DNA of 59,611 nt. Source: an uncultured Candidatus Woesearchaeota archaeon (GTDB lineage: Archaea > Nanobdellota > Nanobdellia > Woesearchaeales > GW2011-AR9). Under the pieces are notes generated by a model that saw nothing but the letters and a program-made list of their open reading frames with translations, did not search any database and was not told the origin of the DNA. The stretch lies in assembly GCA_902529885.1 (NCBI GenBank), contig CABZYC010000002.1, forward strand, positions 1-59,611, written 5' to 3'. The position numbers were made by a program, and so were the translations under genes. Position 1 is the stretch's first letter. Each line of letters begins with the position of its first letter. Positions 1 through 59,611 of the stretch are shown in pieces.

Positions 1-642
1 TTCTTCAAGATCAGTTACTTCCTCTACTTGAATTGGAGCCGATTCTAAATTAATTAATTCCACATGATCAGGTAAATCTAATCCAGGCGGCATAATTCTT
101 ACTTGAATCCCAATGGTCCCTGTCTTTAGATGTGCTGAAGTGTAAGCAGTACGTACGCCCTCTACACTTATGTCACCACTTTTCTTAAGGTACCCACGAT
201 AAAATCGCCAACGTCTTGCACGAGCACCAGGAATCTTCCCACTCAACAAAATCTCTGCACCTAATGCCCCAGCTTGCAAAGTAAATTGAAGAGTACGGTA
301 CCCAGTACCCTTAAATCGTGCTGAACCAAATCGCTCAAGACTAGACTTAATACGATCTGCAACAATATGTGCATCTAACATTGGGTCTTTAACTTCTTCA
401 ATCTCAATCTGAGGATTGTCAAGGTTAAATAATTTCTTTAATTCTGATGTTAAAGCACGGATAGTAGTACCTTTACTTCCAACCACAATACTTGGTCTTC
501 CAGCACGAATGAAAACTTTTTCACCCAAAGGAATTTTACGTAATTGTATACTAGATATCTGTGCACCACGAAGACGACCCTCAATATAATTCTGGATCAA
601 TAATTCTCTTGCCTTATGCTCAATTATAGATCGTTCAATCAT
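1..642 (-). CDS. rps3: 30S ribosomal protein S3 (uS3), C-terminal end runs off the window
   Basis: Not in the ORF track because no stop lies in the window. Hand translation from ATG 642-640 gives MIERSIIEHKARELLIQNYIEG...GRPSIVVGSKGTTIRALT (KH-type fold)...GARARRWRFYRGYLKKSG. The frame stays open to nt 1. Its start overlaps the L22 stop, and it holds the expected position after L22. Confidence 0.85.
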   Translation of the reverse strand, partial: MIERSIIEHKARELLIQNYIEGRLRGAQISSIQLRKIPLGEKVFIRAGRPSIVVGSKGTTIRALTSELKKLFNLDNPQIEIEEVKDPMLDAHIVADRIKSSLERFGSARFKGTGYRTLQFTLQAGALGAEILLSGKIPGARARRWRFYRGYLKKSGDISVEGVRTAYTSAHLKTGTIGIQVRIMPPGLDLPDHVELINLESAPIQVEEVTDLEE

Positions 643-1052
643 TGTTTGTCTCCTGCGCGTTCAGTTAATTCAATTTGAATATGTGCACGTTTAGCCATAC
701 CTCTCACTCTTCCACCAGATGGGCGTCGAGGGGCACGGTTCGCTAAGATAGAAGTTATTTGTAGCTGTTCTACGTTTAAACCGTTATCCTCAGCATTAGA
801 CTCTGCACTTTTAATCAAGTTTAAGAAAAAACCCGCTGCTTTTTGGGGGTATCGACCAGAAGCAATACCCGGCCTGTGACCCATATCACAGTTAAAAGTT
901 TTGAAAGGGATCGCATGTTTTAACTTCATTGTTTCTTCCAATACTTTCTTTGCCTTGACCGTATTCATCTTGTTCAGATATTTAGCAATCTCAATACACT
1001 GTTTAGCTGAAACAGGAATGTTACGAATTTGAGCAGTTACTGAATGACTCAT
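639..1052 (-). CDS. rpl22: 50S ribosomal protein L22 (uL22)
   Basis: 137-aa ORF. Position between S19 and S3 fits the operon order. Basic C-terminal region RAPRRPSGGRVRGMAKRAHIQIEL is typical of archaeal L22. It has 4-nt overlaps with both neighbours. Confidence 0.9.
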   Translation of the reverse strand: MSHSVTAQIRNIPVSAKQCIEIAKYLNKMNTVKAKKVLEETMKLKHAIPFKTFNCDMGHRPGIASGRYPQKAAGFFLNLIKSAESNAEDNGLNVEQLQITSILANRAPRRPSGGRVRGMAKRAHIQIELTERAGDKQ

Positions 1053-1420
1053 TTACGCACCGTCCCACCTTTTTTACTACTACTCCCTGTCGGGTGTACT
1101 GCAGCCTTACGAGTTAATGCAAATTCTCCAATGCAATGACCTAACATCTCAAGTGTTACAGTCACATCTTCAAACTTTTTACCTGTATAAACAGCGATAG
1201 TTTTACCTAATAAAGCTGGCGTTAACACTAATGTTCGACAATGTGTTTTAATGTTAGACTCGCCGGCTTCAACCTTCTTAAGCAATTTTTTCTCCGCTTC
1301 AGTATGCCCACGTTTCATTGATCGTCGTTGACGAGCAGGGATACGAGACACAAAATCGTCTGAACTTAGACCTTTCACTTCTTCTTCGGTCATACCTTGC
1401 CAAAATACTTCTTTAACCAT
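1049..1420 (-). CDS. rps19: 30S ribosomal protein S19 (uS19)
   Basis: 123-aa ORF with the uS19 core ...TLVLTPALLGKTIAVYTGKKFEDVTV..MLGHCIGEFALTRK. It sits in the operon slot between L2 and L22. Confidence 0.9.
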   Translation of the reverse strand: MVKEVFWQGMTEEEVKGLSSDDFVSRIPARQRRSMKRGHTEAEKKLLKKVEAGESNIKTHCRTLVLTPALLGKTIAVYTGKKFEDVTVTLEMLGHCIGEFALTRKAAVHPTGSSSKKGGTVRK

Positions 1421-2109
1421 TATCGTTTTCTCCCTGTTCTCTTAGGTGCAATCTTACCAACTTTACGTCCTGGAGGTGCGTTACGAGGTGCCTGGGTAGG
1501 TCGCCCTTTTACGTGACTACAACTTCCACCGAAAGGGTGATCAACTGCATTCATACTAATACCACATACACGAGGGTATAGTTTGTTACGTGCTTTCATA
1601 CGATGGAACCGGTTACCTGCTTTCATGAATGGTTTCTCAGTTCTACCATTACCTGCAACTACACCAATAGCTGCACGGCAGTCAGCCAAAAATGTTTTTT
1701 CAACTCGACTAGGTAATTTTACACGCACAATGTTGCCATTTTTACTAACTACTCGTGCAAAAGCACCACTTGAACGAACGAATTTACCTCCGTCCCCCGG
1801 GCGTGCTTCAATATTATAAACTAATGTACCTTCTGCAAGGTCACCTAACCTTTTAACTGAACCAGAAACACCGTCAGAAAGATTGTCCCCAATAGCTACA
1901 CCTTTCGGTGCAATTTGTAAAGCAATTTCGCCAGATTCACAAGATACTGCCATTAATGGAGCACTGTGACCCGCACAATGTAAAATATCCATTACGGTTG
2001 AATCACCTTCACTTAAAGGGTGCTTTGCCGGACCAATAAATCTATGGCCTGGACTTTTATACGTACCAGTACCACGGCCCCTTCTTTGTTGTATTAATCT
2101 TTTACCCAT
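1420..2109 (-). CDS. rpl2: 50S ribosomal protein L2 (uL2)
   Basis: 229-aa ORF with uL2 hallmarks: GRGTGTYKSPGHR, RVCGISMNAVDHPFGGS and a basic C-terminus. Confidence 0.95.
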   Translation of the reverse strand: MGKRLIQQRRGRGTGTYKSPGHRFIGPAKHPLSEGDSTVMDILHCAGHSAPLMAVSCESGEIALQIAPKGVAIGDNLSDGVSGSVKRLGDLAEGTLVYNIEARPGDGGKFVRSSGAFARVVSKNGNIVRVKLPSRVEKTFLADCRAAIGVVAGNGRTEKPFMKAGNRFHRMKARNKLYPRVCGISMNAVDHPFGGSCSHVKGRPTQAPRNAPPGRKVGKIAPKRTGRKR

Positions 2110-2110
2110 T

Positions 2111-2392
2111 TTATATGAATCCTAACTCCGCTGAGACATCACTCGCACTATGTTCACTAGTTAAACGAACCATTGCTTTCTTTATACCACCCGTAATATT
2201 TACACGGACACCTTTCACCTTCACATTGAATGCACTTTCGACTGCAGACCGTATATCAGATTTTTTTGCTTCACGATGAACTTCAAAAGTTAATGTGTTA
2301 GCATACTCAATTGCACGAATTGCTTTCTCAGTACTCAATGGCGCTTTCAATATTGCATAAGGATTTTCCATTTTAACAGTATAACCCCTCAT
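2111..2392 (-). CDS. rpl23: 50S ribosomal protein L23 (uL23); likely true start at 2371 (MENPYAILKAPLSTEKA)
   Basis: Carries the LSTEKA motif and lies between L4 and L2. The internal ATG at 2371 removes the overlap with the L4 end. Confidence 0.9.
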   Translation of the reverse strand: MRGYTVKMENPYAILKAPLSTEKAIRAIEYANTLTFEVHREAKKSDIRSAVESAFNVKVKGVRVNITGGIKKAMVRLTSEHSASDVSAELGFI

Positions 2393-3179
2393 TTTTTAAG
2401 ATCTCAATAGATGCGTCAGTAAACAATGTCGCACGACCAGCGTCAGCACCAGGTGCTAACACTTCAGCGTTAAGTGAACGAACGTTCACAACGTCAACAC
2501 CGCGAAGGTTTGACGCGCTTTGTGCTAGTTTACAATTATCAGATACAACTAATAATACACTCTTCTTAGTTCGGTATCTCCGACCACGCATTTTACCTTT
2601 ACCTGCCCTTATTTTACGCTCAGAAGCACGGTTAAGCTCAGCTTCAAAACCAAGTTTGTTAAACATTGCTTGAACATCTTTGGTTTTCTCAAGATTTTGT
2701 ACAGAACTTGCTAATACAAAAGGATAAGATTCTGGAACAATATGGCCACGATCACCAACTAATTCAGGTTGCATTACAACACTCATTGCACTACGGATCG
2801 CTAACCTATTCTCTTTCTTATTGATCTTTTTAGCCCATTTCTTTTCAGTTAAAGGAGCATGAGCCCGGCGACCACCACGAGTCTGTGCAGTCTGTGCACC
2901 TACCCAAAAAAAACGGCGACCACGACGAGTCATAATCTTCCTATTAACACGACTAATACCAAAACCGTAACAACCACGGTATTTTCGTCTACGTTTTGAT
3001 AATTCACTACTGTGCCTCATTCCTGCGTCAGGCGATGTACCGTAAGCTTGACGTGCACGGCTCTGTAAACTGTGTACTGCGCGACCAATCAAGTTCGGAT
3101 GATATGCTTCAGTAAACTGTTGTGTTAACTCAATATCACCAACATTTTCAGCTTTTTCATTTAATACTGCTAATTTCAT
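2373..3179 (-). CDS. rpl4: 50S ribosomal protein L4 (uL4, L1e type)
   Basis: 268-aa ORF in the operon slot between L3 and L23. Basic loops (RGGRRAHAP, KGKMRGRRYR) are typical of archaeal L4. Confidence 0.9.
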   Translation of the reverse strand: MKLAVLNEKAENVGDIELTQQFTEAYHPNLIGRAVHSLQSRARQAYGTSPDAGMRHSSELSKRRRKYRGCYGFGISRVNRKIMTRRGRRFFWVGAQTAQTRGGRRAHAPLTEKKWAKKINKKENRLAIRSAMSVVMQPELVGDRGHIVPESYPFVLASSVQNLEKTKDVQAMFNKLGFEAELNRASERKIRAGKGKMRGRRYRTKKSVLLVVSDNCKLAQSASNLRGVDVVNVRSLNAEVLAPGADAGRATLFTDASIEILKNEGLYC

Positions 3180-4132
3180 TGTGTGGATAGCCTCACTACA
3201 TTATATTCTGCAGACGGACGTTTTGCACGAATTGCAGGGGTTATTACTACAGACCTGTTAGCAGGACCGGCAACTGAACCTTTTAATAATACATATGGGT
3301 TTTTTACAAGACCGTAATGACGAAAACCAGATTTTGGATTTACAGATTCAAGATCTGTGCTTACATCAACTACTTGTTTGTTATACTCAGTCCTTAGATG
3401 ATACCCCATCTTACCTGGCTGAGCAACACGATAATCTACTCTTTTTGGAGTCCATGCACCAAGGTTACCCCTGTGCCTTTGACCTTTTTCCGATTTGTGT
3501 GAACGTAAAGCAACACCATTACGTTTAATCACGCCCTGGAAACCTTTTCCCTTAGTTACTGCGTGCACGTCAACTTGTTGACCTGGTTTAAAAATATCCG
3601 ATACACTCAAATCCTTGCCTAACTGACTTAGAGCAAAATCTCTTTGTTCTGAAGAAGAACCAATCAAAGGTAATTCCATTACATTAGGTGATTTTTTACC
3701 AATAGTGGTCTTGAAAGGTGAGCTCATAACTAATAAACGGTAAAAACTACCTTCAGGTAACGTACTTGAATCAACTGTTTTTTTAGGAACAGATAATGTC
3801 CGTGATAAGTACCGTTTATTCTCTTTGCTAATATCACTTGCAAAAACAAAACCGTTTTTTGTAATACCATACCCCTGTTCAATATAAGATGAAACGCCAA
3901 TTACTGTCATTGGAGGACATTCTAACACCGTACACGGTACCGATATCTTTTCACCTTTTGTCATTGATTTAGGACTATTGTCTAACACCATCGCGTGAAG
4001 CATTCCCGCTTTAAAGGTCAGAGCACCGGCTACTTGTTGTGAACCGGACCAAGACCTAACTCGAATTTGCTTCGCACGTTTTCGTGGCCAAAATTGCATA
4101 CTACCACGTCGTGGACTTCTTGCTTTTCCCAT
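3176..4132 (-). CDS. rpl3: 50S ribosomal protein L3 (uL3)
   Basis: 318-aa ORF. N-terminus PRRGSMQFWPRKRA and the motif VTKGKGFQG are typical of archaeal L3. It is the first gene of the operon. Confidence 0.95.
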   Translation of the reverse strand: MGKARSPRRGSMQFWPRKRAKQIRVRSWSGSQQVAGALTFKAGMLHAMVLDNSPKSMTKGEKISVPCTVLECPPMTVIGVSSYIEQGYGITKNGFVFASDISKENKRYLSRTLSVPKKTVDSSTLPEGSFYRLLVMSSPFKTTIGKKSPNVMELPLIGSSSEQRDFALSQLGKDLSVSDIFKPGQQVDVHAVTKGKGFQGVIKRNGVALRSHKSEKGQRHRGNLGAWTPKRVDYRVAQPGKMGYHLRTEYNKQVVDVSTDLESVNPKSGFRHYGLVKNPYVLLKGSVAGPANRSVVITPAIRAKRPSAEYNVVRLSTQ

Positions 4133-4295
4133 TGTATTATTATGACGATTACAGTTGCCTATTGCTGGAACCGATCAGAGAATATCTAAGATCTGTGTCC
4201 TTTGCAGGCCACCATAACAGTGTATTCATTTGATGAGTGTACACTGTTTGGTCGTCTATACCCTCGTTGGGCATTAGATCTATTTATAAAAGTTT

Positions 4296-4499
4296 CTATT
4301 CGTAAACACGTGGTTGCTTACTTTGTACTGATTTTGAGTAGTAATCCATAGGGTTAAATTCCTGTTCAGGGATAGATATTTCTTTCCCACAACTACAATC
4401 AAACACTAAATAACGGTGTCCTTCTTCCACATGCCAACAAGCAGAATCAAGATTTAATAATGAACTACAATAATTACAAGATGTAGACATATGACACAT
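4296..4499 (-). CDS. small Cys-rich (zinc-ribbon-like) hypothetical protein
   Basis: 67-aa ORF with paired Cys motifs CNYC ... CSCG. No family recognised. Confidence 0.4.
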   Translation of the reverse strand: MCHMSTSCNYCSSLLNLDSACWHVEEGHRYLVFDCSCGKEISIPEQEFNPMDYYSKSVQSKQPRVYE

Positions 4500-4511
4500 T
4501 AAGGTACAATG

Positions 4512-4521
4512 TTTTATATAT
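4512..4521 (+). promoter_or_regulatory. TATA box upstream of nop5
   Basis: TTTTATATAT lies 22-31 nt before ATG 4543, the spacing expected for a leaderless or short-leader mRNA. Confidence 0.5.
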
Positions 4522-4542
4522 TTATTGAAGAATTAATCAAAA

Positions 4543-5316
4543 ATGAGTTTTGAATCCTTATTCAGTGCGTATGAAGAACAAGATGCACGAACAGTATTAC
4601 GTGACCCTTCCTTCTTTGAAGAATTAAGAACATACCATTTCAATTTAACTGCAAAAAAATTGCAGCATTCATCATCAACAGACCACACAATCAACAATAT
4701 TATTAATACTATCTCGGATTTAGACAAAACAATTAACACTTTAGCAAAACGAGTAAGAACATGGGCATACCCATGGTTCCCAGACATTTGTTTCAAAGTG
4801 CACGACATAAAAGACTTTTGTGAAGCGATCAAAGAAGGAAAAATAGAACACACAATTGCTGCAGAAGCAAGCGAGATTGATTTTAAACATTTACAAAAGC
4901 TTAATGCCCAAGTTATGATTAACATCCAACAAAGAGAAGAACTGTTAAGTCAGCTTGAAATTATTATGCAAGACTATTGCCCACAATTACAAGCATTATT
5001 AGGTACAAGTATCACCGCACAACTTTTTGAACATGCAAAAACACTGAAAAAATTAGCAGTCTTGCCCTCTTCCACAGTACAATTATTAGGAGCTGAAAAA
5101 GCCCTATTCAGACACCTTAAAACGGGATCAAGTAGCCCAAAATATGGAGTGTTATACTTACACCCTTTCATTCAAAGGTCAAGACGTAACGTGCGCGGGA
5201 AAGCAGCGCGCAGGTTAGCAAATAAAGCTAGTTTGGCTGCAAAAATTGATTTTTTTAGTGAAGGTAAAACCGAACTTAAACTCAGAGAAGAATTAGAACA
5301 AAAATTGTTCAATTAA
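4543..5316 (+). CDS. nop5: Nop56/58 (Nop5) C/D-box sRNP core protein, short form lacking the usual N-terminal domain
   Basis: Nop-domain signatures: RVRTWAYPWFPDI (compare the WY..FPEL motif), LLGAEKALFRHLKTGSSSPKYGVLYLHPFI and RGKAARRLANKASLAAKIDFF. A TATA-like element lies at 4512-4521. Confidence 0.75.
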   Translation: MSFESLFSAYEEQDARTVLRDPSFFEELRTYHFNLTAKKLQHSSSTDHTINNIINTISDLDKTINTLAKRVRTWAYPWFPDICFKVHDIKDFCEAIKEGKIEHTIAAEASEIDFKHLQKLNAQVMINIQQREELLSQLEIIMQDYCPQLQALLGTSITAQLFEHAKTLKKLAVLPSSTVQLLGAEKALFRHLKTGSSSPKYGVLYLHPFIQRSRRNVRGKAARRLANKASLAAKIDFFSEGKTELKLREELEQKLFN

Positions 5317-5401
5317 AATATTTTATGATCGCTCATCAGTTACATCCGTCGGCTATATGGAAGCCCTGGTGTTCACATAATCATTGCGAATAACACACAC
5401 C

Positions 5402-6544
5402 TTAACCAAACATTGGTTCAATCTCTTCAATGTTACGGCGGCCAACCTTTTCCAAAGCAGCAACGAAATCAGTGTGCGCCACATAATTCCGCTCATCACG
5501 AATTGCACCATAACCTGCTTCAGTGCACAATGCTTTTAGTTCTGCACCACTAAACCCGTCAGTTGCAGCCGCCAATTTAGATATGTTAACACGTTTGGTT
5601 TTCATACCCTTAGTGTGAACCGCCAATATATCGTTCCGTGCAACGATATCAGGTAAACCTACTTCTATAAGCCGATCTAATCTTCCCGGACGAATAATTG
5701 CTGGATCAAGAATGTCTAGCCTGTTTGTTGCAGCAATAATCTTTACATTATCTAACGATTTAAAACCGTCAAGCTCAGCTAACAACTGCATAAAAGTACG
5801 AGATACTTCTCGTTCACCACTCGTTCCTGTTTCTAACCTTGTTGCAGCCAACGCATCAATCTCATCAATAAAAACTATGCTTGGTGCTTTAGCACGAGCC
5901 ATTGCAAAAAGTTCTTTTACAAGTTTACTACCTTCACCAATAAACTTTTGCACTAGTTCGCTACCTACAATCTCAATAAAAGTTGAATCTGTACTTGTTG
6001 CCGCTGCTTTGGCCAACAAAGTTTTACCTGTCCCAGGCGGACCATGTAATAATACGCCTTTAGGAGGGTGAATCCCAACTTGTTCAAAAAGGTGAGGATG
6101 TTTCAAAGGTAGTTCAATCACTTCTTTAACTTGTTCAATTGCTTCTGAAAGCCCGCCAATCTGTTTCCAAGTAGTATCAGGCTTCTGCATAATTACAAAA
6201 CGTTCAACGTCACGGTTTGAGAAAGTTTCAATACGCTCCACAACATTCAAACTTTTTTGATCAACCAGAACATGATCACCTGCACGGACACCAAGACCCT
6301 CCGTGATATAACTGTAAAATTGGTTGCCATTAGTCAATTTAATTACAGCTTTATCATCAAATATCTGCATGATTTCTGCCACTAAAAGTGCAGGGCGTTT
6401 AATATTCTCAAGTTCACCATGCGTTTTGTTAAATAGTGCGCGAAGTATACTTGTTTCATCTTCCATCCGGTTCAAAGACAAGTTTAATTGCTTGTTTTGT
6501 TCTAACATACGTTCATACTCATCACGACTTACATGATTTTCCAT
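5402..6544 (-). CDS. pan: proteasome-activating nucleotidase (AAA+ ATPase, Rpt/PAN family)
   Basis: N-terminal coiled coil, an OB region, Walker A GPPGTGKT, Walker B FIDEIDA, and the second region of homology. Confidence 0.9.
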   Translation of the reverse strand: MENHVSRDEYERMLEQNKQLNLSLNRMEDETSILRALFNKTHGELENIKRPALLVAEIMQIFDDKAVIKLTNGNQFYSYITEGLGVRAGDHVLVDQKSLNVVERIETFSNRDVERFVIMQKPDTTWKQIGGLSEAIEQVKEVIELPLKHPHLFEQVGIHPPKGVLLHGPPGTGKTLLAKAAATSTDSTFIEIVGSELVQKFIGEGSKLVKELFAMARAKAPSIVFIDEIDALAATRLETGTSGEREVSRTFMQLLAELDGFKSLDNVKIIAATNRLDILDPAIIRPGRLDRLIEVGLPDIVARNDILAVHTKGMKTKRVNISKLAAATDGFSGAELKALCTEAGYGAIRDERNYVAHTDFVAALEKVGRRNIEEIEPMFG

Positions 6545-6578
6545 ACATAAACATAGTCTATCCCCTTTAAAAAGTTTA

Positions 6579-6773
6579 TTAGAAGATACTGATTATCTTA
6601 CTTGCAAAATAAGGTAGAATCTCTTTCACAGGCACACCAAATATTAGGCTTAATACTAATAAAAAGATGATTATATACAAAATTATTTTTGTAGCTTTTC
6701 CAAGTACACGTAATAAAAAACTTCCAAATATGATTATTGCCAAAATTAAAATTAATGTGTTCAATTCAATCAT
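6579..6773 (-). CDS. small two-TM membrane protein
   Basis: 64-aa hydrophobic ORF with a 4-nt overlap with the upstream MscS gene. Confidence 0.45.
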   Translation of the reverse strand: MIELNTLILILAIIIFGSFLLRVLGKATKIILYIIIFLLVLSLIFGVPVKEILPYFASKIISIF

Positions 6774-7822
6774 TTTTTTAGTTCCACAGTAGTTGTAGGG
6801 AATGGAATACTAATACCTTCCTTATTTAACCGTTTATGAACTATATCAATTATTTTAAGCTTTGTTTCATAACGATCTTTCCAACTTCTAACCCACACAT
6901 AAGCCTTAAAGTCTAGTGAAAAATCACCCATGTTCACAAAATTCACTGTATGCTCTTTAACATCAGAAGGTATCTTCTTAAGCTCGTTCAATATTACTTT
7001 CTTTACAAAGTCAGTGTCGGTACCATAAGCAACAGTAAAAGGCACAGTGATCCTGCACTTCCCCGAAGGCTGAGTATAATTCAACACTTTACTCTCAGCC
7101 AGATAAGAGTTTGGAATTGTTACAATATCGTTATCCCACGTACGAAGTTTTGTACTTCTAAGCCCAACATCAGCAATAATACCGGTCCTACCATCTTCAA
7201 GTTCGACCATGTCACCTATCTTGTATGCACGATCAAGAATCAAACTGACGCCGCCCAAAATATTTTTTAAACTATCTTGTAAAGCCAGCCCTAAAACTAA
7301 ACCAGATATACCCACACCCGCTAAATAAGGTGAAACGTCAACACCCCATATACTTAATAACCACATTAAGCCGATTAGTATAAAGATCAATTTTACAAAT
7401 TTTTTGAAAACAGGAAGTAAAACTTCATCAATTTGAGTTTTTGAACGATAACTAAACGTTCTTGCCCAAGCAACAAGAAGAACCTCTGTTGTTCTGCTTA
7501 AAACTAAAACAAGCACTAAAGCCATAATACTACTCACACCTTGTTCTATAAAACCACTTACTTGTAAGTTATATAAGGATAATTTTAGTCCTTGAGCCAA
7601 AATCAAATAAAAAAAAGGCCGTTTTATTTTTTCTAAAATTATGTCATCAAGATCAGTTTTAGTTCGTTTAGCAATTGATTCAAGATAATTCTTGAAAATA
7701 AATGTTAATAACCATGCCAATAACAAAGTAACCAAAAATATCATTCCACTAGTAAAATAAGATAAAGGATCTTGATTAAACAAAGGAATAGCCATTACTT
7801 CGTTAATAACAGTTATATTCAT
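6770..7822 (-). CDS. mechanosensitive ion channel, MscS family
   Basis: N-terminal TM helices followed by the MscS beta-domain signature YKIGDMVELEDGRTGIIADVGLRSTKLRTWDNDIVTIPNS. Confidence 0.85.
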   Translation of the reverse strand: MNITVINEVMAIPLFNQDPLSYFTSGMIFLVTLLLAWLLTFIFKNYLESIAKRTKTDLDDIILEKIKRPFFYLILAQGLKLSLYNLQVSGFIEQGVSSIMALVLVLVLSRTTEVLLVAWARTFSYRSKTQIDEVLLPVFKKFVKLIFILIGLMWLLSIWGVDVSPYLAGVGISGLVLGLALQDSLKNILGGVSLILDRAYKIGDMVELEDGRTGIIADVGLRSTKLRTWDNDIVTIPNSYLAESKVLNYTQPSGKCRITVPFTVAYGTDTDFVKKVILNELKKIPSDVKEHTVNFVNMGDFSLDFKAYVWVRSWKDRYETKLKIIDIVHKRLNKEGISIPFPTTTVELKK

Positions 7823-7853
7823 ACAACCTATATTAAATTATATGTATATAAAA

Positions 7854-8954
7854 TTACTGTATTGGAAACCGAAGGATAGCGGCAATGCCACCCAAATTTT
7901 GTAACTGTACTCCTTCTCGTGTTTCTGTGCTTATTAAACGTAATGTTGAACCGCCCGCTATCACTTTTTCTTCTAGGTCAAGTACAATATCTTCATCAAT
8001 TGATTCACTTACTAACAAAATTTTAATTGCACTCATCTCAAGTGCACGGTTCACTTCATCCATACCATAAATAGCCTTACTTGGATCATCACGAAATTGT
8101 TGGAAAAAATCCTGTACTGCATTCTTTTCAATAGCAATCTCTTCATTATGTAATAAATCTTCAGAACGGTCCAGTAGTTCTTGTAAACCAAACATGTCAG
8201 TATAACTCAAGTCTTTGTGCCCAATTATTTTTCGTTTAAGATCACCTGTAATATAGTCTTTATTCAAAAAATCATTAACTGTAACTCCTGGGCCCCCAAT
8301 GATTATACCTTTAAGATTATTACCCAAAGGTAAAAATTGCTCTTTCATATATTCTGAAACTTTCTTAAAATGGTCACGATAAGCACCTTCACGTAATCTT
8401 GCAAAACGTTGTGCACTTTGACCACCTGCTTTAAACTTCCCTGGAACCTCACTGTGTGTTCTTTGTAACGTGATAATGGCCTTATTTTTTAATAGTGCTA
8501 ATATTGCATCACGCCGGTCAAGAACTACAAGGCCATATTGTGTCTCATCAACAAGATAGTTAGTTAATGCGTCAAGCATAAAATTTTTGTCGCAGCGGTA
8601 CACACGCTGATTCAAAGGAGAAGTTGGTATAAAATACCATAAACGCAAATCTTGTTTACCTTCATGACTTGCAACATTACCTGCAAAAACCATTAGGCCG
8701 TTTTTTGGTGTTGACTTATATGTCTTCAAATGCACAATGATTTTTTCTAATGCAGACTCAACATTTTTTCTTGTGGACGCACTTTTAATGTTTGTAGCAG
8801 TACCTTTCTCATCGTTCAAATGACTTATAATCTTGTCTAAGTTATAGCCTGAAGGTATGTATACTGTAACAAACTCAGTGTGAAGTGCCCGGTAAGATGA
8901 TAATTCCTTAATCAGTTTTTTAAGGTGAACTTTTTCTATACCTTTAATAGCCAT
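7854..8954 (-). CDS. prf1: peptide chain release factor aRF1
   Basis: Contains NIKS (TNIKSAS), YxCxxxF (YRCDKNF) and GGQ (AGGQSAQRF) motifs. Confidence 0.92.
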   Translation of the reverse strand: MAIKGIEKVHLKKLIKELSSYRALHTEFVTVYIPSGYNLDKIISHLNDEKGTATNIKSASTRKNVESALEKIIVHLKTYKSTPKNGLMVFAGNVASHEGKQDLRLWYFIPTSPLNQRVYRCDKNFMLDALTNYLVDETQYGLVVLDRRDAILALLKNKAIITLQRTHSEVPGKFKAGGQSAQRFARLREGAYRDHFKKVSEYMKEQFLPLGNNLKGIIIGGPGVTVNDFLNKDYITGDLKRKIIGHKDLSYTDMFGLQELLDRSEDLLHNEEIAIEKNAVQDFFQQFRDDPSKAIYGMDEVNRALEMSAIKILLVSESIDEDIVLDLEEKVIAGGSTLRLISTETREGVQLQNLGGIAAILRFPIQ

Positions 8955-8977
8955 AGATACTATACGAAGAGAGTTGT

Positions 8978-9445
8978 TTAAAAATCTTTATACATTTTAT
9001 GTTGAGCTATAGATTCAATATAAGTTAAAACTTCAAAAAAAACTTGTTCAATAGACTTATTTTGAGTTTCAATCTCAATACGATTTAAACAGGAAATCTC
9101 ATCACTAATTACCTCAAAAATTTCTGAATCAACATTAGATTGGATTTTATTAGACACATATCCCCTTAATTTCAACCGTTTTCTTAATTCACCATAATCA
9201 GATAATTTTAAGTGTATCACATAATCACAATCTATAAGATGAGATGTGTGACTTTCAAAAATGACATAGTCGGGCATATTCTTCTCAACACAACACATGT
9301 CTAATTGTAATGGATTGCCCCCTAACCCGCAATTCTCAAAAAAATCTTTATCACTCTTTACCTTGTACCCTTCTTTTTGAAGACGTTTCGCGACGCTTGA
9401 TTTTCCTACCCCTGGAACCCCGGTCAACGCGATTATGTGCACCAT
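8978..9445 (-). CDS. AK6/Fap7-like nucleoside/adenylate kinase
   Basis: P-loop at the extreme N-terminus (IALTGVPGVGKSS), 155 aa, and LRKRLKLRGY..KIQSNVDSEI resembling the AK6 family. Confidence 0.65.
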   Translation of the reverse strand: MVHIIALTGVPGVGKSSVAKRLQKEGYKVKSDKDFFENCGLGGNPLQLDMCCVEKNMPDYVIFESHTSHLIDCDYVIHLKLSDYGELRKRLKLRGYVSNKIQSNVDSEIFEVISDEISCLNRIEIETQNKSIEQVFFEVLTYIESIAQHKMYKDF

Positions 9446-11150
9446 TCTTCTTTCGTATACCCGATACCTTAAAGAATTTGTGGCGTAAATTTGCTGTTTC
9501 TATTAATAAAGATATAATAAACAGTACAAGTGCGTAAAATATTAAAATTAATAAATCTTCTAATTGGGAAAAAGTACCTTGTTTAAATATAAATAGTTCA
9601 CGAATAATACGCTCGCTTATTACAAAGGGATTAAAATAGACTATATCTCTGATAAACAAAGACATACCCTCCACAGGGACAAATATGTTACTTAGAAACA
9701 ACATTAGACTACCAGTGCTTATACCAGCAAGGATAGCTGTTTCATGCATTGTAAAAATGTTAGCTATCCCAACACCAATTATACTAAAAACAATACACAC
9801 CAAAGTTAAAGTTACAAAGATCGCAGTCAAACTTCCAAGTGGGATGTCTAAGAAAAACGTGCTAATTAAAAGCATTAAAGTTAATTGAAACATCACAAGT
9901 AATAAAGTTGACACAATATTAGATATCAAAAATAGTTTTCTTCCCACTGGAATCAATTTGTTACGTACACTAGCACTAGTAGATTTTTCCATCATAACAA
10001 GTGTTATGCTTAACATCAACGATAAAAAAAGTGCAATCATAGATATTAATGCAGGGAACACATATTGTAATCGTGTACCACCTGCAACAGGAACAATATT
10101 AACCATGACAGGGTCAGTTATGATGCTAGCATTATCAACATTCAACGTTTTACTTTCACGTACAAGGATGCTTGTTTGTTTTTGTGAAGTAGTTAATAAG
10201 GTTGACAAGCCTACAAGGTTTGATTGGAGTTCAGACAAATCATCTTCAACAAAATTTAATGTTGATTGATACATGTTAATATCAGCATCCAATCCATCCA
10301 TCTGTTGTTCTGTATCATATATACCTTGTGTGATACCTTGTAATGATGAAGAAGATAATGACTCAATCTCATCTTCTAATTCAGTTATTGATTCTTGTAA
10401 ATCAGCTAGTTCTTCTTCCACCTCAGGGGATACACTCCCTAACAACGATTCCAACATTTCAAAGTCAGAATCAATATTAGAAATATGCTCAATGTACTCT
10501 TCATATACGTTCACCCCTGTAGATGAACTAACCTCCAAACTAAAACTAATGTCTGGAACCCCCATTAGTTGCCCTTGCGCATTGTCTGAATGACTTTTAC
10601 TGTCTTCAACAAGTTCAAGCTGGCTAGAAAGATCTTCAGAAATGGACCCCAAAATGGTACTTGTCTCAATAATACGCTCAAGCAAAACATGCACTAAATC
10701 TTCGCTTAACTCTTTGGTCCTAACTTGAAACTGTTCATCTAACACAGCTTGAACTTCACCTGCAAGATTTGTTCTGCTTGCATCAATTATAATGTTAACA
10801 CCTTTAATCTCGTTATTTTTTACAGTCAAATCTTCTGGAACATCAACACAAGCATGAGTATACCCATCTATTAAATCACTTTCACACTCAGATAAGTCAG
10901 GGTAAAGTATGACTTTATAACCTAAGTCTTCCATTGACTCTTGGAAAATAGTTGATTCGGTGCTACCCCATGAGGATAAAACTCCTAAGACAAGACCATA
11001 ATTCGAACTTGTATCATAAGATAATCCTATCAAGAGTATTAATAATAACGGAGCTAAAATGACAATGATTAAACTACCTTTACTCCGAACCAATAATTTA
11101 ATGTTTTTCCGAACTAATAATAGTAGGTGGTTAACGCTTTGCATGATCAC
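9351..11150 (-). CDS. ABC-2 type transporter permease with a large acidic coiled-coil ectodomain (YhgE/Pip-like architecture)
   Basis: One N-terminal TM, then about 330 aa of acidic/coiled-coil sequence, then five C-terminal TMs. It overlaps the upstream ABC ATPase gene. Its 3' end overlaps the kinase gene by 95 nt. Confidence 0.7.
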   Translation of the reverse strand: MIMQSVNHLLLLVRKNIKLLVRSKGSLIIVILAPLLLILLIGLSYDTSSNYGLVLGVLSSWGSTESTIFQESMEDLGYKVILYPDLSECESDLIDGYTHACVDVPEDLTVKNNEIKGVNIIIDASRTNLAGEVQAVLDEQFQVRTKELSEDLVHVLLERIIETSTILGSISEDLSSQLELVEDSKSHSDNAQGQLMGVPDISFSLEVSSSTGVNVYEEYIEHISNIDSDFEMLESLLGSVSPEVEEELADLQESITELEDEIESLSSSSLQGITQGIYDTEQQMDGLDADINMYQSTLNFVEDDLSELQSNLVGLSTLLTTSQKQTSILVRESKTLNVDNASIITDPVMVNIVPVAGGTRLQYVFPALISMIALFLSLMLSITLVMMEKSTSASVRNKLIPVGRKLFLISNIVSTLLLVMFQLTLMLLISTFFLDIPLGSLTAIFVTLTLVCIVFSIIGVGIANIFTMHETAILAGISTGSLMLFLSNIFVPVEGMSLFIRDIVYFNPFVISERIIRELFIFKQGTFSQLEDLLILIFYALVLFIISLLIETANLRHKFFKVSGIRKKNGAHNRVDRGSRGRKIKRRETSSKRRVQGKE

Positions 11151-12057
11151 CCCTGTCTATTAAACGGCGAAGGTAAGGTGTAGATATTTCTATCTGACGA
11201 ACATCTTTACCAGACTCACGTAACATCTTAAATAAATAAAATGTTGATTTTGCAACATCTTCAGTATTAATAACAATGTGGTCATAACGATCACTATAAG
11301 AAACGCCAGGAATATGACTGCACAGCTCAAGCATTACATCGTGAAGTCGCCCAGGCTTCAGCGTGATCTGTGAATTTGCATTAACGTTTATTTGATTACT
11401 ACTAACCACTTTTTTGTTTGCAATTACATACACATTAGTACATAAACTTTCTAATGCATCTAAATCGTGGCTTGCAATAACTACAGTAACACCTTGTAAA
11501 TTAATTTGTTTAATCAAAGACAGGATGTCACTCTTCAGATGCGCATCGAGGTTGCTTATTGGTTCATCTAAAAAAAGGATTCTTGGTTTGTGAATCATAC
11601 TACAAGCAATATCTAACCTACGTGCCATTCCACCAGATAAGCTTGATGCAGGGTAACCAGAATACTTAAACAAACCAAGTGTGCGTAATAAAGAGGTTGC
11701 ATTAGATCGTATTGTTGATTTGTTCTGTTTATACATGTACCCAAAATGAAGTAAATTTTCCATTATGGTCAAATCAGGATAATGACTTTTGTGTTGTGGC
11801 ATGTAACCAATTAGATTGTGCAAAGTATGATTGTATGGCGTTAAACGCAATCCTTTGCCCGCATGGTTTGAATACACAATTTTACCCTTGTCACAATGTT
11901 CAAGGCCAGTAAGTAAATTTAGAAGTGTACTTTTACCGCTCCCGCTCTTCCCAATAAAACCGACTATTTCCCCCGCATTAATACAAAAATTGATAGAATC
12001 AAGGATAGTATTACCACTATAACTTTTAGAAACACCTTCTATCTTTACTATCTTCAT
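11131..12057 (-). CDS. ABC transporter ATP-binding protein (start taken at MKIVKIEGVSKSY)
   Basis: Walker A GKSGSGKST, signature LSGGMARR, Walker B ILFLDEP and an H-loop. The ORF-track start at 12105 adds 16 non-conserved residues. Confidence 0.88.
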   Translation of the reverse strand: MKIVKIEGVSKSYSGNTILDSINFCINAGEIVGFIGKSGSGKSTLLNLLTGLEHCDKGKIVYSNHAGKGLRLTPYNHTLHNLIGYMPQHKSHYPDLTIMENLLHFGYMYKQNKSTIRSNATSLLRTLGLFKYSGYPASSLSGGMARRLDIACSMIHKPRILFLDEPISNLDAHLKSDILSLIKQINLQGVTVVIASHDLDALESLCTNVYVIANKKVVSSNQINVNANSQITLKPGRLHDVMLELCSHIPGVSYSDRYDHIVINTEDVAKSTFYLFKMLRESGKDVRQIEISTPYLRRLIDRGDHAKR

Positions 12058-12107
12058 ACACAAAATAAATGTTTCAGAGTATAAATGTGTTTTGAAATGA
12101 TACAAAT

Positions 12108-12119
12108 CTTTTTATAAGG
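12108..12119 (+). promoter_or_regulatory. TATA box upstream of secF
   Basis: CTTTTTATAAGG lies about 20-30 nt before ATG 12138. Confidence 0.5.
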
Positions 12120-12137
12120 GGTTGTTCGAATGGATGT

Positions 12138-12980
12138 ATGCATAAACTGCAAGCAATATATGAAACTGAACATAAAAAACTACTCATTATCCCGTTTGCA
12201 CTACTATTCATATGTATAGGGATATTAGCATTTAATTTTGTTTCAACTGGAGAAGTTATAGAACGAGGCATTGGACTTAAAGGTGGAACTTCTATTACAG
12301 TCTATGGTGACTATGACCTAAATATCATCACAGAATATTACCCTAAAGCACAAGAAAGACTACTTACTGGCGACCAAAATGGTGCACGGTACGATATTTC
12401 GATCGATGCAAATCAAGCAGTAGAACTTAGAGAGAAGTTAGTAGAAAGCGGTATCCCTAGCGAGTCCATACAAGTTGAATCTATTGGTTCAAGTTTGGGA
12501 GATTCATTCTTTAGACAATTAGTGACTGCACTTTGCTTTGCATTTTTATTGATGAGTTTAGTAGTGTTCATTTATTTTAGAAGCATAGTTCCAAGCCTTG
12601 CAGTTATATTATCAGCCTTCAGTGACATTGTTTGTACTGCTGCAATATTCAGCCTTTTCAATATACCCATCGACGGTGCAGGTGTTGCAGCATTATTAAT
12701 GTTGATTGGATACTCCGTAGACACAGATATCTTGCTTACATCAAGAATGCTCAAAGATAAAAAACATAGTATCATGAACAGAATCTATTCAGCAATGAGA
12801 ACGGGCCTAACCATGGCGTTCACTACAATCACAGTAGTGTTCATCACATTAATATTGGTACAAAGCGAAGTTGTAAAGCAGATTGTACTAATCCTTTTCA
12901 TTGGTTTACTTGTAGACCTAGTTATGACCTGGATACAAAACGCAATCTTGATTAGGTTGCACTTGGAGGCTAAAAAATGA
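12138..12980 (+). CDS. secF: protein-export membrane protein SecF
   Basis: GIGLKGGTSITV motif after TM1, a periplasmic domain, then five TMs. It has a 4-nt overlap with secD. A TATA-like element lies at 12108-12119. Confidence 0.85.
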   Translation: MHKLQAIYETEHKKLLIIPFALLFICIGILAFNFVSTGEVIERGIGLKGGTSITVYGDYDLNIITEYYPKAQERLLTGDQNGARYDISIDANQAVELREKLVESGIPSESIQVESIGSSLGDSFFRQLVTALCFAFLLMSLVVFIYFRSIVPSLAVILSAFSDIVCTAAIFSLFNIPIDGAGVAALLMLIGYSVDTDILLTSRMLKDKKHSIMNRIYSAMRTGLTMAFTTITVVFITLILVQSEVVKQIVLILFIGLLVDLVMTWIQNAILIRLHLEAKK

Positions 12981-14545
12981 AATTAATACGTACTAGGGTA
13001 GTGATACTCTTATTTTGTTTACTAATTGCTACCGTAGCATTAGTTGGTTATAACCCATTAACGGTATTTAATGATGGCGTATCGATTAAAAGTGTATCAT
13101 TCAATTCCCAAGCAATGTTGGCAGGGATAAGTAACCCTGATGAATTAACACAACCCATACATTATGAAGTTATAAAAAGTATAAATGGTGTCCCGATTAA
13201 TTCTCTCGAAGATTATGACAGTGTTATTAGCACGACACCAGCCAACATTAGTATGCTCATTATAACTAACCAAGGGCAATACACCGTCCTTAATGATGGA
13301 GACATTGGCCTTACAGTGATTGACCAAGCAAATAGTAATCTTAGGTTAGGCTTAGACTTATCTGGAGGTACAAGAGTATTACTTAGCCCAACTGAGCCAG
13401 TATCAGACGAAGTACTTGACCAAATTGTTGACAGTTTAGATAACCGGCTTAATGTATATGGGGTAAGCGATGTTGTTATTACTAAAGCTTCAGACCTATT
13501 TAGTGAAGACCAATTCATTGTTGTAGAAATTGCAGGTGCATCACAAAGTGAAGTTACAAACCTACTTCAATCACAAGGTAAATTTGAAGCAAAAATTGCA
13601 AATGTGACAGTGTTTAGTGGCGATGGAGATGATATCACTTATGTCTGCCGTAGTGCAGATTGTAGCGGCATTGACCCATTCAGAGGGTGCCAAGAGTACC
13701 AAGAAGGTTACGTTTGTGGATATGCTTTCTCTATAACATTATCTTCTGAGTCTGCTGAAAAACAAGCTAATATTACAAACCAATTACAAGTGTTAGGCGA
13801 TGCCAATAATTATTATCTTTCTGAAAACTTAATCTTTTATCTTGACGATGTTGAAACAAACAGTTTACAGATTAGTGCCAATCTTAAAGGTAAGGCTTCA
13901 ACAAACATCCAGATTACAGGGTCAGGCAATGGACTAAGCCAAGCAGATGCTATGGATAGTGCACTACAAGATATGAAGACTATGCAAACTATCCTTATGA
14001 CTGGAAGTTTACCCGTAGATCTTGAGATTGTACGAATGGACACAATCTCTGCTACCCTTGGAAGTGAGTTCCTAATAAATTTATTGTTCATTGGACTGAT
14101 CGCACTCATTGCTGTTGCATCCATCATATACATTAAATATCGTAAAATTGAATTAACTGTGACAATCATATTAACTTTGATGTCAGAGATAGTCCTTATT
14201 TTAGGATTCGCCGCATTCTTTAAGTGGCAACTAGACCTTGCAGCAGTAGCAGGTATTTTATTAGTAATAGGAACAGGTATTGACCACCTGATCATTATCA
14301 CTGATGAAATGCTTAACGGCACACGTTCAAGAAATATTAAAGGGCGTATTAAAGATGCAATGGCAATTGTATTAGGGGCTTATATCACCACCTTAGCCGG
14401 AATGTTACCATTATTTAATGCAGGCGCAGGTTTGCTTAAAGGATTCGCGTTCACAACAATAGTAGGCGTAAGTGCAGGAGTTCTTATAGCTCGACCAGCG
14501 TTCGCATCAATATTAGAAACTTTGTTTGACACGCCGGACGAATGA
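12977..14545 (+). CDS. secD: protein-export membrane protein SecD
   Basis: LGLDLSGGTRVLL motif, a large extracytoplasmic domain and a C-terminal 5-TM bundle. Confidence 0.85.
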   Translation: MKLIRTRVVILLFCLLIATVALVGYNPLTVFNDGVSIKSVSFNSQAMLAGISNPDELTQPIHYEVIKSINGVPINSLEDYDSVISTTPANISMLIITNQGQYTVLNDGDIGLTVIDQANSNLRLGLDLSGGTRVLLSPTEPVSDEVLDQIVDSLDNRLNVYGVSDVVITKASDLFSEDQFIVVEIAGASQSEVTNLLQSQGKFEAKIANVTVFSGDGDDITYVCRSADCSGIDPFRGCQEYQEGYVCGYAFSITLSSESAEKQANITNQLQVLGDANNYYLSENLIFYLDDVETNSLQISANLKGKASTNIQITGSGNGLSQADAMDSALQDMKTMQTILMTGSLPVDLEIVRMDTISATLGSEFLINLLFIGLIALIAVASIIYIKYRKIELTVTIILTLMSEIVLILGFAAFFKWQLDLAAVAGILLVIGTGIDHLIIITDEMLNGTRSRNIKGRIKDAMAIVLGAYITTLAGMLPLFNAGAGLLKGFAFTTIVGVSAGVLIARPAFASILETLFDTPDE

Positions 14546-14998
14546 AGGAATAATTAACGCGATTATAAAAATAATCGTGCTCATTACTGGGTCTTGGTTC
14601 ACACTAAGGCCCAAATCTGAGCTTATGCCTTCACTAGCATACACAATTACAAAAGTATTCATTATTGCAATCAATGGTATGACTGAACCTGCTACAAAAT
14701 GATGGCGAGACTCAATATGCGCAATATCCCGCATTAAATAATCATATACTATACCAATAATTATACCAAATATAACCATTAAACACATTATGAACCATGA
14801 CGGCATAATTATTGCTAAAAATAGTACCCCTACCATTACAAATATATTAGAAAAAATAACTAATAAGATCGTCGAAAAAAATAAGACTTGAGTAAAATAA
14901 CGTTCTTGTTCTGTCCCACGATGAAGTGACCGCATTACCCTGTATATCTCTGGTTGGCTCCACCCCTTCTTTTTTAGGTTTCCTTTTAAATCCATCAT
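14513..14998 (-). CDS. multi-pass membrane protein, unknown function
   Basis: 161-aa ORF with 4-5 hydrophobic helices. It has a 4-nt overlap with the upstream MinD-like gene. Confidence 0.5.
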   Translation of the reverse strand: MMDLKGNLKKKGWSQPEIYRVMRSLHRGTEQERYFTQVLFFSTILLVIFSNIFVMVGVLFLAIIMPSWFIMCLMVIFGIIIGIVYDYLMRDIAHIESRHHFVAGSVIPLIAIMNTFVIVYASEGISSDLGLSVNQDPVMSTIIFIIALIIPSFVRRVKQSF

Positions 14999-15711
14999 TC
15001 ACCCATATACGTCTTCTGTGCAAATTGTTTTAACCTTCGAGTAATATCACTCCGAGGGTAGAGGTGTACATAAGGTTCTTGTAAATGTTGTGATGTTGCC
15101 ATTTTCTTATCAGATTTTAACACAGTTAGAATTGGTATACCTAACAAATTCTCAACATCATTAGAGTCAAGTTTAGATCGTGACCACCAGTTACCACTCA
15201 TATTCAATATAGCACCAGTAACAATTGTTCCTTTTTTACGGCAAAGTTCAATGTTTTTCATTGATTCCATTATACTAGCCATGGTTGGCGTTACAACAAT
15301 AATTACTTCATCAGAATTGTCAAGTATAGGATGAACATCTGCCCCAAAACCGCTTGGGCTATCAATCACCACAAAATCTGCTGCACCATTCAAACGACTA
15401 AACAACCTGTCCACTCGTTCAGGTGAAGTATTAACATAAGATGAATAACTTGGATTACTATAAATTATGTGGAGTCCAGTTTGGTGTTCTTGCACAACAC
15501 TGTGCAACGATTCACTACCATCCAAAAACTGGTTCAGAGTTTTACCTGGACGTAACACCCCTAAATATAATCCAATATTAGGTGTTGCAATGTTAGCGTC
15601 AACTAAAATAACTGATTTTCCTAATTCCTGTAAGGTGTGAGATACATTTATTGCTAAACTTGTTTTTCCAACCCCACCTTTGCCCGATACAAATGAAATA
15701 AAACGTGTCAT
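14995..15711 (-). CDS. MinD/ParA-family P-loop ATPase
   Basis: Deviant Walker A SGKGGVGKTS, VLVDANIATPN and a Walker B VVIDSP. Confidence 0.85.
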   Translation of the reverse strand: MTRFISFVSGKGGVGKTSLAINVSHTLQELGKSVILVDANIATPNIGLYLGVLRPGKTLNQFLDGSESLHSVVQEHQTGLHIIYSNPSYSSYVNTSPERVDRLFSRLNGAADFVVIDSPSGFGADVHPILDNSDEVIIVVTPTMASIMESMKNIELCRKKGTIVTGAILNMSGNWWSRSKLDSNDVENLLGIPILTVLKSDKKMATSQHLQEPYVHLYPRSDITRRLKQFAQKTYMGE

Positions 15712-15750
15712 CTTTCCCTCAAAGACATTACTGTGAGCGAATATATAAAC

Positions 15751-16224
15751 TTAGTCCTCTGTGTAACCACACAAGGACCTAGTGTAACAGTACATATGAA
15801 TTGCAAACTTTTCCAAAGATTCTAAACTGTCAATATTTACTAAAGCACAACTTTTAGGTAAGGAATAAAACATACCTACATGACGGCGATACTCATTCAC
15901 AGACTTGTGTTCAGTGCGTAATAATAAACGTATCTTTTGATAAAAATGTACAAAACGTTGAATCTCAGGGTCAGGATAATCTTCAAGACGTTTAGCAATG
16001 ATCATGGGAGTGCGTGGAAACCGGTCAATATGACCTGAATCAACAGCCTTACGCGCCAATAATTCCATAATTATATCACTATAACTTATAAAACGTAATA
16101 AAGCGTTACGTAAAACGTCAGTGGTCCGCGTATATTTTAACGAAACATAAATTATATGTTCAATACGATTCAACTCTTCATGAGCCTCAATTAAATATTC
16201 ATCTTCAGATTCAAAATTGTGCAT
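15751..16224 (-). CDS. hypothetical protein
   Basis: 157-aa ORF with no antisense competitor and no recognisable motif. Confidence 0.5.
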   Translation of the reverse strand: MHNFESEDEYLIEAHEELNRIEHIIYVSLKYTRTTDVLRNALLRFISYSDIIMELLARKAVDSGHIDRFPRTPMIIAKRLEDYPDPEIQRFVHFYQKIRLLLRTEHKSVNEYRRHVGMFYSLPKSCALVNIDSLESLEKFAIHMYCYTRSLCGYTED

Positions 16225-16228
16225 TTGA

Positions 16229-16552
16229 TTAGTATCCTTTCCTTATATTTTCCACCATCAACCTACACATAGGATATGAAAGTTGAACTGATTTATAATC
16301 TTTGTTGAAGCAGACATATGTTTTTGATGTTTTCAACGAGATATACTCGTTATCAAGCATAGAATACAACTCGTTATGTTCTGCCTCTAAAAAAGGCCTT
16401 AATTTATGTACAACCCTTACCAATAGGTTTACTTCATTGTTCAGCAAGTATGCATGTAATAAAGCATTACATTGCTGGACTGTTTTGTAAACGAGTGATT
16501 GCCTCTGCAAGATCACCTCTACATTCCTCCAAAGTTTCTTTAGCAACATCAA
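16229..16552 (-). CDS. hypothetical protein (doubtful; start overlaps NAC by 86 nt)
   Basis: 107-aa ORF that fills the gap between two genes. It has no motif, and no internal start would relieve the overlap. Confidence 0.25.
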   Translation of the reverse strand: MMLLKKLWRNVEVILQRQSLVYKTVQQCNALLHAYLLNNEVNLLVRVVHKLRPFLEAEHNELYSMLDNEYISLKTSKTYVCFNKDYKSVQLSYPMCRLMVENIRKGY

Positions 16553-16811
16553 ATTCTACCCCTGCTTGGTCTGCAACCATTTGAACATCATCATCGTTAA
16601 TCTCAATTTCAGTTTTAACTAATGTTGCAGTTCCTGTAACCTGAAAACTTTCTTGCCCCATCATGTTAACTTTGGTCACACCAGGATTTTCAATAACTAA
16701 ATCACCTTGTTCAGTTTTAATAATGACAGAATATGCCTGGATCTCTTCTTGTTTAATCCCCATCTTCTTCATCATTTGCTGCATCTGCCGGGGATTAACA
16801 CCTGGTAACAT
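16467..16811 (-). CDS. nac: nascent polypeptide-associated complex protein (NAC alpha homologue with C-terminal UBA)
   Basis: N-terminus MLPGVNPRQMQQMMKKMGI, a NAC beta-barrel, and a C-terminal UBA-like segment VAKETLEECRGDLAEAITRL. Confidence 0.9.
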   Translation of the reverse strand: MLPGVNPRQMQQMMKKMGIKQEEIQAYSVIIKTEQGDLVIENPGVTKVNMMGQESFQVTGTATLVKTEIEINDDDVQMVADQAGVEFDVAKETLEECRGDLAEAITRLQNSPAM

Positions 16812-16978
16812 TAAAAAAAAGCCCCGCCAAACATATGTAACGCAACAATCACGAACATTGCCACCACACAGATTACCACCACCGCACCTGGAGAAATTAA
16901 AAAATTTCCAACTTCTTCGTCAAACCGTTGTAGTCCACCTTGCCCAGAGGGCATTTGAATTTTATTATTTTTTGCCAT
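16811..16978 (-). CDS. secG: preprotein translocase subunit Sec61beta (archaeal SecG)
   Basis: Internal ATG of ORF 16811-17119 gives the 55-aa product MAKNNKIQMPSGQGGLQRFDEEVGNFLISPGAVVVICVVAMFVIVALHMF. This shows the Sec61beta pattern (GL.R..DE plus a C-terminal TM). The upstream part of the ORF overlies the RNase P RNA. Confidence 0.8.
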   Translation of the reverse strand: MAKNNKIQMPSGQGGLQRFDEEVGNFLISPGAVVVICVVAMFVIVALHMFGGAFF

Positions 16979-16989
16979 TTTAGTATGAT

Positions 16990-17253
16990 GTGTAGAGTGA
17001 CATAAGCCGCCTTCTGTCACGCCTATGCGTGTGCTGACATTCAACTTAGCGTCTATTGACTTGCACCGGTCAGGATTCGCCGTTTCATCTATAATCCGTA
17101 CAACATCATGGTCTCCCAATCATTTTACATGTACAGTACAGTATCGTTTCTGTGCCATTGCCAAGGATTTCTCCTTTTATTGACCATAACAAGCAAAGCT
17201 TGCTGGTGGGCGGACTTTCCTGAGTTACCCCTTGTCAGCTGTCACCACTACTT
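16990..17253 (-). ncRNA. rnpB: RNase P RNA (archaeal type A-like, compact, about 260 nt)
   Basis: The minus strand contains CR-I CAGGAAAGUCCGCCCACC, a UGAAACGG element and CR-V GACAGAAGGCGGCUUAUG. Terminal helix P1 forms from GUAGUGGUGACA (5', about 17251-17240) and UGUCACUCUAC (3', about 17002-16992). Ends are approximate. Confidence 0.8.
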
Positions 17254-17273
17254 AATTTGTAAACAGTCTTAGT

Positions 17274-17942
17274 TTATAAAAATACCCGTACATCTTTAGA
17301 TTTTAGGTAAGAATGTATACCTTCAACATGGCCCTTACCAACTACTACTAAAACAGTATGGTCTGCATCCAATTTCAGTAGGTTCTTTGCCATGTACACA
17401 TTTCTTTCATGTACTAACACTTTGTAAACACTTGGATAATCAGACTTCATTTGTTTCATTAATAAATCGACAATGTCATCTGAAGGAATCTCTTTCAAAT
17501 TGATTTTGCGTAACATCTGGCCATGAGAACTGAAAGGACCAGTGAACATCTGTACGAAAAAACGTAATTTTTCTTTCCAAGTTAACTTCTTGAATAAACG
17601 GCGTAATGTCACTTGAATATGTCGATCTATCAAAGCAACTTTCAAATTGTTTTTGCCTGCAGCGATAACAGCATATTTCATGTCAACACCAGGCTTTGTC
17701 CCAACCTTTTTTGCAAGATATTTTTGTGCAAATTTGCCTATCTTCATAAACATGAATGGGCCAACCCCCAACTTGAACATTGCACTATAAGGTAAATGTT
17801 GTTCTTTCTCAAATAATGCTTTCACTCGATCACGGTCCAACTCAACCGCAATAATGTCAGGGGCATACTGATTGATTAAATCATCAATCTTCTTTTTGGA
17901 ATCAGTGCTAATATGGCTTGTCCCACACAAAATTATTGTCAT
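17274..17942 (-). CDS. TraB/PrgY-family protein (start taken at MTIILCGTSHIS)
   Basis: GTSHIS, AVELDRDR and VVVGKGHVEGI motifs of the TraB family. The ORF-track start at 18038 overlaps the divergent PRC-barrel gene. Confidence 0.7.
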   Translation of the reverse strand: MTIILCGTSHISTDSKKKIDDLINQYAPDIIAVELDRDRVKALFEKEQHLPYSAMFKLGVGPFMFMKIGKFAQKYLAKKVGTKPGVDMKYAVIAAGKNNLKVALIDRHIQVTLRRLFKKLTWKEKLRFFVQMFTGPFSSHGQMLRKINLKEIPSDDIVDLLMKQMKSDYPSVYKVLVHERNVYMAKNLLKLDADHTVLVVVGKGHVEGIHSYLKSKDVRVFL

Positions 17943-18007
17943 TAACCTTATTAGAATATCAAAAACTATATAAACACAGTTTCTATCTTTTAATCGAGGT
18001 GGCATAA

Positions 18008-18280
18008 ATGCTAAAAATAAAAAAAGTTTCTGAGACATACGAACTTCAAGTGTACACGGACGCAGGAGAATACTTTGGAGACATCGAAGATAGTATTATT
18101 CAAAATAATAAAGTGTTTGGATGGAAAATAAAAAGTACCAAAAATAGTTTTTTGAGCAAAATACTTGGTAGTGCAAAAGGAGTTATTGTGCCGCACCAAT
18201 TAGTCAAAGCTGTGGGAGACATACTTATTATTAGCCGTAATGCAATACCTAACAGTGGTATTGATGAAACCGAAGCATGA
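18008..18280 (+). CDS. PRC-barrel domain protein
   Basis: 90-aa ORF with a PRC-barrel-like pattern (V.T..GE.FG.IED..I......GW.I ... VG.D.LII). GAGGTGG lies upstream of the ATG. Confidence 0.55.
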   Translation: MLKIKKVSETYELQVYTDAGEYFGDIEDSIIQNNKVFGWKIKSTKNSFLSKILGSAKGVIVPHQLVKAVGDILIISRNAIPNSGIDETEA

Positions 18281-18372
18281 AATCACGTATTGATGATAAA
18301 TATCAGCAGATGTTGATGGTGAGTTTACAAGAAAATTCTATTGAAAAACAGTTGTTACCACCTGCAGCATGA
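18277..18372 (+). CDS. 31-codon micro-ORF bridging the PRC-barrel and cyclase genes
   Basis: MKSRIDDKYQQMLMVSLQENSIEKQLLPPAA. Its ATG overlaps the PRC-barrel stop (ATGA) and its TGA overlaps the cyclase ATG (ATGA). It falls below the ORF-track size cutoff. Confidence 0.3.
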   Translation: MKSRIDDKYQQMLMVSLQENSIEKQLLPPAA

Positions 18373-19007
18373 ACGAAGTTTCAAAACATGTAACGATTTT
18401 ACTTATTGACCTTGCAGGGTACACTTCTAGGACAGTAGAAAGTACGAGGGAACAACTTATTAAACTTCAAGACACGTTCGACGAATTAGTAACCCCTATT
18501 ATCCCCGAAAATAAAGGATCAATAATTAAAAAAATGGGTGATGCATTTTTATGCTCGTTTGAATCACCAACGAATGCAGTCAAATGTGCAGAAAAATTAC
18601 AAAAAAGGTTTAAACTTTATAGATTAAAACATCGTAAAAAAATGCATATTAGGGCAATGTTACATTGTGGAGAAGTACTATTTAAGGACAGTGACGTTTA
18701 TGGTTCAACAGTAAACCTTTGTGCAAGGATAGAAAAGATAACTCCAAAAGATGAAATCTATTTCTCTGCCCCATTATTACACAGTGTTAACAAGAATGAA
18801 ATATCAGCAATATATGTTGGATCATTCCTGTTTAAAGGTTTTAACAAAAAAATGCGAATCTACAAAGTCAAAAATTTGAAAGACGTTAATAATAAATTTT
18901 TCAAAATTGTCAAACAAAGCGCAATTGTAGTTTCAGCTTCCGTAATCATTTTTTTTAGTACAAAATATGTAATTGAAAATATTAATGTTCTACAAACACT
19001 TATTTGA
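18369..19007 (+). CDS. class III adenylate/guanylate cyclase domain protein with C-terminal TM anchor
   Basis: LLIDLAGYTSRT (metal Asp), IKKMGDAFLC, MLHCGEV, and DVYGSTVNLCARIEK. A C-terminal hydrophobic helix is AIVVSASVIIFFSTKYV. Confidence 0.75.
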   Translation: MNEVSKHVTILLIDLAGYTSRTVESTREQLIKLQDTFDELVTPIIPENKGSIIKKMGDAFLCSFESPTNAVKCAEKLQKRFKLYRLKHRKKMHIRAMLHCGEVLFKDSDVYGSTVNLCARIEKITPKDEIYFSAPLLHSVNKNEISAIYVGSFLFKGFNKKMRIYKVKNLKDVNNKFFKIVKQSAIVVSASVIIFFSTKYVIENINVLQTLI

Positions 19008-19191
19008 TTGGTGCTTCAGCCATACTTACTAAACTTGCAACCATCATTAATACAAATGTTAACAAAGACGCAATACCTAGTTTAGGGTTTAGAGGGTAAA
19101 GCAAATAAACCGTGATCAAAATACCAAATATTGAAATTAGCATAAAAGAACTTTTTAGCGGTACAACATGATACTTTGGAAAAATTTTCAT
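19000..19191 (-). CDS. small two-TM membrane protein
   Basis: 63-aa hydrophobic ORF. Confidence 0.4.
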   Translation of the reverse strand: MKIFPKYHVVPLKSSFMLISIFGILITVYLLYPLNPKLGIASLLTFVLMMVASLVSMAEAPIK

Positions 19192-19206
19192 AAAGTAGAT
19201 AATACT

Positions 19207-20235
19207 TCATTCCTTAAAAAACTTGCTTAAACGAGGAGTTGTTTGCTGTTGATAATTTGTACCATGAGTATCATAATTGAACGGTTTACCATCCACTAAA
19301 GGAACATCCCTTAATTTATCAACACGCATATGGCAAATTGCTTCACCATGCTGTAGATATACATCTTCATATGGCCTAATCTCAAGAACAATATTGTTTG
19401 GATGACTGTATCCAAAACCAGGATCAATAAAACCAGCATAATGTATACGTAAATCTCCACCTTCAACACTTAATGGATGAAGCACACCTGCTTCTTTTGG
19501 ATCAATACTAACCTTATCATGCGTCATAAAAATTCCGAACTCGCCCCTTTTTAACAAATATCTCCCATTATCAACAACAATTCTTTCCCAAAAATCTTCC
19601 ACTTTATGATCATAACAATCAAGGTCTACTGGGTGACAAACCTGTTTTGCCTTATACCCTACAAAACCATCTGCTAAATACAAATGAAGTTTGTTTGATG
19701 GTTGCACAACATTATCACGGTAAACTTGGCTACGAGTTAATACAGGGCCAGATTGAGGTTGCATAAAACGAAGTTGGGTTAAAGGTGTACCAGGCGACAA
19801 TCGTACTGGAAAACTGTTTGGACTAATTATAGCATACATTGGACCATTATAATTTGCAGGTACAACATCAAAACCTGGGTAACCGTCAACCAATGTACGG
19901 ACATGCAAATCTAACCTTCCAATAGAACTCTTAGGACTAACCTCTATGTTTGTTGGCGCAGGTTTAAAACCAGGCGTAAGTTGAACTAAATAATGAAAAC
20001 GAGGTAATAATGGTTGATCCGCTATACTGAATCTATGAGTACCGTAAGTATCAAGCAATTCTTGTACTGGTTGACCTGGAAGCGGTTTAATTACACCTGG
20101 AAGAACGTGTACTTTGTCCGATGCAACAATTGCATCAAGACTTGCAGGTTGTACATGGCGAGCCATGTAACCTTGCAATAAACCACCTTCACCCCATCGA
20201 CGTATATCCTGTGCTGGAAATACAAACCTCGTCAT
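19207..20235 (-). CDS. dCTP deaminase-family protein, long (about 340 aa) form
   Basis: The C-terminal half carries the dUTPase-fold signature HYAGFIDPGFG and IVLEIRP. The length is about twice that of the canonical Dcd. Confidence 0.6.
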   Translation of the reverse strand: MTRFVFPAQDIRRWGEGGLLQGYMARHVQPASLDAIVASDKVHVLPGVIKPLPGQPVQELLDTYGTHRFSIADQPLLPRFHYLVQLTPGFKPAPTNIEVSPKSSIGRLDLHVRTLVDGYPGFDVVPANYNGPMYAIISPNSFPVRLSPGTPLTQLRFMQPQSGPVLTRSQVYRDNVVQPSNKLHLYLADGFVGYKAKQVCHPVDLDCYDHKVEDFWERIVVDNGRYLLKRGEFGIFMTHDKVSIDPKEAGVLHPLSVEGGDLRIHYAGFIDPGFGYSHPNNIVLEIRPYEDVYLQHGEAICHMRVDKLRDVPLVDGKPFNYDTHGTNYQQQTTPRLSKFFKE

Positions 20236-20277
20236 CTATTAACCGTAAACCTGGTTTTACTTAAAAATACGTTGAAA

Positions 20278-21342
20278 CTACAAAAAATAGTTGTCAGTCT
20301 CAATCTCCACACATTTATCTTTGGGGGACACCTTAAGAACATAACTTTTCGCACGTAATGCAAGCAATTCATTATGTGGTAACATTTTGGTTGAATTTAA
20401 TAATGATTGAACTTCACCGTATTTTTCATATATTAACTCGCCTTTACGTTGATTCTGATCAATTTGTTGCTGCAAAGATTTTTCTTGCGAATGTTGTTCG
20501 TCAAGTATCCTTTGTACTTGGAGACGCTTCTGTTCGTAAGGATTAATTTCATCTTTTGGGACAAACTGTGCTAAAACATCTATTAAACGATGTTCCATCT
20601 TTAGAGAACCATCAACTTGGATGGCGCTAGGCATCAACCCTTCTTGGAACCGATCAAGAGATAATATTTCAGACCTTATCTGTTGTAAAGTATTCCATAA
20701 TAAATCAGTGTTATCCACTCTTACTTCTTGCAAACTTAACCCTGCACGATGAACACACTCATTCGCGTACCGGCCACCTAAACCAACCACTGTAGCCATA
20801 GTTGTAACAAGATTACGTCGATCACTCTCATGTACAGCTTTATCAAAATCTCCACGATTACAATTCCTCCAATTAAACAAGGGAGGAGGGAAAACATAAG
20901 TTTCATTCACTTGGACCGCACGATCTTTTGTAATCTGCCGACCCATAGATGCAATAATCTTTTTTTCTTCTAATAAAACAAAACTTCCTTTGTTAAAAAA
21001 TTCTACCACCAAGGTATAAGGTTCAGGTTTAGTAAGTTCAATGATAATAACTCGTTCAGCCTCATGCTGACGTATAGATTGTATACGTGCAAGACTTATC
21101 TTTTTTCTTAACAGCATACATAAACTTGTTGGGGGCGGCATTTTCTCTTTTGTAGAGGTCATAAACAACATCTTGCCAGGAATAATGTGGAGATATTCTT
21201 TACCCCGTTTGGTATATAATTGTAACACAATATGACGTTTACTCGGCTGATAGATTTGCTGGATTTTTCCACCAGTAGAATATTGTAATTCTGCCACAAT
21301 GGCTGCTAGATCCACACTTGAAAAGGAATATTTCATTGTCAT
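20278..21342 (-). CDS. NFACT (FbpA/Rqc2-like) N-terminal domain protein, short form (start taken at MTMKYSF)
   Basis: NFACT-N-like N-terminus (DLAAIVAELQ...GKIQQIYQP..R.IVLQL), an HhH-like middle and a C-terminal coiled coil. The ORF-track start at 21372 would overlap tRNA-Cys. Confidence 0.55.
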   Translation of the reverse strand: MTMKYSFSSVDLAAIVAELQYSTGGKIQQIYQPSKRHIVLQLYTKRGKEYLHIIPGKMLFMTSTKEKMPPPTSLCMLLRKKISLARIQSIRQHEAERVIIIELTKPEPYTLVVEFFNKGSFVLLEEKKIIASMGRQITKDRAVQVNETYVFPPPLFNWRNCNRGDFDKAVHESDRRNLVTTMATVVGLGGRYANECVHRAGLSLQEVRVDNTDLLWNTLQQIRSEILSLDRFQEGLMPSAIQVDGSLKMEHRLIDVLAQFVPKDEINPYEQKRLQVQRILDEQHSQEKSLQQQIDQNQRKGELIYEKYGEVQSLLNSTKMLPHNELLALRAKSYVLKVSPKDKCVEIETDNYFL

Positions 21343-21347
21343 AAATA

Positions 21348-21420
21348 AGGGCTTGGTGGGACTCGAACCCACGAATCACCGCTTTGCAGGCAGTTGCCTT
21401 AGCCGCTTGGCTACAAACCC
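21348..21420 (-). tRNA. tRNA-Cys (GCA)
   Basis: Minus strand GGGUUUGUAGCCAAGCGGCUAAGGCAACUGCCUGCAAAGCGGUGAUUCGUGGGUUCGAGUCCCACCAAGCCC folds as a cloverleaf. It has a 7-bp acceptor stem, anticodon loop CUGCAAA and T-loop GGUUCGAGUCC. No encoded CCA. Confidence 0.92.
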
Positions 21421-21442
21421 CTACACCATGCATATAAGGACT

Positions 21443-21454
21443 GGTTTATAAAGA
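21443..21454 (-). promoter_or_regulatory. TATA box upstream of tRNA-Cys
   Basis: Minus strand TCTTTATAAACC lies 23-34 nt upstream of the tRNA 5' end. Confidence 0.5.
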
Positions 21455-21473
21455 TTATTAAAACAAAGTAAAA

Positions 21474-21548
21474 CGGGCCCGGAGGGATTTGAACCCTCGA
21501 CCTACAGCTTAGAAGGCTGTCGCCATATCCAGACTAGGCCACGGGCCC
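21474..21548 (-). tRNA. tRNA-Arg (UCU)
   Basis: Minus strand GGGCCCGUGGCCUAGUCUGGAUAUGGCGACAGCCUUCUAAGCUGUAGGUCGAGGGUUCAAAUCCCUCCGGGCCC. Anticodon stem ACAGC/GCUGU, loop CUUCUAA, T-loop GGUUCAAAUCC. Confidence 0.92.
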
Positions 21549-21574
21549 GTAAAAATAATGATAAAAAAAAAGAA

Positions 21575-21584
21575 GTTATAAATT
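21575..21584 (-). promoter_or_regulatory. TATA box upstream of tRNA-Arg
   Basis: Minus strand AATTTATAAC lies 27-36 nt upstream of the tRNA 5' end. Confidence 0.45.
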
Positions 21585-22179
21585 ATTCTATTGTAACAGA
21601 CGTAATTACAATATCTGTTGAAGGTTGATCACGCATGTTAGTATCAACATTACCAATAGAATCAATTATATCCATACCTTCTACAATCTTCCCGAAAACA
21701 GGATGTTTACTTTGTGTTGGAGGTTTATCCCAATCAAGATATGTGTTGTCCACCAAATTTATGAAAAATTGTGAACCGCCACTATTAGGCCCACTATTAG
21801 CCATACTCAGTGTACCCCTCACATTACTTAGACCTTCAACAAACTCATCTTCTATGGTGTAGCCCGGACCACCTGTACCCCATATATCACGTGAAGACTC
21901 ATTCTTGCTTTGAGGATCGCCACCTTGTATCATAAAACTGTCAATGACACGGTGAAAACGTTGACCATCGTAATAACCTTGTTCAATCAAGGTTTTCATG
22001 TTACCTGCTGTAACTGGCATTTGATCAAGGTAAAGTTCAACCTTAAACGTGCCCATACTTGTTTCAAATATTGCAATTGGATTCATTGTTTCTTCCGTTA
22101 GTGTTGATGCGCCGTCAATAGAATCGCCTAATGAACACGCACTCAACATAAAAATTAAGATTATTAAATAATTTTTCAT
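21583..22179 (-). CDS. cyclophilin-type peptidyl-prolyl isomerase, predicted lipoprotein (start taken at MKNYLII, ATGA-coupled to top6A)
   Basis: Cyclophilin core FHRVIDSFMIQGGDP and GTLSMANSGPNSGGSQFFI. The N-terminus [15 protein letters not shown] has the lipobox L-S-A-C. Confidence 0.88.
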   Translation of the reverse strand: MKNYLIILIFMLSACSLGDSIDGASTLTEETMNPIAIFETSMGTFKVELYLDQMPVTAGNMKTLIEQGYYDGQRFHRVIDSFMIQGGDPQSKNESSRDIWGTGGPGYTIEDEFVEGLSNVRGTLSMANSGPNSGGSQFFINLVDNTYLDWDKPPTQSKHPVFGKIVEGMDIIDSIGNVDTNMRDQPSTDIVITSVTIE

Positions 22180-23261
22180 GGTAACCAACTCTTTTTGTTT
22201 TTAAGTTTCTCAGGAAGATATGTTTCTAGCACATAATTTAAACTGTGTGCACTAAAGGCTTGTTGCTCAACACGAACCTTGCTTTTCACCATATCGTTCA
22301 ACGCTTTTTGCCACTCTTTATGATGTTGAACAAAAGGATCATTTTTCAAACCATCTTTTAAACGTTTAATATCAACATCTTTCAGGGGATGAGTCGGGAG
22401 ATTATATTTTTTAATATCAGAAGGAGTAACACCAATATATTCTGCTCGGGGAACACAAAAAAATTCATTAATGTGAGCAGCGTTACCAGACCCTACTTTT
22501 AATGTACGATAAATATTCAAGTACCCGTAAGGGTCACCATCAGTAAATACGTATACAGGAAGATCATGTTGATCACTAAGTTTTCTTATAAAACGTCGTG
22601 TAGCTCGACTAGGCACACCTTTCAAACTTATTAAAACACAATTTTGATTCTTCCAAAATTTATGGTACACTAAACGTTGGTACATACCCGATGTTTCAAT
22701 CGCAAGAATAAATTTGGCTTTAGTCTTAAATTTGAAATGTTCTACACTATTAGGTATGTTATAACCGCCAGTCCCAAACTTTGAACAGTCAACTTCAACT
22801 TTTTCTCCAGTCACTGGGTCTTTATCAACAATTATAACGTTCCCAGTCACTGCAGACCCGTCTTCGTCAGGAATAAAACCTAATTGTTCACGGTTAACCC
22901 TAACCATTGCTTCGACATCGTCCATGATAGAATCTGATTCAGACTGTTCTTTAAACCCAGCATCACCCCAGCTACCTTTACTTTGATAATAAGCATCCCT
23001 CTTCGTTGCAATATCTTGAGTTTCAACCAATTGTTTACTTAAAGACATCATTCGAAGTGTTTGTGCAAACGTCTTAATGGTTGAAGCGGTTAAAGTACGA
23101 GTTTTGGTCCGACCTTGTTGTTTGAAATAACCGTCTTTCAAATTGTATCCTACATTAGATAAACTTCTAATTGGCATCTCAAGTTCAGGTTTATCAAGAC
23201 TCATGATACTTGAATATACATTCTTAGCCACACGTTCTAAATTTTCAATCACTCTTTTCAT
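22176..23261 (-). CDS. top6A: DNA topoisomerase VI subunit A (Spo11 family)
   Basis: 361-aa ORF with a winged-helix region (including the expected Tyr region) and a Toprim region ([22 protein letters not shown]). It lies immediately downstream of top6B. Confidence 0.9.
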
Positions 23262-24885
23262 TTTCTTTCCCTATGTTTGCAAAAGCTTCGTCATATTCAC
23301 TATTCTTTTCTGCAACTTCCTTAACTGTGCCTCTTGTTTTCTCTAAAATGTCTGCCAAATGCTCTTCAATCTGGTCAACATCACTCTCATTCAAACTCAT
23401 TAAATCTTTTAATGCGTCAGCAACATGAGGTATATATTTCTCAATCAACGAGCGTTTTTGTAACTCTTTTTTAAGCTTGTTTTTCTTGTTTGTGTACGCC
23501 ATTAATTGACGGCCAACATCTTGTAACGCAAGCCGTATCTCTTTCATTATATCAGTATAGTGTGCCAAGGCTTCTTTACTTTCTGAAGTAAAAGGTACCC
23601 ATACAGATGCCATATGCACAACTATTGTACACGGGCCAACAGGGATACTACTCCTACTTTGCTGCAAGCCATAAGACTTCCAACCAACACCGCCTAACTG
23701 TTTAGTTATTGCACACGCACCTTGTTGGTATTGTAAAGGAACACGATTTGCGTATCGTAATAAACGTATTTGCCCATCAGATTTTTGATCGCCCCCGTAC
23801 GCTAAAGCTGCTTCTATTATGAAAGGGTTACCCCTATATACTGAAGCTGGCCGAGTAGTGCTACAATAAAATTCCGCATTAATCTCTTTCCGAAGACCTT
23901 TCTCTAACAAAAGAGCAGTTATAGGAGAGATACATTCAGTGGACGGATTTTGTATTTTAGTATTATTAATCCCTTTTAACAACATTTCAATTTGGTCACG
24001 AGTAAGTTCTTTCGGCTTAGCTTTGGGTAAAATAGATGCATGCTGCAAAATATCTTTACTACAAGATGGACTAACTTTACTAAAATCAGTCTGTAAAAAC
24101 TGGTGCATTGTTTTAGAATAAGTGTTCTCTGCCATGTGCATCAGCCGACCAAGCTCTACACCATAAGGATGAGGTTTAATTTCTTTTGGTTCTGGTGGGA
24201 GGTTATCTGTTGCACGAGCAAAAACATATTGTTCAGCTAGAGGATTAGTATAGATTATTGTTGTATGAGGGTTAACTATGGCAGTTTGTTTTAAGTATGC
24301 GTCAACACTAGTACGGCCCTTTGCATAACTCCCTTCCATATCCATCTCTATACGCGTACCATGATCTTTACCTGGCCAGTCCATTATTTTTTCAAACATA
24401 ATATCTGGCTCATTTGTACTGGTGTTAATCTTTAATTTACAATGATAAGCTTTCTTGTTTGGACCGACCTTTGACATAATAGAAATTGGTTTACCAGTGG
24501 TTAACTGAGCATAAAGTGCAGCTGCACTGATCCCTATTCCTTGCTGACCACGAGTCTGTGCAAGTTTATGAAATTTACTCCCATACAACAATTTGGCAAA
24601 TATTTTTGGTACTTGCTTTTTGATTATACCTGGACCATTATCTTCTACTATAACTTTAAAGCGATCATCCGACAATTGTATTAATTCAACAGAAATCTCT
24701 GGCAAAATCCGAGCTTCTTCACATGCATCGAGTGCATTATCAACTGCTTCTTTTATTGTTGTCAATAAACTTTTTCGGGGATTATCAAAACCTAATAAAT
24801 GCCTGTTCTTCTCGAAAAATTCCGCAATAGATATTGAACGTTGCTTTTTAGCAAGTTCATCTGCTGTTCGTCTTCCCATATGCAA
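23245..24885 (-). CDS. top6B: DNA topoisomerase VI subunit B (GHKL ATPase)
   Basis: Bergerat fold motifs [15 protein letters not shown] and [10 protein letters not shown], followed by a transducer domain. Confidence 0.92.
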
Positions 24886-24908
24886 AAGACAAAAGTTATA
24901 CTATATAA

Positions 24909-25445
24909 TTACATCGACTGAAAATGTTTTTCCTTAATTACCTTCTCAAGATACTTGTAAACTGTCCGATGCATTGCGCCACCAACCAACATACTTATTG
25001 CACGGTGAGCATACACAATGTCTTCGCTGTCCCCTATGATAGACACAGTCTTACCATAAACACAAATGTAACATTTAGTTAAATCTTCAAGCACCCTACG
25101 GCTTTTACCTTTAGCACCAATCAGCCTTGACCTTACACGTTCTAATTGATTTTGGTTCTGCCCAACTGCATCACGCAAAGAAATAATCTCGAGTACATAA
25201 TCTTGTTTTAACAAATTGAATGCAACTGCAGGATTAAAACCCCTAGCAATAGCCCGGACAATTTGGTTCGCAATATAAAGTTTTAATGCGTCGTCACCTT
25301 GAACTTGAACTATACCTTCTTCATCAATATGTAATAAAGAACCAGTCTCATTTTGAATCTTTAGTTTTGTACTACCTTCTTTACCAATTAAAACAGGGAC
25401 ACGATCTTTTGGAACTTTTATTTCATAGGTGTACATATCTTCCAT
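24909..25445 (-). CDS. KH-domain RNA-binding protein (Dim2/Pno1-like)
   Basis: Two KH-like modules (LIGKEGSTKLKI; LIGAKGKSRRVLE). It is adjacent to a RIO kinase, as in many archaea. Confidence 0.75.
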   Translation of the reverse strand: MEDMYTYEIKVPKDRVPVLIGKEGSTKLKIQNETGSLLHIDEEGIVQVQGDDALKLYIANQIVRAIARGFNPAVAFNLLKQDYVLEIISLRDAVGQNQNQLERVRSRLIGAKGKSRRVLEDLTKCYICVYGKTVSIIGDSEDIVYAHRAISMLVGGAMHRTVYKYLEKVIKEKHFQSM

Positions 25446-25471
25446 AAAATGTTGAAGATACGAATTGTTTT

Positions 25472-26176
25472 TTAAACCTTTGTCACAGAGTTATACATTG
25501 TTTCAATGTTAAGATCTAAACCACGCTTAGAAAAAAATTGTTTTATATTAGATAAATCTCGTCTTAAATACTCATCAGCATAATCACTCTTAACACTTAT
25601 ACCTTGACTAAAATCTATGAACCACACTTTTTGATTATGGTATAATATGTTAAAACTACTCAAGTCCCCGTGCACTAAACCACCGTCACAATACAACTTT
25701 TTATAATTCTCTATTATATCTTGAGCACATTGTTTTGGATTCTCAATAATGGCATCTTTCAAACGAGGCGCGGGGTCCCCTATCAATTGTTCAACTAAGA
25801 TATGATTACGACAAGCAAAAGTTTCAGGTACACGTACACCCACACTTTTAGCTTTTAACAAATTTGTATACTCTCTTTGACACCACGTGAAAATTACGTC
25901 TCGAGGCCTGTGCCGAACAGTTTTAAAACGTGGGTCTTGTATAATTAAACGATACATTTGCTTAAAATCACAATTTTGAACACGGTATATCTTCACTAAT
26001 CTGTCACCTTCCCGGTGACTAGTTGTAAACACATTACTTTCCTTCCCTACAAACAACGTTCTACTAAGCTCAGTTATGTGCCCATGACTTTCTAGGTAAA
26101 ACAAGGTTCTATTCGTAAACGCATCAAACACACCATTATATGTCCTAAAACGTTCTTGAGAAGTTTCTGTAACCAT
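25472..26176 (-). CDS. rio1: RIO-type serine/threonine protein kinase
   Basis: GKESNVF, the catalytic loop LVHGDLSSFNIL, and IDFSQ metal binding. Confidence 0.88.
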   Translation of the reverse strand: MVTETSQERFRTYNGVFDAFTNRTLFYLESHGHITELSRTLFVGKESNVFTTSHREGDRLVKIYRVQNCDFKQMYRLIIQDPRFKTVRHRPRDVIFTWCQREYTNLLKAKSVGVRVPETFACRNHILVEQLIGDPAPRLKDAIIENPKQCAQDIIENYKKLYCDGGLVHGDLSSFNILYHNQKVWFIDFSQGISVKSDYADEYLRRDLSNIKQFFSKRGLDLNIETMYNSVTKV

Positions 26177-26439
26177 ACCTTACCTTAAAACAAGACTTAT
26201 TTATGAAATATTCGGTTTGGTTAAATCGCCACTTTTTAGTAGTACTTATTATAAATATGTGGTCCTTTTAGAATAAAGTATTACACCTTTGGTGCCATCG
26301 AGGATGACACCGAAGACTTTATATAAGCAATACAAAGAAAATAATATGCCTGTTATGAGAGTAACCCAGGGGAATTTACGGCAAAGCCAAGTTATGAACT
26401 TGGGGGTTAATAACGGGCTTCAATTTACAGGATAATCAT

Positions 26440-27699
26440 ATGGCAAAAATAAGTCCAATCGCATCAAAATATATTGTTCATACATCAATCAAAATAGATG
26501 GTATGGTTGACCGCCCAGACGTAATAGGGGCAGTCTTCGGCCAAACTGAAGGATTGTTGGGGAACGAACTGGAGCTTCGCGAACTTCAAAGGTCAGGCAA
26601 AATTGGCCGGATCGAAGTTAACCTTGAAGCTAAAGGAGGAAAAACATCGGGTGAAATTATTATCCCGAGTAGTCTAGACAAAACACAAACCGCCATTATT
26701 GGCGCAGCATTAGAAGTTATTCAAAGAATAGGGCCGTGTAATAGCGAGATTAAAGTCCTAAGTATAGAAGACGTAAGAATAACTAAAAGACGCTTTGTAA
26801 TTGATAGAGCAAAAGAGCTTTTATTCCACCTTACAACTGATACATTACCAGACAGCCAAGAGTTAAGTTCTGAAGTATCTGAATCAGTAAGAATGATGGA
26901 GATTACAACTTTTGGACGGGCCAAATTACCTTGTGGACCTGACATAAAAGAAAGTGACGAAATTATAATTGTAGAAGGCCGAGCTGACGTGTTAACAATG
27001 CTTCGTCACGGTTTTAAAAATATCATCTCAATGAACGGTAGCAGTGCACCAAAAGAATTAGTTGAACTTACTAAAACTAAAACAACAACCGTATTTGTTG
27101 ATGGAGATAGAGGAGGAGACCTCAATATAAGAGAGTTACTCAGTGTTGCAGAGATCGATTTTACATGTAAAGCTCCTGACGGGAAAGAAGTTGAAGAGTT
27201 AACTAAAAAAGAAGTTCACAAATGTTTACGTAACAAAATTACAGTAGAACAAATTAATCTTGGAAATGAACCATTTAAAAAACAAAAGTTTAGTGAACGG
27301 AAAGATAGTAAACGAGCGCCACGCAAGGAAAAAATAACTGAGCGGAAAGATAATAAACGGGCACCCCGAAAAGAAAAACGAAGTGAACGTACTAAAAAAA
27401 CGGTTAAAATAGATCAAAAACACAAGGATATGTTCAAAGGAGCAGTAGACGATCTGATTGGTACACACGCAGCATGCATATATGACCATAAATTTGAATT
27501 GCTGGGGAAAGTTCCAATCACTGAACTTAATACTACAGTTAAAAGTTTACGCAACAAAATAACGGCCGTAGTAATGAACGGTGACGTGTCCCAAGATACA
27601 ATCACTTCTGCTGAAAAAGCTAACGTGAAAATTCTAATTGGAACAAAAGTTACCGGGACAAGTACAAACTTAACTTTACTTAGTGAAAAAGAGTTATAA
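26440..27699 (+). CDS. dnaG: archaeal DnaG-type primase (TOPRIM), with an internal Lys/Arg-rich repeat insertion
   Basis: N-terminal archaeal DnaG domain (KYIVHTSIKIDGMVDRPDVIGAVFGQTEGLLG) and TOPRIM motifs IIVEGRADV and VFVDGDRGGD. Confidence 0.9.
   Translation: MAKISPIASKYIVHTSIKIDGMVDRPDVIGAVFGQTEGLLGNELELRELQRSGKIGRIEVNLEAKGGKTSGEIIIPSSLDKTQTAIIGAALEVIQRIGPCNSEIKVLSIEDVRITKRRFVIDRAKELLFHLTTDTLPDSQELSSEVSESVRMMEITTFGRAKLPCGPDIKESDEIIIVEGRADVLTMLRHGFKNIISMNGSSAPKELVELTKTKTTTVFVDGDRGGDLNIRELLSVAEIDFTCKAPDGKEVEELTKKEVHKCLRNKITVEQINLGNEPFKKQKFSERKDSKRAPRKEKITERKDNKRAPRKEKRSERTKKTVKIDQKHKDMFKGAVDDLIGTHAACIYDHKFELLGKVPITELNTTVKSLRNKITAVVMNGDVSQDTITSAEKANVKILIGTKVTGTSTNLTLLSEKEL
27292..27390 (+). 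repeat. imperfect 45-nt tandem duplication inside dnaG (encodes ERKD(S/N)KRAPRKEK twice)
   Basis: gaacggaaagatagtaaacgagcgccacgcaaggaaaaa versus gagcggaaagataataaacgggcaccccgaaaagaaaaa, offset by 45 nt. Confidence 0.7.
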
Positions 27700-27734
27700 C
27701 AAAGCTTATAACCCTTTTTTTCTTCTTATTATAC

Positions 27735-29078
27735 ATGACTTACGACATCGTTATTGGAAGATCTAAAAAAGATGTTGAAAAATTTGGTAAACGTGGAACC
27801 ATATTAGTTGCAAAACAATATGTTTCGATGGGAAGCACAGTATCACTAAGTAACAAAGTTTACATGGATATTGCGTCTGCACACGTTGTGTTTGTTGTGG
27901 GTAAAAGAGGTTCAGGGAAAAGTTATACCATGGGCTCAATCGCAGAAGGATTAGCCGATCTTGACCCAGAAGTAAAACAAAATCTTTCCATTGTACTGCT
28001 TGATACAATGGGGATATATTGGACCATGAAATATCCTAATTATCAAGCTACCGAAATGGTAAAAAGCTGGGATATGGAACCACACGGTCTTGACGTGAAA
28101 ATATTTACGCCAAAAAAATTTTATCACGAGTATAAAGAAGCAGGCATACCTACAGACGTACCATTCTCAGTCAGACCAATTGAAGTTGGACCAGGTGATT
28201 GGGCCCGAGCATTTAAAATTGAAGAAAATTCTGCGATAGGAGTACTTATTACAAGAGTCTGTCAAGACCTCGAACCACTAGGAAACTTCTCTATTGATCA
28301 AATGATTGAGTCAGCACAACAAAATGAAGATGCAGATAAAGTTACTCGCAGCGTAGTAGTTAACTTGTTCAAAAAAGCCAAAGGATGGGGTGTTTTTAGT
28401 GAAGAAGGTACACCTTTAAAAGAAATTGTCAAGGGTGGACAAGTAACTGTCATGGATGTGTCACCTTATGCAACAATGCCAGGAGGATGGGATATTAAAG
28501 CTTTAGTTACAGGAATTATTTGTAGGACACTCTTTCAACAAAGAATGCTTTCAAGAAAAAGTGAAGAGTTCAAATCCGTTGATGCAGCCATGCATTATTT
28601 TAGTAGGGAAGAAAAGTCTGAGATGGATGAACCCCTTGTATGGGTTGCCATTGATGAGGCACACGAATTGTTACCAAGGGAGGGTAAAACGGCAGCAACA
28701 GACAGTTTAGTCACTATTTTAAGGGAAGGGCGACAGCCAGGAATCAGCTTGATATTAGTTACACAACAGCCAGCAAAAATCCATACAGACGTAATGACTC
28801 AAAGTGATACAGTAATTGCGCATAGGTTAACCAGTAAAATGGATATTGAAGCATTAGGAAGCTTAATGCAATCCTACATGCGAACTGGGCTTGATGATGA
28901 AATTAACATGTTACCACGTCTTAAAGGTGCAGCCGTACTTTTTGATGATACTAATGAAACTTTGTTCCCTGTACAAATGCGACCACGGTTCACATGGCAC
29001 GGAGGTGGGTCTCCTACCGCTATTAAAGGAAAAAAAGATAAGGTTCAAAGCATTCTTGAAAAAATTCAGGAGTTATAA
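27735..29078 (+). CDS. HerA/DUF87-like P-loop ATPase (FtsK-HerA superfamily)
   Basis: Walker A VVGKRGSGKSYT, Walker B WVAIDEAHELL, LILVTQQPAKI and VIAHRL. No NurA-like partner lies nearby. Confidence 0.6.
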   Translation: MTYDIVIGRSKKDVEKFGKRGTILVAKQYVSMGSTVSLSNKVYMDIASAHVVFVVGKRGSGKSYTMGSIAEGLADLDPEVKQNLSIVLLDTMGIYWTMKYPNYQATEMVKSWDMEPHGLDVKIFTPKKFYHEYKEAGIPTDVPFSVRPIEVGPGDWARAFKIEENSAIGVLITRVCQDLEPLGNFSIDQMIESAQQNEDADKVTRSVVVNLFKKAKGWGVFSEEGTPLKEIVKGGQVTVMDVSPYATMPGGWDIKALVTGIICRTLFQQRMLSRKSEEFKSVDAAMHYFSREEKSEMDEPLVWVAIDEAHELLPREGKTAATDSLVTILREGRQPGISLILVTQQPAKIHTDVMTQSDTVIAHRLTSKMDIEALGSLMQSYMRTGLDDEINMLPRLKGAAVLFDDTNETLFPVQMRPRFTWHGGGSPTAIKGKKDKVQSILEKIQEL

Positions 29079-29284
29079 TGGAACAATTTAATGATACAAT
29101 GATACCACCCTCAGCACCCGCACCAGCGCCACCAATTAATAATAATAGTAATGTGAATAATCATAATAGAGAATTTGAATTACTTAATATTAAAATTGAT
29201 AAATTAACACAACTTATAGAAGAGTTAATTCAAGAGATTAAAAAACCGAAAAAAGAATCGAAAAAAGAACATACATTATGGTGA
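29078..29284 (+). CDS. small Pro/Asn-rich coiled-coil protein
   Basis: 68-aa ORF. Its ATG overlaps the stop of the ATPase gene, and its own stop overlaps the LspA-like start. Confidence 0.45.
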   Translation: MEQFNDTMIPPSAPAPAPPINNNSNVNNHNREFELLNIKIDKLTQLIEELIQEIKKPKKESKKEHTLW

Positions 29285-29703
29285 ACAGATTTTATTATAC
29301 AGGATCAATATTCATTTTCTTAGATCAAATTACAAAATTTTTTATTAGAAAATTAATGCCTTACACATCATGGAACGGCCTAGGAATACAATTTGTTAAA
29401 AATACGGGTGCAGCTTTTGGAACGTTTAGTGGCTTAAATGGGTTATTAGGAATAATCTCTTTTACAGTAGCAATTTTAATTCCGGTCTATTATAAACAAT
29501 ATACAAAACTGTCCCATGACACTTATGCGTTCGGATTAATCTGGGCAGGAGCAGTGGGTAATGGTATAGACCGACTTTTTATTGGGTACGTAACAGATTT
29601 TGTCGCCATTGGATGGTGGCCACGGTTTAATGTTGCAGATGCAGCTATTTGTATTGGTGCAATGATGTTGTTATATACAGAGTTTAAAACTCGTCGTCAA
29701 TAG
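29278..29703 (+). CDS. lspA: signal peptidase II (LspA)-like aspartic peptidase
   Basis: 141 aa with four TMs. Motifs FVKNTGAAFG, GNGIDRLFIGYVTDF and FNVADAAICIG match the conserved LspA blocks, including both catalytic Asp contexts. Confidence 0.75.
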   Translation: MVNRFYYTGSIFIFLDQITKFFIRKLMPYTSWNGLGIQFVKNTGAAFGTFSGLNGLLGIISFTVAILIPVYYKQYTKLSHDTYAFGLIWAGAVGNGIDRLFIGYVTDFVAIGWWPRFNVADAAICIGAMMLLYTEFKTRRQ

Positions 29704-29992
29704 CATCAAGGTAACCTTTACGCTTCAAAAAAGCAACTTCTGCTTTACTTCTATACTTAAAAATTACATCACCTTTAGCGTCACCACCTAACACCCATGG
29801 TTTAACCAAGATAATGTCACCTTCTCGTACCCATAACCCGCGACGTTTACTTCCTGGTATGCGACAGATTCGTTCTTTTGAATCAAGACAGTTCACTCGC
29901 ATACGTGAACCACCTAAACGTTGCATAACAACCCCTAACACTTCACCTTCTTTAGGTATCCGAACCCGGATTGTTACTACTTCTTCAGCCAT
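29684..29992 (-). CDS. eif1a: translation initiation factor aIF-1A
   Basis: S1-like OB pattern: GVVMQRLGGSRMRVNCLDSKERICRIPGSKRRGLWVREGDIILVKPW. Confidence 0.92.
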   Translation of the reverse strand: MAEEVVTIRVRIPKEGEVLGVVMQRLGGSRMRVNCLDSKERICRIPGSKRRGLWVREGDIILVKPWVLGGDAKGDVIFKYRSKAEVAFLKRKGYLDAIDDEF

Positions 29993-30076
29993 AAGAACAT
30001 TATCAGGTGAGCCCTTTATAAATTGTTCGTCTGTTTGATTAAAAAGCTTAAATACCCCACTTAAAGTTACAAAGGT

Positions 30077-30877
30077 ATGGCAAGCCGTTTACAATCACCA
30101 TCTTCAATTAACACTTTTAAACACTGTAAAAGAAAGTATTATTATCAATATATTGAAAAAAGGCCAACCTCAAAAAGCATACATACGGTCAGAGGTAACA
30201 TTGTACATAGCACCCTTGAACATTTTTTTGATATTAACATAGACAAATTATCACAAGATACAGTCGACAGAATGTTTACAATGCAATTACAACAAGAATT
30301 CATTAAACAATGGCAAAGTTATGATAATGACCTTCGTTCGTTAGATATGACTAATGACCAACTTAAATTTTATTTTGAAGAAAGTCTTATGATGATAATG
30401 AATTGGCAAAAACAATTCGTTGCACGATTACGAGCAAAAGTGTCACCGTTACCATTAGCGTTCAAGGAATTAACACCACAGCGTGAACTTGAACTTAAAT
30501 CAGAGACTCACCAAGTTAGAGGTTTTATTGATGCGATTGAAACAGAAAATGGTAATGTTACCATTGTAGATTATAAAACTAATAAAAGGTCAGATATTAA
30601 AGATAGTATTAAACTGCAACTTTCAATCTATTGTCTGTTATACCAAGAAGAATTTGGAAACCTTCCTGACAATGTAGCAGTGTTTTTTCTCAGGGATAAA
30701 CAGTACACTTTGCCTGTGCACAAAGATAATGTAAAAGATGCAATGTTCGAAATTGAGCAGATTCATATGCACACAAAAATGACTGAAAAAATGAGTGATT
30801 ATGAAAAAAATGTTACGCCCCTTTGTAAATGGAAAACGGGGCAATGTGATTTTTATGATATATGCAAACCTTTCTAA
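30077..30877 (+). CDS. PD-(D/E)XK nuclease of the Cas4/AddB/RecB type with 4-Cys cluster; stand-alone
   Basis: N-terminal C (FKHCKRKYYYQY), GFIDAIE...IVDYKT (D...D/ExK), QLSIY, and C-terminal CKWKTGQCDFYDIC. Confidence 0.7.
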   Translation: MASRLQSPSSINTFKHCKRKYYYQYIEKRPTSKSIHTVRGNIVHSTLEHFFDINIDKLSQDTVDRMFTMQLQQEFIKQWQSYDNDLRSLDMTNDQLKFYFEESLMMIMNWQKQFVARLRAKVSPLPLAFKELTPQRELELKSETHQVRGFIDAIETENGNVTIVDYKTNKRSDIKDSIKLQLSIYCLLYQEEFGNLPDNVAVFFLRDKQYTLPVHKDNVKDAMFEIEQIHMHTKMTEKMSDYEKNVTPLCKWKTGQCDFYDICKPF

Positions 30878-31758
30878 AACATCCTTAATGCCAACATACT
30901 CTGGTCAATTATTGTCTTATATGTAGTCGCATTTTCTAACACGAATGTTTCTACTGATGCGCCTAATAACAAGAATACAACTGCTGCTAAAAGAAGGTAC
31001 AGATTAAAACTAAACACCTCCATAAACCGGTCACTATCAAGTTTTTCTAGCAAAACATCTTTGCTTATCACCGAACCACTGATGGCGGCAAGAAAATAAC
31101 ATATGGCTTCTATCATCATATGAGGGAACACAATTAGCATCACAGTACCAAAAACCAAAAAAGGGTGTTGCCCACTAATCATTGAAGCACTTTTAGCAGT
31201 AAACCCAAAAATTGTTCCCCATACACTCGCATTCCAAGTAATCAAAAATATGGCTCCATCCCCCGTAAGCAACGCTAAAAAAAAGCATGCTAACATCACC
31301 ATAAAATTGTTGCTTAATAAACTCCAAAAAAGATCACTACCAAACACTCCTGCTACTGCTTGACCAGCAAAACCTTGCCCCAACCGTATTTCTAATTGTT
31401 CTCTAAAAAGTGTGTTTGTTTCAAACGATGGGAGTAACATTGTTGAAAAACTGTAAACCATTAATATGCCTAAAAATAAAAATATATAAATTTTGATTAA
31501 ATCAATATCATCCCTCCATAAAGCCTTGAAAGTAACAGCTTTTTCCATACGTTCACGACGTTCTTCCATATCAAACATCTTGTATAATTCTGGTAGAAGT
31601 AATAGGCTGGTAAACGCAACAGCAACCAATGCAGGGTCACCAGGGAACAACATGCTCGCTAAAAGTATACCTACCAAACTATAGCCTGCACCAAGAACAA
31701 AAGCGAACCAAGTACGTTTTTCTAACCAGTCCTCTGGGAATATGTGTTCTAAAACCAT
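30874..31758 (-). CDS. SpoIIM/DUF95-like integral membrane protein (start taken at MVLEHIFPEDW)
   Basis: Six predicted TMs, with SNNFMVML and VFPHMMIEAICYF resembling conserved DUF95 blocks. The long ORF-track N-terminus (to 31989) overlaps the histone gene on the other strand. Confidence 0.5.
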   Translation of the reverse strand: MVLEHIFPEDWLEKRTWFAFVLGAGYSLVGILLASMLFPGDPALVAVAFTSLLLLPELYKMFDMEERRERMEKAVTFKALWRDDIDLIKIYIFLFLGILMVYSFSTMLLPSFETNTLFREQLEIRLGQGFAGQAVAGVFGSDLFWSLLSNNFMVMLACFFLALLTGDGAIFLITWNASVWGTIFGFTAKSASMISGQHPFLVFGTVMLIVFPHMMIEAICYFLAAISGSVISKDVLLEKLDSDRFMEVFSFNLYLLLAAVVFLLLGASVETFVLENATTYKTIIDQSMLALRMF

Positions 31759-31843
31759 AATTCTAACACTTGTTCTACCCTTATATATATTTCTACGGAC
31801 AGATTCGATACTTTTAAAAAAGAAAGTCGGGTTTCTATGACTA

Positions 31844-32056
31844 ATGACGAAAAAGAGGGCCTTGTCGCTTAACGCAATGGACAAAATCTTGCGGGAATGT
31901 GGTGCGCACAGGGTTTCAGATGGTGCCAAAGAAGAACTTGCTAACGTGCTAGAAAATCTTGCACGAAAATTTGCAACGGAAGCAGGCAAACTAGCCGAAC
32001 ATGCTGGACGAAAAACTGTTACTGAAAAAGATATTCAGTTAGCAACGGAAGATTAA
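31844..32056 (+). CDS. archaeal histone (HMf family)
   Basis: 70 aa with a histone fold: ...MDKILRECGAHRVSDGAKEELANVLENLARKFATEAGKLAEHAGRKTVTEKDIQLA. Confidence 0.9.
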   Translation: MTKKRALSLNAMDKILRECGAHRVSDGAKEELANVLENLARKFATEAGKLAEHAGRKTVTEKDIQLATED

Positions 32057-32057
32057 A

Positions 32058-32453
32058 ATGGAATATGAAAAAAAATTAGTTGTAGTAGTATCCTTAAAAA
32101 AAGGAGACACTATCATTATTGATAATGCTGCTTGTAAAATCACTGACCTAAGCACCTCACGGCCAGGTAAACATGGACATGCAAAAGTGAACATGATGGC
32201 AGTAGGAATTCTTGACGGTAAAAAACGTAACAAGGTTATGCCAGGTCATGATAGAATTGAACAGCCGATCATAGAGAAAAAAACTGCTCAGGTCTTAAGT
32301 ATTACTGGGAACCAAGCAAACATTATGGACTCTGAATCGTATGAAACGTTCGATATTGAAATTCCTTCAGACTTAGCAGACAAATTGCAAGAAGGTAATG
32401 AGGTCTTATATTGGGAATTGATGGGATTAAAGGTAATGAGGCAAATTAAGTAA
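32058..32453 (+). CDS. eif5a: translation initiation factor 5A (aIF5A)
   Basis: Hypusine loop STSRPGKHGHAKV followed by a C-terminal OB domain. Confidence 0.92.
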   Translation: MEYEKKLVVVVSLKKGDTIIIDNAACKITDLSTSRPGKHGHAKVNMMAVGILDGKKRNKVMPGHDRIEQPIIEKKTAQVLSITGNQANIMDSESYETFDIEIPSDLADKLQEGNEVLYWELMGLKVMRQIK

Positions 32454-32454
32454 A

Positions 32455-32622
32455 ATGGCACAACAATTCAAAGAAGCATTCGACAGGTTATTCAAGAATA
32501 AATTTGTTGATAAAAAGTCAGGTCGCGTAATTAAAGCTAACCCATTAAAGGTTCAAGCTGGAAAAATTCGTGGTCGAGGAAAAAACGCAACCAACAGGCT
32601 GCGTCCTAAACGAAAGAAATAA
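32455..32622 (+). CDS. 55-aa basic protein, possible Cys-less ribosomal protein L40e homologue
   Basis: Below the ORF-track cutoff. Sequence: MAQQFKEAFDRLFKNKFVDKKSGRVIKANPLKVQAGKIRGRGKNATNRLRPKRKK. It starts 2 nt after the aIF5A stop. The spacing of K..G..NP and the NLRPK-like end resembles L40e, but all zinc ligands are absent. Confidence 0.35.
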   Translation: MAQQFKEAFDRLFKNKFVDKKSGRVIKANPLKVQAGKIRGRGKNATNRLRPKRKK

Positions 32623-32647
32623 ATAAACATATTTCCATATTTTTATT

Positions 32648-33832
32648 ATGGAAATTCTTAACTTTCTATTACAATACAAATACATCATTGTTTTCTATAC
32701 AATAATAGTAATATGGGTCGCAGCACATTGGAAAAGATTTGATGTACAAGCAAAAATAATTTTTCTTTACCGTACAAAACTTGGGTTAAAAACCATGGAC
32801 AAAATGGTGAAAAAGTACCGTGAACAAATTATTTTACTCGGCTACATTGGAGTTGGCGCAGGCTTTGTAGGGCTCGTGTTTATTAGTTATACATTAATTA
32901 GTAATTTATGGAGTTTAATCTTTAACCCATCTGTAGGAAACGCAGTAAGCCTTGTTCTACCAGGTGTTAATGTTCCTGGACTAGGTGTTTTACCATTTTG
33001 GTACTGGTTAATATCCATATTCATTATAGCTACAGTACACGAGTTCGGGCACGGTATTGTTGCTCGCGCACACAAGATCCCTGTCTTGTCAAGCGGTTTT
33101 GTCTTGTTCGGACCGATCATAGGCGCTTTTGTTGAACCAGACGAGAAAAAAATGAGTGCACAATCTGATATTAACCAATATTCAGTTATGGCTGCTGGAC
33201 CATTTAGTAATATATTACTTGCTATATTAGCAGTAGCACTATTATCCTGGGCAGTACAACCTGGATTAGATTTAATGGTTGAACCAACAGGTTTTACTTT
33301 TGAAACTTATACTGGAAATGACCTGCCCGCAGCAATGGCAGGGTTACCTACAGAAACAATCATTACTAATGTTAATGGAGTAGAATATTTAGAATTTCAA
33401 CCATTCCAATTAGCATTATCATGTATGAGCCCAGGCGATATGCTTAATGTCACTGCAGACAATATAGTTTATCCAATATTATTAGGTTCAAACCCAGAAA
33501 TGCCTGGTAAACCTTTGATTGGAATAGACGGCATATCTAATAACTATGAGCTTAAACCACAATTTCAAGGTGGCCTTTCTGAACTAGGTTACAATATATT
33601 AGAATGGTTTAGTGGACTATTACGATGGTTATTTATTTTATCATTGGGTATCGGTTTGTTTAATTTGTTACCATTGCCAATCGTTGACGGTGGTCGAATG
33701 GTGCAAGTGAGTATGCGAAAAATGCACGGACAAAAAAAGGGTGACCATAAATATGGTCAAATAGCACTCTTCTTTTTAATAATATTAATCTTAAACGTGT
33801 TTTATCCTTTACTTACTAGAATCTTTATTTGA
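32648..33832 (+). CDS. site-2 protease (M50 family) with PDZ-like insert
   Basis: HEFGHGIVA zinc motif in a TM helix and LFNLLPLPIVDGGRM (NxxPxxxLDG). Confidence 0.88.
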   Translation: MEILNFLLQYKYIIVFYTIIVIWVAAHWKRFDVQAKIIFLYRTKLGLKTMDKMVKKYREQIILLGYIGVGAGFVGLVFISYTLISNLWSLIFNPSVGNAVSLVLPGVNVPGLGVLPFWYWLISIFIIATVHEFGHGIVARAHKIPVLSSGFVLFGPIIGAFVEPDEKKMSAQSDINQYSVMAAGPFSNILLAILAVALLSWAVQPGLDLMVEPTGFTFETYTGNDLPAAMAGLPTETIITNVNGVEYLEFQPFQLALSCMSPGDMLNVTADNIVYPILLGSNPEMPGKPLIGIDGISNNYELKPQFQGGLSELGYNILEWFSGLLRWLFILSLGIGLFNLLPLPIVDGGRMVQVSMRKMHGQKKGDHKYGQIALFFLIILILNVFYPLLTRIFI

Positions 33833-34138
33833 TTCAAAATAATTTTTTACCCGTTCGTCACCTTTGACAACGGCATTTTTTCCAACTCGATAATACGTTT
33901 TTTCAACTTTTGAACCCCAACTGAACTCTCCTTTCTCTTCACGAATTTCATCAATCTCAATTTCACCAATCTCTACACCTTTCTTTAAATGGTAGTATAT
34001 ACTACGCGTGTGAACTTCTGGAAACACTTGCATGTATGCACGGGATATTGTATACCCGTATGACTTTTTCATTACTGCTAATAATTCTATTATGTTTTGT
34101 CTAATTTGACTTTTTACAGGTCTACCACGTTCTGCCAT
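33809..34138 (-). CDS. winged-helix (PadR-like) transcriptional regulator
   Basis: 109 aa: IRQNIIELLAVMKKSYGYTISRAYMQVFPEVHTRSIYYHLKKGVEIGEI. Confidence 0.5.
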   Translation of the reverse strand: MAERGRPVKSQIRQNIIELLAVMKKSYGYTISRAYMQVFPEVHTRSIYYHLKKGVEIGEIEIDEIREEKGEFSWGSKVEKTYYRVGKNAVVKGDERVKNYFESNKDSSK

Positions 34139-34181
34139 GACCTATTGTAAATAATACACCTATAAAAAGATATTGAGAGGA

Positions 34182-34192
34182 CTTTTATAATA
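34182..34192 (+). promoter_or_regulatory. TATA box upstream of rnp4
   Basis: CTTTTATAATA lies about 22-32 nt before ATG 34214. Confidence 0.5.
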
Positions 34193-34213
34193 GGGTCAAT
34201 TCCTTACAGTAGC

Positions 34214-34492
34214 ATGGGTAAACGCAGGATCAGAGTAGGAAAAAGTAAAAAGATCGCCCTTGAACGAATGAACGAATTACAAATTACAGGGACATCTACT
34301 CTAAACCGTACACTACAAGAAAACTGTTTTGAAACAATTATCAAACTGAAAAAACGTGCAAAAGTATCTTTTAATTACTTATTTTGTAAAAAGTGTTTAA
34401 CCCCCTACAATAAAAGCCGTGTACGAATTAAATCAAGACGAGTTATTATTACCTGTGTCTGTTGTGGTAGTATCAGAAGAAAGCTGTTGTAA
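34214..34492 (+). CDS. rnp4: RNase P protein component 4 (Rpp21/Rpr2)
   Basis: N-terminal helical region IALERMNEL, then the zinc ribbon CKKCLTPY...ITCVCCGSIRR. Confidence 0.75.
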   Translation: MGKRRIRVGKSKKIALERMNELQITGTSTLNRTLQENCFETIIKLKKRAKVSFNYLFCKKCLTPYNKSRVRIKSRRVIITCVCCGSIRRKLL

Positions 34493-36541
34493 CATTTTTT
34501 CTACTTCATTTACTGCACCAAGAGGAACACTAATGCTGTTTATTCTACCTTTAAGGTGTTCTAACATACACTTGTTAGTTGCTGCATTACCGCATATACT
34601 TGTATGCACCCCACTCTTAATAACCATGTCAATCAAAGCCAAAATTGAATGATCCACTTCATTAAAAAGATATTGTACAACATCATTGTTACGGTCTACA
34701 CCCATAGTAAGCTGTGTTAAATCGTTTGTACCAAAACTTACAAAATCGATCTCACTTTTAATTGATTCAATGTTTAAACATGCAGCAGGCGTTTCAATCA
34801 TACAACCAAACCATTTGTCACTATACTCACGGTACACTCCTTTGGCCCAACACACCTCTTCTTTGTTAACAATGAAAGGTACCATTAAAGCTAGTTTGGG
34901 ATAATCTGTTTGTAATTTGGCTATAGCTTGACACTCAGCACGAAATACGTCTGGGTACTTCTGTGCAAAGCGTATAGCATGTAAGCCAAGCATAGGATTA
35001 TCTTCCTTAAGAGTTGGTGCACCGTCAAGATTTGTGTATTCATCACTACGAAGATCGCTGCTTCTCACAAAAATATTCTTATCAGGAAACGCTTCACAAA
35101 TAAGTCGAATATTTTGTTCTAACATTTGACTATATTGAAACAGTTGACCACGTTGTTTATACCACAAAGGATGTTTACCGTGCTTAGCAATAATTAATTC
35201 TAAACGTACCAAACCAACACCTTCCAAACCAGCATCCGCACATTTTTGAGCAGTTTCAGGAATATCTATAATGCCATAAACAGGAATTGATTGTTTCTCA
35301 TGCTGGATACCTATATTAGATTGTACAGTTTCACCTTCTGTCACTACACCATTCTCTGCGTCAACAGTAACAATTTGCCCCTCTTTCAACACAGAAGTTG
35401 CATTTTTGGTGCCAACTAAACATGGTACACTTAATTCTCTACTAACAATAGCAGCATGACATGTTGCACCCCCTCTATCAGTAATAATGGCCGCACATCG
35501 CATCATGCCCGGTACCATGTCGGGCATAGTCATCTCAGTAACCATAATGTCACCCTCTTTAACAGAACGTACATCTTCTATTGTACGAACTATTCTTACT
35601 GGACCACTCGCAACACCTCGACTTGCAATGTTACCCTTGATTATGATGTCGCCTTCAATCTCACGTTTAACTTCACGCTGTTTTGCAGTAACATTACGTG
35701 TTTGAACAATGTACAACTTGTCATCCCAGGCCCACTCAATATCTTGATCACAACCATAAATACGTTTTATTTTTCGTGCAATACGTACTAACTCAGAGAT
35801 CTCTTTATCATCCATTAATTGAGCATCAGTAGGCGTATCTTGAACAATAACTTTTCCTGCACGAAACAAATAACTGTCCGGTGTACGTTCACCACTAACA
35901 ATGGATTCCCCTAACCCTAATACTGCTTGTACCAAAACTTGTTCAGTGCCAGACGTTGGATCTTGAGTAAAAAGTACGCCTGAACGTTTACTATGCACCA
36001 TCTCTTGTACAACCACACACATCTGTGCAGAAGTTATACCTTGATTTTTTCTGTAAGATATGGCACGTTCAGTGAACAAAGATGCCCAACAATCTTTTAC
36101 GGCATTCAACACATCTTCTGCACCCGATACATTCAAAAAGCTTGCTTGCTGACCAGCGAACGATGCACCAGGTAAATCTTCTGCGGTTGCACTTGAACGT
36201 ACCGCAACATCCACATTTTTTGAAGAAATTATAGAAGATGCACTCTTATCAGACCCTAACAAACCATAAGCACTAATTATTTCATCCTTTAATTCATCAG
36301 AAATTGTGCCATCAGAAATGGACTGCATGACCACTTTACTTTTTTCAGTGTCAGAATCATAATCACTTTCAATAATAGTATCTAATCTATTCTCATTAAT
36401 AAAAGAGTTGTATGCGCTAGTAGTAACAAAAAAAGCACCTGGGACAGGAACATGGTTCTCTGCCATCCGTGATAAATTTAAAGCTTTACCACCTATCTCC
36501 TCAATCTCAGCTTCAACACCGAGCCAAATTACGTTCTTCAT
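34433..36541 (-). CDS. ppsA: phosphoenolpyruvate synthase (PEP/pyruvate-utilising enzyme family)
   Basis: ATP-grasp N-terminus (GGKALNLSRM), phospho-His domain GGATCHAAIVSRELSVPCLVG, and a C-terminal TIM barrel with FVSFGTNDLTQLTMG. Confidence 0.85.
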   Translation of the reverse strand: MKNVIWLGVEAEIEEIGGKALNLSRMAENHVPVPGAFFVTTSAYNSFINENRLDTIIESDYDSDTEKSKVVMQSISDGTISDELKDEIISAYGLLGSDKSASSIISSKNVDVAVRSSATAEDLPGASFAGQQASFLNVSGAEDVLNAVKDCWASLFTERAISYRKNQGITSAQMCVVVQEMVHSKRSGVLFTQDPTSGTEQVLVQAVLGLGESIVSGERTPDSYLFRAGKVIVQDTPTDAQLMDDKEISELVRIARKIKRIYGCDQDIEWAWDDKLYIVQTRNVTAKQREVKREIEGDIIIKGNIASRGVASGPVRIVRTIEDVRSVKEGDIMVTEMTMPDMVPGMMRCAAIITDRGGATCHAAIVSRELSVPCLVGTKNATSVLKEGQIVTVDAENGVVTEGETVQSNIGIQHEKQSIPVYGIIDIPETAQKCADAGLEGVGLVRLELIIAKHGKHPLWYKQRGQLFQYSQMLEQNIRLICEAFPDKNIFVRSSDLRSDEYTNLDGAPTLKEDNPMLGLHAIRFAQKYPDVFRAECQAIAKLQTDYPKLALMVPFIVNKEEVCWAKGVYREYSDKWFGCMIETPAACLNIESIKSEIDFVSFGTNDLTQLTMGVDRNNDVVQYLFNEVDHSILALIDMVIKSGVHTSICGNAATNKCMLEHLKGRINSISVPLGAVNEVEKMLQQLSSDTTTTDTGNNNSS

Positions 36542-36843
36542 TCCTCGTCTAAATCGTCCCCAAAATCGTCAGTATCCGTATATTCAACCTTTTTCTCTTC
36601 AGGCATATCATCCAATGAGAATTCAACAAACCTGTTTCTTGACACACTTTTTGAACCTGCAATCTTAGCAAAAGCTAATTTTGAGGTTACACGAGTTATT
36701 TCAATTTCAACTGTATCCCCTTTTTTAGTGTTGGGTACAATTACAACAAAACCTTTTATACGAGTTACCCCGTCACCTTTTGCACCTTGGTCAGTGATAT
36801 TGACTGTGTGCACGTCTCCTTGTTTTACTGGGACATCTTGCAT
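36538..36843 (-). CDS. TRAM-domain protein with acidic tail
   Basis: VKQGDVHTVNITDQGAKGDGVTRIKGFVVIVPNTKKGDTVEIEITRV is a TRAM OB pattern. Confidence 0.75.
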   Translation of the reverse strand: MQDVPVKQGDVHTVNITDQGAKGDGVTRIKGFVVIVPNTKKGDTVEIEITRVTSKLAFAKIAGSKSVSRNRFVEFSLDDMPEEKKVEYTDTDDFGDDLDEE

Positions 36844-36885
36844 ATATACTAATACAATAATAAAAGTAATTTAAAAAGGTATTGC

Positions 36886-37815
36886 CTATACATCTAATAA
36901 TCCGCCCTCTGTAACCATAAAACAACATTCACCGTCAGGCAAATTAGGAGCATCAATAAGTTTAGCTACCCGGGTACCTTTCTTACCTTTCCTAAGATAT
37001 ATCCTGAATGTTGAAGCGTGTGCAACAACATGCCCACCAATCGCAGTTGTTGGATCACCAAAAAATTGGTCTGGTTTTGACATAACCTGGTTTGTTACAA
37101 AAACGCAAAGGTTATGGGTACTACTAAGTTTACCTAAAGTTGACATGTGACGATTCAATTTTTGTTGACGTTCTGCTAAAGTGCCTCGCCCAATGTACTC
37201 CGCACGAAAGTGTGCAGTTAAAGAGTCCACTACAACCAATTTTATGTTTTGACCATCACGCGTAATTAATTCATCGACTTTTTCAGCTAATAACATTTGA
37301 TGGTCAGAATTAAATGCCTTCGCAACCATAATTTTGTTTAAGGCTTCTTCATGATCTAAGCCTGCTGCAGTAGCAAGCTGAATTATACGCTCGGGTCTAA
37401 ACGTGTTCTCAGTATCAATGTATACAACGCGTGCTTCAGGATCTGACTTTAAGAGTTGTGTTGCAAGAACGTGGCCAACCTGGGTTTTCCCAGAACCGAA
37501 TTCACCAAAACATTCACAGATTGCGCCAGTCTCAAAACCGCCTTCCAACAAATTATTGAAACCTTCACAACCCGTACTAATCTTGGTCACAAGTTCACGC
37601 TTTTTCATCACGGCCATGCCTGATTCAAAGCCCATATTCAAATTATCTCGAGCGTACTGGATCATTTTACGTGATACTGATTCGGACACACCAGTTGCTT
37701 CAACAAGACTGCCAATACTAGCAACTGCGATAGACAATAAATCGTGGTATCCCGCACTGGTCAATTTTTCAGCAGTTGCAGCGCCAACACCAGGTATTGA
37801 AGTTATCTCTGACAT
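36886..37815 (-). CDS. radA: DNA repair and recombination protein RadA
   Basis: N-terminal HhH (IPGVGAATAEKL), Walker A GEFGSGKTQ, Walker B LVVVDS. Confidence 0.93.
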   Translation of the reverse strand: MSEITSIPGVGAATAEKLTSAGYHDLLSIAVASIGSLVEATGVSESVSRKMIQYARDNLNMGFESGMAVMKKRELVTKISTGCEGFNNLLEGGFETGAICECFGEFGSGKTQVGHVLATQLLKSDPEARVVYIDTENTFRPERIIQLATAAGLDHEEALNKIMVAKAFNSDHQMLLAEKVDELITRDGQNIKLVVVDSLTAHFRAEYIGRGTLAERQQKLNRHMSTLGKLSSTHNLCVFVTNQVMSKPDQFFGDPTTAIGGHVVAHASTFRIYLRKGKKGTRVAKLIDAPNLPDGECCFMVTEGGLLDV

Positions 37816-37816
37816 T

Positions 37817-38041
37817 TTATAGCTCGCTCACTGTTAATTCTTGATAGATCTTTTGTATAACTACATTTACTTTTGGTAAATCATTTAATCTGAAACTTGA
37901 AGTGTTCTTCCAATTACCTTCTTTATCCTGGTAAACTCTTTCTATTGAAACCGTTTGATATACACCAGCATTATTCACTTCGTTTTCCCATACAGTAGCA
38001 CGAATGCTACCCGCTTTATATTTTTTAATTGGTTGATTCAT
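37817..38041 (-). CDS. 74-aa hypothetical protein (start taken at MNQPIKKYKAGS)
   Basis: The internal ATG is preceded by AGAGGA, and a TATA-like element lies at 38111-38120. The longer ORF-track version overlaps the upstream gene. Confidence 0.45.
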   Translation of the reverse strand: MNQPIKKYKAGSIRATVWENEVNNAGVYQTVSIERVYQDKEGNWKNTSSFRLNDLPKVNVVIQKIYQELTVSEL

Positions 38042-38148
38042 CTTTTCCTCTTGCTTATCGCTTTTTATTTCATCCCATAGGGGAGGATTACTTGTTAGAT
38101 TAGAAATAGTACTTATAAAGATGTTAAGTGTTTGTCCAGTATGACGCG

Positions 38149-38595
38149 TTATAATAAATGAACGATCCATACTAAAAGACAAGCAACAATAATATGTTCT
38201 AAAGTGCTACCTACCCTTAACGGGCCTTTAATCTTAAATCGTAAAGGATAAAATATCCGTAAACCACTCAGACTTATACCGTCGCCAGTAATATGTGCGA
38301 AGTACCCTATGATTAATGCGGTTGCATAATATCTATTAACAAAATAGTCTATTGTAAAATATAATATTGAGAAAAAAAGTAAACTGTGAATAAAACCCCT
38401 ATGAGGAAACGTTTTTGCTACAAGTCTCCCTAACGGCCCACTCCATTTACAAATCTTACTGTTCCCTTCATCAATATCCGGTAATAAACTACCAAGTAAT
38501 ACTGTTAAAAAAAGTAGTACTTGGTTCCCAATAAGATACGGTTGTACTAACAAAAATGCTAGCACACCTAAAGTTAGATGACCAACAAAAAGCAT
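38149..38595 (-). CDS. membrane-bound metal-dependent hydrolase (YdjM/DUF457-like)
   Basis: GSLLPDIDE...HRGFIHSL...HITGD motifs in a 4-TM protein. Confidence 0.7.
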   Translation of the reverse strand: MLFVGHLTLGVLAFLLVQPYLIGNQVLLFLTVLLGSLLPDIDEGNSKICKWSGPLGRLVAKTFPHRGFIHSLLFFSILYFTIDYFVNRYYATALIIGYFAHITGDGISLSGLRIFYPLRFKIKGPLRVGSTLEHIIVACLLVWIVHLL

Positions 38596-39515
38596 TACTC
38601 AGTTGTTGGTTCAGCACGTTGTACTCGGTTAACAACAAGTTCATTCCGGTTAAACATACTATTTTCTTTCACCACACCAACTATCACTACTTGTTCACCT
38701 AACAAAGATAAACGTACATCTTCAAAACTACCTTCACGCAAAGAGACCATCTCCTCTTCTGATTTACCGCACAATTGGTTTGTTTGAGATTTCCAAAACA
38801 CTGCCCGCATTGTACCAGTACCATCATCCAAAACAACATTAGTTACATAACTTACAGCAGGTTCAACAGTCCCGTGAACCTCACAGTTCCCGTCAGTAAC
38901 ACGTTTTCTACATTCAGGACACTGATCAAAAAATCGAGTATCATAAAATTGTACTATACTTGCTAAAAATTCAACCTTACTATCCCCTGGCATTGCGTCT
39001 TTAATATCAATACGTTCAATTACAGAAACAGGGATGTCAATGGACACGCCTTCTGGATTTCGTTCAATGTTTGCACGAGCACCACAATGAACTTCTACGT
39101 TCCCACGCCCATCTTTGGCATACGCGCCAGAAACCCTGATTGTATCTCCTACTTGTACAGTTGAAACCATAGCTGTCGCAGTATCCCAACATACAAACCT
39201 GATTTTGCCAGAGGTGTCTCCAATGAAAAGGGTCTGTACAGTACCAGTACCATCTTTACGTTTGAACGTACGTTTTTCATAAATGTCTAGTACTTTCGCA
39301 TCAAAGTTTATGTCCATTGCACCAGCTTCAATTGATTTTATAGTCATCTTTTCTGGTTCACTAGCAGTCACACCAACTTCATTCGCAATAATGTGTAGTG
39401 CACCTTCTGCACTTATTAATCCTGATAATTCTTGAACTTTCGCTTGAACTTTTTCTTCAATCTGTGCATCAGTTAAGCCAGTAGCTTGTAGTTTTAGCCT
39501 AATTTCTTCAGTCAT
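38595..39515 (-). CDS. rpa: replication protein A-like ssDNA-binding protein (OB folds plus zinc ribbon)
   Basis: N-terminal helical domain and two OB-fold regions. The second is interrupted by CPECRKRV...CEVHG. Confidence 0.75.
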   Translation of the reverse strand: MTEEIRLKLQATGLTDAQIEEKVQAKVQELSGLISAEGALHIIANEVGVTASEPEKMTIKSIEAGAMDINFDAKVLDIYEKRTFKRKDGTGTVQTLFIGDTSGKIRFVCWDTATAMVSTVQVGDTIRVSGAYAKDGRGNVEVHCGARANIERNPEGVSIDIPVSVIERIDIKDAMPGDSKVEFLASIVQFYDTRFFDQCPECRKRVTDGNCEVHGTVEPAVSYVTNVVLDDGTGTMRAVFWKSQTNQLCGKSEEEMVSLREGSFEDVRLSLLGEQVVIVGVVKENSMFNRNELVVNRVQRAEPTTE

Positions 39516-39555
39516 CCTATCTTACCTTAACTAATCGTATTTAATCATTGTTGTT

Positions 39556-40557
39556 TCATTGACCAAAGGTGTAATATTCGTCCTCCGAAGGAAATGAAAG
39601 ATAGACATGATCCATAGTTTTACTTATGTTCAATATATTATTACAAAATGTAATAGTTGTTTCACAGTTTAAATCAGCTAATGAATAAGAGTAAGTGTTA
39701 ACTATTTTATCAGAATAGCTTGATGATACAGACACTGTACTCGGGGATACCCTTACTTCTTCAGTAAACTCAGTTATAGTAAACGTTTCATCTGGGTTTC
39801 GTACTAAAATATTGTTCTCTTCAACCTTTATTGTTTTTGGTAAATTTGCTTCGTTGACATGAAAATCTATCTCAACACCCCCAATCATTAAACATACTGT
39901 ATTCAATGAGTGGCCGCACACATCCACTTGGGAACTTAAACAACCATAATAATCAAACAAACTTTTACATGAATCATGCCCTGATGATAATCTTCCGTTT
40001 AATTCGTCAAAATTGATTTGGTCCAATTCAAAATCGTAAGGCAATATTGCTGTATTCGTATCATCTAGCTTGTAGGTAATCTCCCCAACTAAGTCCTGGC
40101 CCATAGATACACTTATTGAAGGACAATTTACAGGGGTCCTAACAGCGTATGTTCCACCACCATAACCATCAGGACTTGCATCAAAATCCACTGTTGATGT
40201 TTGTTCTGTTACAAACGCGTCTTCGCACATGGACATAACAGGTTCAACCAAATTAACCTGAACCTCCGTAGCTTGCAAGGCACACCATTCCTGATCAAAA
40301 AGTATGGGGAGTTCACCGTTGACCCCACACAAACTAATCTCTGTGTTGACCAAGGAATCCTCTTGAATTTTATCTTGCATCTCTATCGCCCATAACCTGT
40401 GCCCGGTTATCACTGTCTTCATGAAAAGTGAATGGTCAGGAGCAGTGTCGGTCTGACCACTAACTTCATAAGATATATTTCTTAATTCGGCTGCAAGAAA
40501 TAATATACTAGCAAGTACACTAATGAGTGCAAAGCTCATTAGTAAACCACGTTTCAC
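39556..40557 (-). CDS. class III signal peptide (prepilin-like) secreted protein, 333 aa, Cys-containing
   Basis: GTG start. N-terminus MKRG|LLMSFALISVLASILFLAA. The start overlaps the upstream stop (GTGA). Confidence 0.6.
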   Translation of the reverse strand: MKRGLLMSFALISVLASILFLAAELRNISYEVSGQTDTAPDHSLFMKTVITGHRLWAIEMQDKIQEDSLVNTEISLCGVNGELPILFDQEWCALQATEVQVNLVEPVMSMCEDAFVTEQTSTVDFDASPDGYGGGTYAVRTPVNCPSISVSMGQDLVGEITYKLDDTNTAILPYDFELDQINFDELNGRLSSGHDSCKSLFDYYGCLSSQVDVCGHSLNTVCLMIGGVEIDFHVNEANLPKTIKVEENNILVRNPDETFTITEFTEEVRVSPSTVSVSSSYSDKIVNTYSYSLADLNCETTITFCNNILNISKTMDHVYLSFPSEDEYYTFGQ

Positions 40558-40886
40558 TTTTTTACCCCCACAATACTCTCACCGTAACGTACACCCCTTA
40601 AATCCGATGGGCACACACCCAAAGTTGAGTCTCCCCTTGATTTACTTGTTACCATCATGGTGTTAACATCACAAGTGTAAACTGTCTCTAAGTGTTCCCC
40701 TTTAGTATTTATTAAAACGAATGAAGACGATATTTCTTCATAATCTCTAAGAACATTGTCCAAACTATGCTCTTTCATTTCAACAATTGAGTCTGTAGAC
40801 AACCCGATTACCATCCACATTAAAATCATCAAAATGATCATGACAATACTATCAATAGTAAAACTGAAAATAAAACCGCGCTTCAT
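40554..40886 (-). CDS. class III signal peptide (prepilin-like) protein, 110 aa
   Basis: N-terminus MKRG|FIFSFTIDSIVMIILMILMWMVIGL. ATGA overlaps at both ends. Confidence 0.6.
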   Translation of the reverse strand: MKRGFIFSFTIDSIVMIILMILMWMVIGLSTDSIVEMKEHSLDNVLRDYEEISSSFVLINTKGEHLETVYTCDVNTMMVTSKSRGDSTLGVCPSDLRGVRYGESIVGVKK

Positions 40887-41350
40887 TTTAACCCTGGTGA
40901 CCCCGTCACCCTTACATACCGCGGTATTAGTTTCCCATCAACATAAATGTTTGTTAAAAGAGTAATTGTCTCTAATTTGTACCGTACAAAATTGCTTGTT
41001 TGCGCAGAATGTTCTATTGTCTCACCATCGTTCGCTAATACTTCTACTAATACAGAAGGATACTGTTGAGGTATCCTTGGATCATTATTAATGCACACAT
41101 CTAAATTTTCATTAGTAAGCCGATCGAGTTCAATGCTGTTTGGCACAACAATCTTATCTTCATAAGCAACACATCTTGGTTCAGAAGTTATACGGTCATA
41201 CATCAAAGTTAAATCCATTTTGAACGGCTCTTGTGCAATTGCATCACGATAGTCTGACACCTTGCTTACTTGATAAAAAAGTATACTCCCACTTATGAAT
41301 ACCCCCATGAACACAATCATTATTAAAGCAAGTATGTTCCCTCTCTTCAT
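40883..41350 (-). CDS. class III signal peptide (prepilin-like) protein, 155 aa
   Basis: N-terminus MKRG|NILALIMIVFMGVFISGSILFY. ATGA overlaps at both ends. Confidence 0.6.
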   Translation of the reverse strand: MKRGNILALIMIVFMGVFISGSILFYQVSKVSDYRDAIAQEPFKMDLTLMYDRITSEPRCVAYEDKIVVPNSIELDRLTNENLDVCINNDPRIPQQYPSVLVEVLANDGETIEHSAQTSNFVRYKLETITLLTNIYVDGKLIPRYVRVTGSPGLK

Positions 41351-41745
41351 GATTCACACTCCATTAATTGAATTAGGTTAGATTCACGACTGATGCATAA
41401 CTTACTGAAATTGGTCGCCGTTCCAACCACTGAAATATGTTCTGGAATGTTCATCTTTGTAGAGTATGAAAATGTAAGATATCCTGATTCTGTTATTCCA
41501 ACCTTATCATCAATCAAAGACACAGTATAATTCTTTGTATCCGATAAATCAAAAGATACGTTCTGATCAAACGGGAAAGAAGCAACAGAATATACAATGT
41601 ATCTTACTTGGTTAGCAATAAAAATTTGGTCAATAGAACTACTATCAACCAATTGTATTACAACGTACCACGATAAAATTGCAATTGATACAATCATAAT
41701 TGTGATCACCATTTTTGGTTCTACTAGTTGTGTTCCTTTTTTCAT
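41347..41745 (-). CDS. class III signal peptide (prepilin-like) protein, 132 aa
   Basis: N-terminus MKKG|TQLVEPKMVITIMIVSIAILSWYVVI. Confidence 0.55.
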   Translation of the reverse strand: MKKGTQLVEPKMVITIMIVSIAILSWYVVIQLVDSSSIDQIFIANQVRYIVYSVASFPFDQNVSFDLSDTKNYTVSLIDDKVGITESGYLTFSYSTKMNIPEHISVVGTATNFSKLCISRESNLIQLMECES

Positions 41746-41754
41746 TCATACACC

Positions 41755-41826
41755 TTAATTCCTATCATCAAACTGAGCCATCTGCTTATCGTGGTCAGTG
41801 CCACCCATCTCACCTGGGATATAATC
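41755..41826 (-). repeat. 72-nt direct repeat copy 1 (3' end of paralogue A)
   Basis: 69 of 72 nt are identical to 42656-42727. Identity drops sharply beyond that. Confidence 0.9.
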
Positions 41827-42654
41827 CATCTCAGTAGTTTGTAATGTTTGGTCGGTATAATCGCCATCATCAAAGCGTTTATGATATTGGTATACGTAAA
41901 CTGTTCGATCATTATTATCAGAACTAACATACACAGTTCTACGACGAGAAAGAATTTGGTTATTTATTGCTATACCTTTCTGATTTTCCTCATCATAGTC
42001 TAAATCATAGACATATTCTCTTGTTGCTAATCGAGCTAAACCACGCTCAATAGCCCACCCGTTTGAAAATTCATAAATCTGTTTATCACCATACACACCA
42101 GAATATTCAATATGGAACCCTAAATCGTTAAAACAACGTGCATTATCATCTGACAATATTATGTTTTCACCAGATTTACTAACTTCGAAATCTTTCATGT
42201 AACACAAACAGTTATCTTTACAAGTTGAAGGGACTGCTATCTTGACTAGAATTCCGTTATTACTTGCAAAACTGCAAGCTAACCAAGTTGCACCTAAACT
42301 TAACCATTTCCAATTCCCTACATCATCCCAGCAGTCGTCCTCTGCAACATCTTCATAATTCAAATATTTTGCTGATTCATATTTAAGATATTTCATATCT
42401 AAATTTTCACTACTATCTTCAAAAAAAACAATGGCGCTAGGGTGATCAAGTATAACAATGTGGGCACGTTCACGTTCATGCTCGCCCTCACTTGATTCCA
42501 CTAAAAATTCTTGGAACTTGTCAAACCCGTACATACTTTCATCATGGAGACTGTACGCAATCAATAAACTTACAACAAGTACAAGCAACGCTATCAAAAC
42601 GTCACCTAAATGAGCCATCATCCATGAAACTTGCCCTTTCTTTCCTACTTGCAT
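41755..42654 (-). CDS. class III signal peptide (prepilin-like) protein, 299 aa, paralogue A (start at internal ATG 42654)
   Basis: N-terminus MQVGKKG|QVSWMMAHLGDVLIALLVLVVSLLIAYS aligns with the paralogue upstream. The ORF-track extension to 42891 overlaps that paralogue and reads repeat sequence in another frame. Confidence 0.6.
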   Translation of the reverse strand: MQVGKKGQVSWMMAHLGDVLIALLVLVVSLLIAYSLHDESMYGFDKFQEFLVESSEGEHERERAHIVILDHPSAIVFFEDSSENLDMKYLKYESAKYLNYEDVAEDDCWDDVGNWKWLSLGATWLACSFASNNGILVKIAVPSTCKDNCLCYMKDFEVSKSGENIILSDDNARCFNDLGFHIEYSGVYGDKQIYEFSNGWAIERGLARLATREYVYDLDYDEENQKGIAINNQILSRRRTVYVSSDNNDRTVYVYQYHKRFDDGDYTDQTLQTTEMDYIPGEMGGTDHDKQMAQFDDRN

Positions 42655-42655
42655 A

Positions 42656-42727
42656 TTAATTCCTATCATCAAACTGAGCCATCTGCTTATCATGGTCAGT
42701 GCCACCCATTTCACCTGGGACATAATC
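42656..42727 (-). repeat. 72-nt direct repeat copy 2 (3' end of paralogue B)
   Basis: 69 of 72 nt are identical to 41755-41826. It encodes ..PGEMGGTDHDKQMAQFDDRN plus the stop. Confidence 0.9.
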
Positions 42728-43459
42728 ATGCTCTGTTGACTGCGATGTTTCATCAAACAAATTTTCTCCATCTGTCCGTTTCTGAAACTGGTACACGTAC
42801 ACTGTTGAATCATCTTGGTCATAACTGATATAAACTGTTCTTCTCCTGGCTTGTATTTGGTTACTAATTGCAGCACCCTTAGAATTTTCATCTAATTCAA
42901 CATCGTACACCTCATCATTATCTGTTACTAGCTCAGCTAATCCCCTCTCAATCAGCCATCCATTTCTCAGATCATAAATATCTTTATCACCGTACACTGC
43001 AGAAAAACTTAATGGGAAACCAATATTATTGTAACATTTAGCTTTATCTTCACTTAAAGTTGTGTAAAGGCCACTTGTACTTACCTCAAAATTTTTCATA
43101 TAACACAAACAATTTTTATCACAAACTGATGGTACTTCAACCTCAATTTGACCAATATATTGATTAAGATAGTCAACCCCATCAAAGGAATTATATGAAT
43201 AAATTAAGTTCTGCTTACCTTCAAAATAAACAATAGCGCTAGGGTTATCTAAAATGACAATATGAGCATGTTCACGTTCATAATCCCCTGAATAAGAATC
43301 TTGTAGCACGTCATGAAAATCATCAAAACCAAAAAAACTTTCATCATGAAGACTGTAACTTAACAATATACCCATGGTTACAACAAATAAGGTTAATAAT
43401 ACGTCCCCTAAATGTGCAGTCATCCATTCTATCTGTGCTCTTCTCAAAATTAATCCCAA
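42656..43459 (-). CDS. class III signal peptide (prepilin-like) protein, 267 aa, paralogue B (TTG start; alternative TTG at 43447 gives MRRAQ...)
   Basis: N-terminus ..LILRRA|QIEWMTAHLGDVLLTLFVVTMGILLSYS. The C-terminal 20 aa are identical to paralogue A. Confidence 0.6.
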   Translation of the reverse strand: MGLILRRAQIEWMTAHLGDVLLTLFVVTMGILLSYSLHDESFFGFDDFHDVLQDSYSGDYEREHAHIVILDNPSAIVYFEGKQNLIYSYNSFDGVDYLNQYIGQIEVEVPSVCDKNCLCYMKNFEVSTSGLYTTLSEDKAKCYNNIGFPLSFSAVYGDKDIYDLRNGWLIERGLAELVTDNDEVYDVELDENSKGAAISNQIQARRRTVYISYDQDDSTVYVYQFQKRTDGENLFDETSQSTEHDYVPGEMGGTDHDKQMAQFDDRN

Positions 43460-43465
43460 TCACCA

Positions 43466-43711
43466 TTAATCGTCATCGTCATCATCACCAGATGACCTGT
43501 CGCATTTTGAAGTGTCACTAGTATCTGTGTCCATCTGATCAGGGATCCCATCACAATCTATATCTCTTGTAACTGCATCAAAACCTTGATTAAACCCATC
43601 TTTACCTTTACCTATGCTTCCAACTGAAAAGCCTATTAAAAGAAGTAAAATTATCACTGCTAACACCCCAAAGATGATTATCATCCATACTGCATCATTC
43701 CCTCGTTTCAT
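43466..43711 (-). CDS. class III signal peptide (prepilin-like) mini-protein, 81 aa, with acidic Asp-rich Ca-binding-like tail
   Basis: The internal ATG at 43711 forms ATGA with the upstream stop. N-terminus MKRG|NDAVWMIIIFGVLAVIILLLLIGF. Tail: DIDCDGIPDQMDTDTSDTSKCDRSSGDDDDDD. Confidence 0.6.
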   Translation of the reverse strand: MKRGNDAVWMIIIFGVLAVIILLLLIGFSVGSIGKGKDGFNQGFDAVTRDIDCDGIPDQMDTDTSDTSKCDRSSGDDDDDD

Positions 43712-44796
43712 GAAAATTTCTCCGCGTACGTTTCCACTTGACAACCCGCATTATTAGCACCGGTTAATGAATCCAATACAATATAACTATAATATCTCTG
43801 TGTCATCAAATCACCGTTATAAAATTCAGTTTTAGCGTCAACCTCAATATTATTCTCTATCTTACTCCCATAATACCAAACAGCAGCAAGCCCACCTACA
43901 ACCAAGAATGCACCTACTACACAGCCCACCCCCGTAGCACATGCACCTACACCCGCAGCTACAGTTGAACTACCAGCAGCGGCAGCTGCTGTGGTAGCGG
44001 CAGCAATTGTAGAATAAGTTACAGCTGCACCCACACCTATCGCACCCACACCAGCTAATAATTTAGCAGAATCCCATAAATATTCAGGTGGTTCGTAATG
44101 GTTCTTACTAAAATACAAAATTGCCATAACATCTTCATTACGTATTGGTTCTTGGATCATGAAAACAGTCTCACCACCAAACAACCCACCACCTTGCAGA
44201 TAATCAATATATTTTATCCCCATCCTAGGACTTTCTTCAGCTGAAATGAATTCGTGCATCTCCCATGCATTTATCATCATGTTTTGGCTTTCATTGTTAA
44301 CAAATTCACTCAAAGAAACAGTTGCACACAGAAAACAGTGTGGATCATCAGAATTCCACCCCAATACTTGGAACGCTTCATCCTTAACACTTGTGAAATA
44401 GTCGTCTTGACGTGCTTCGTTCATCATGTAACGACATTCAACCATCTTCTCTGCAATCATGTGCATAGCCTTCTCCTTCATCAAAAGGTCCGCACCATCT
44501 TTATCAAACGTTTTCTGTAGCCAGACCCAAATCCCTTTATCAGGATACAATATTGAATCCACTGTGTTACATAGGACAGGTGCCCAACTTACTTCTACAC
44601 AATTACTACCATCATCTGAACATTCAGATGTTGCTATCGAACTTGATAGTCTTGACTGTAAACTTGTACGGCATATAGAAACAGGGCTTCTATCTTCACC
44701 AAGTTCAAGTAAAGGAATTAAAATTGAAAGTACTGCGCCAATAGCAATTATTGTTAAAATCATTAAACCTAATGATTGCACTTGACCTCTTCTCAT
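43708..44796 (-). CDS. class III signal peptide (prepilin-like) protein, 362 aa, with C-terminal Gly/Ala-rich hydrophobic segment; paralogue of 44835-45827
   Basis: N-terminus MRRG|QVQSLGLMILTIIAIGAVLSILIPLL. The G/A/V-rich stretch is at residues about 246-310 (nt 43867-44061). Confidence 0.6.
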   Translation of the reverse strand: MRRGQVQSLGLMILTIIAIGAVLSILIPLLELGEDRSPVSICRTSLQSRLSSSIATSECSDDGSNCVEVSWAPVLCNTVDSILYPDKGIWVWLQKTFDKDGADLLMKEKAMHMIAEKMVECRYMMNEARQDDYFTSVKDEAFQVLGWNSDDPHCFLCATVSLSEFVNNESQNMMINAWEMHEFISAEESPRMGIKYIDYLQGGGLFGGETVFMIQEPIRNEDVMAILYFSKNHYEPPEYLWDSAKLLAGVGAIGVGAAVTYSTIAAATTAAAAAGSSTVAAGVGACATGVGCVVGAFLVVGGLAAVWYYGSKIENNIEVDAKTEFYNGDLMTQRYYSYIVLDSLTGANNAGCQVETYAEKFS

Positions 44797-44805
44797 GTAA
44801 TATAG

Positions 44806-44822
44806 ATGTTGTAATAAATAAA
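44806..44822 (-). promoter_or_regulatory. A/T-rich TATA-like element upstream of 43708-44796
   Basis: The minus strand reads gcctTTTTATTTATTacaacatctatattacATG. This lies in a 38-nt gap, one of the larger intergenic gaps in the array. Confidence 0.3.
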
Positions 44823-44834
44823 AAGGCTTTCGGT

Positions 44835-45827
44835 TTACTGCTCTTTACAACCAATATGTTGAACTGTTTCCATGTCATCTAGTATAAAATACCCATATGT
44901 CCTTGTATCAAGCATCCCCTCTGAACCATAGAAATATTCTGCTTTGATTTGAGAATTATAATTGATTCTGCCAGCAACTAGCCCTGTAGCAACAGATCCA
45001 CCTACAGCACCAACAACAACCGTAGTTATACCAACACAAGCAGGGGCGGTAGCTAAACAAACCAATCCACCGACTGCACCTATCGCAGCACCAGCCACAC
45101 CATAACTTAAACCAACTTCTGCCACTTCCATTATATCAACGGGGACACCCCCATCACTATTTCGACCCAAATAGCTGATCCCATATAACCCATCATTAAC
45201 TATATCTGTTGCAATCAGATATGCACCTTCGCCACCAAGGTTCCCACCCCCATTTAAGTAATCTGAATAAGTTATACCCTGAGATAATTCTTCATTGAGT
45301 AAGAATTGATGGAATTCTTGCGCAGTAATAGTATAATTCAATTCCTTGACTGCCACACTATAACAAGTAAAACATTTTGGTTTGTTTTCATCAAAACCGA
45401 ACAATTCCCAAAATTCGCTTCCTAAATTTGAAAAAACATCTTCATGCCGGTTATCTGTAAAAGTATATTTGCATGCTGCCAAAGACTCAGCAAATTTACG
45501 CATGACACTTTCTTTTTGACCTTCTTCTATTCTATCTTCAGTAAAAATTATACTTGAAAACCACGCATCTTGGTATATTGCAGAAGGAGTGAATTTTAGA
45601 TCTTGCTTTCTACAAGATAAACCTCCAAACGAAAACGTATTCTCTTCAGTAGTCTGCGCGGATGTTAACACCCTATTTTCTATTGAAGAACGACACATGT
45701 TCTCAATAGATTTATCGCTCATGTACCCAAAAGATTCCATCATAAAACCTAACATTGCAATCATGGAAAAACCAATCAAAAGTATGCCTGCTAAAATAAA
45801 CATTACGTTTGTTTGCGCTCTCATCAT
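44835..45827 (-). CDS. class III signal peptide (prepilin-like) protein, 330 aa, with C-terminal Gly/Ala-rich hydrophobic segment
   Basis: N-terminus MMRA|QTNVMFILAGILLIGFSMIAMLGF. The G/A/V-rich stretch is at residues about 236-286 (nt 44970-45122). ATGA overlap with the upstream gene. Confidence 0.6.
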   Translation of the reverse strand: MMRAQTNVMFILAGILLIGFSMIAMLGFMMESFGYMSDKSIENMCRSSIENRVLTSAQTTEENTFSFGGLSCRKQDLKFTPSAIYQDAWFSSIIFTEDRIEEGQKESVMRKFAESLAACKYTFTDNRHEDVFSNLGSEFWELFGFDENKPKCFTCYSVAVKELNYTITAQEFHQFLLNEELSQGITYSDYLNGGGNLGGEGAYLIATDIVNDGLYGISYLGRNSDGGVPVDIMEVAEVGLSYGVAGAAIGAVGGLVCLATAPACVGITTVVVGAVGGSVATGLVAGRINYNSQIKAEYFYGSEGMLDTRTYGYFILDDMETVQHIGCKEQ

Positions 45828-46840
45828 CCGTTACACGTAGGAATTATGCTATAATCCTCATTCCCAACAATACATTTATTCCAAGCACACCCTTCCCCAG
45901 GAGTCTTACCACTTGTATACCCTTTAGGTGTATGGCGGGGAAAATCATTAGTACCCACATATGAGCCAAAATCATCCTCAAACATTTCATCAATTGCATC
46001 AGGATGAAATCCACAATGATCATAGCTTTCTGCAGAAGTTGGACTATCATATGCAGGTATTATACAGACATATCCTTTTTTGGGACTATAAATCCAGTCA
46101 CCACTGCCAGTATCCCAAAAATCACCTAGTGCGCCCACTTCTAGTTTATAAGGTTCTTCCCCATCAAGTATACCGTCCACCACCATATAATCTTCATCCT
46201 TGTCGCTCCCTGAATTTAAAATATAAGTCCATTGATTAGTCTCATCATTATGCGTCCACCCTTTCCAATCTTGGTAAGTCATATCTTCACCTAGATCTAG
46301 TTGTTCCCAATACCAATTATGAAAGTTTTCTGCATATTCATCACCGTGACTATCAGTACCACCAACAGAACATAACACTAATCCCGGAATATTAAAAGTA
46401 TCTTTATGTTGCTGACCAATTAATGTTTGTATCCTCACCCCTGACTCAAAAGTAGTTGATGCCTCAGATTCAATAAACTTGATTGTTAATAATTCCTCAG
46501 TTAAACCAGACGGGTTTGGTAACCTATACATACAAGGTGTGTCATCACCATATCTGTATCCACCACTATATTCTCTATCCCTTACATGAGATAATGTTTT
46601 GTTTAAATCGTCTAAATACTTTCTTAGATCCCCAGATATTTTTGTGCTTGAAAGAGCTAAATTGGTGTATTGCCTTTGTGTTTCGGATAAAGTCTGATTC
46701 ACATTTCCTACAACATCCATGATACTATGTTCACCCTCACTCATAGTGTCACCAACAAAACCCTTTATTGTAAGGCCAGTTACACTACAAAAAATTAGTG
46801 ATACTAAAATTAACCAAAGTCCGGCGGCACCACGTCTCAT
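45824..46840 (-). CDS. class III signal peptide (prepilin-like) protein, 338 aa, Trp/Asp-rich
   Basis: N-terminus MRRG|AAGLWLILVSLIFCSVTGL. ATGA overlap with the upstream mini-ORF. Confidence 0.55.
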   Translation of the reverse strand: MRRGAAGLWLILVSLIFCSVTGLTIKGFVGDTMSEGEHSIMDVVGNVNQTLSETQRQYTNLALSSTKISGDLRKYLDDLNKTLSHVRDREYSGGYRYGDDTPCMYRLPNPSGLTEELLTIKFIESEASTTFESGVRIQTLIGQQHKDTFNIPGLVLCSVGGTDSHGDEYAENFHNWYWEQLDLGEDMTYQDWKGWTHNDETNQWTYILNSGSDKDEDYMVVDGILDGEEPYKLEVGALGDFWDTGSGDWIYSPKKGYVCIIPAYDSPTSAESYDHCGFHPDAIDEMFEDDFGSYVGTNDFPRHTPKGYTSGKTPGEGCAWNKCIVGNEDYSIIPTCNG

Positions 46841-46971
46841 CCAACAAGCGTCCTCTGGGTTAGATCACCCATCCCATTATGGAATTTATATAATAATCCT
46901 ACGCCTACAAAAACAAAAAATAATACTATTAAAAGAACCACAATGTACCAAAAAACTTCACCACGTTTCAT
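46837..46971 (-). CDS. 44-aa mini prepilin-like ORF (not in ORF track)
   Basis: Hand translation: MKRG|EVFWYIVVLLIVLFFVFVGVGLLYKFHNGMGDLTQRTLVG. The start overlaps the upstream stop (TAATG) and the stop overlaps the next start (ATGA). Confidence 0.5.
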   Translation of the reverse strand: MKRGEVFWYIVVLLIVLFFVFVGVGLLYKFHNGMGDLTQRTLVG

Positions 46972-47084
46972 TATATTATTGCTTCCTTTATTCGGTTCAA
47001 AAATAAAATACCAAAAACAATGATTGCAATTATCAATAATAAGTATGCAACCAATGTCATACCTGGCATTTCACCTTTCTTCAT
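46971..47084 (-). CDS. 37-aa mini prepilin-like ORF (not in ORF track)
   Basis: Hand translation: MKKG|EMPGMTLVAYLLLIIAIIVFGILFLNRIKEAII. TAATG overlaps at both ends. Confidence 0.5.
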   Translation of the reverse strand: MKKGEMPGMTLVAYLLLIIAIIVFGILFLNRIKEAII

Positions 47085-47335
47085 TAATTAGCCTCAATAC
47101 CTAAACAACATAACTGGCCCGTTCCACATTCAAAAGAGGATACTACCGATCCATTCAGAACTTTACATGCTTCTTTACTAGCTTTACATTCGCCCCCAGC
47201 AACTTCGCAACCACTAATACCTTGTTCCAAAACCGTTGTTTTACCTGTGAACATAAGTAGGAGGACCGCTAGGACCACTAAAGCTATCACCGCTCCAATA
47301 ATGATCCAAAAAACGTTTGCTTGTCCTTTTTCCAT
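47084..47335 (-). CDS. class III signal peptide (prepilin-like) protein, 83 aa, Cys-rich C-terminus
   Basis: N-terminus MEKG|QANVFWIIIGAVIALVVLAVLLLMF. C-terminus: CEVAGGECKASKEACKVLNGSVVSSFECGTGQLCC. Confidence 0.6.
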   Translation of the reverse strand: MEKGQANVFWIIIGAVIALVVLAVLLLMFTGKTTVLEQGISGCEVAGGECKASKEACKVLNGSVVSSFECGTGQLCCLGIEAN

Positions 47336-47343
47336 CTATCTAC

Positions 47344-47685
47344 CTAATCCCAATTACAACCGTAACTTTCACAGTTCGCTTCTGAATCTCTACCATCGTT
47401 ACATTCATCTGCACGATCGTCAATAAACTCTAACGCTTCCAACTGTTCACTGTCTTCACCGTCACCCCATAAATTGTAGAACTGTTGTTCATCTGCTAAA
47501 CCAGGATGACATTTCCCAAACATGATTGATAATGCTTGATACCGTGCACCTGCCTCTTTTGGTACTGTATCATCGAATGACCCTAACCTACCAATAAAAA
47601 TAGCAGTTAATACTACTAAAACAATTAATGCTAACGCCGCAATAATAATTACATTTAACGACATCCCTTGCGCTCTTTTTACCAT
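47344..47685 (-). CDS. class III signal peptide (prepilin-like) protein, 113 aa (start taken at MVKRAQG)
   Basis: N-terminus MVKRA|QGMSLNVIIIAALALIVLVVLTAIFI. The ORF-track start at 47721 adds 12 residues. Confidence 0.55.
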   Translation of the reverse strand: MVKRAQGMSLNVIIIAALALIVLVVLTAIFIGRLGSFDDTVPKEAGARYQALSIMFGKCHPGLADEQQFYNLWGDGEDSEQLEALEFIDDRADECNDGRDSEANCESYGCNWD

Positions 47686-47739
47686 AATTTCACCATCTAT
47701 TAATGTAAAAAATGGAAACAACGTATTTAAAATTTGTTG

Positions 47740-48249
47740 TTAATCACATATAATTAACATTGTTTGCGCTAATAAGTTATTACCTTCACCTAGATTTAGG
47801 CTAAACATTCCGCTACTATCATAATCCCTACTACGCATACAATCTTTACTTTTTATTTGGTAAAACAATTCTGGGTCACTACCCACACTTGTTTTGTACA
47901 CACGAAGTTCGTAATGTTTCCCCCATTGTAACACAGTCTCGTCCAACATTTTACTTGATTTATCTACAAACAACTCACATGCGTCTAGCTCACTATCACA
48001 AGTGTTACTGTCACCACCCGCCATTATCAAACAGTCTTCCAATATTTGTTCACCCATACTCATTGCCTTAGTCCTACACTCCACTTCAGTGTTAAGTATA
48101 GCGCTCATGGTACTGTAAGCTAACCCTTTACGTACAAACACACTCTTATCTGTCTCAGAATCAATTGCAAACTTTGCAAAAAATAAAAAGCCAATACTAA
48201 TCATTATCACAATTATCACCATCCCAATTATTTCTTGTTGACCCCTCAT
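47740..48249 (-). CDS. class III signal peptide (prepilin-like) protein, 169 aa
   Basis: N-terminus MRG|QQEIIGMVIIVIMISIGFLFF. ATGA overlap with the upstream gene. Confidence 0.6.
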   Translation of the reverse strand: MRGQQEIIGMVIIVIMISIGFLFFAKFAIDSETDKSVFVRKGLAYSTMSAILNTEVECRTKAMSMGEQILEDCLIMAGGDSNTCDSELDACELFVDKSSKMLDETVLQWGKHYELRVYKTSVGSDPELFYQIKSKDCMRSRDYDSSGMFSLNLGEGNNLLAQTMLIICD

Positions 48250-48815
48250 GAATATGCCTCCACATGAATATATCCATACCCAAACTCGCCGTACACAGTC
48301 TGGTTACTACTATTAAGCCCAAGGTTGTTCCGTAAGGTTATCACAAAAAATGTTGGTTCTTTATCTGCAGGTACTTTCTCACCATTCTCCAAAGTTACAG
48401 TTTTTACCTGTTCATACACAGTCCAATTACGTTTTTCAGGATAAATTTGGTGAACATAAATTCCGCTGTACCCAAACATGTCAAAATAATAGTCTTGTTT
48501 ATGACTATCAATAAACTGTTCAATACCTCTCAATTTTTGTATATCCATACAATTGTCTACTGATTCCGATTCACCGTTACTACAATATAACTCAGATAAA
48601 AATAAAGCAGTTAAACTAATATCTATTGCTTGCTGAGCAAGCATCTCTGTTTCTTGTTCTTGCAAACTGATTTGTTGATATTTAAAAAAAAATATTATAC
48701 CGAACACTACTAAAATGAAAAATATGAACATGGTCACTAAACTTTCCATCATTTGCATTTGAGCTTTAGTATACACGCGTGCACCCCGCTGCCGAAAGTT
48801 CTTGGTTAAGATCAT
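48246..48815 (-). CDS. probable class III signal peptide protein, about 189 aa (start uncertain)
   Basis: The ORF-track start at 48860 is TTG. ATG at 48815 gives MILTKNFRQRGARVYTKA|QMQMMESLVTMFIFFILVVFGIIFFF. ATG at 48758 would avoid the overlap with the upstream gene but loses the basic region. Confidence 0.45.
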   Translation of the reverse strand: MILTKNFRQRGARVYTKAQMQMMESLVTMFIFFILVVFGIIFFFKYQQISLQEQETEMLAQQAIDISLTALFLSELYCSNGESESVDNCMDIQKLRGIEQFIDSHKQDYYFDMFGYSGIYVHQIYPEKRNWTVYEQVKTVTLENGEKVPADKEPTFFVITLRNNLGLNSSNQTVYGEFGYGYIHVEAYS

Positions 48816-49869
48816 ATATTTTTGTTGCTTGGTCTCGTAAAGTGAATTGACCACACGCAAGATAATTAGTGGTACACTGTTGCGCAGCCAAACTTAATGT
48901 CCGATACATAGTAGAATCATCTTTCAAAATTGATAAACAATCTGCATATTCTTCTCTACTTTCATACGCGCCAACCATTAAGTCAACTTTATCTTGTAAC
49001 ACTTCGGACACTAATGACAACCGTTTAAACGCCTTCATCATGTTACACCTAAACGTTTCAGCGTTGCCAGCAAACAAAGCTGCGTAAGCAACTGCATCAC
49101 GTTCAGAACCCGTGCTTACTAAGGGTGTCCATTCACCTTCATTACCACCTTCAACGTACCAAGCATCCCCGCGTTTCACATAGTATAACACTGCGCCATC
49201 ATGAAAGCGTACGGCGCTCACTTGATCATTGTTTAGTACAGAAAGTTCTAATGGCACCGCTTCTTCGTGTTCTATAAAAGGTATCCCGGACTCTAACAAA
49301 ATGAGCCTGACGTGATACTCACCATTATATTCTACTTCCCCTACATTATCTATGAATTCAACGTTTAACCCATTCGTACTGTTCATAAGTTCAATGTAAA
49401 AATCGCTTGACCCATCACTAACAACATAATATTTAGTATTTTCACTCGTAACAAACAAAAAGTCCATCACTTTAAACGGTAATTTGTAAGGCATACTCCA
49501 TAAGATCATTTTGTTCGTCTTAACATTTAATGGGGCGACTACTACAGATAATGGACTTTCAATACTTGCAGAAGATCCACTAATACCATAATAACTAAAC
49601 ACATCATATATCCCGCCGGCTTCATCAAGCTCACAACGAAATTGAAACACTTCGTTCCTTACACCTGATGTGTCTAGAAAATTTTTAGTATTTTCTGCAA
49701 CCGTAGACCCAGTGAAAATATTTTCAAGGATGTTCATCACTTTATAATTCAAACGTTTCTCAGACATTTCTTTTTGCTGAGTTATTATCATTATAAAAAA
49801 AAGTAAAATGGCCGCACCAGCCACCATGACATAAATCCAATTAAATTGTACTGTTACCTGGCCTTTCAT
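48766..49869 (-). CDS. class III signal peptide (prepilin-like) protein, 367 aa
   Basis: N-terminus MKG|QVTVQFNWIYVMVAGAAILLFFIMII. ATGA overlap with the upstream gene. Confidence 0.6.
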   Translation of the reverse strand: MKGQVTVQFNWIYVMVAGAAILLFFIMIITQQKEMSEKRLNYKVMNILENIFTGSTVAENTKNFLDTSGVRNEVFQFRCELDEAGGIYDVFSYYGISGSSASIESPLSVVVAPLNVKTNKMILWSMPYKLPFKVMDFLFVTSENTKYYVVSDGSSDFYIELMNSTNGLNVEFIDNVGEVEYNGEYHVRLILLESGIPFIEHEEAVPLELSVLNNDQVSAVRFHDGAVLYYVKRGDAWYVEGGNEGEWTPLVSTGSERDAVAYAALFAGNAETFRCNMMKAFKRLSLVSEVLQDKVDLMVGAYESREEYADCLSILKDDSTMYRTLSLAAQQCTTNYLACGQFTLRDQATKIYDLNQELSAAGCTRVY

Positions 49870-50363
49870 TCGTATACCAATTGACTTAAATATGCTGCGT
49901 CACCACGACCTTCTAACCTCAAAGTAAATTTGCCATTCTCTAAAGGTAAACATAAATATCCATCGTCCATACGAAGTTTGTACGTTTTAATTGCTGCAGC
50001 TGCAGGTGGGTCCAAAAACACGTTTTGGTCAGCAGCGCCCCATGACCCAGCAGTTTCCCATGCGTCACAAGCTATCGCACTTTTAGCACATAATGACTCG
50101 TCATACGTTGCATCCATATCTACAAAACAAATTTCTGTGTATTTCACAGGTAAACTGAAATCTAATGTTCGCGCTGCACCATAATCACTGTAAATCTTCT
50201 TGACATTATTCTCAAGGTTAGTTTTAAACTGCATGAACTCCACCATTTCTCCCTTCTCCATCAAATCGTTCACCATGTTAACACCAAATATAAGTATAAA
50301 TGCAAAACTTATACCTGCAATCATGTAAATGAATACTTGTTGTACCGCCATCCCTCGTTTCAT
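49866..50363 (-). CDS. class III signal peptide (prepilin-like) protein, 165 aa
   Basis: N-terminus MKRG|MAVQQVFIYMIAGISFAFILIFGV. ATGA overlap with the giant gene's stop. Confidence 0.6.
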   Translation of the reverse strand: MKRGMAVQQVFIYMIAGISFAFILIFGVNMVNDLMEKGEMVEFMQFKTNLENNVKKIYSDYGAARTLDFSLPVKYTEICFVDMDATYDESLCAKSAIACDAWETAGSWGAADQNVFLDPPAAAAIKTYKLRMDDGYLCLPLENGKFTLRLEGRGDAAYLSQLVYE

Positions 50364-53300
50364 TTTGATAACTTCCTTAATTTTTTGAATACTTCGTTCG
50401 CATCTTTTGCGTTAACTTCATTCTTTTTATGTGCACTACTCAAATTCTCAAGTTTATCAAACAAATTTGTATCAACCTGTTTTTTAATTTCAGGTTTGTT
50501 TGCTTCAAAATGTTTTGTTACTTCCGCTACTTTCTTGTGCACTGGAAGATCTTCGTGCGCAGTCCGCATTAAGTGTTCAACACTTTTTTTAGCAGTGAAA
50601 GACGAAAATAATTTTGATCGAGAACTTTTTTTAGTACGCTTACTAAAGTTTTCTTCTAAGCTGCGTAGTCGGTCACCAACACTCACTTTCTTTTGTGTTA
50701 ATGGTTGAGCTTTTGACTGTGAAACATTCGGTTTCATAGATTTTGGATTGGCCATTTTATTTTGTGGGGAGACTTGCCTTGACTGAACCTGTTTGTTGTA
50801 CAAAGGTTTTGAACCAAACAGTGCTCTTCCTTGAGGCATCTGAGTATAAAAGTAGCTTAAGAATCCACTTGAACCACCCATCATCAATAAAGATAATAAT
50901 AATACAATTATTGCACCAAGATTATCGTTCGGTGAAGAAGATGATGATGAAGGGATATCCAATACTTCTGTTTCGACCACAGGTTCAGTGAATGTGTCAT
51001 CAATACAAGGGTCTTTACCTGCTTGGTACTCTTCCAGATTGTTTAAACCGTCACTATCAAAATCTTCGTCAGTATCAGACACACCGTTCATATCAGTATC
51101 TAAAGCCTCGTGGTCCAATTCACAGCCAGGTGCAGTACTAAGTTTTTCCCAGCTGTCTGGTAACCCGTCACCATCAGTATCAGTTGTATCAGATGTTTCT
51201 TGACGAGCACAACCAGTACTATCAACCTGTGCACCTGCACTTGTTTCAGTACAAATGTCACATTGGTCAGCTACACCATCACCGTCAACATCTTCAAACT
51301 CAATCTTCTGGTTACCGGTAACATTGTTCCCTTTAGTGTCAGAAGCAAAATAACATAACCATTGGTTCTGTTCTACAATTATGCCCGATTGTTTATCTTG
51401 GGTAGGGTCACAATCAGCAATAGAAGTACTAGTCCCATACAAAATATCGTCGCAGCCAGCGTCATCACTACATTCAAGGCTTATTACTGAGCCCATACAC
51501 TGTTGAGCTTGAGTCACAACTTGAATATCTGGGCCAAAAATGTCCATTGCACAATCTTCGCTGCTACCGTCACCAGCAACAAAACCGTCTGTATAAACAT
51601 ATTCCCCTACGTTACCTGCAGAATCAACAGCTAACACTTCAATGTAATATGGTGTCCCATTAACAAGAGTCACACCTTCAATGTCTGCAGTAAGATTTAA
51701 TGTTCCTGACGAAATTAAGATTGTATCAGTAGCATTTTCAAGTCCAAGGTACTCCCGTAACTGGCTTGAACCGGGACTGTTTCCTTGGTAAAGGTTATAC
51801 TCATAATGGCTTATGTTTGGTTCGTTAACAGTTACAGATAATGGGACAGTATGTAATCCACAACTTTCCTCACCATCATTCGTGCTTGTTATAGACGGAG
51901 GTGTTTGGTCAACATAAAATTCGATTGTATCATCATCATAGTTCTCTGATATTAAACAAGATACGATATAATGGTACGGATCATTACTCTCAACAAGGTC
52001 ACCAATGTATTTTGTGTGCACTGTGTTCCCTGAAACAGTGAAATCTTCACCGTCAACTTCACATAAAGCGTTCTTACTAGTTTGGACTTCTAACGTTACT
52101 TCTTTCCCATCAATTATGCCAGTTGGACTCATTGATTCAATGTAACCCACTACTGCATAATCAACAGAGAAATCTATTGTTTCTTGATTACTTACTAACC
52201 CCGCACCATTCTCACACTGTACCGCTAATGTGAAGTCAGCAGTAGCACCGTCAACATCAAAACTGTATTCACTAACGTGTGTTGTGTTCAAAATGTTGTC
52301 GTCATACCCTTCAAAACTATAACGCATATTTTCGTAATCGTAACCGTCATTAGTTACATCGTCAAACTTACAAACAGTTTTATCGTCTGTGGTAACAGTT
52401 AATTGTACCGTCCGCATGTCCGTCACTAATTCTGGTTCCACGTTAGTTGTAAGAATAATTGGTTTTGAAGGATCGTACTCCAAATTCATTTTTTGGGCAG
52501 GGCCAACTTCACCAAGCGGATCTTTACATTTTACATACAACGTTTTTTTACCACCATCTTCGTCATAAGCAGCTAACACGTCCCCAGGGAAATCTTCGTA
52601 CAAATAATAATTAGTTTTATCTTCGTACAAATCAAACTTTTTATATTCTGGTTGAGAATCAAAATCAAACTCAGGATTGAAATCGTAGGTACAAGCTTCA
52701 GTGTTAAGTTTACTCATTATGACCCAATCAAAAACAGGGTCAGAACTTACCCCGTACTGTTCACCACCATAATAATAAAGTTCAGGTAAAACCATGTTTA
52801 TACCAAATCCTTCAACAATAATCTCTCCACATTGTACGTCTACAAGGTTTTCCACTGTATCAGTTGAATAATAACACATCCTCGTTGTGTTTGTAATAGT
52901 GACAGTACCTGAATACACTTCATATTTTTCGTCACTCCGACTCTCGCACCCTTCACCAAAACAGTAAAACGTCTCTGCACAATCAAAACCTTCTGCAGAA
53001 CATTCAAAGTCTATATTCACTGATTCAATCCAGTATAATTCCCATTCATCCCCAACCGGTAATTCTTCACGGTCACCCTCCGTCAAAATTGCTTGCGTGT
53101 CAGGCGCAGTAAAGTCTACTACGAAATCAAAATAATCTTCCATTACTTCATCTGTATAACTCTCAACACATACAGCTTTCAAAAAGCCAGCATAGTCACC
53201 CTCATAAAAATTAGGTATGCTACTTGTACTATGATTCTTATTTTCGTCATCACTCGTATAAAACTCAGCCAATTTTGTCCATGCAACACCGTCATTAGTC

Positions 53301-56300
53301 TCATAGAGTTCACAACTTGCACCCACTGCAGTCGATATTTGAAACACAATGTCTGTCTCGTGCACTGCACCGCCAAATTCAGGGTATACAAAAGAGATAT
53401 CTTGTTCTAAATCGAACACTATTGTGTCTGACACATTGTTAATGTTACCATGGTCGTCAGTACACGAAGCAGTCAAATTATAAATTACGCCTGTCAACGA
53501 TGTGAAATAGTGTTCTTTATCCTCATCACGAGAGAATGATACTGTCTGAGTGTCACCTTCAGGCAACTTCTGTTCTAAAATAAAGTCACACTCAGCAGGT
53601 TCAGAAGGTTCTGTTAAATATACAGTTAACTCACTAATATCTGCGTCCGTATCACTATAATAATTCAATACAAAATCTGGGTTTTGTGTATCAACAAAAA
53701 CGTAAGTTGTTTGTAAATCTTCACGATTATAATATTTGTCTTCTGCTAAATAATATAATGTGTATGTGTCACCAGCCTCTATCACAGACTGTAAATATGT
53801 GCTATTAACCAAATTAATTTCTGCAGACTCAGAATTGATTATCCCAGAGTATTCATAATAATCAAAATTGTCTTCAGTACAACCACTAGATTGTGATGAG
53901 GTTAAACAGTAGTATAAGCCGGTCACCGGACTTATATCGTCTACAGAAGACAAGTTTATTGAAGGAAAACTGTTGCTTACAACTGCAAAACTTCCTGTGT
54001 TAATCTCAGTTATTGGCCCCTCATTATCTATCTTACACGTTTCATATTCTCCTGCAGAAAATTCGTCACAATCATTATAAGAATCGTAGTTCCCATCTTT
54101 ATAACATTCACCGTGCGTTTCGTTCGCTGCGTACCAATAACATGTTCCCCAACTACACTTGTCATTACTATTGAAAATGTCCATGTCAATACTAGACACA
54201 GGTACACCCCCAATACATTCAAGTTCGCTTGTATACTCATAACAATTTGCGTCTTGTGAAGGTGAATCACCACAATCGTTGCAAACACTATTATTAGTAT
54301 CACTAAAACACGATCCTAATTGATCACACACATCAGGAGTACAATACATGTTCTCAAATAATTGGCTGTCGGGACCACACAAATAACATTGGTCATCTTC
54401 AACATAATCTTGTGGTGCGCAATATCCTGTACCAAACTCTTCAGTGGTAGGATACAATACAGGGGAGTCATAATACGTATTATCACTCTGGTTCACCCAA
54501 AGGCAACCTTGCCCTAAACAATTATCAATCTCGCAAGAGTCTTGGGACCTATAATCAAAACAAGTTTGTACTTCATTACAATCAATACAATCGTCCACAA
54601 TTGTGTCACTATAATCATAATAACAAAAGTTCAAGTATCCAGTCTCGTTATCATAATCCCCATAACATGTTGACTCTTCATAATATAAACCAAACGGTGT
54701 AGCTAACATTGAGTCAACATTACACATTCCTGCATCTTTACAAATTGCGTTCGTTTCACCAATAATGGTACAATAATAATCTGTTGAATCTGTGTCAAGC
54801 TCAGAACAATCGTTACTTAACACCACATAATTTTCATCGTCACACGCATAGATCAATTTTCGTTCATTATCATCCGTAGTACTATCGTCAATACCACAAA
54901 AAAATTGTGACTCTTGAATATTATCACATTCCTTATCACCCGTTAACACAGTGATAGAAATTTGTTCTGTACTAATCCTTGTTTGAGGTGCACCAGCATC
55001 ATCCGCAGGACCGTCTGTATAGATTGCTTCCAATGCATAAGTGTACGAAGTTTCCCATTCAACATCATAATCAATATAGGTTCCAATGTACGGGCTTATA
55101 ACTCCTAACTTCACACCGTCTTTATACAAATTATACCCGTCAACTTCAGGACAAGGTTTTTCCCAAGACAAAAAAACTGCTTCCATTCCACGTTCTACTG
55201 ATGATTCAAAGACTTCAACAGGTTTTGTAGCGTTAGGTTGCCCATAACTACATTCGCCAATGTAACGTGAAAGGATAATGTCATAATCAAGTTCAGTAAT
55301 ACCTTCATCAACATTCAATGTTAAATCGTCAACTGAATAATCCTCAAATATAGCACTTATATTGTATGCTCCTGGTTCAAGATAGATTTCAAATGTACCG
55401 TCTGGGTACTCACTACTTTCTTTAAAAATATCGTTCACATAAATTTTAGCGCCGAATACAGGGTCAAGCACACTTAAATCACCCATTGTGTCCAAATAAG
55501 TTACGCCTTTCACTCCTTGAAACTCAATCTCTTCTAGAATAAAAGTGTCATAAAAATCCGAGTCTAATGAAAGGTCATATTCAAGGACAGTGTGATAACT
55601 TTTACTCAACGTTAAAACGTGTTCGCCAGTGTTCACATCAGTAAATTCGAAAAACCCGTCAGTATCAGTACTAACCTGGACGGTATCATTACCTTCTAAT
55701 GTTACTGCAACTTGCGATAATGGTTCACCATCAATGTCAGTTATTAAACCACTCACTGTATGTTCACCTAAGCTCCGGACAACAACATATTCTAATTCTA
55801 ATGTTTCGCCATCAAGAACGGTTATAGTATCACGGTAAGTACTATACTCTTCAGTTGTGATGGTTAATGTATAAGTGTTAGGTAATACATCATTAAACTC
55901 AAAATAGCCTGTGTCTGTAACCTCGCTACCATCATTAAGCATAATAGTAAATTCTACATCTTCACCAGACTCATTTTGGACAGTACCAGTTATTGTGGAA
56001 GTCTCAACTTCATACCCACAAATGTCTACACTACAGTATGCTGCATCAACATTAATGGTATAACTCATGCTTGATTCCTCAAGACCTTGCTGTTCTGTAC
56101 GTGACACACAATCGTTCCTAAAATCTACTAATGAACAAAAATCGCCAGTCCGACAACAACCAGGTGTACACCATTGTTCATACATATCATCTGTAACTTC
56201 AACGCCGCCTTCATACTCACACAATAAATAAGATGTATAATCGCAAGATACACTACATAATACTTCTTCACATTCATCAATTGTATCACAACTTATACCT

Positions 56301-56494
56301 GGACTAAAATAAAGGTCTAGATCGTCACAACCGTTCGTATCACAATCAGCTTGCGCATCACTTTCTAAAACGTTATCTGTACACAATAAACTTGTATCAG
56401 ATAAAGGGTAAGTATAACAACCTTCAAGCTCAGCTTGCACTAAAGGAATTAAACAAAACAGTATACACATTCCTATTAATAGTCTCACGTACAC
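50360..56494 (-). CDS. giant (2044 aa) Cys-rich multi-domain surface protein with C-terminal TM anchor and Lys-rich cytoplasmic tail
   Basis: GTG start with a Sec-type signal MYVRLLIGMCILFCLIPLVQA|ELEGCY. Domains are described in the findings. TM LGAIIVLLLSLLMMGGSSGFLSYFY (about nt 50846-50923), then a 161-aa K-rich tail. It is a single uninterrupted ORF with only short antisense shadows. Confidence 0.85.
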   Translation of the reverse strand: MYVRLLIGMCILFCLIPLVQAELEGCYTYPLSDTSLLCTDNVLESDAQADCDTNGCDDLDLYFSPGISCDTIDECEEVLCSVSCDYTSYLLCEYEGGVEVTDDMYEQWCTPGCCRTGDFCSLVDFRNDCVSRTEQQGLEESSMSYTINVDAAYCSVDICGYEVETSTITGTVQNESGEDVEFTIMLNDGSEVTDTGYFEFNDVLPNTYTLTITTEEYSTYRDTITVLDGETLELEYVVVRSLGEHTVSGLITDIDGEPLSQVAVTLEGNDTVQVSTDTDGFFEFTDVNTGEHVLTLSKSYHTVLEYDLSLDSDFYDTFILEEIEFQGVKGVTYLDTMGDLSVLDPVFGAKIYVNDIFKESSEYPDGTFEIYLEPGAYNISAIFEDYSVDDLTLNVDEGITELDYDIILSRYIGECSYGQPNATKPVEVFESSVERGMEAVFLSWEKPCPEVDGYNLYKDGVKLGVISPYIGTYIDYDVEWETSYTYALEAIYTDGPADDAGAPQTRISTEQISITVLTGDKECDNIQESQFFCGIDDSTTDDNERKLIYACDDENYVVLSNDCSELDTDSTDYYCTIIGETNAICKDAGMCNVDSMLATPFGLYYEESTCYGDYDNETGYLNFCYYDYSDTIVDDCIDCNEVQTCFDYRSQDSCEIDNCLGQGCLWVNQSDNTYYDSPVLYPTTEEFGTGYCAPQDYVEDDQCYLCGPDSQLFENMYCTPDVCDQLGSCFSDTNNSVCNDCGDSPSQDANCYEYTSELECIGGVPVSSIDMDIFNSNDKCSWGTCYWYAANETHGECYKDGNYDSYNDCDEFSAGEYETCKIDNEGPITEINTGSFAVVSNSFPSINLSSVDDISPVTGLYYCLTSSQSSGCTEDNFDYYEYSGIINSESAEINLVNSTYLQSVIEAGDTYTLYYLAEDKYYNREDLQTTYVFVDTQNPDFVLNYYSDTDADISELTVYLTEPSEPAECDFILEQKLPEGDTQTVSFSRDEDKEHYFTSLTGVIYNLTASCTDDHGNINNVSDTIVFDLEQDISFVYPEFGGAVHETDIVFQISTAVGASCELYETNDGVAWTKLAEFYTSDDENKNHSTSSIPNFYEGDYAGFLKAVCVESYTDEVMEDYFDFVVDFTAPDTQAILTEGDREELPVGDEWELYWIESVNIDFECSAEGFDCAETFYCFGEGCESRSDEKYEVYSGTVTITNTTRMCYYSTDTVENLVDVQCGEIIVEGFGINMVLPELYYYGGEQYGVSSDPVFDWVIMSKLNTEACTYDFNPEFDFDSQPEYKKFDLYEDKTNYYLYEDFPGDVLAAYDEDGGKKTLYVKCKDPLGEVGPAQKMNLEYDPSKPIILTTNVEPELVTDMRTVQLTVTTDDKTVCKFDDVTNDGYDYENMRYSFEGYDDNILNTTHVSEYSFDVDGATADFTLAVQCENGAGLVSNQETIDFSVDYAVVGYIESMSPTGIIDGKEVTLEVQTSKNALCEVDGEDFTVSGNTVHTKYIGDLVESNDPYHYIVSCLISENYDDDTIEFYVDQTPPSITSTNDGEESCGLHTVPLSVTVNEPNISHYEYNLYQGNSPGSSQLREYLGLENATDTILISSGTLNLTADIEGVTLVNGTPYYIEVLAVDSAGNVGEYVYTDGFVAGDGSSEDCAMDIFGPDIQVVTQAQQCMGSVISLECSDDAGCDDILYGTSTSIADCDPTQDKQSGIIVEQNQWLCYFASDTKGNNVTGNQKIEFEDVDGDGVADQCDICTETSAGAQVDSTGCARQETSDTTDTDGDGLPDSWEKLSTAPGCELDHEALDTDMNGVSDTDEDFDSDGLNNLEEYQAGKDPCIDDTFTEPVVETEVLDIPSSSSSSPNDNLGAIIVLLLSLLMMGGSSGFLSYFYTQMPQGRALFGSKPLYNKQVQSRQVSPQNKMANPKSMKPNVSQSKAQPLTQKKVSVGDRLRSLEENFSKRTKKSSRSKLFSSFTAKKSVEHLMRTAHEDLPVHKKVAEVTKHFEANKPEIKKQVDTNLFDKLENLSSAHKKNEVNAKDANEVFKKLRKLSK

Positions 56495-56510
56495 ATTAAT
56501 AAGAATTTAA

Positions 56511-56520
56511 TGTTTATAAA
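56511..56520 (-). promoter_or_regulatory. TATA-box-like element (TTTATAAACA) 17-26 nt upstream of the giant gene start
   Basis: The minus strand reads aatcTTTATAAACAttaaattcttattaatgtGTG. It lies in the 28-nt gap after the preceding stop. Confidence 0.4.
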
Positions 56521-56522
56521 GA

Positions 56523-57446
56523 TTAGTTCCGTTTACGCCGCAATATTGCACGTAACTCTTCTGTTCGACGGATACGTTCAATTGCATTTAACTGGTCTCG
56601 CGTCTTAATCTGTGGTTTAGGTGGACGATGACCTGCCCGTGCAATTGTTGGTTTAAGAGGTTTAGCTAAAGGTTGTGATGGGCGAACATAGCTTCTTCGC
56701 TTTTTAGGTTGTGGTGCCCGATATTTTTTAGGGTTAACTTTCATCGTTACTGCTTTTGAATTGTACACACCTTTTGGTTGTTGTGACCCTTTCAATGCCA
56801 GATATAAAAAAAGTAGTAATGCGCCTAACGCGACAGGAACGTAAGGAAAAGTTACAGGGTCACCTTCAATACTATTAAGTTTGGTTATTGTATTGTTACT
56901 TACATTACTTTCTTCAGAAATGCTTGAGTTCACAATATAATTGATTAAAGGGTCACCTGTAGCCACGTAATCAATTTCGTCTTTCTGTACAATCTCATAA
57001 TCTTTTGCAGTGTTACAATCACATTCACCCTGACTATAAGAATATAATTCTGTACCTTCAGTTTGCGCTTGTATAATACAATCAAACTCTGTACTTAATT
57101 CTGTGCAAGTCTCTTCTGTTTGACAACAGCCAGTTTTACAACTATCTTTTGTAGCAATACCGTAATCGCACATTCCACGAACGTTGAGGGTACAAGTGTC
57201 TTTACAAACAACTAATTGACATTCATCTAATATTGTACAAGAATCACTGTATAAGTATACGTCATCTAACACTTTTCCTGTATACTCCGCTTCAGTTAAA
57301 GCTTCATTCAACGTTAATTCACTACAATAAGCCGCACTTTCTTTGTCAACGTAGCATCCAAGGCCGCTAACTAGCGGAACCACAAACACCATCAATACAA
57401 ACACCGTCAAGGGTACCTTTACCATCCACATCACACCAGTTTCCAT
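56523..57446 (-). CDS. 307-aa Cys-rich type I membrane protein sharing the giant protein's N-terminal module
   Basis: Signal MVKVPLTVFVLMVFVVPLVSG|LGCY (alternative ATGs at 57431 and 57425). Cys module at residues about 30-145, TM at about 200-220, and a Pro/Lys/Arg-rich tail. Confidence 0.7.
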   Translation of the reverse strand: METGVMWMVKVPLTVFVLMVFVVPLVSGLGCYVDKESAAYCSELTLNEALTEAEYTGKVLDDVYLYSDSCTILDECQLVVCKDTCTLNVRGMCDYGIATKDSCKTGCCQTEETCTELSTEFDCIIQAQTEGTELYSYSQGECDCNTAKDYEIVQKDEIDYVATGDPLINYIVNSSISEESNVSNNTITKLNSIEGDPVTFPYVPVALGALLLFLYLALKGSQQPKGVYNSKAVTMKVNPKKYRAPQPKKRRSYVRPSQPLAKPLKPTIARAGHRPPKPQIKTRDQLNAIERIRRTEELRAILRRKRN

Positions 57447-59601
57447 TTTTACATTCGTTCACAAAGATCCCTACCTCAGACAAAGTGCCGACTTCAGCAT
57501 TTTGTAACACTGAATACCACGGTTGACTATGACTAAACAATTCTTTGTCTGCTGAGATGACAGGATTTTCTATTGCTTGGTCACAACCATACGTTCCCCC
57601 ACATAAATATTTCGTGCCTTCACTATCATATTGGATACTAAATTGTTCTTGTCCAGCACACACGCCTGGCACACCACAATCTATGTCAGCACATAAAGGA
57701 ATATCTCTGTCTGAACGTTGATATTCAGTAGTCTTATCGGAACCACACACATTACCTCTTGACTGATCACAAAACGCTTTTTCTACTACTTGCACTTTAT
57801 TTTGACATAAAATGTCTGATTCATAACATACTGTACTAACATCAGCCAATGTATTCGTGTCTTGTATGCAACACGCAGTTGTAGTGTTGAACGGACTATT
57901 ATCACGTGTTTCATGCCCCCCTGAATCGTTCACATAAATTTCATGGTATGGGAAAGGAAAAGGATGCCTGGAAACTTCTTGATACGCACATTCAACAATG
58001 TCATAAGAAAGGCCTCTCGATAAATCTAATGATTCACCACACAATGACTCACTATAACCTAACTCTATTGAACCAATCTCACCAACCAAAGTGGGCCTAA
58101 AAATAGTATCTACAAAAAAATCATACATGTTTTCTTCATAATTACTAAGGTCATCACAATCAACTGATGTTTTGTAAGGTAGCACAAAACAAAAAGTGTC
58201 CGTACCCCAACTAAACGACCTAGTTTCAACCTCGTCATCACTAGTACTTTCATAACCTTCTGTATACAATACGTCCATAGAACTTAATGTACCATCATCA
58301 CTAGATACAGTAACTAAATAGGGTTGTTCAATGCTTAACATAGACGTCTCTTGACCCCTCACATCTGTTACAGTAACATCAAAATCGGTCGTCTCACCAA
58401 CCTTAATACGTATTTTTTGTGAGTCGTAACCATGATCATTAAATGAGGTTAAGATGAGCTCATAATCACCATCTTCAACACCTTCTATCTCTTGGTTGAT
58501 GAAGGGGTATTCGGAGAATGTGTCAGGTATATCTAAATTTAAACTATTACTATCATCCAATAATTCAAATGAAACATCATCTTGGTCCGGGTCGAACGAG
58601 GATGCATTAATAGTCAAATTTGTGTAAGACCTACTATCTGGCAAAATTAAATAGTCATAACCTAAACAAGCTGCTTGGCTAACATACTCTAACGCAGGAG
58701 GTCGGTTAGTAATGGCTACACGGTACACTAAGTTCTCATTTTCATCGCGGTGTATTTGGTTCGTTGAATATTCGTACACACTATAAGCACCTTGGTCACT
58801 TATTTCTAATGTGGAACCCAAAATTGAATAGGATGATACACCTTGCAATGTTTCTTCAGTCCAATTATAATGTACATCACGAGATTCGTAGTACAAGGGA
58901 TTCTTGATGGCATTATTAAAAAAACTGTACAAATTGCTAGGGTAAAAAAGATCAAAATCTTGTATGTCAAACATTTCTTCACCATCAAACATAAGAGATA
59001 ACGGGTACATTGCAGTAATTATAATACCACCACTTTCTATTTTTAAAGATAAAGTTAAATCGCCACTTTCAAACGCCCCAGCATAACCAGGTTGGGTTTC
59101 AACCTGTGTCTCAAAACAATCTAACACTTTCGTTTTTACATATTGTTCAAGGTCATCCTCAACATAAGATAACCGTAATTTTTGGCGTGCACCAAAATTG
59201 GCGGTGTCAGTGTTAACCCATTGACAATATGCCGGGGCGTTTGACGAACTTTCACAAGGATAACTTGCAGGCTCTTCATTCTCTTCATAAGTAATCCCTA
59301 AATATACTTGATCACCTTCAAACATTACACCATTAACACCATCTTGGAACTCTAAATCATTGTAAGGATAAAATAGTCGGCCACCTTTGCTTAATTCAAT
59401 TAATGCTTTGTCTAATTCGTCCAATAAACAATCTTGAATGAATAATCGTGCACCCTCTGAACGAAAAAGTTTACTATGTGTTTCATCAAGCGAAGTTTGC
59501 AATTGGTTATCCTGAACATTGTTTACTAATAACAACATAAAACCTACCCCTGCCATTAAAACTATCCCAAGTATAATGAAAACAGTTATCTGTCCTCTCA
59601 T
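57367..59601 (-). CDS. class III signal peptide (prepilin-like) large protein, 744 aa, Cys-rich C-terminal third
   Basis: N-terminus MRG|QITVFIILGIVLMAGVGFMLLLV. It is the first gene of the array seen in the window, with only 10 nt of upstream sequence available. Confidence 0.65.
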   Translation of the reverse strand: MRGQITVFIILGIVLMAGVGFMLLLVNNVQDNQLQTSLDETHSKLFRSEGARLFIQDCLLDELDKALIELSKGGRLFYPYNDLEFQDGVNGVMFEGDQVYLGITYEENEEPASYPCESSSNAPAYCQWVNTDTANFGARQKLRLSYVEDDLEQYVKTKVLDCFETQVETQPGYAGAFESGDLTLSLKIESGGIIITAMYPLSLMFDGEEMFDIQDFDLFYPSNLYSFFNNAIKNPLYYESRDVHYNWTEETLQGVSSYSILGSTLEISDQGAYSVYEYSTNQIHRDENENLVYRVAITNRPPALEYVSQAACLGYDYLILPDSRSYTNLTINASSFDPDQDDVSFELLDDSNSLNLDIPDTFSEYPFINQEIEGVEDGDYELILTSFNDHGYDSQKIRIKVGETTDFDVTVTDVRGQETSMLSIEQPYLVTVSSDDGTLSSMDVLYTEGYESTSDDEVETRSFSWGTDTFCFVLPYKTSVDCDDLSNYEENMYDFFVDTIFRPTLVGEIGSIELGYSESLCGESLDLSRGLSYDIVECAYQEVSRHPFPFPYHEIYVNDSGGHETRDNSPFNTTTACCIQDTNTLADVSTVCYESDILCQNKVQVVEKAFCDQSRGNVCGSDKTTEYQRSDRDIPLCADIDCGVPGVCAGQEQFSIQYDSEGTKYLCGGTYGCDQAIENPVISADKELFSHSQPWYSVLQNAEVGTLSEVGIFVNECKNGNWCDVDGKGTLDGVCIDGVCGSAS

Positions 59602-59611
59602 ACAATAAAAA

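What the first reader, a model, noticed from the sequence alone, without database searches (positions are those of the whole stretch)
50360..56494. 2044-aa mosaic surface protein: Cys-rich modules, CarboxypepD_reg-like and Fn3-like domains, five two-Cys beta-sandwich repeats, TSP3-like Ca sites, TM anchor and a 161-aa Lys-rich tail
**Domains read from the translation**
- Sec-type signal ending VQA|ELEG.
- N-terminal Cys-rich module (nt about 56005-56430).
- Three segments resembling carboxypeptidase-regulatory/transthyretin-like beta-sandwiches (ITGTVQNESGEDV...GYFEFNDVLPNTYTL; VSGLITDIDGEPL...DGFFEFTDVNTGEHVL; GAKIYVND...DGTFEIYLEPGAYNI; nt about 55320-56000).
- An Fn3-like unit (VFLSWEKPCPEVDGYNLYKDG...YTYALEAIY; nt about 54990-55235).
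- A roughly 300-aa region extremely dense in Cys (nt about 54015-54940).
- At least five tandem modules of about 105-125 aa. Each carries a first Cys in the context [ST]xxx[AV]xC[EKTD][LYFV] and a second in a hydrophobic-x-V/A-x-C context, and each ends near D.T.P (nt about 51890-53650).
- Asp-rich repeats of the thrombospondin type 3 / DxDxDG type (DVDGDGVADQCD, DTDGDGLPDSWEK, DTDMNGVSDTDEDFDSDGLNNLEEYQAGKDPC; nt about 51000-51300).
- A Ser-rich linker, one TM helix, then a 161-aa tail rich in K, S and Q.

**Inference**
- This is an extracellular, Ca-binding, disulfide-stabilised adhesin or S-layer-like stalk with an unusually long basic cytoplasmic tail.
- One gene takes up about 10 percent of this 59.6-kb window.
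Basis: partly seen in the sequence, partly recalled or inferred. Interest (0 to 1): 0.85.

Follow-up and report, generated by a model that had tools for sequence, protein, structure and literature searches.

The report
Giant anchored surface stalk, DPANN archaeon
This is a real, conserved 2044-residue cell-surface protein of an uncultured Woesearchaeota-type (DPANN) archaeon, a long disulfide-rich stalk anchored in the membrane and encoded inside an operon of pilin-like genes, and it is a plausible but untested candidate for the unknown attachment machinery of these tiny symbionts.

Summary

**What is shown**
- The protein has a Sec-type signal and an N-terminal 16-Cys head.
- Three CarboxypepD_reg sandwiches and an Fn3-like unit follow.
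- Next is a 315-aa module with 30 invariant Cys whose fold is unresolved.
- Nine further beta-sandwich domains follow, not five.
- The C-terminal end has three invariant DxDxDG loops, one TM helix and a basic 162-aa tail.
- It is not a chimera: collinear orthologues of about 2000-2200 aa occur in about 58-70 Woesearchaeota/Nanoarchaeota MAGs. Domain lengths are near constant, and 57 of 58 have an even Cys count.

- The gene sits in a conserved operon of about 18 genes with class-III (type IV pilin-like) N-termini.
- The 307-aa gene upstream is a short paralogue with the same head and, at family level, the same cytoplasmic tail.
- Among 1.84 billion representative proteins, the head occurs only in these two size classes.

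**Interpretation**
- It is most likely a fixed-length, membrane-anchored stalk of a lineage-specific pilin-associated surface apparatus.
- Adhesion or host contact is favoured; an S-layer-like scaffold is the main rival.
- Function is inferred, not shown.
- It is a new variant of a kind already noted in other archaeal type IV pilus loci.

The parts
50360..56494 (-). Whole ORF, 2044 aa plus stop (BIG). A type I membrane protein.
   Evidence: Full-length orthologues.
56432..56494 (-). Sec-type signal peptide, aa 1-21 (MYVRLLIGMCILFCLIPLVQA|ELEG). The start codon is ambiguous: GTG 56494, GTG 56488 or ATG 56470.
   Evidence: Hydropathy. Orthologue N-termini end in A-x-A-like sites before an invariant GCY. 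None has Q after [KR][GA].
56000..56431 (-). N-terminal 'head', aa 22-165: a 16-Cys alpha/beta module specific to this lineage.
   Evidence: AF2 pLDDT 84-91. No PDB sequence match at E<=10. Only 187 carriers among 1.84e9 proteins, in two size classes.
55265..55999 (-). Three CarboxypepD_reg / prealbumin-like beta-sandwiches, aa 166-243, 244-330 and 331-410.
   Evidence: PF13620 at 3.6e-15. NOMO2 at 1.7e-13. hhalign 95-99% between the units. BFVD CPD-domain hit with TMt 0.73.
54950..55264 (-). Fn3-like beta-sandwich, aa 411-515, with the invariant motif W.KPCPEV.
   Evidence: AF2 pLDDT about 90. Weak Fn3 profile hits. fn3 hit in 6 of 19 orthologues, position not determined.
54005..54949 (-). 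Cys-dense module, aa 516-830: 30 essentially invariant Cys, fold unresolved.
   Evidence: AF2 pLDDT about 30 beyond aa about 590. No PDB or Pfam match. No CxxCH motif.
51893..54004 (-). Seven Ig-like beta-sandwich domains: M0, M1, M2, Mx, M3, M4, M5 (aa 837-1526). Each has one conserved Cys pair; Mx has six Cys.
   Evidence: AF2 model B at pLDDT about 80-90. M2, M4 and M5 related at 74-81% by hhalign. Big_3_3 and Big_13 hits in orthologues.
51572..51892 (-). Second Fn3-like beta-sandwich, aa 1535-1641.
   Evidence: AF2. ChiA1 Fn3 and titin profile hits.
51302..51571 (-). Cys-containing beta-sandwich, aa about 1656-1731, with 5 Cys.
   Evidence: AF2. Local similarity to Mx through the CYY.TD..GN motif.
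50993..51301 (-). TSP3-type region, aa 1732-1834: three DxDxDG loops with invariant Asp (aa 1735, 1772, 1811) and 5 Cys.
   Evidence: TSP3_bac at 0.011, sub-threshold, and 1.3e-4 in one orthologue. No regular secondary structure in AF2.
50849..50992 (-). Variable Ser-rich linker (aa 1835-1856) and a single TM helix (aa about 1857-1882).
50363..50848 (-). Conserved basic cytoplasmic tail, aa 1883-2044. Helical, by inference from weak coiled-coil matches; no structure was predicted for it.
   Evidence: Net about +20. Conserved in length and charge. Homologous to the short-paralogue family tail, hhalign 99.5%. Only weak coiled-coil PDB hits.
56523..57446 (-). u307: short paralogue with signal, the same Cys head, about 60-aa spacer, TM helix and basic tail.
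   Evidence: BLASTP 3e-9 with all Cys aligned. Family-level tail homology. Adjacent in 34 of 70 loci.
57367..59601 (-). u744: large protein with a class-III-type N-terminus (MRG|QITVFIILG...) and a Cys-rich C-terminus.
   Evidence: Conserved upstream in 49 of 70 loci.
47084..50363 (-). Conserved block of pilin-like genes directly downstream: d165, d367, d204, d169, d125 and an 83-aa gene. All have [KR][GA]|Q plus a hydrophobic-helix N-terminus.
   Evidence: The five larger genes are found in the same order in 47-63 of 70 loci. The 83-aa gene was not tested for synteny.
39556..47084 (-). Further pilin-like genes of the same block: d338, d330/d362, d267/d378, d132, d155, d110, d333 and two tiny ORFs.
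   Evidence: d330 and d362 are conserved in 32-37 loci, the others in fewer.
56513..56520 (-). TATA-like TTTATAAA, 3 nt after the u307 stop and about 22-26 nt upstream of the GTG starts. A possible own, leaderless promoter.
   Evidence: Read directly from the sequence. Inference only.

Best explanation
BIG is a type I membrane protein of a Woesearchaeota-type DPANN archaeon.

**Architecture**
- It is exported by Sec and held by one C-terminal TM helix.
- The ectodomain is about 1835 aa, very acidic, and carries about 39 disulfides.
- The ectodomain forms a fixed-length stalk that contains:
  - 13 beta-sandwich domains (3 CarboxypepD_reg, 2 Fn3-like, 8 Ig-like);
  - one unresolved 30-Cys module;
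  - a membrane-proximal base with three DxDxDG (TSP3-type, probably Ca2+-binding) loops.
- The stalk carries a lineage-specific 16-Cys head at its far end, tens of nm from the membrane if extended.
- A conserved basic cytoplasmic tail of about 150 aa, probably helical, links it to an unknown partner inside the cell.

**Context**
- It is the long member of a long/short paralogue pair. The short member has the same head and, at family level, the same tail.
- It is co-transcribed with a conserved set of pilin-like proteins and, in relatives, with a secreted Cys-rich giant.

**Most likely function (inferred)**
- It is a structural and adhesive component of a pilin-associated cell-surface apparatus used for contact with other cells or surfaces.

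**Shown versus inferred**
- Shown: the gene, the domain folds, topology features, conservation, synteny and paralogy.
- Inferred: disulfide state, Ca binding, extension length, cleavage of the pilin-like N-termini, and the function.
For: **Gene and topology**
- The ORF and its composition are confirmed.
- The ectodomain is acidic and the tail basic, with only two hydrophobic segments.

**Folds**
- CarboxypepD_reg is supported.
- AF2 gives the head at pLDDT 84-91, the CPD units at about 80 and Fn3a at about 90.
- AF2 gives nine beta-sandwiches plus an irregular TSP3 region at mean pLDDT 81.5.
- Foldseek matches arrays of Ig, Fn3 and prealbumin domains: Gram-positive pilins, SlaB, titin, the GhpA grappling hook and phage fibres.

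**Conservation**
- There are 20 full-length homologues by protein search and 70 genomic loci.
- Every domain is present at near-constant length in 58 orthologues.
- Cys retention is about 100% in most modules and 0.93 in the head.
- Ectodomain Cys count is even in 57 of 58 orthologues, with mode 78.
- The DxDxDG aspartates are invariant.

**Operon**
- The gene order is conserved in 32-63 of 70 loci.
- Of 17 class-III-like N-termini in the window, 15 lie in one block around BIG, and three more tiny ones sit in a gap.
- The consensus of four downstream families is 'KKGQ' followed by a hydrophobic helix.

**Paralogue pair**
- The heads align at E=3e-9.
- The head is restricted to proteins of about 2000-2260 aa and about 300-440 aa among 1.84e9 representatives.
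- Family-level tails are homologous at 99.5%.
- The tail is found in no other locus protein.

**Published precedent for the kind**
- PMC4858521 describes archaeal T4P loci that encode three things together:
  - a large, C-terminally TM-anchored, Cys-containing 'S-layer-like' protein;
  - a large signal-peptide 'adhesin or minor pilin';
  - Cys-containing minor pilins.
Against: - There are no expression, localisation or binding data.
- No Pfam, NCBIfam or PDB family supports an adhesive function for the head.
- The pilin-like reading of the neighbours rests on an N-terminal motif only. No Pfam pilin model hits 136 family members.
- No pilus ATPase, platform protein or prepilin peptidase lies in the window or in L001.
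- The rigidly constant domain number is atypical for adhesins and fits a structural spacer at least as well.
- N-glycosylation sequons are not enriched: 20 observed against 15.6 +/- 3.6 expected.
- The 30-Cys module is structurally unresolved.
- Signal and TM assignments are by rule, not by a dedicated predictor.
Confidence: 0.45

Rival explanations
1. BIG is an S-layer or cell-envelope scaffold. In this reading it is the membrane-anchored stalk or subunit of the regular surface layer, comparable in role to SlaB or tetrabrachion, and its fixed length sets the envelope spacing. The neighbouring class-III proteins would be envelope-associated components rather than a pilus.
For: - It has a Sec signal, a C-terminal TM anchor and an acidic ectodomain.
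- Domain number and length are strictly constant, with one copy per MAG locus.
- SlaB (8qox_B) appears among the fold and profile hits.
- PMC4858521 labels analogous proteins in T4P loci 'S-layer-like'.
Against: - The SlaB match is only at the level of a generic beta-sandwich.
- AF2 shows no coiled-coil stalk in the ectodomain.
- Sequons are not enriched.
- Conservation is fairly high and uniform (pairwise identity 0.32-0.51), whereas S-layer proteins usually diverge fast.
- A 13-domain stalk would be much longer than usual S-layer spacings if extended.
- The short paralogue with the same head is not explained.
Confidence: 0.25
2. BIG is a PilY1-like pilus-associated adhesin. It would be delivered to the tip or base of a type IV-like filament built from the co-encoded minor pilins, possibly after proteolytic release from its TM anchor.
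For: - The operon logic resembles the bacterial fimU-pilVWX-pilY1-pilE operon, in which a large Sec-exported protein with Ca-site motifs lies next to five or more conserved pilin-like genes.
- PMC4858521 proposes PilY-like large proteins in archaeal T4P loci.
Against: - There is no PilY1/PilC beta-propeller domain by Pfam or AF2.
- A conserved TM helix and a conserved cytoplasmic tail argue that the protein stays in the membrane.
- No orthologue has a class-III signal.
Confidence: 0.07
3. BIG is a stand-alone generic surface adhesin whose neighbourhood is coincidental, and the downstream genes are merely N-terminally anchored membrane proteins.
For: - No pilin family model matches the neighbours.
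- No assembly ATPase or platform protein is nearby.
Against: - Gene order is conserved across orthologues that are only 30-45% identical.
- The shared head and tail with the adjacent short paralogue argue for functional linkage.
- The [KR][GA]Q motif is concentrated in this block: 15 of the 17 motif hits fall inside it, and only 2 hits lie in the rest of the window's 63 ORFs.
Confidence: 0.1
4. The ORF is an assembly chimera or a spurious ORF.
For: None found.
Against: - Collinear full-length orthologues occur in independent assemblies from many studies.
- GC content is uniform across the gene.
Confidence: 0.01

Closest known systems
Large C-terminally TM-anchored, Cys-containing 'S-layer-like' proteins (e.g. 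arCOG05471) encoded in archaeal type IV pilus loci of Thermoproteales (Makarova, Koonin & Albers 2016, PMC4858521)
   Same: - The locus logic is the same.
  - One large protein has a signal peptide and a single C-terminal TM helix.
  - A second large protein is secreted. In relatives this is the 1.5-1.9 kaa giant with no TM.
  - Many small Cys-containing pilin-like proteins accompany them.
   Different: - Sequence homology to arCOG05471 could not be tested here.
- This locus has no ATPase or TadC gene nearby.
- The 16-Cys head, the 30-Cys module, the conserved basic tail and the long/short paralogue pair are not described there.
- The lineage is DPANN, not TACK.
Archaeal S-layer stalk proteins SlaB (Sulfolobus; PDB 8qox_B) and tetrabrachion
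   Same: - They have a Sec signal, extracellular beta-sandwich domains and a C-terminal TM anchor.
- SlaB ranks 4th in the Foldseek search and scores E 0.015 in the profile search.
   Different: - The match is limited to a generic sandwich domain.
- BIG has no ectodomain coiled coil.
- BIG is 4-5 times longer than SlaB.
- BIG has a 162-aa cytoplasmic tail.
- Lattice formation is unknown.
Bacterial fibrillar adhesins (stalk of repeated Ig/Fn3/SdrD_B/CarboxypepD_reg domains plus a distal binding domain; Monzon et al. 2021, PMC8286594)
   Same: - Both have a long array of beta-sandwich stalk domains with a distinct distal module and a cell anchor.
- SdrD_B, SpaA, Big_13 and Big_3_3 hits occur in orthologues.
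- Foldseek hits include Gram-positive pilins, TIE and GhpA.
   Different: - The stalk domains are mostly non-identical.
- Their number is fixed across orthologues rather than variable.
- The anchor is a TM helix plus a cytoplasmic tail, not an LPXTG, T1SS or autotransporter anchor.
- The head has no known adhesive-domain homology.
PilY1/PilC type IV pilus tip adhesins with their minor-pilin operons
   Same: - A large Sec-exported protein with Ca-site motifs is encoded beside a conserved set of minor-pilin-like genes.
   Different: - BIG has no PilY1 propeller domain.
- BIG keeps a TM anchor and a cytoplasmic tail.
- The organism is archaeal.
NOMO / carboxypeptidase-regulatory-domain arrays and bacterial TSP3 repeats
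   Same: - The best sequence-level matches are NOMO2 at 1.7e-13 for aa 176-311 and PF13620.
- The DTDGDGLPDSWE motif matches the TSP3_bac motif.
   Different: - These matches cover only about 13% of the protein.
- The rest has no relatives outside the orthologous family.

Membership tests
CarboxypepD_reg domain (PF13620) containing protein | HMM score above the Pfam gathering threshold. | tested here: met
   - 56.5 bits against 32.3, in two stretches.
- 19 of 19 orthologues hit the model.
- The third unit is related to the other two at about 95% by hhalign.
Fibronectin type III (PF00041) | HMM match to the Fn3 model. | tested here: inconclusive
   - The window protein has no fn3 hit at E<=1.
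- Six of 19 orthologues hit at E<=0.01, best 3.8e-4, at a position I did not determine.
- PDB profile hits are weak, 0.015-0.76.
Fibronectin type III (PF00041) | Seven-strand beta-sandwich fold. | tested here: met
   - AF2 gives beta-sandwiches at aa 411-515 (pLDDT about 90) and aa 1535-1641.
- Foldseek matches Fn3 arrays.
Bacterial TSP3 repeat (PF18884) / thrombospondin type 3 | HMM score above the gathering threshold. | tested here: not met
   - TSP3_bac scores 16 bits against 25, and TSP_3 scores 10.7 against 25.
- One orthologue reaches 1.3e-4.
Bacterial TSP3 repeat (PF18884) / thrombospondin type 3 | DxDxDG-type acidic Ca2+ loops. | tested here: met
   - Three motifs lie at aa 1735, 1772 and 1811.
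- Their Asp residues are invariant in 58 sequences.
- Ca binding itself was not tested.
Archaeal S-layer protein with TM stalk (SlaB / tetrabrachion type) | Sec signal plus a single C-terminal TM anchor. | tested here: met
   by rule-based reading.
Archaeal S-layer protein with TM stalk (SlaB / tetrabrachion type) | Extracellular coiled-coil stalk. | tested here: not met
   AF2 shows an all-beta ectodomain with only short helices.
Archaeal S-layer protein with TM stalk (SlaB / tetrabrachion type) | Forms or anchors a 2D lattice and is highly abundant. | not testable with these tools
   This needs proteomics or cryo-ET.
Fibrillar adhesin | Stalk of tandem beta-sandwich domains plus a cell anchor. 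| tested here: met
Fibrillar adhesin | A recognised adhesive (binding) domain. | tested here: not met
   The head has no Pfam, NCBIfam or PDB match.
PilY1/PilC-type pilus adhesin | C-terminal PilY1 beta-propeller domain. | tested here: not met
   There is no Pfam hit, and no propeller appears in AF2.
Type IV pilin / class III signal peptide protein (BIG itself) | A [KR][GA]|x cleavage motif followed by a retained hydrophobic helix of about 20 aa. | tested here: not met
   - The window protein lacks the motif.
- Orthologues show an n/h/c pattern ending in A-x-A before GCY, and none has Q at +1.
Type IV pilin-like proteins (the neighbours) | Class-III-type N-terminus. | tested here: met
   - 15 contiguous genes and 3 tiny ones carry it.
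- The family consensus is KKGQ plus a hydrophobic helix.
Type IV pilin-like proteins (the neighbours) | Match to a curated pilin family model. | tested here: not met
   -.
- The only hint is 0.031 to a prepilin N-terminal model, for d125.
PGF-CTERM / archaeosortase-anchored surface protein | A PGF motif plus TM helix at the extreme C-terminus. | tested here: not met
   The TM helix is followed by a 162-aa tail, and there is no PGF motif.
Multihaem cytochrome (alternative use of Cys) | CxxCH motifs. | tested here: not met
   None is present.

The most novel reading that the evidence does not exclude
The operon may encode a previously undescribed surface organelle specific to Woesearchaeales. 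In relatives the operon order is secreted Cys-rich giant, u744, short head/tail protein, BIG, then about 15-18 pilin-like genes.

- In this reading, two membrane-spanning proteins present the same disulfide-knotted head at two fixed heights.
- They would couple it, through a shared basic cytoplasmic tail, to the cell interior.
- This would be the molecular basis of host or partner attachment in a major uncultured DPANN lineage.
Probability: 0.3. Interest if true: 0.75.

Novelty: new variant of a known kind. Interest (0 to 1): 0.5.

Why it matters
- DPANN archaea are thought to live attached to other cells.
- Cryo-ET has revealed elaborate contact structures in cultivated relatives, but their genes are unknown (PMC11420986, PMC11329633).
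- No Woesearchaeota representative is cultivated, to my knowledge.
- A conserved dark-matter operon of 20 kb or more offers concrete, testable candidate genes for that attachment or envelope machinery. Its notable features are:
  - a fixed-architecture 2000-aa anchored stalk;
  - a short paralogue with the same head and tail;
  - a full set of pilin-like proteins.
- It also defines three protein modules with no family assignment: the 16-Cys head, the 30-Cys module and the basic tail.
- If the locus only encodes the S-layer, it is still useful, because no envelope protein of this lineage was identified in the literature I searched.

Tried and rejected
- **Profile search with A1.**
  - It was swamped by generic CarboxypepD_reg proteins at 13% coverage or less and added only two family members.
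  - It does show that nothing outside the family shares the rest of the architecture.
- **Structure prediction with a 58-sequence alignment built from genomic loci.**
- **Family searches.**
  - Pfam and NCBIfam on 10 neighbours returned nothing significant; there were no Pfam hits at E<=0.01.
  - Pfam on five upstream giants from related loci returned nothing.
  - Pfam on 136 members of four downstream families returned no pilin model.
- **PDB sequence-profile searches.**
  - The head and the Cys-dense module gave no hit at E<=10.
  - The tail gave only weak coiled-coil noise.
- **Foldseek.**
  - Searches against PDB and BFVD gave only generic beta-sandwich arrays.
  - The head was never matched, and I could not search it alone.
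- **Sigma-70 promoter scan.**
  - It found no more sites than shuffled sequence and is irrelevant for an archaeon.
- **Readings considered and rejected.**
  - Multihaem cytochrome: no CxxCH.
  - PGF-CTERM anchoring.
  - A class-III signal on BIG itself.
  - Assembly chimera.
  - Viral or mobile origin: the synteny with housekeeping genes is chromosomal.
- **Literature.**
  - Five searches found no description of this family.
  - The large Woesearchaeota extracellular proteins discussed in PMC8204110 are lytic-transglycosylase proteins, which are a different thing.

Full report
**Observation.** The ORF 50360..56494 on the minus strand exists and has 2044 codons with a GTG start. In-frame alternative starts are GTG 56488 and ATG 56470, and the public gene call is 2036 aa. 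The window is a chromosomal piece of an archaeon. It carries an archaeal RNase P RNA at 135 bits and RadA, RPA, Topo VI, aRF1, PAN, SecDF and ribosomal proteins L3 and L4. GC content is uniform at about 0.33-0.41. There are 80 Cys, 78 of them after the signal. There are only two hydrophobic segments, aa 1-21 and about 1857-1882. The ectodomain carries about -8 net charge per 50 residues, and the C-terminal 162 residues are net about +20.

**Domains.**
- Pfam supports CarboxypepD_reg at 56.5 bits against a cut-off of 32.3.
- A family profile matches NOMO2 at 1.7e-13 over the same region.
- Slices of the family alignment show that the three proposed units are mutually homologous at 95-99%.
- AlphaFold2 on aa 22-830 with 21 sequences gave the following:
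  - an N-terminal 16-Cys alpha/beta head at pLDDT 84-91;
  - the three sandwiches at about 80;
  - an Fn3-like sandwich at about 90;
  - the 30-Cys region beyond about aa 590 unresolved, at pLDDT about 30.
- AlphaFold2 on aa 831-1850 gave a mean pLDDT of 81.5.
  - It shows nine consecutive beta-sandwich domains at aa 837-935, 942-1037, 1042-1126, 1132-1227, 1232-1340, 1347-1445, 1452-1526, 1535-1641 and 1656-1731.
  - An irregular stretch over aa 1732-1834 follows. It carries the three DxDxDG motifs, whose aspartates are invariant in 58 sequences.
- Only M2, M4 and M5 are detectably related by sequence.
- Across 19 orthologues, Pfam also reports SdrD_B (15 members), PEGA (14), SpaA (11), Big_3_3 (8), Big_13 (6), fn3 (6) and TSP3_bac (1).
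- Foldseek returns only generic arrays of Ig, Fn3 and prealbumin domains: Gram-positive pilins, TIE, SlaB, titin, the GhpA grappling hook, macroglobulins and phage fibre proteins.
- The head and the 30-Cys module have no PDB sequence relatives at E<=10.
- There is no CxxCH motif.

**Not a chimera: a conserved family.**
- A protein search found 18 homologues of 1998-2166 aa at 33-44% identity and 90-100% coverage.
- A scan of one genome per species found 70 loci in MAGs named Woesearchaeota, Nanoarchaeota or Nanoarchaeia. Nearly all match residues 1-2036. Some are mislabelled 'Methanosarcinales'.
- In 58 full-length orthologues, every domain is present at near-constant length.
  - Cys retention is about 100% in most modules, and 0.93 on average in the head.
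  - Pairwise identity per domain ranges from 0.32 (CPD units) to 0.51 (TSP3 region and TM helix).
- Ectodomain Cys count is even in 57 of 58 orthologues, with a mode of 78. This supports an all-disulfide state.
- Orthologue N-termini follow an n/h/c pattern ending in A-x-A-like sites just before an invariant GCY. None has Gln after [KR][GA]. The signal is therefore Sec-type and not class III.
- A profile search showed that only the CarboxypepD_reg region has relatives outside the family, at 13% coverage or less.

- Of the window's 63 non-overlapping ORFs, 17 have a [KR][GA] motif followed by a hydrophobic N-terminal stretch. Fifteen of these form one block at 39556-59610 around BIG.
- Three more tiny genes of the same type (83, 37 and 44 aa) lie in an apparent gap.
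- The consensus of four downstream families, over 136 sequences, is 'KKGQ' followed by a hydrophobic helix. From my own knowledge, this is the class-III (prepilin) signal type with Gln at +1 that is known from euryarchaeal pilins.
- No curated pilin model matches these families.
- The order u744, u307, BIG, d165, d367, d204, d169, d125 ... d330/d362 is conserved on the same strand in 32-63 of 70 loci. Many of the loci are cut by contig ends.
- In related loci the operon starts with a further protein of 1.5-1.9 kaa. It has a Sec signal, 46-74 Cys in the full-length copies, no TM helix and a conserved C-terminal FFWPQLTGKLRV motif. It has no Pfam match. It lies beyond the end of this window.
- No pilus ATPase, platform protein or peptidase is in the window or in L001.

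**A long/short paralogue pair.**
- The 307-aa gene immediately upstream (56523..57446) aligns to the BIG head with all Cys matched, at E=3e-9. It also has a TM helix and a basic tail.
- An exhaustive profile search of 1.84 billion representative proteins found only 187 carriers of this head. The head always sits right after the signal.
- The full-length carriers fall into two size classes, about 2000-2260 aa and about 300-440 aa. The remaining hits are mostly shorter and look like fragments.
- The cytoplasmic tails of the two families are homologous (hhalign 99.5%, E=7e-23). The window's own short copy has a shorter, more diverged tail (E 0.008 in the pairwise comparison).
- The tail occurs in no other protein of the loci.
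- All other BIG modules are unique to BIG.
- The tail has only weak resemblance to coiled-coil proteins.

**Interpretation.**
- Shown:
  - a conserved type I membrane protein with a very long, acidic, Cys-paired, all-beta ectodomain of fixed architecture;
  - a lineage-specific head at the distal end;
  - conserved acidic loops next to the membrane;
  - a conserved basic cytoplasmic tail;
  - a location inside a conserved pilin-like operon, next to a short paralogue.
- Inferred:
  - Thirteen sandwiches plus the other modules could span roughly 50-70 nm if extended.
  - The acidic loops bind Ca2+.
  - The neighbours are processed as prepilins.
- My preferred reading is a fixed-length stalk of a pilin-associated surface apparatus used for cell or surface contact.
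- The main rival is an S-layer-like envelope scaffold. It is favoured by the invariant length and by Makarova et al.'s label for analogous proteins. It is disfavoured by several points:
  - there is no ectodomain coiled coil;
  - sequons are not enriched (20 against 15.6 +/- 3.6);
  - the sequence is relatively well conserved;
  - the short paralogue is left unexplained.
- A PilY1-like tip adhesin is unlikely, because the TM helix and tail are conserved and there is no propeller domain.

**Comparison with what is known.**
- Makarova, Koonin and Albers (PMC4858521) described archaeal T4P loci, in Thermoproteales, that encode three things together:
  - a large C-terminally TM-anchored protein with conserved cysteines, called 'S-layer-like' (arCOG05471);
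  - a second large signal-peptide protein, called 'adhesin or minor pilin';
  - small Cys-containing minor pilins.
- PMC6393860 notes dark-matter T4P islands in DPANN.
- This locus is the same kind of arrangement in Woesearchaeota. It differs in having new, unassigned modules, a long/short pair sharing head and tail, and no assembly genes nearby.
- Homology to arCOG05471 could not be tested.
- I found no paper describing this family in five searches. The large Woesearchaeota extracellular proteins in PMC8204110 are lytic-transglycosylase proteins.
- Cryo-ET studies of cultivated DPANN show attachment organelles and nanotubes whose genes are unknown. That is why candidate loci like this one are useful.

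**Verdict.**
- It is a new variant of a known kind.
- Interest is moderate at 0.5. The finding is solid and offers a testable candidate locus, but large surface proteins and pilin-rich dark-matter islands are expected in DPANN genomes, and the function remains inferred.

Noticed in passing
window 46837-47335 (-): Three tiny genes (83, 37 and 44 aa) with MxKG + hydrophobic-helix N-termini lie in what looks like an intergenic gap. The 83-aa gene (MEKG|QANVFWIIIGAVIALVVLAVLLLMF..., with a Cys-rich C-terminus) and the 125-aa d125 are plausible fibre-forming pilins.
   Followed up: partly
window 41755-43459 (-): d378 and d267 are tandem paralogues with overlapping ORFs. They share an identical C-terminal ...VPGEMGGTDHDKQMAQFDDRN. 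Both have an internal [KR][GA]Q + hydrophobic motif, which suggests that d378 is mis-started or recently duplicated.
   Followed up: no
window 43708-45827 (-): d362 and d330 are paralogues that combine a class-III-type N-terminus with a long Gly/Ala-rich hydrophobic segment near the C-terminus. That is an unusual two-ended anchoring for a pilin-like protein. They are conserved in 32-37 of 70 loci.
   Followed up: partly
L009:540-6011, L045:2607-7361, L026:1148-6613, L044:358-5775, L001:553-5529 (beyond the window end at 59611): In related genomes the operon begins with another giant protein of 1.5-1.9 kaa. It has a Sec signal, 46-74 Cys in the full-length copies, no TM helix, a conserved extreme C-terminal FFWPQLTGKLRV motif and no Pfam match.
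   Followed up: partly
window 56513-56520 (-): A TATA-like TTTATAAA lies 3 nt after the stop of the 307-aa gene and about 22-26 nt upstream of the GTG starts of the big gene. This suggests an internal promoter and a leaderless transcript.
   Followed up: no
window 16993-17250 (-); 21347-21549 (-): An archaeal RNase P RNA (135 bits), and tRNA-Cys(GCA) and tRNA-Arg(TCT). These are the features that identify the window as archaeal.
   Followed up: yes
L061, L067, L056, L022, L068, L029: In a few MAGs the big gene is split into two adjacent ORFs. These are frameshifts or stops, either assembly errors or pseudogenisation.
   Followed up: no
record titles of L004, L006-L008, L010 and others: Many TPA MAGs that carry this Woesearchaeota/Nanoarchaeota-type operon are titled 'uncultured Methanosarcinales archaeon'. 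This is probably a taxonomic mislabel in the records.
   Followed up: no

Follow-up and report, generated by a model that had tools for sequence, protein, structure and literature searches.

A long and a short surface protein with a shared cysteine-rich head in a pilin-like locus of Woesearchaeota

Two membrane proteins in a pilin-like locus

The window analysed here is the whole 59,611-nucleotide stretch of a contig from the 677 kb genome (95% complete) of an uncultured Woesearchaeota archaeon, which encodes the archaeal markers RadA, an RPA-like OB-fold protein, topoisomerase VI A/B, aRF1 and PAN. Every gene from ~59.6 kb down to 39.6 kb lies on the minus strand. Within this run, a gene for a short protein of 307 aa (counted from the first ATG) precedes one for a giant protein of 2,044 aa, and both open reading frames exist at the positions and lengths given in a first-pass annotation of this DNA (Table 1). 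The 3′ end of the large pilin-like gene upstream overlaps the start of the short gene, and a large pilin-like gene also precedes the short gene in relatives. Downstream of the giant, the first genes of a long co-directional run retain their synteny in three other genomes (G026, G009 and G017), and none of the ~16 pilin-like reading frames of this run matched a Pfam family. The genome contains a single type IV pilus (T4P)-type ATPase and a single prepilin peptidase, both encoded on other contigs. Five orthologues of the short protein (56–62% identity) were recovered, all on marine metagenome contigs, and in all five the order is pilin-like gene, short gene, giant gene. More broadly, the order of large pilin-like, short and giant genes is kept in many genera, with frames that overlap or nearly abut. 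In one genome (G026) the short/giant pair occurs without the large pilin-like gene upstream.

Table 1 Features of the short and giant genes and of their neighbours in the window
Feature	Position (nt)	Strand	Description or evidence
Large pilin-like upstream gene, running off the window	57367..59610	-	Class III-type N-terminus (MRGQ plus hydrophobic helix), Cys-rich C-terminus
Short paralogue gene, 307 aa from first ATG	56523..57446	-	Signal peptide, Cys-rich head, linker, TM helix, basic tail
Short protein, signal peptide, residues 1-28 (...VPLVSGL before GCY)	57363..57446	-	Kyte-Doolittle hydrophobic helix, orthologue alignment, AF2 helix 3-26
Short protein, Cys-rich head, residues 29-146, 14 Cys, without C3-C4	57009..57362	-	Alignments; AF2 pLDDT >90 over ~30-150
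Short protein, acidic, poorly conserved linker, residues 147-199	56850..57008	-	pLDDT <60; columns vary among orthologues
Short protein, single TM helix, residues ~200-221 (AF2 helix 202-222)	56784..56849	-	Kyte-Doolittle scan; AF2 helix
Short protein, basic cytoplasmic tail, residues 222-307, Pro/Lys/Arg-rich	56526..56783	-	Invariant terminal helix LNAIERIRRTEELRAILRRKRN; AF2 helix 283-306
Giant paralogue gene, 2044 aa, GTG start	50360..56494	-	ORF; orthologues 1950-2200 aa across family
Giant protein, Cys-rich head, residues 22-165, 16 Cys	56000..56431	-	BLASTP, Smith-Waterman, hhalign, joint alignment
Giant protein, stalk, residues 166-1855, two CarboxypepD_reg domains	50930..55999	-	Pfam PF13620, PF13715
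Giant protein, single TM helix, residues ~1856-1882	50849..50929	-	Kyte-Doolittle scan
Giant protein, basic cytoplasmic tail, residues 1883-2044, ending ...EVFKKLRKLSK	50363..50848	-	Homologous to short-paralogue tails (hhalign)
Downstream co-directional run, ~16 small/medium ORFs	39556..50363	-	Pilin-like: nearly all start M[KR][KR]G/A plus ~20 hydrophobic residues

Both proteins are type-I membrane proteins, with the N-terminus outside and the C-terminus inside. The shared topology already proposed for them is borne out by Kyte-Doolittle scans, which detect a signal-type helix and one C-terminal transmembrane (TM) helix in each (residues ~200-221 of the short protein and ~1858-1880 of the giant), followed by a basic tail. 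What separates head from membrane differs: a ~1,700-residue stalk in the giant versus a ~50-residue disordered linker in the short protein. In addition to its two CarboxypepD_reg domains, the giant stalk contains other Cys-rich and beta-rich regions and, near the membrane, weak TSP3-like Ca-site motifs (weak Pfam matches to PF18884 and PF02412). The short gene probably starts at M8 (nt 57425) instead of M1. Public gene callers start it at M19, which cuts the signal peptide short.

Neither member of the pair qualifies as a type IV pilin or class III signal protein here, as both carry Sec-type signals (...VSGL/GCY and ...VQA/ELEGCY) without a K/R-G motif; such pilins have a [KR]-G/A cleavage motif directly before a hydrophobic helix of ~20 residues that the mature protein keeps. 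Many giant orthologues begin with ..KKRG followed by ~20 hydrophobic residues, however, so that a class III-type signal is possible for the family as a whole.

A disulfide-rich head and a shared membrane anchor

The first-pass annotation had aligned the regions behind the two signal peptides by eye, and each motif it quoted recurs unchanged in the translations: GCY behind the signal peptide, SC[DT][TI][IL]DECxxV[LV]Cxx[ST]Cx6[LM]C[ED]Y, and CxxGCCxTx3Cx7DC. The pairwise and profile alignments that it had suggested confirm a homologous Cys-rich N-terminal module and show that the match in Cys spacing is not due to chance. Specifically, BLASTP aligns the short with the giant protein over 145 columns (E = 2e-9), hhalign of six short against three giant orthologue modules returns 96.7% over 110 columns (E = 4.2e-10), and in the joint alignment each of the 14 short-head Cys has a Cys counterpart in the giant head. 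Smith-Waterman alignment of the two mature modules scores 137, as compared with 45.8 ± 8.7 for composition-preserving shuffles (0/5000 reach 137; Gumbel p ~2e-6) and 63.5 ± 13.7 when the Cys are fixed and only the other residues are shuffled (0/5000; p ~1e-3). The notion that the likeness simply reflects how alike two secreted proteins are in Cys content is thereby rendered practically untenable: Cys-rich sequences do inflate scores, as seen in the shuffle mean that fixing the Cys lifts from 45.8 to 63.5, but the observed score beats all 5000 shuffles of each kind, the profile match is highly significant, the 14 Cys are in full register, the 16-Cys spacing recurs in ~100 clusters, and the tails and the synteny are common to both proteins too.

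The head, ~125-140 residues long and stabilized by as many as eight disulfides, represents a new family of extracellular domains. Its canonical spacing comprises 16 Cys: C-x7-11-C-x11-12-C-x2-7-C-x7-12-C-x4-8-C-x4-C-x3-C-x7-9-C-x8-18-C-x3-5-CC-x5-13-C-x8-11-C-x18-30-C-x1-4-C. Both window heads follow the signal peptide directly and display this spacing, the giant with 16/16 Cys and the short protein with 14, lacking C3 and C4. These two residues are absent together in the short copy here with its close relatives and in at least three other lineages (at least four lineages in all), and their joint loss points to a dispensable C3-C4 disulfide. The 14-Cys head of the window's short protein is a derivative of the canonical 16-Cys domain. 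Besides the Cys, short and giant heads have in common only GC[FY], the glycine of GCC, two more Gly and a pair of Ala, all of them scaffold residues, and no catalytic-looking motif is present.

A profile built from 12 heads and searched against 1.84 billion representative proteins retrieved 109 clusters. The true matches are proteins of ~300-440 aa or ~2000-2200 aa, or fragments thereof; in every one of them the head lies directly behind the signal peptide, and all full-length members carry a single TM helix towards the C-terminus. Two further matches (P0017 and P0117) are false positives, namely bacterial Ig-repeat proteins with many weak repeats and only two Cys. A further protein search with an alignment of 78 sequences added one member, with candidates dominated by low-complexity sequences, and a search of genome contigs with the 12-head profile found no relative. 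The genome under study contains only the two head copies: no match to the head came from the internal Cys-rich region of the giant (residues 521-800) or from the C-terminal Cys-rich part of the pilin-like protein encoded upstream, and a relationship to either was rejected.

The novelty of the module, suggested at the outset from the letters alone, is upheld by the database searches. In Pfam, hmmscan with the 12 heads and 78 full-length short proteins gave no significant match, the best weak one being EGF_Tme5 (E = 0.013, in 2/12 modules, below any cut-off), and on the head there were 0 matches in NCBIfam and 0 among PDB sequence profiles. Members of the family bear only the public names ‘hypothetical protein’ or ‘carboxypeptidase regulatory-like domain-containing protein’ (the latter after CarboxypepD_reg), and we found no description of the head, or of the short/giant pairing, in the literature. 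AlphaFold2 (AF2) modelling from the shallow 12-sequence head alignment reached a pLDDT of only 45; replacing it with the alignment of 78 full-length short proteins raised the pLDDT above 90 over residues ~30-150. The resulting model is a mixed fold with short hairpins and two helices, and Foldseek found no counterpart for it at E <= 0.001: the best E values were 1.3 in the PDB and 0.96 in BFVD. Its status as a new fold is provisional, because Foldseek, run here against PDB and BFVD, is weak on small disulfide-rich folds.

Homology extends to the other end of the two proteins. When the regions after the TM helix were compared between 76 short and 9 giant proteins, hhalign gave 97.7% (E = 2.1e-12, 107 columns) and a score of 72, versus 25 for the reversed giant alignment and at most 17.6 for 30 column-shuffled versions. 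The tails carry conserved amphipathic helices, and their common motifs are R-E-x-x-F-x-x-F/G, F-x-K-L-x-x-I and a terminal F/L-x-x-L-x-x-I/L-x-K-K-R-K helix. The short tail in the window is divergent and Pro/Lys/Arg-rich, with only the terminal helix EELRAILRRKRN clearly kept (compare ...EELRAILRKKK in P0022). In the source genome, a tail profile finds the giant tail with E = 7.6e-36, while the short tail goes undetected at E <= 0.01; behind the C-terminal TM helix, which both proteins have, the homologous basic tail is strongly evident in the giant and clearly recognizable in the short protein by its terminal helix alone. That this anchor is a generic one, used by many proteins of the genome, was also considered and rejected, as the tail profile matches the giant alone there. 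The homologous parts of the pair are three: the Sec-type signal peptide with the head, the one TM helix and the basic cytoplasmic tail. Since the tails are homologous beside the heads, the short protein corresponds, in architecture and in ancestry, to the giant minus its ~1,700-residue stalk.

Ancient paralogy, distribution and loss of the short head

A maximum-likelihood tree built from 95 heads places the ten giant heads in a single clade (SH-aLRT 100) and the two heads of the window far apart. One 285-aa entry without a TM helix, probably a giant fragment, is also found in the giant clade. The monophyly of the giant heads implies that the duplication is old and preceded the diversification of the family; recent duplication or concerted evolution of the heads is ruled out by the tree, with no sign of gene conversion. 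Short and giant proteins are therefore ancient paralogues, not isoforms. The first-pass annotation had suggested that the pair may be long and short isoforms of the same anchor. The second half of this proposal has gained strength, because the cytoplasmic tails proved homologous too; the first has to be abandoned, the two being separate paralogous genes that diverged anciently.

The pair is typical of one Woesearchaeales family and rare elsewhere. With a narrow head profile, the head was found in 30/36 other genera of the same GTDB family and in 0/24 other families of the order. A broader full-length profile matched 108/114 family genomes, including 65/67 high-quality genomes, and 56/58 genera, and in family genomes the short gene normally lies directly upstream of the giant. 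Outside the family, within a 251-genome sample of the order, heads occur among the matches listed in only 4 of ~247 genomes, these four belonging to three families, in proteins of 378, 1921, 2481 and 3346 aa. The TM helix and tail have a wider reach, being found at the C-termini of many large proteins across the order: many other genomes of the sample match this part alone, in proteins of 745-5683 aa, with the proviso that composition may account for some of the weaker ones. Within the family, the short-then-giant pair is a core component of the pilin-like operon.

In several genera the gene lying between the large pilin-like gene and the giant codes for a short paralogue with a reduced head. 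In two genomes (G124 and G125) this protein retains its signal peptide but, of the head, nothing beyond Cys 1-6, followed by linker, TM helix and tail, and in five others (G134, G135, G071, G127 and G017) it has neither signal peptide nor Cys and begins with the TM helix and tail. The head is retained on the giant in all cases. The copies that stop after Cys 1-6 indicate that C1-C6 behaves as a self-contained sub-domain, and the head as a whole appears to be composed of two sub-domains, C1-C6 and C7-C16. Because headless copies keep the TM helix and tail, these form the core of the short protein, and its head is accessory.

The giants, of which there is one per genome, near-universal in the family, are all collinear, with a length tightly conserved at 1950-2200 aa; the stalk of the window's giant aligns collinearly with those of distant orthologues at 24-42% identity. 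Between distant giants the heads share 35-39% identity, which falls within the 24-46% range of the stalk regions. With a head no more variable than the stalk and a fixed overall length, the giant is unlike a rapidly varying adhesin, and a structural, S-layer-like role fits these data equally well.

Proposed role of the pair and comparison with known systems

Taken as a whole, the observations are best explained by an ancient paralogue pair in which the head is a binding or docking tip and which, together with the pilin-like proteins, forms an attachment apparatus; we assign this reading a probability of roughly 0.6. The first-pass annotation had taken the duplicated module for a functional head, such as a ligand- or partner-binding knot. 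To judge from its position and from the architecture of its carriers, the head would act as a knob for binding or docking, with no enzymatic activity. The giant would hold it out at the membrane-distal tip of the stalk, as in fibrillar adhesins, and this copy would be the working one. The short paralogue may act as a stalk-less partner whose conserved job resides in the TM helix and tail, which probably pair with those of the giant in one membrane complex, while its head, where kept, would present the same binding surface near the membrane. Pair and pilin-like proteins together could then constitute a cell-surface attachment apparatus of these small-genome archaea. A bolder form of this reading, which we consider unlikely, would make the head the host- or partner-recognition domain of a Woesearchaeal contact organelle that has so far gone unrecognized: a new-fold, eight-disulfide knob shown at two heights by the giant and its stalk-less paralogue, coupled through homologous TM helices and tails and working with a dedicated set of pilin-like proteins, in which the long tether would make first contact, the short copy would draw the membranes close and the basic tails would signal inward.

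Two alternative functions can be envisioned. Under the first, the pair would be an S-layer-like or envelope scaffold, with the giant as the main surface-layer protein, the short protein as its membrane-proximal partner (an arrangement loosely comparable to SlaA/SlaB of Sulfolobales) and the heads as lattice or oligomerization contacts instead of ligand binders. The single, near-universal giant per genome, the strong conservation of its length and collinearity and the equal evolutionary rates of head and stalk are all in keeping with such a scaffold, as are the C-terminal TM anchor and many conserved Cys, which recall the ‘S-layer-like’ proteins of archaeal T4P loci (PMC4858521), and a weak NCBIfam match of the CarboxypepD_reg region of one protein (P0034) to an anammox S-layer glycoprotein (E = 3.4e-7, far below the cut-off). 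No S-layer family was matched above threshold, however; heads borne on a ~50-residue linker and on a ~1,700-residue stalk are hard to fit into one lattice plane, several genera lose the short head yet keep the gene, and a long conserved cytoplasmic tail is unusual for an S-layer protein. On balance, we regard a scaffold function as unlikely.

Under the second alternative, the head would serve as a docking domain for a pilus-like fibre, binding a co-encoded pilin-like protein (for instance, through the Cys-rich C-terminal domain of the upstream one) and so coupling the membrane proteins to a short pilus or pseudopilus and not to an external target. The gene order and the tight spacing of frames conserved in many genera, the pilin-like character of the entire locus and the lone T4P-type ATPase and prepilin peptidase of the genome would suit such a fibre. 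Against it, G026 has the pair but no large pilin-like gene in front of it, and a head at the giant's far tip would be poorly placed for docking at a fibre base, which makes this alternative more improbable still than a scaffold.

Returning to the attachment reading, we know of no Woesearchaeal surface apparatus that has been characterized, nor of an established mechanism by which Woesearchaeota or other DPANN archaea fasten themselves to partner cells. The pair supplies candidates for the attachment gear of symbiont-like Woesearchaeota cells, in this instance those of an uncultured marine archaeon, and the survey defines a compact family-wide gene set (the large pilin-like, short, giant and further pilin-like genes), whose giant carries a new disulfide-rich domain with clear boundaries at what is presumably its exposed tip. 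The head is a concrete target for localization antibodies, structure determination and binding probes made of labelled heads, and the head-reduced short paralogues found in nature reveal which parts cannot be dispensed with. For databases, it represents an unannotated domain family of ~100 clusters at 50% identity, all ‘hypothetical protein’ so far.

Among known extracellular modules, EGF-like and granulin domains resemble the head in being small, disulfide-stabilized and poor in regular secondary structure, and both are used as binding scaffolds. EGF domains have six Cys in ~30-40 residues with a characteristic EGF spacing, and granulins (PF00396) are defined by a twelve-Cys motif with four CC doublets. 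By contrast, the head has 16 Cys in ~130 residues, a spacing of its own and a single CC doublet (C11-C12), and its model, with two helices and several hairpins, is without a neighbour in Foldseek. The first-pass annotation had named these two families as the kind of assignment that would lessen the novelty of the module; in HMM searches, the head gave no significant match to any EGF family and no Pfam match that would make it a granulin.

At the level of whole proteins, the giant is reminiscent of the fibrillar adhesins of bacteria, in which a stalk of beta-sandwich repeats projects an adhesive tip from a cell anchor (Monzon et al. 2022, PMC9210967). It shares with them a distal N-terminal globular head, a long CarboxypepD_reg/Ig-like beta-sandwich stalk and a C-terminal anchor; the short protein has the anchor without the stalk. 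Several features set the giant apart. Its head is no known adhesive domain, with no match to a recognized one in HMM libraries or by Foldseek; it is anchored, instead of by LPXTG or a beta-barrel, through a TM helix followed by a long and conserved tail in the cytoplasm; its stalk is non-repetitive and of conserved instead of variable length across genera; a dedicated stalk-less paralogue adjoins it; and its host is an archaeon.

Also comparable are the C-terminally TM-anchored, Cys-containing ‘S-layer-like’ proteins of archaeal T4P loci, such as arCOG05471 of Thermoproteales (Makarova et al. 2016, PMC4858521). Judged by the features described there, both proteins of the pair agree with this type: each has a signal peptide and one TM helix near the C-terminus, carries conserved Cys likely to pair into disulfides and is encoded within a T4P/pilin cluster. 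They differ in belonging to DPANN archaea instead of Thermoproteales and in combining a long/short pairing, a defined 16-Cys head and a conserved tail, which are undescribed for arCOG05471. For DPANN archaea themselves, a paper on T4P ‘dark matter’ (Makarova, Wolf and Koonin 2019, PMC6393860) notes loci where T4P components and ‘specific surface proteins’ occur alongside unannotated proteins with signal peptides, which it takes to be pilins of diverse kinds; it describes neither the Cys-rich head nor the paralogy of short and giant proteins nor their common tail. Anchored surface proteins in archaeal pilus-type loci are, in sum, known, and what is new is the domain family together with the arrangement of long and short paralogues that display it.

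Natural reduction of the short paralogue

Across genera, the short paralogue forms a natural series of reduced versions, in which the Cys-rich head is cut down to Cys 1-6 in some genera, and in others only the transmembrane (TM) helix and tail remain, with neither signal peptide nor head. Every reduced gene is flanked by the large pilin-like gene on one side and by the gene for the giant protein on the other. The short gene is always preceded by the large pilin-like gene (window and relatives' loci L003-L009 and L114-L119), the two frames overlapping by ~50-80 nt, and the large pilin-like protein ends at these same loci in a conserved Cys-rich domain with the motifs ...C.GT.GC... and ...CD.[DN].[DN]G..DG.C..G.C. 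The public gene call gives the short protein of the window 289 aa, starting at M19, within the signal peptide; alignment of orthologues favours M8 (nt 57425) as the start.

Features of the window, of relatives' loci (L) and of other genomes (G, with contig C)
Feature	Location	Position (strand)	Size
Large pilin-like gene	window	57367-59610 (-)	
Start region (M1 to M19), short protein	window	57392-57446 (-)	
Pilin-like ORF	window	47084-47335 (-)	83 aa
Paralogous ORF	window	41755-42891 (-)	378 aa
Paralogous ORF	window	42656-43459 (-)	267 aa
tRNA-Cys(GCA) and tRNA-Arg(TCT)	window	21347-21549 (-)	
Reduced short paralogue	L114	609-1469	
Reduced short paralogue	L115	170-1009	
Reduced short paralogue	L117	399-1010	
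Reduced short paralogue	L119	247-828	
Reduced short paralogue	L118	866-1399	
Reduced short paralogue	L116	345-788	
Reduced short paralogue	L026	12555-13052	
TM-plus-tail profile match	G304:C3	22990-23544	5683-aa frame
TM-plus-tail profile match	G158:C13	10358-10861	5615 aa
TM-plus-tail profile match	G202:C16	47676-48176	3249 aa
Giant orthologue, K-[KR]-R-G start	L022	11095-17382	
Giant orthologue, K-[KR]-R-G start	L024	5019-11138	
Giant orthologue, K-[KR]-R-G start	L026	6203-12478	
Giant orthologues, K-[KR]-R-G start	P0034, P0041, P0061, P0068, P0079, P0106		

Other genes of the window

Within the pilin-like operon, two overlapping or adjacent ORFs, one of 378 aa and the other of 267 aa, are close paralogues that share their last ~21 residues, [IV]PGEMGGTDHDKQMAQFDDRN, which suggests that they arose by tandem duplication. 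The Cys-rich C-terminal half of the 83-aa pilin-like ORF gives a near-threshold match to the Pfam carboxypeptidase inhibitor family I68 (E = 3.3e-5; 24.6 bits, cut-off 25). The topoisomerase VI genes are followed closely downstream by the two tRNA genes, which adjoin each other.

The TM helix and basic tail across the order

In an order-wide search, the profile of the TM helix and basic tail matched the C-termini of many large proteins, widely varying in size, from other families of the order; weak matches may be compositional in origin. These matches suggest that, among Woesearchaeal surface proteins, the helix and tail are a common module that forms the anchor and tail at the C-terminus.

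N-termini of the giant orthologues

Most giant orthologues begin with ..K-[KR]-R-G followed immediately by ~20 hydrophobic residues; the motif is absent from the giant of the window and its close relatives. These starts look like those of the adjoining pilin-like genes, which carry class III (prepilin) signals, and, if cleaved by the prepilin peptidase, would leave the giants with an N-terminal pilin-type helix immediately before the head.
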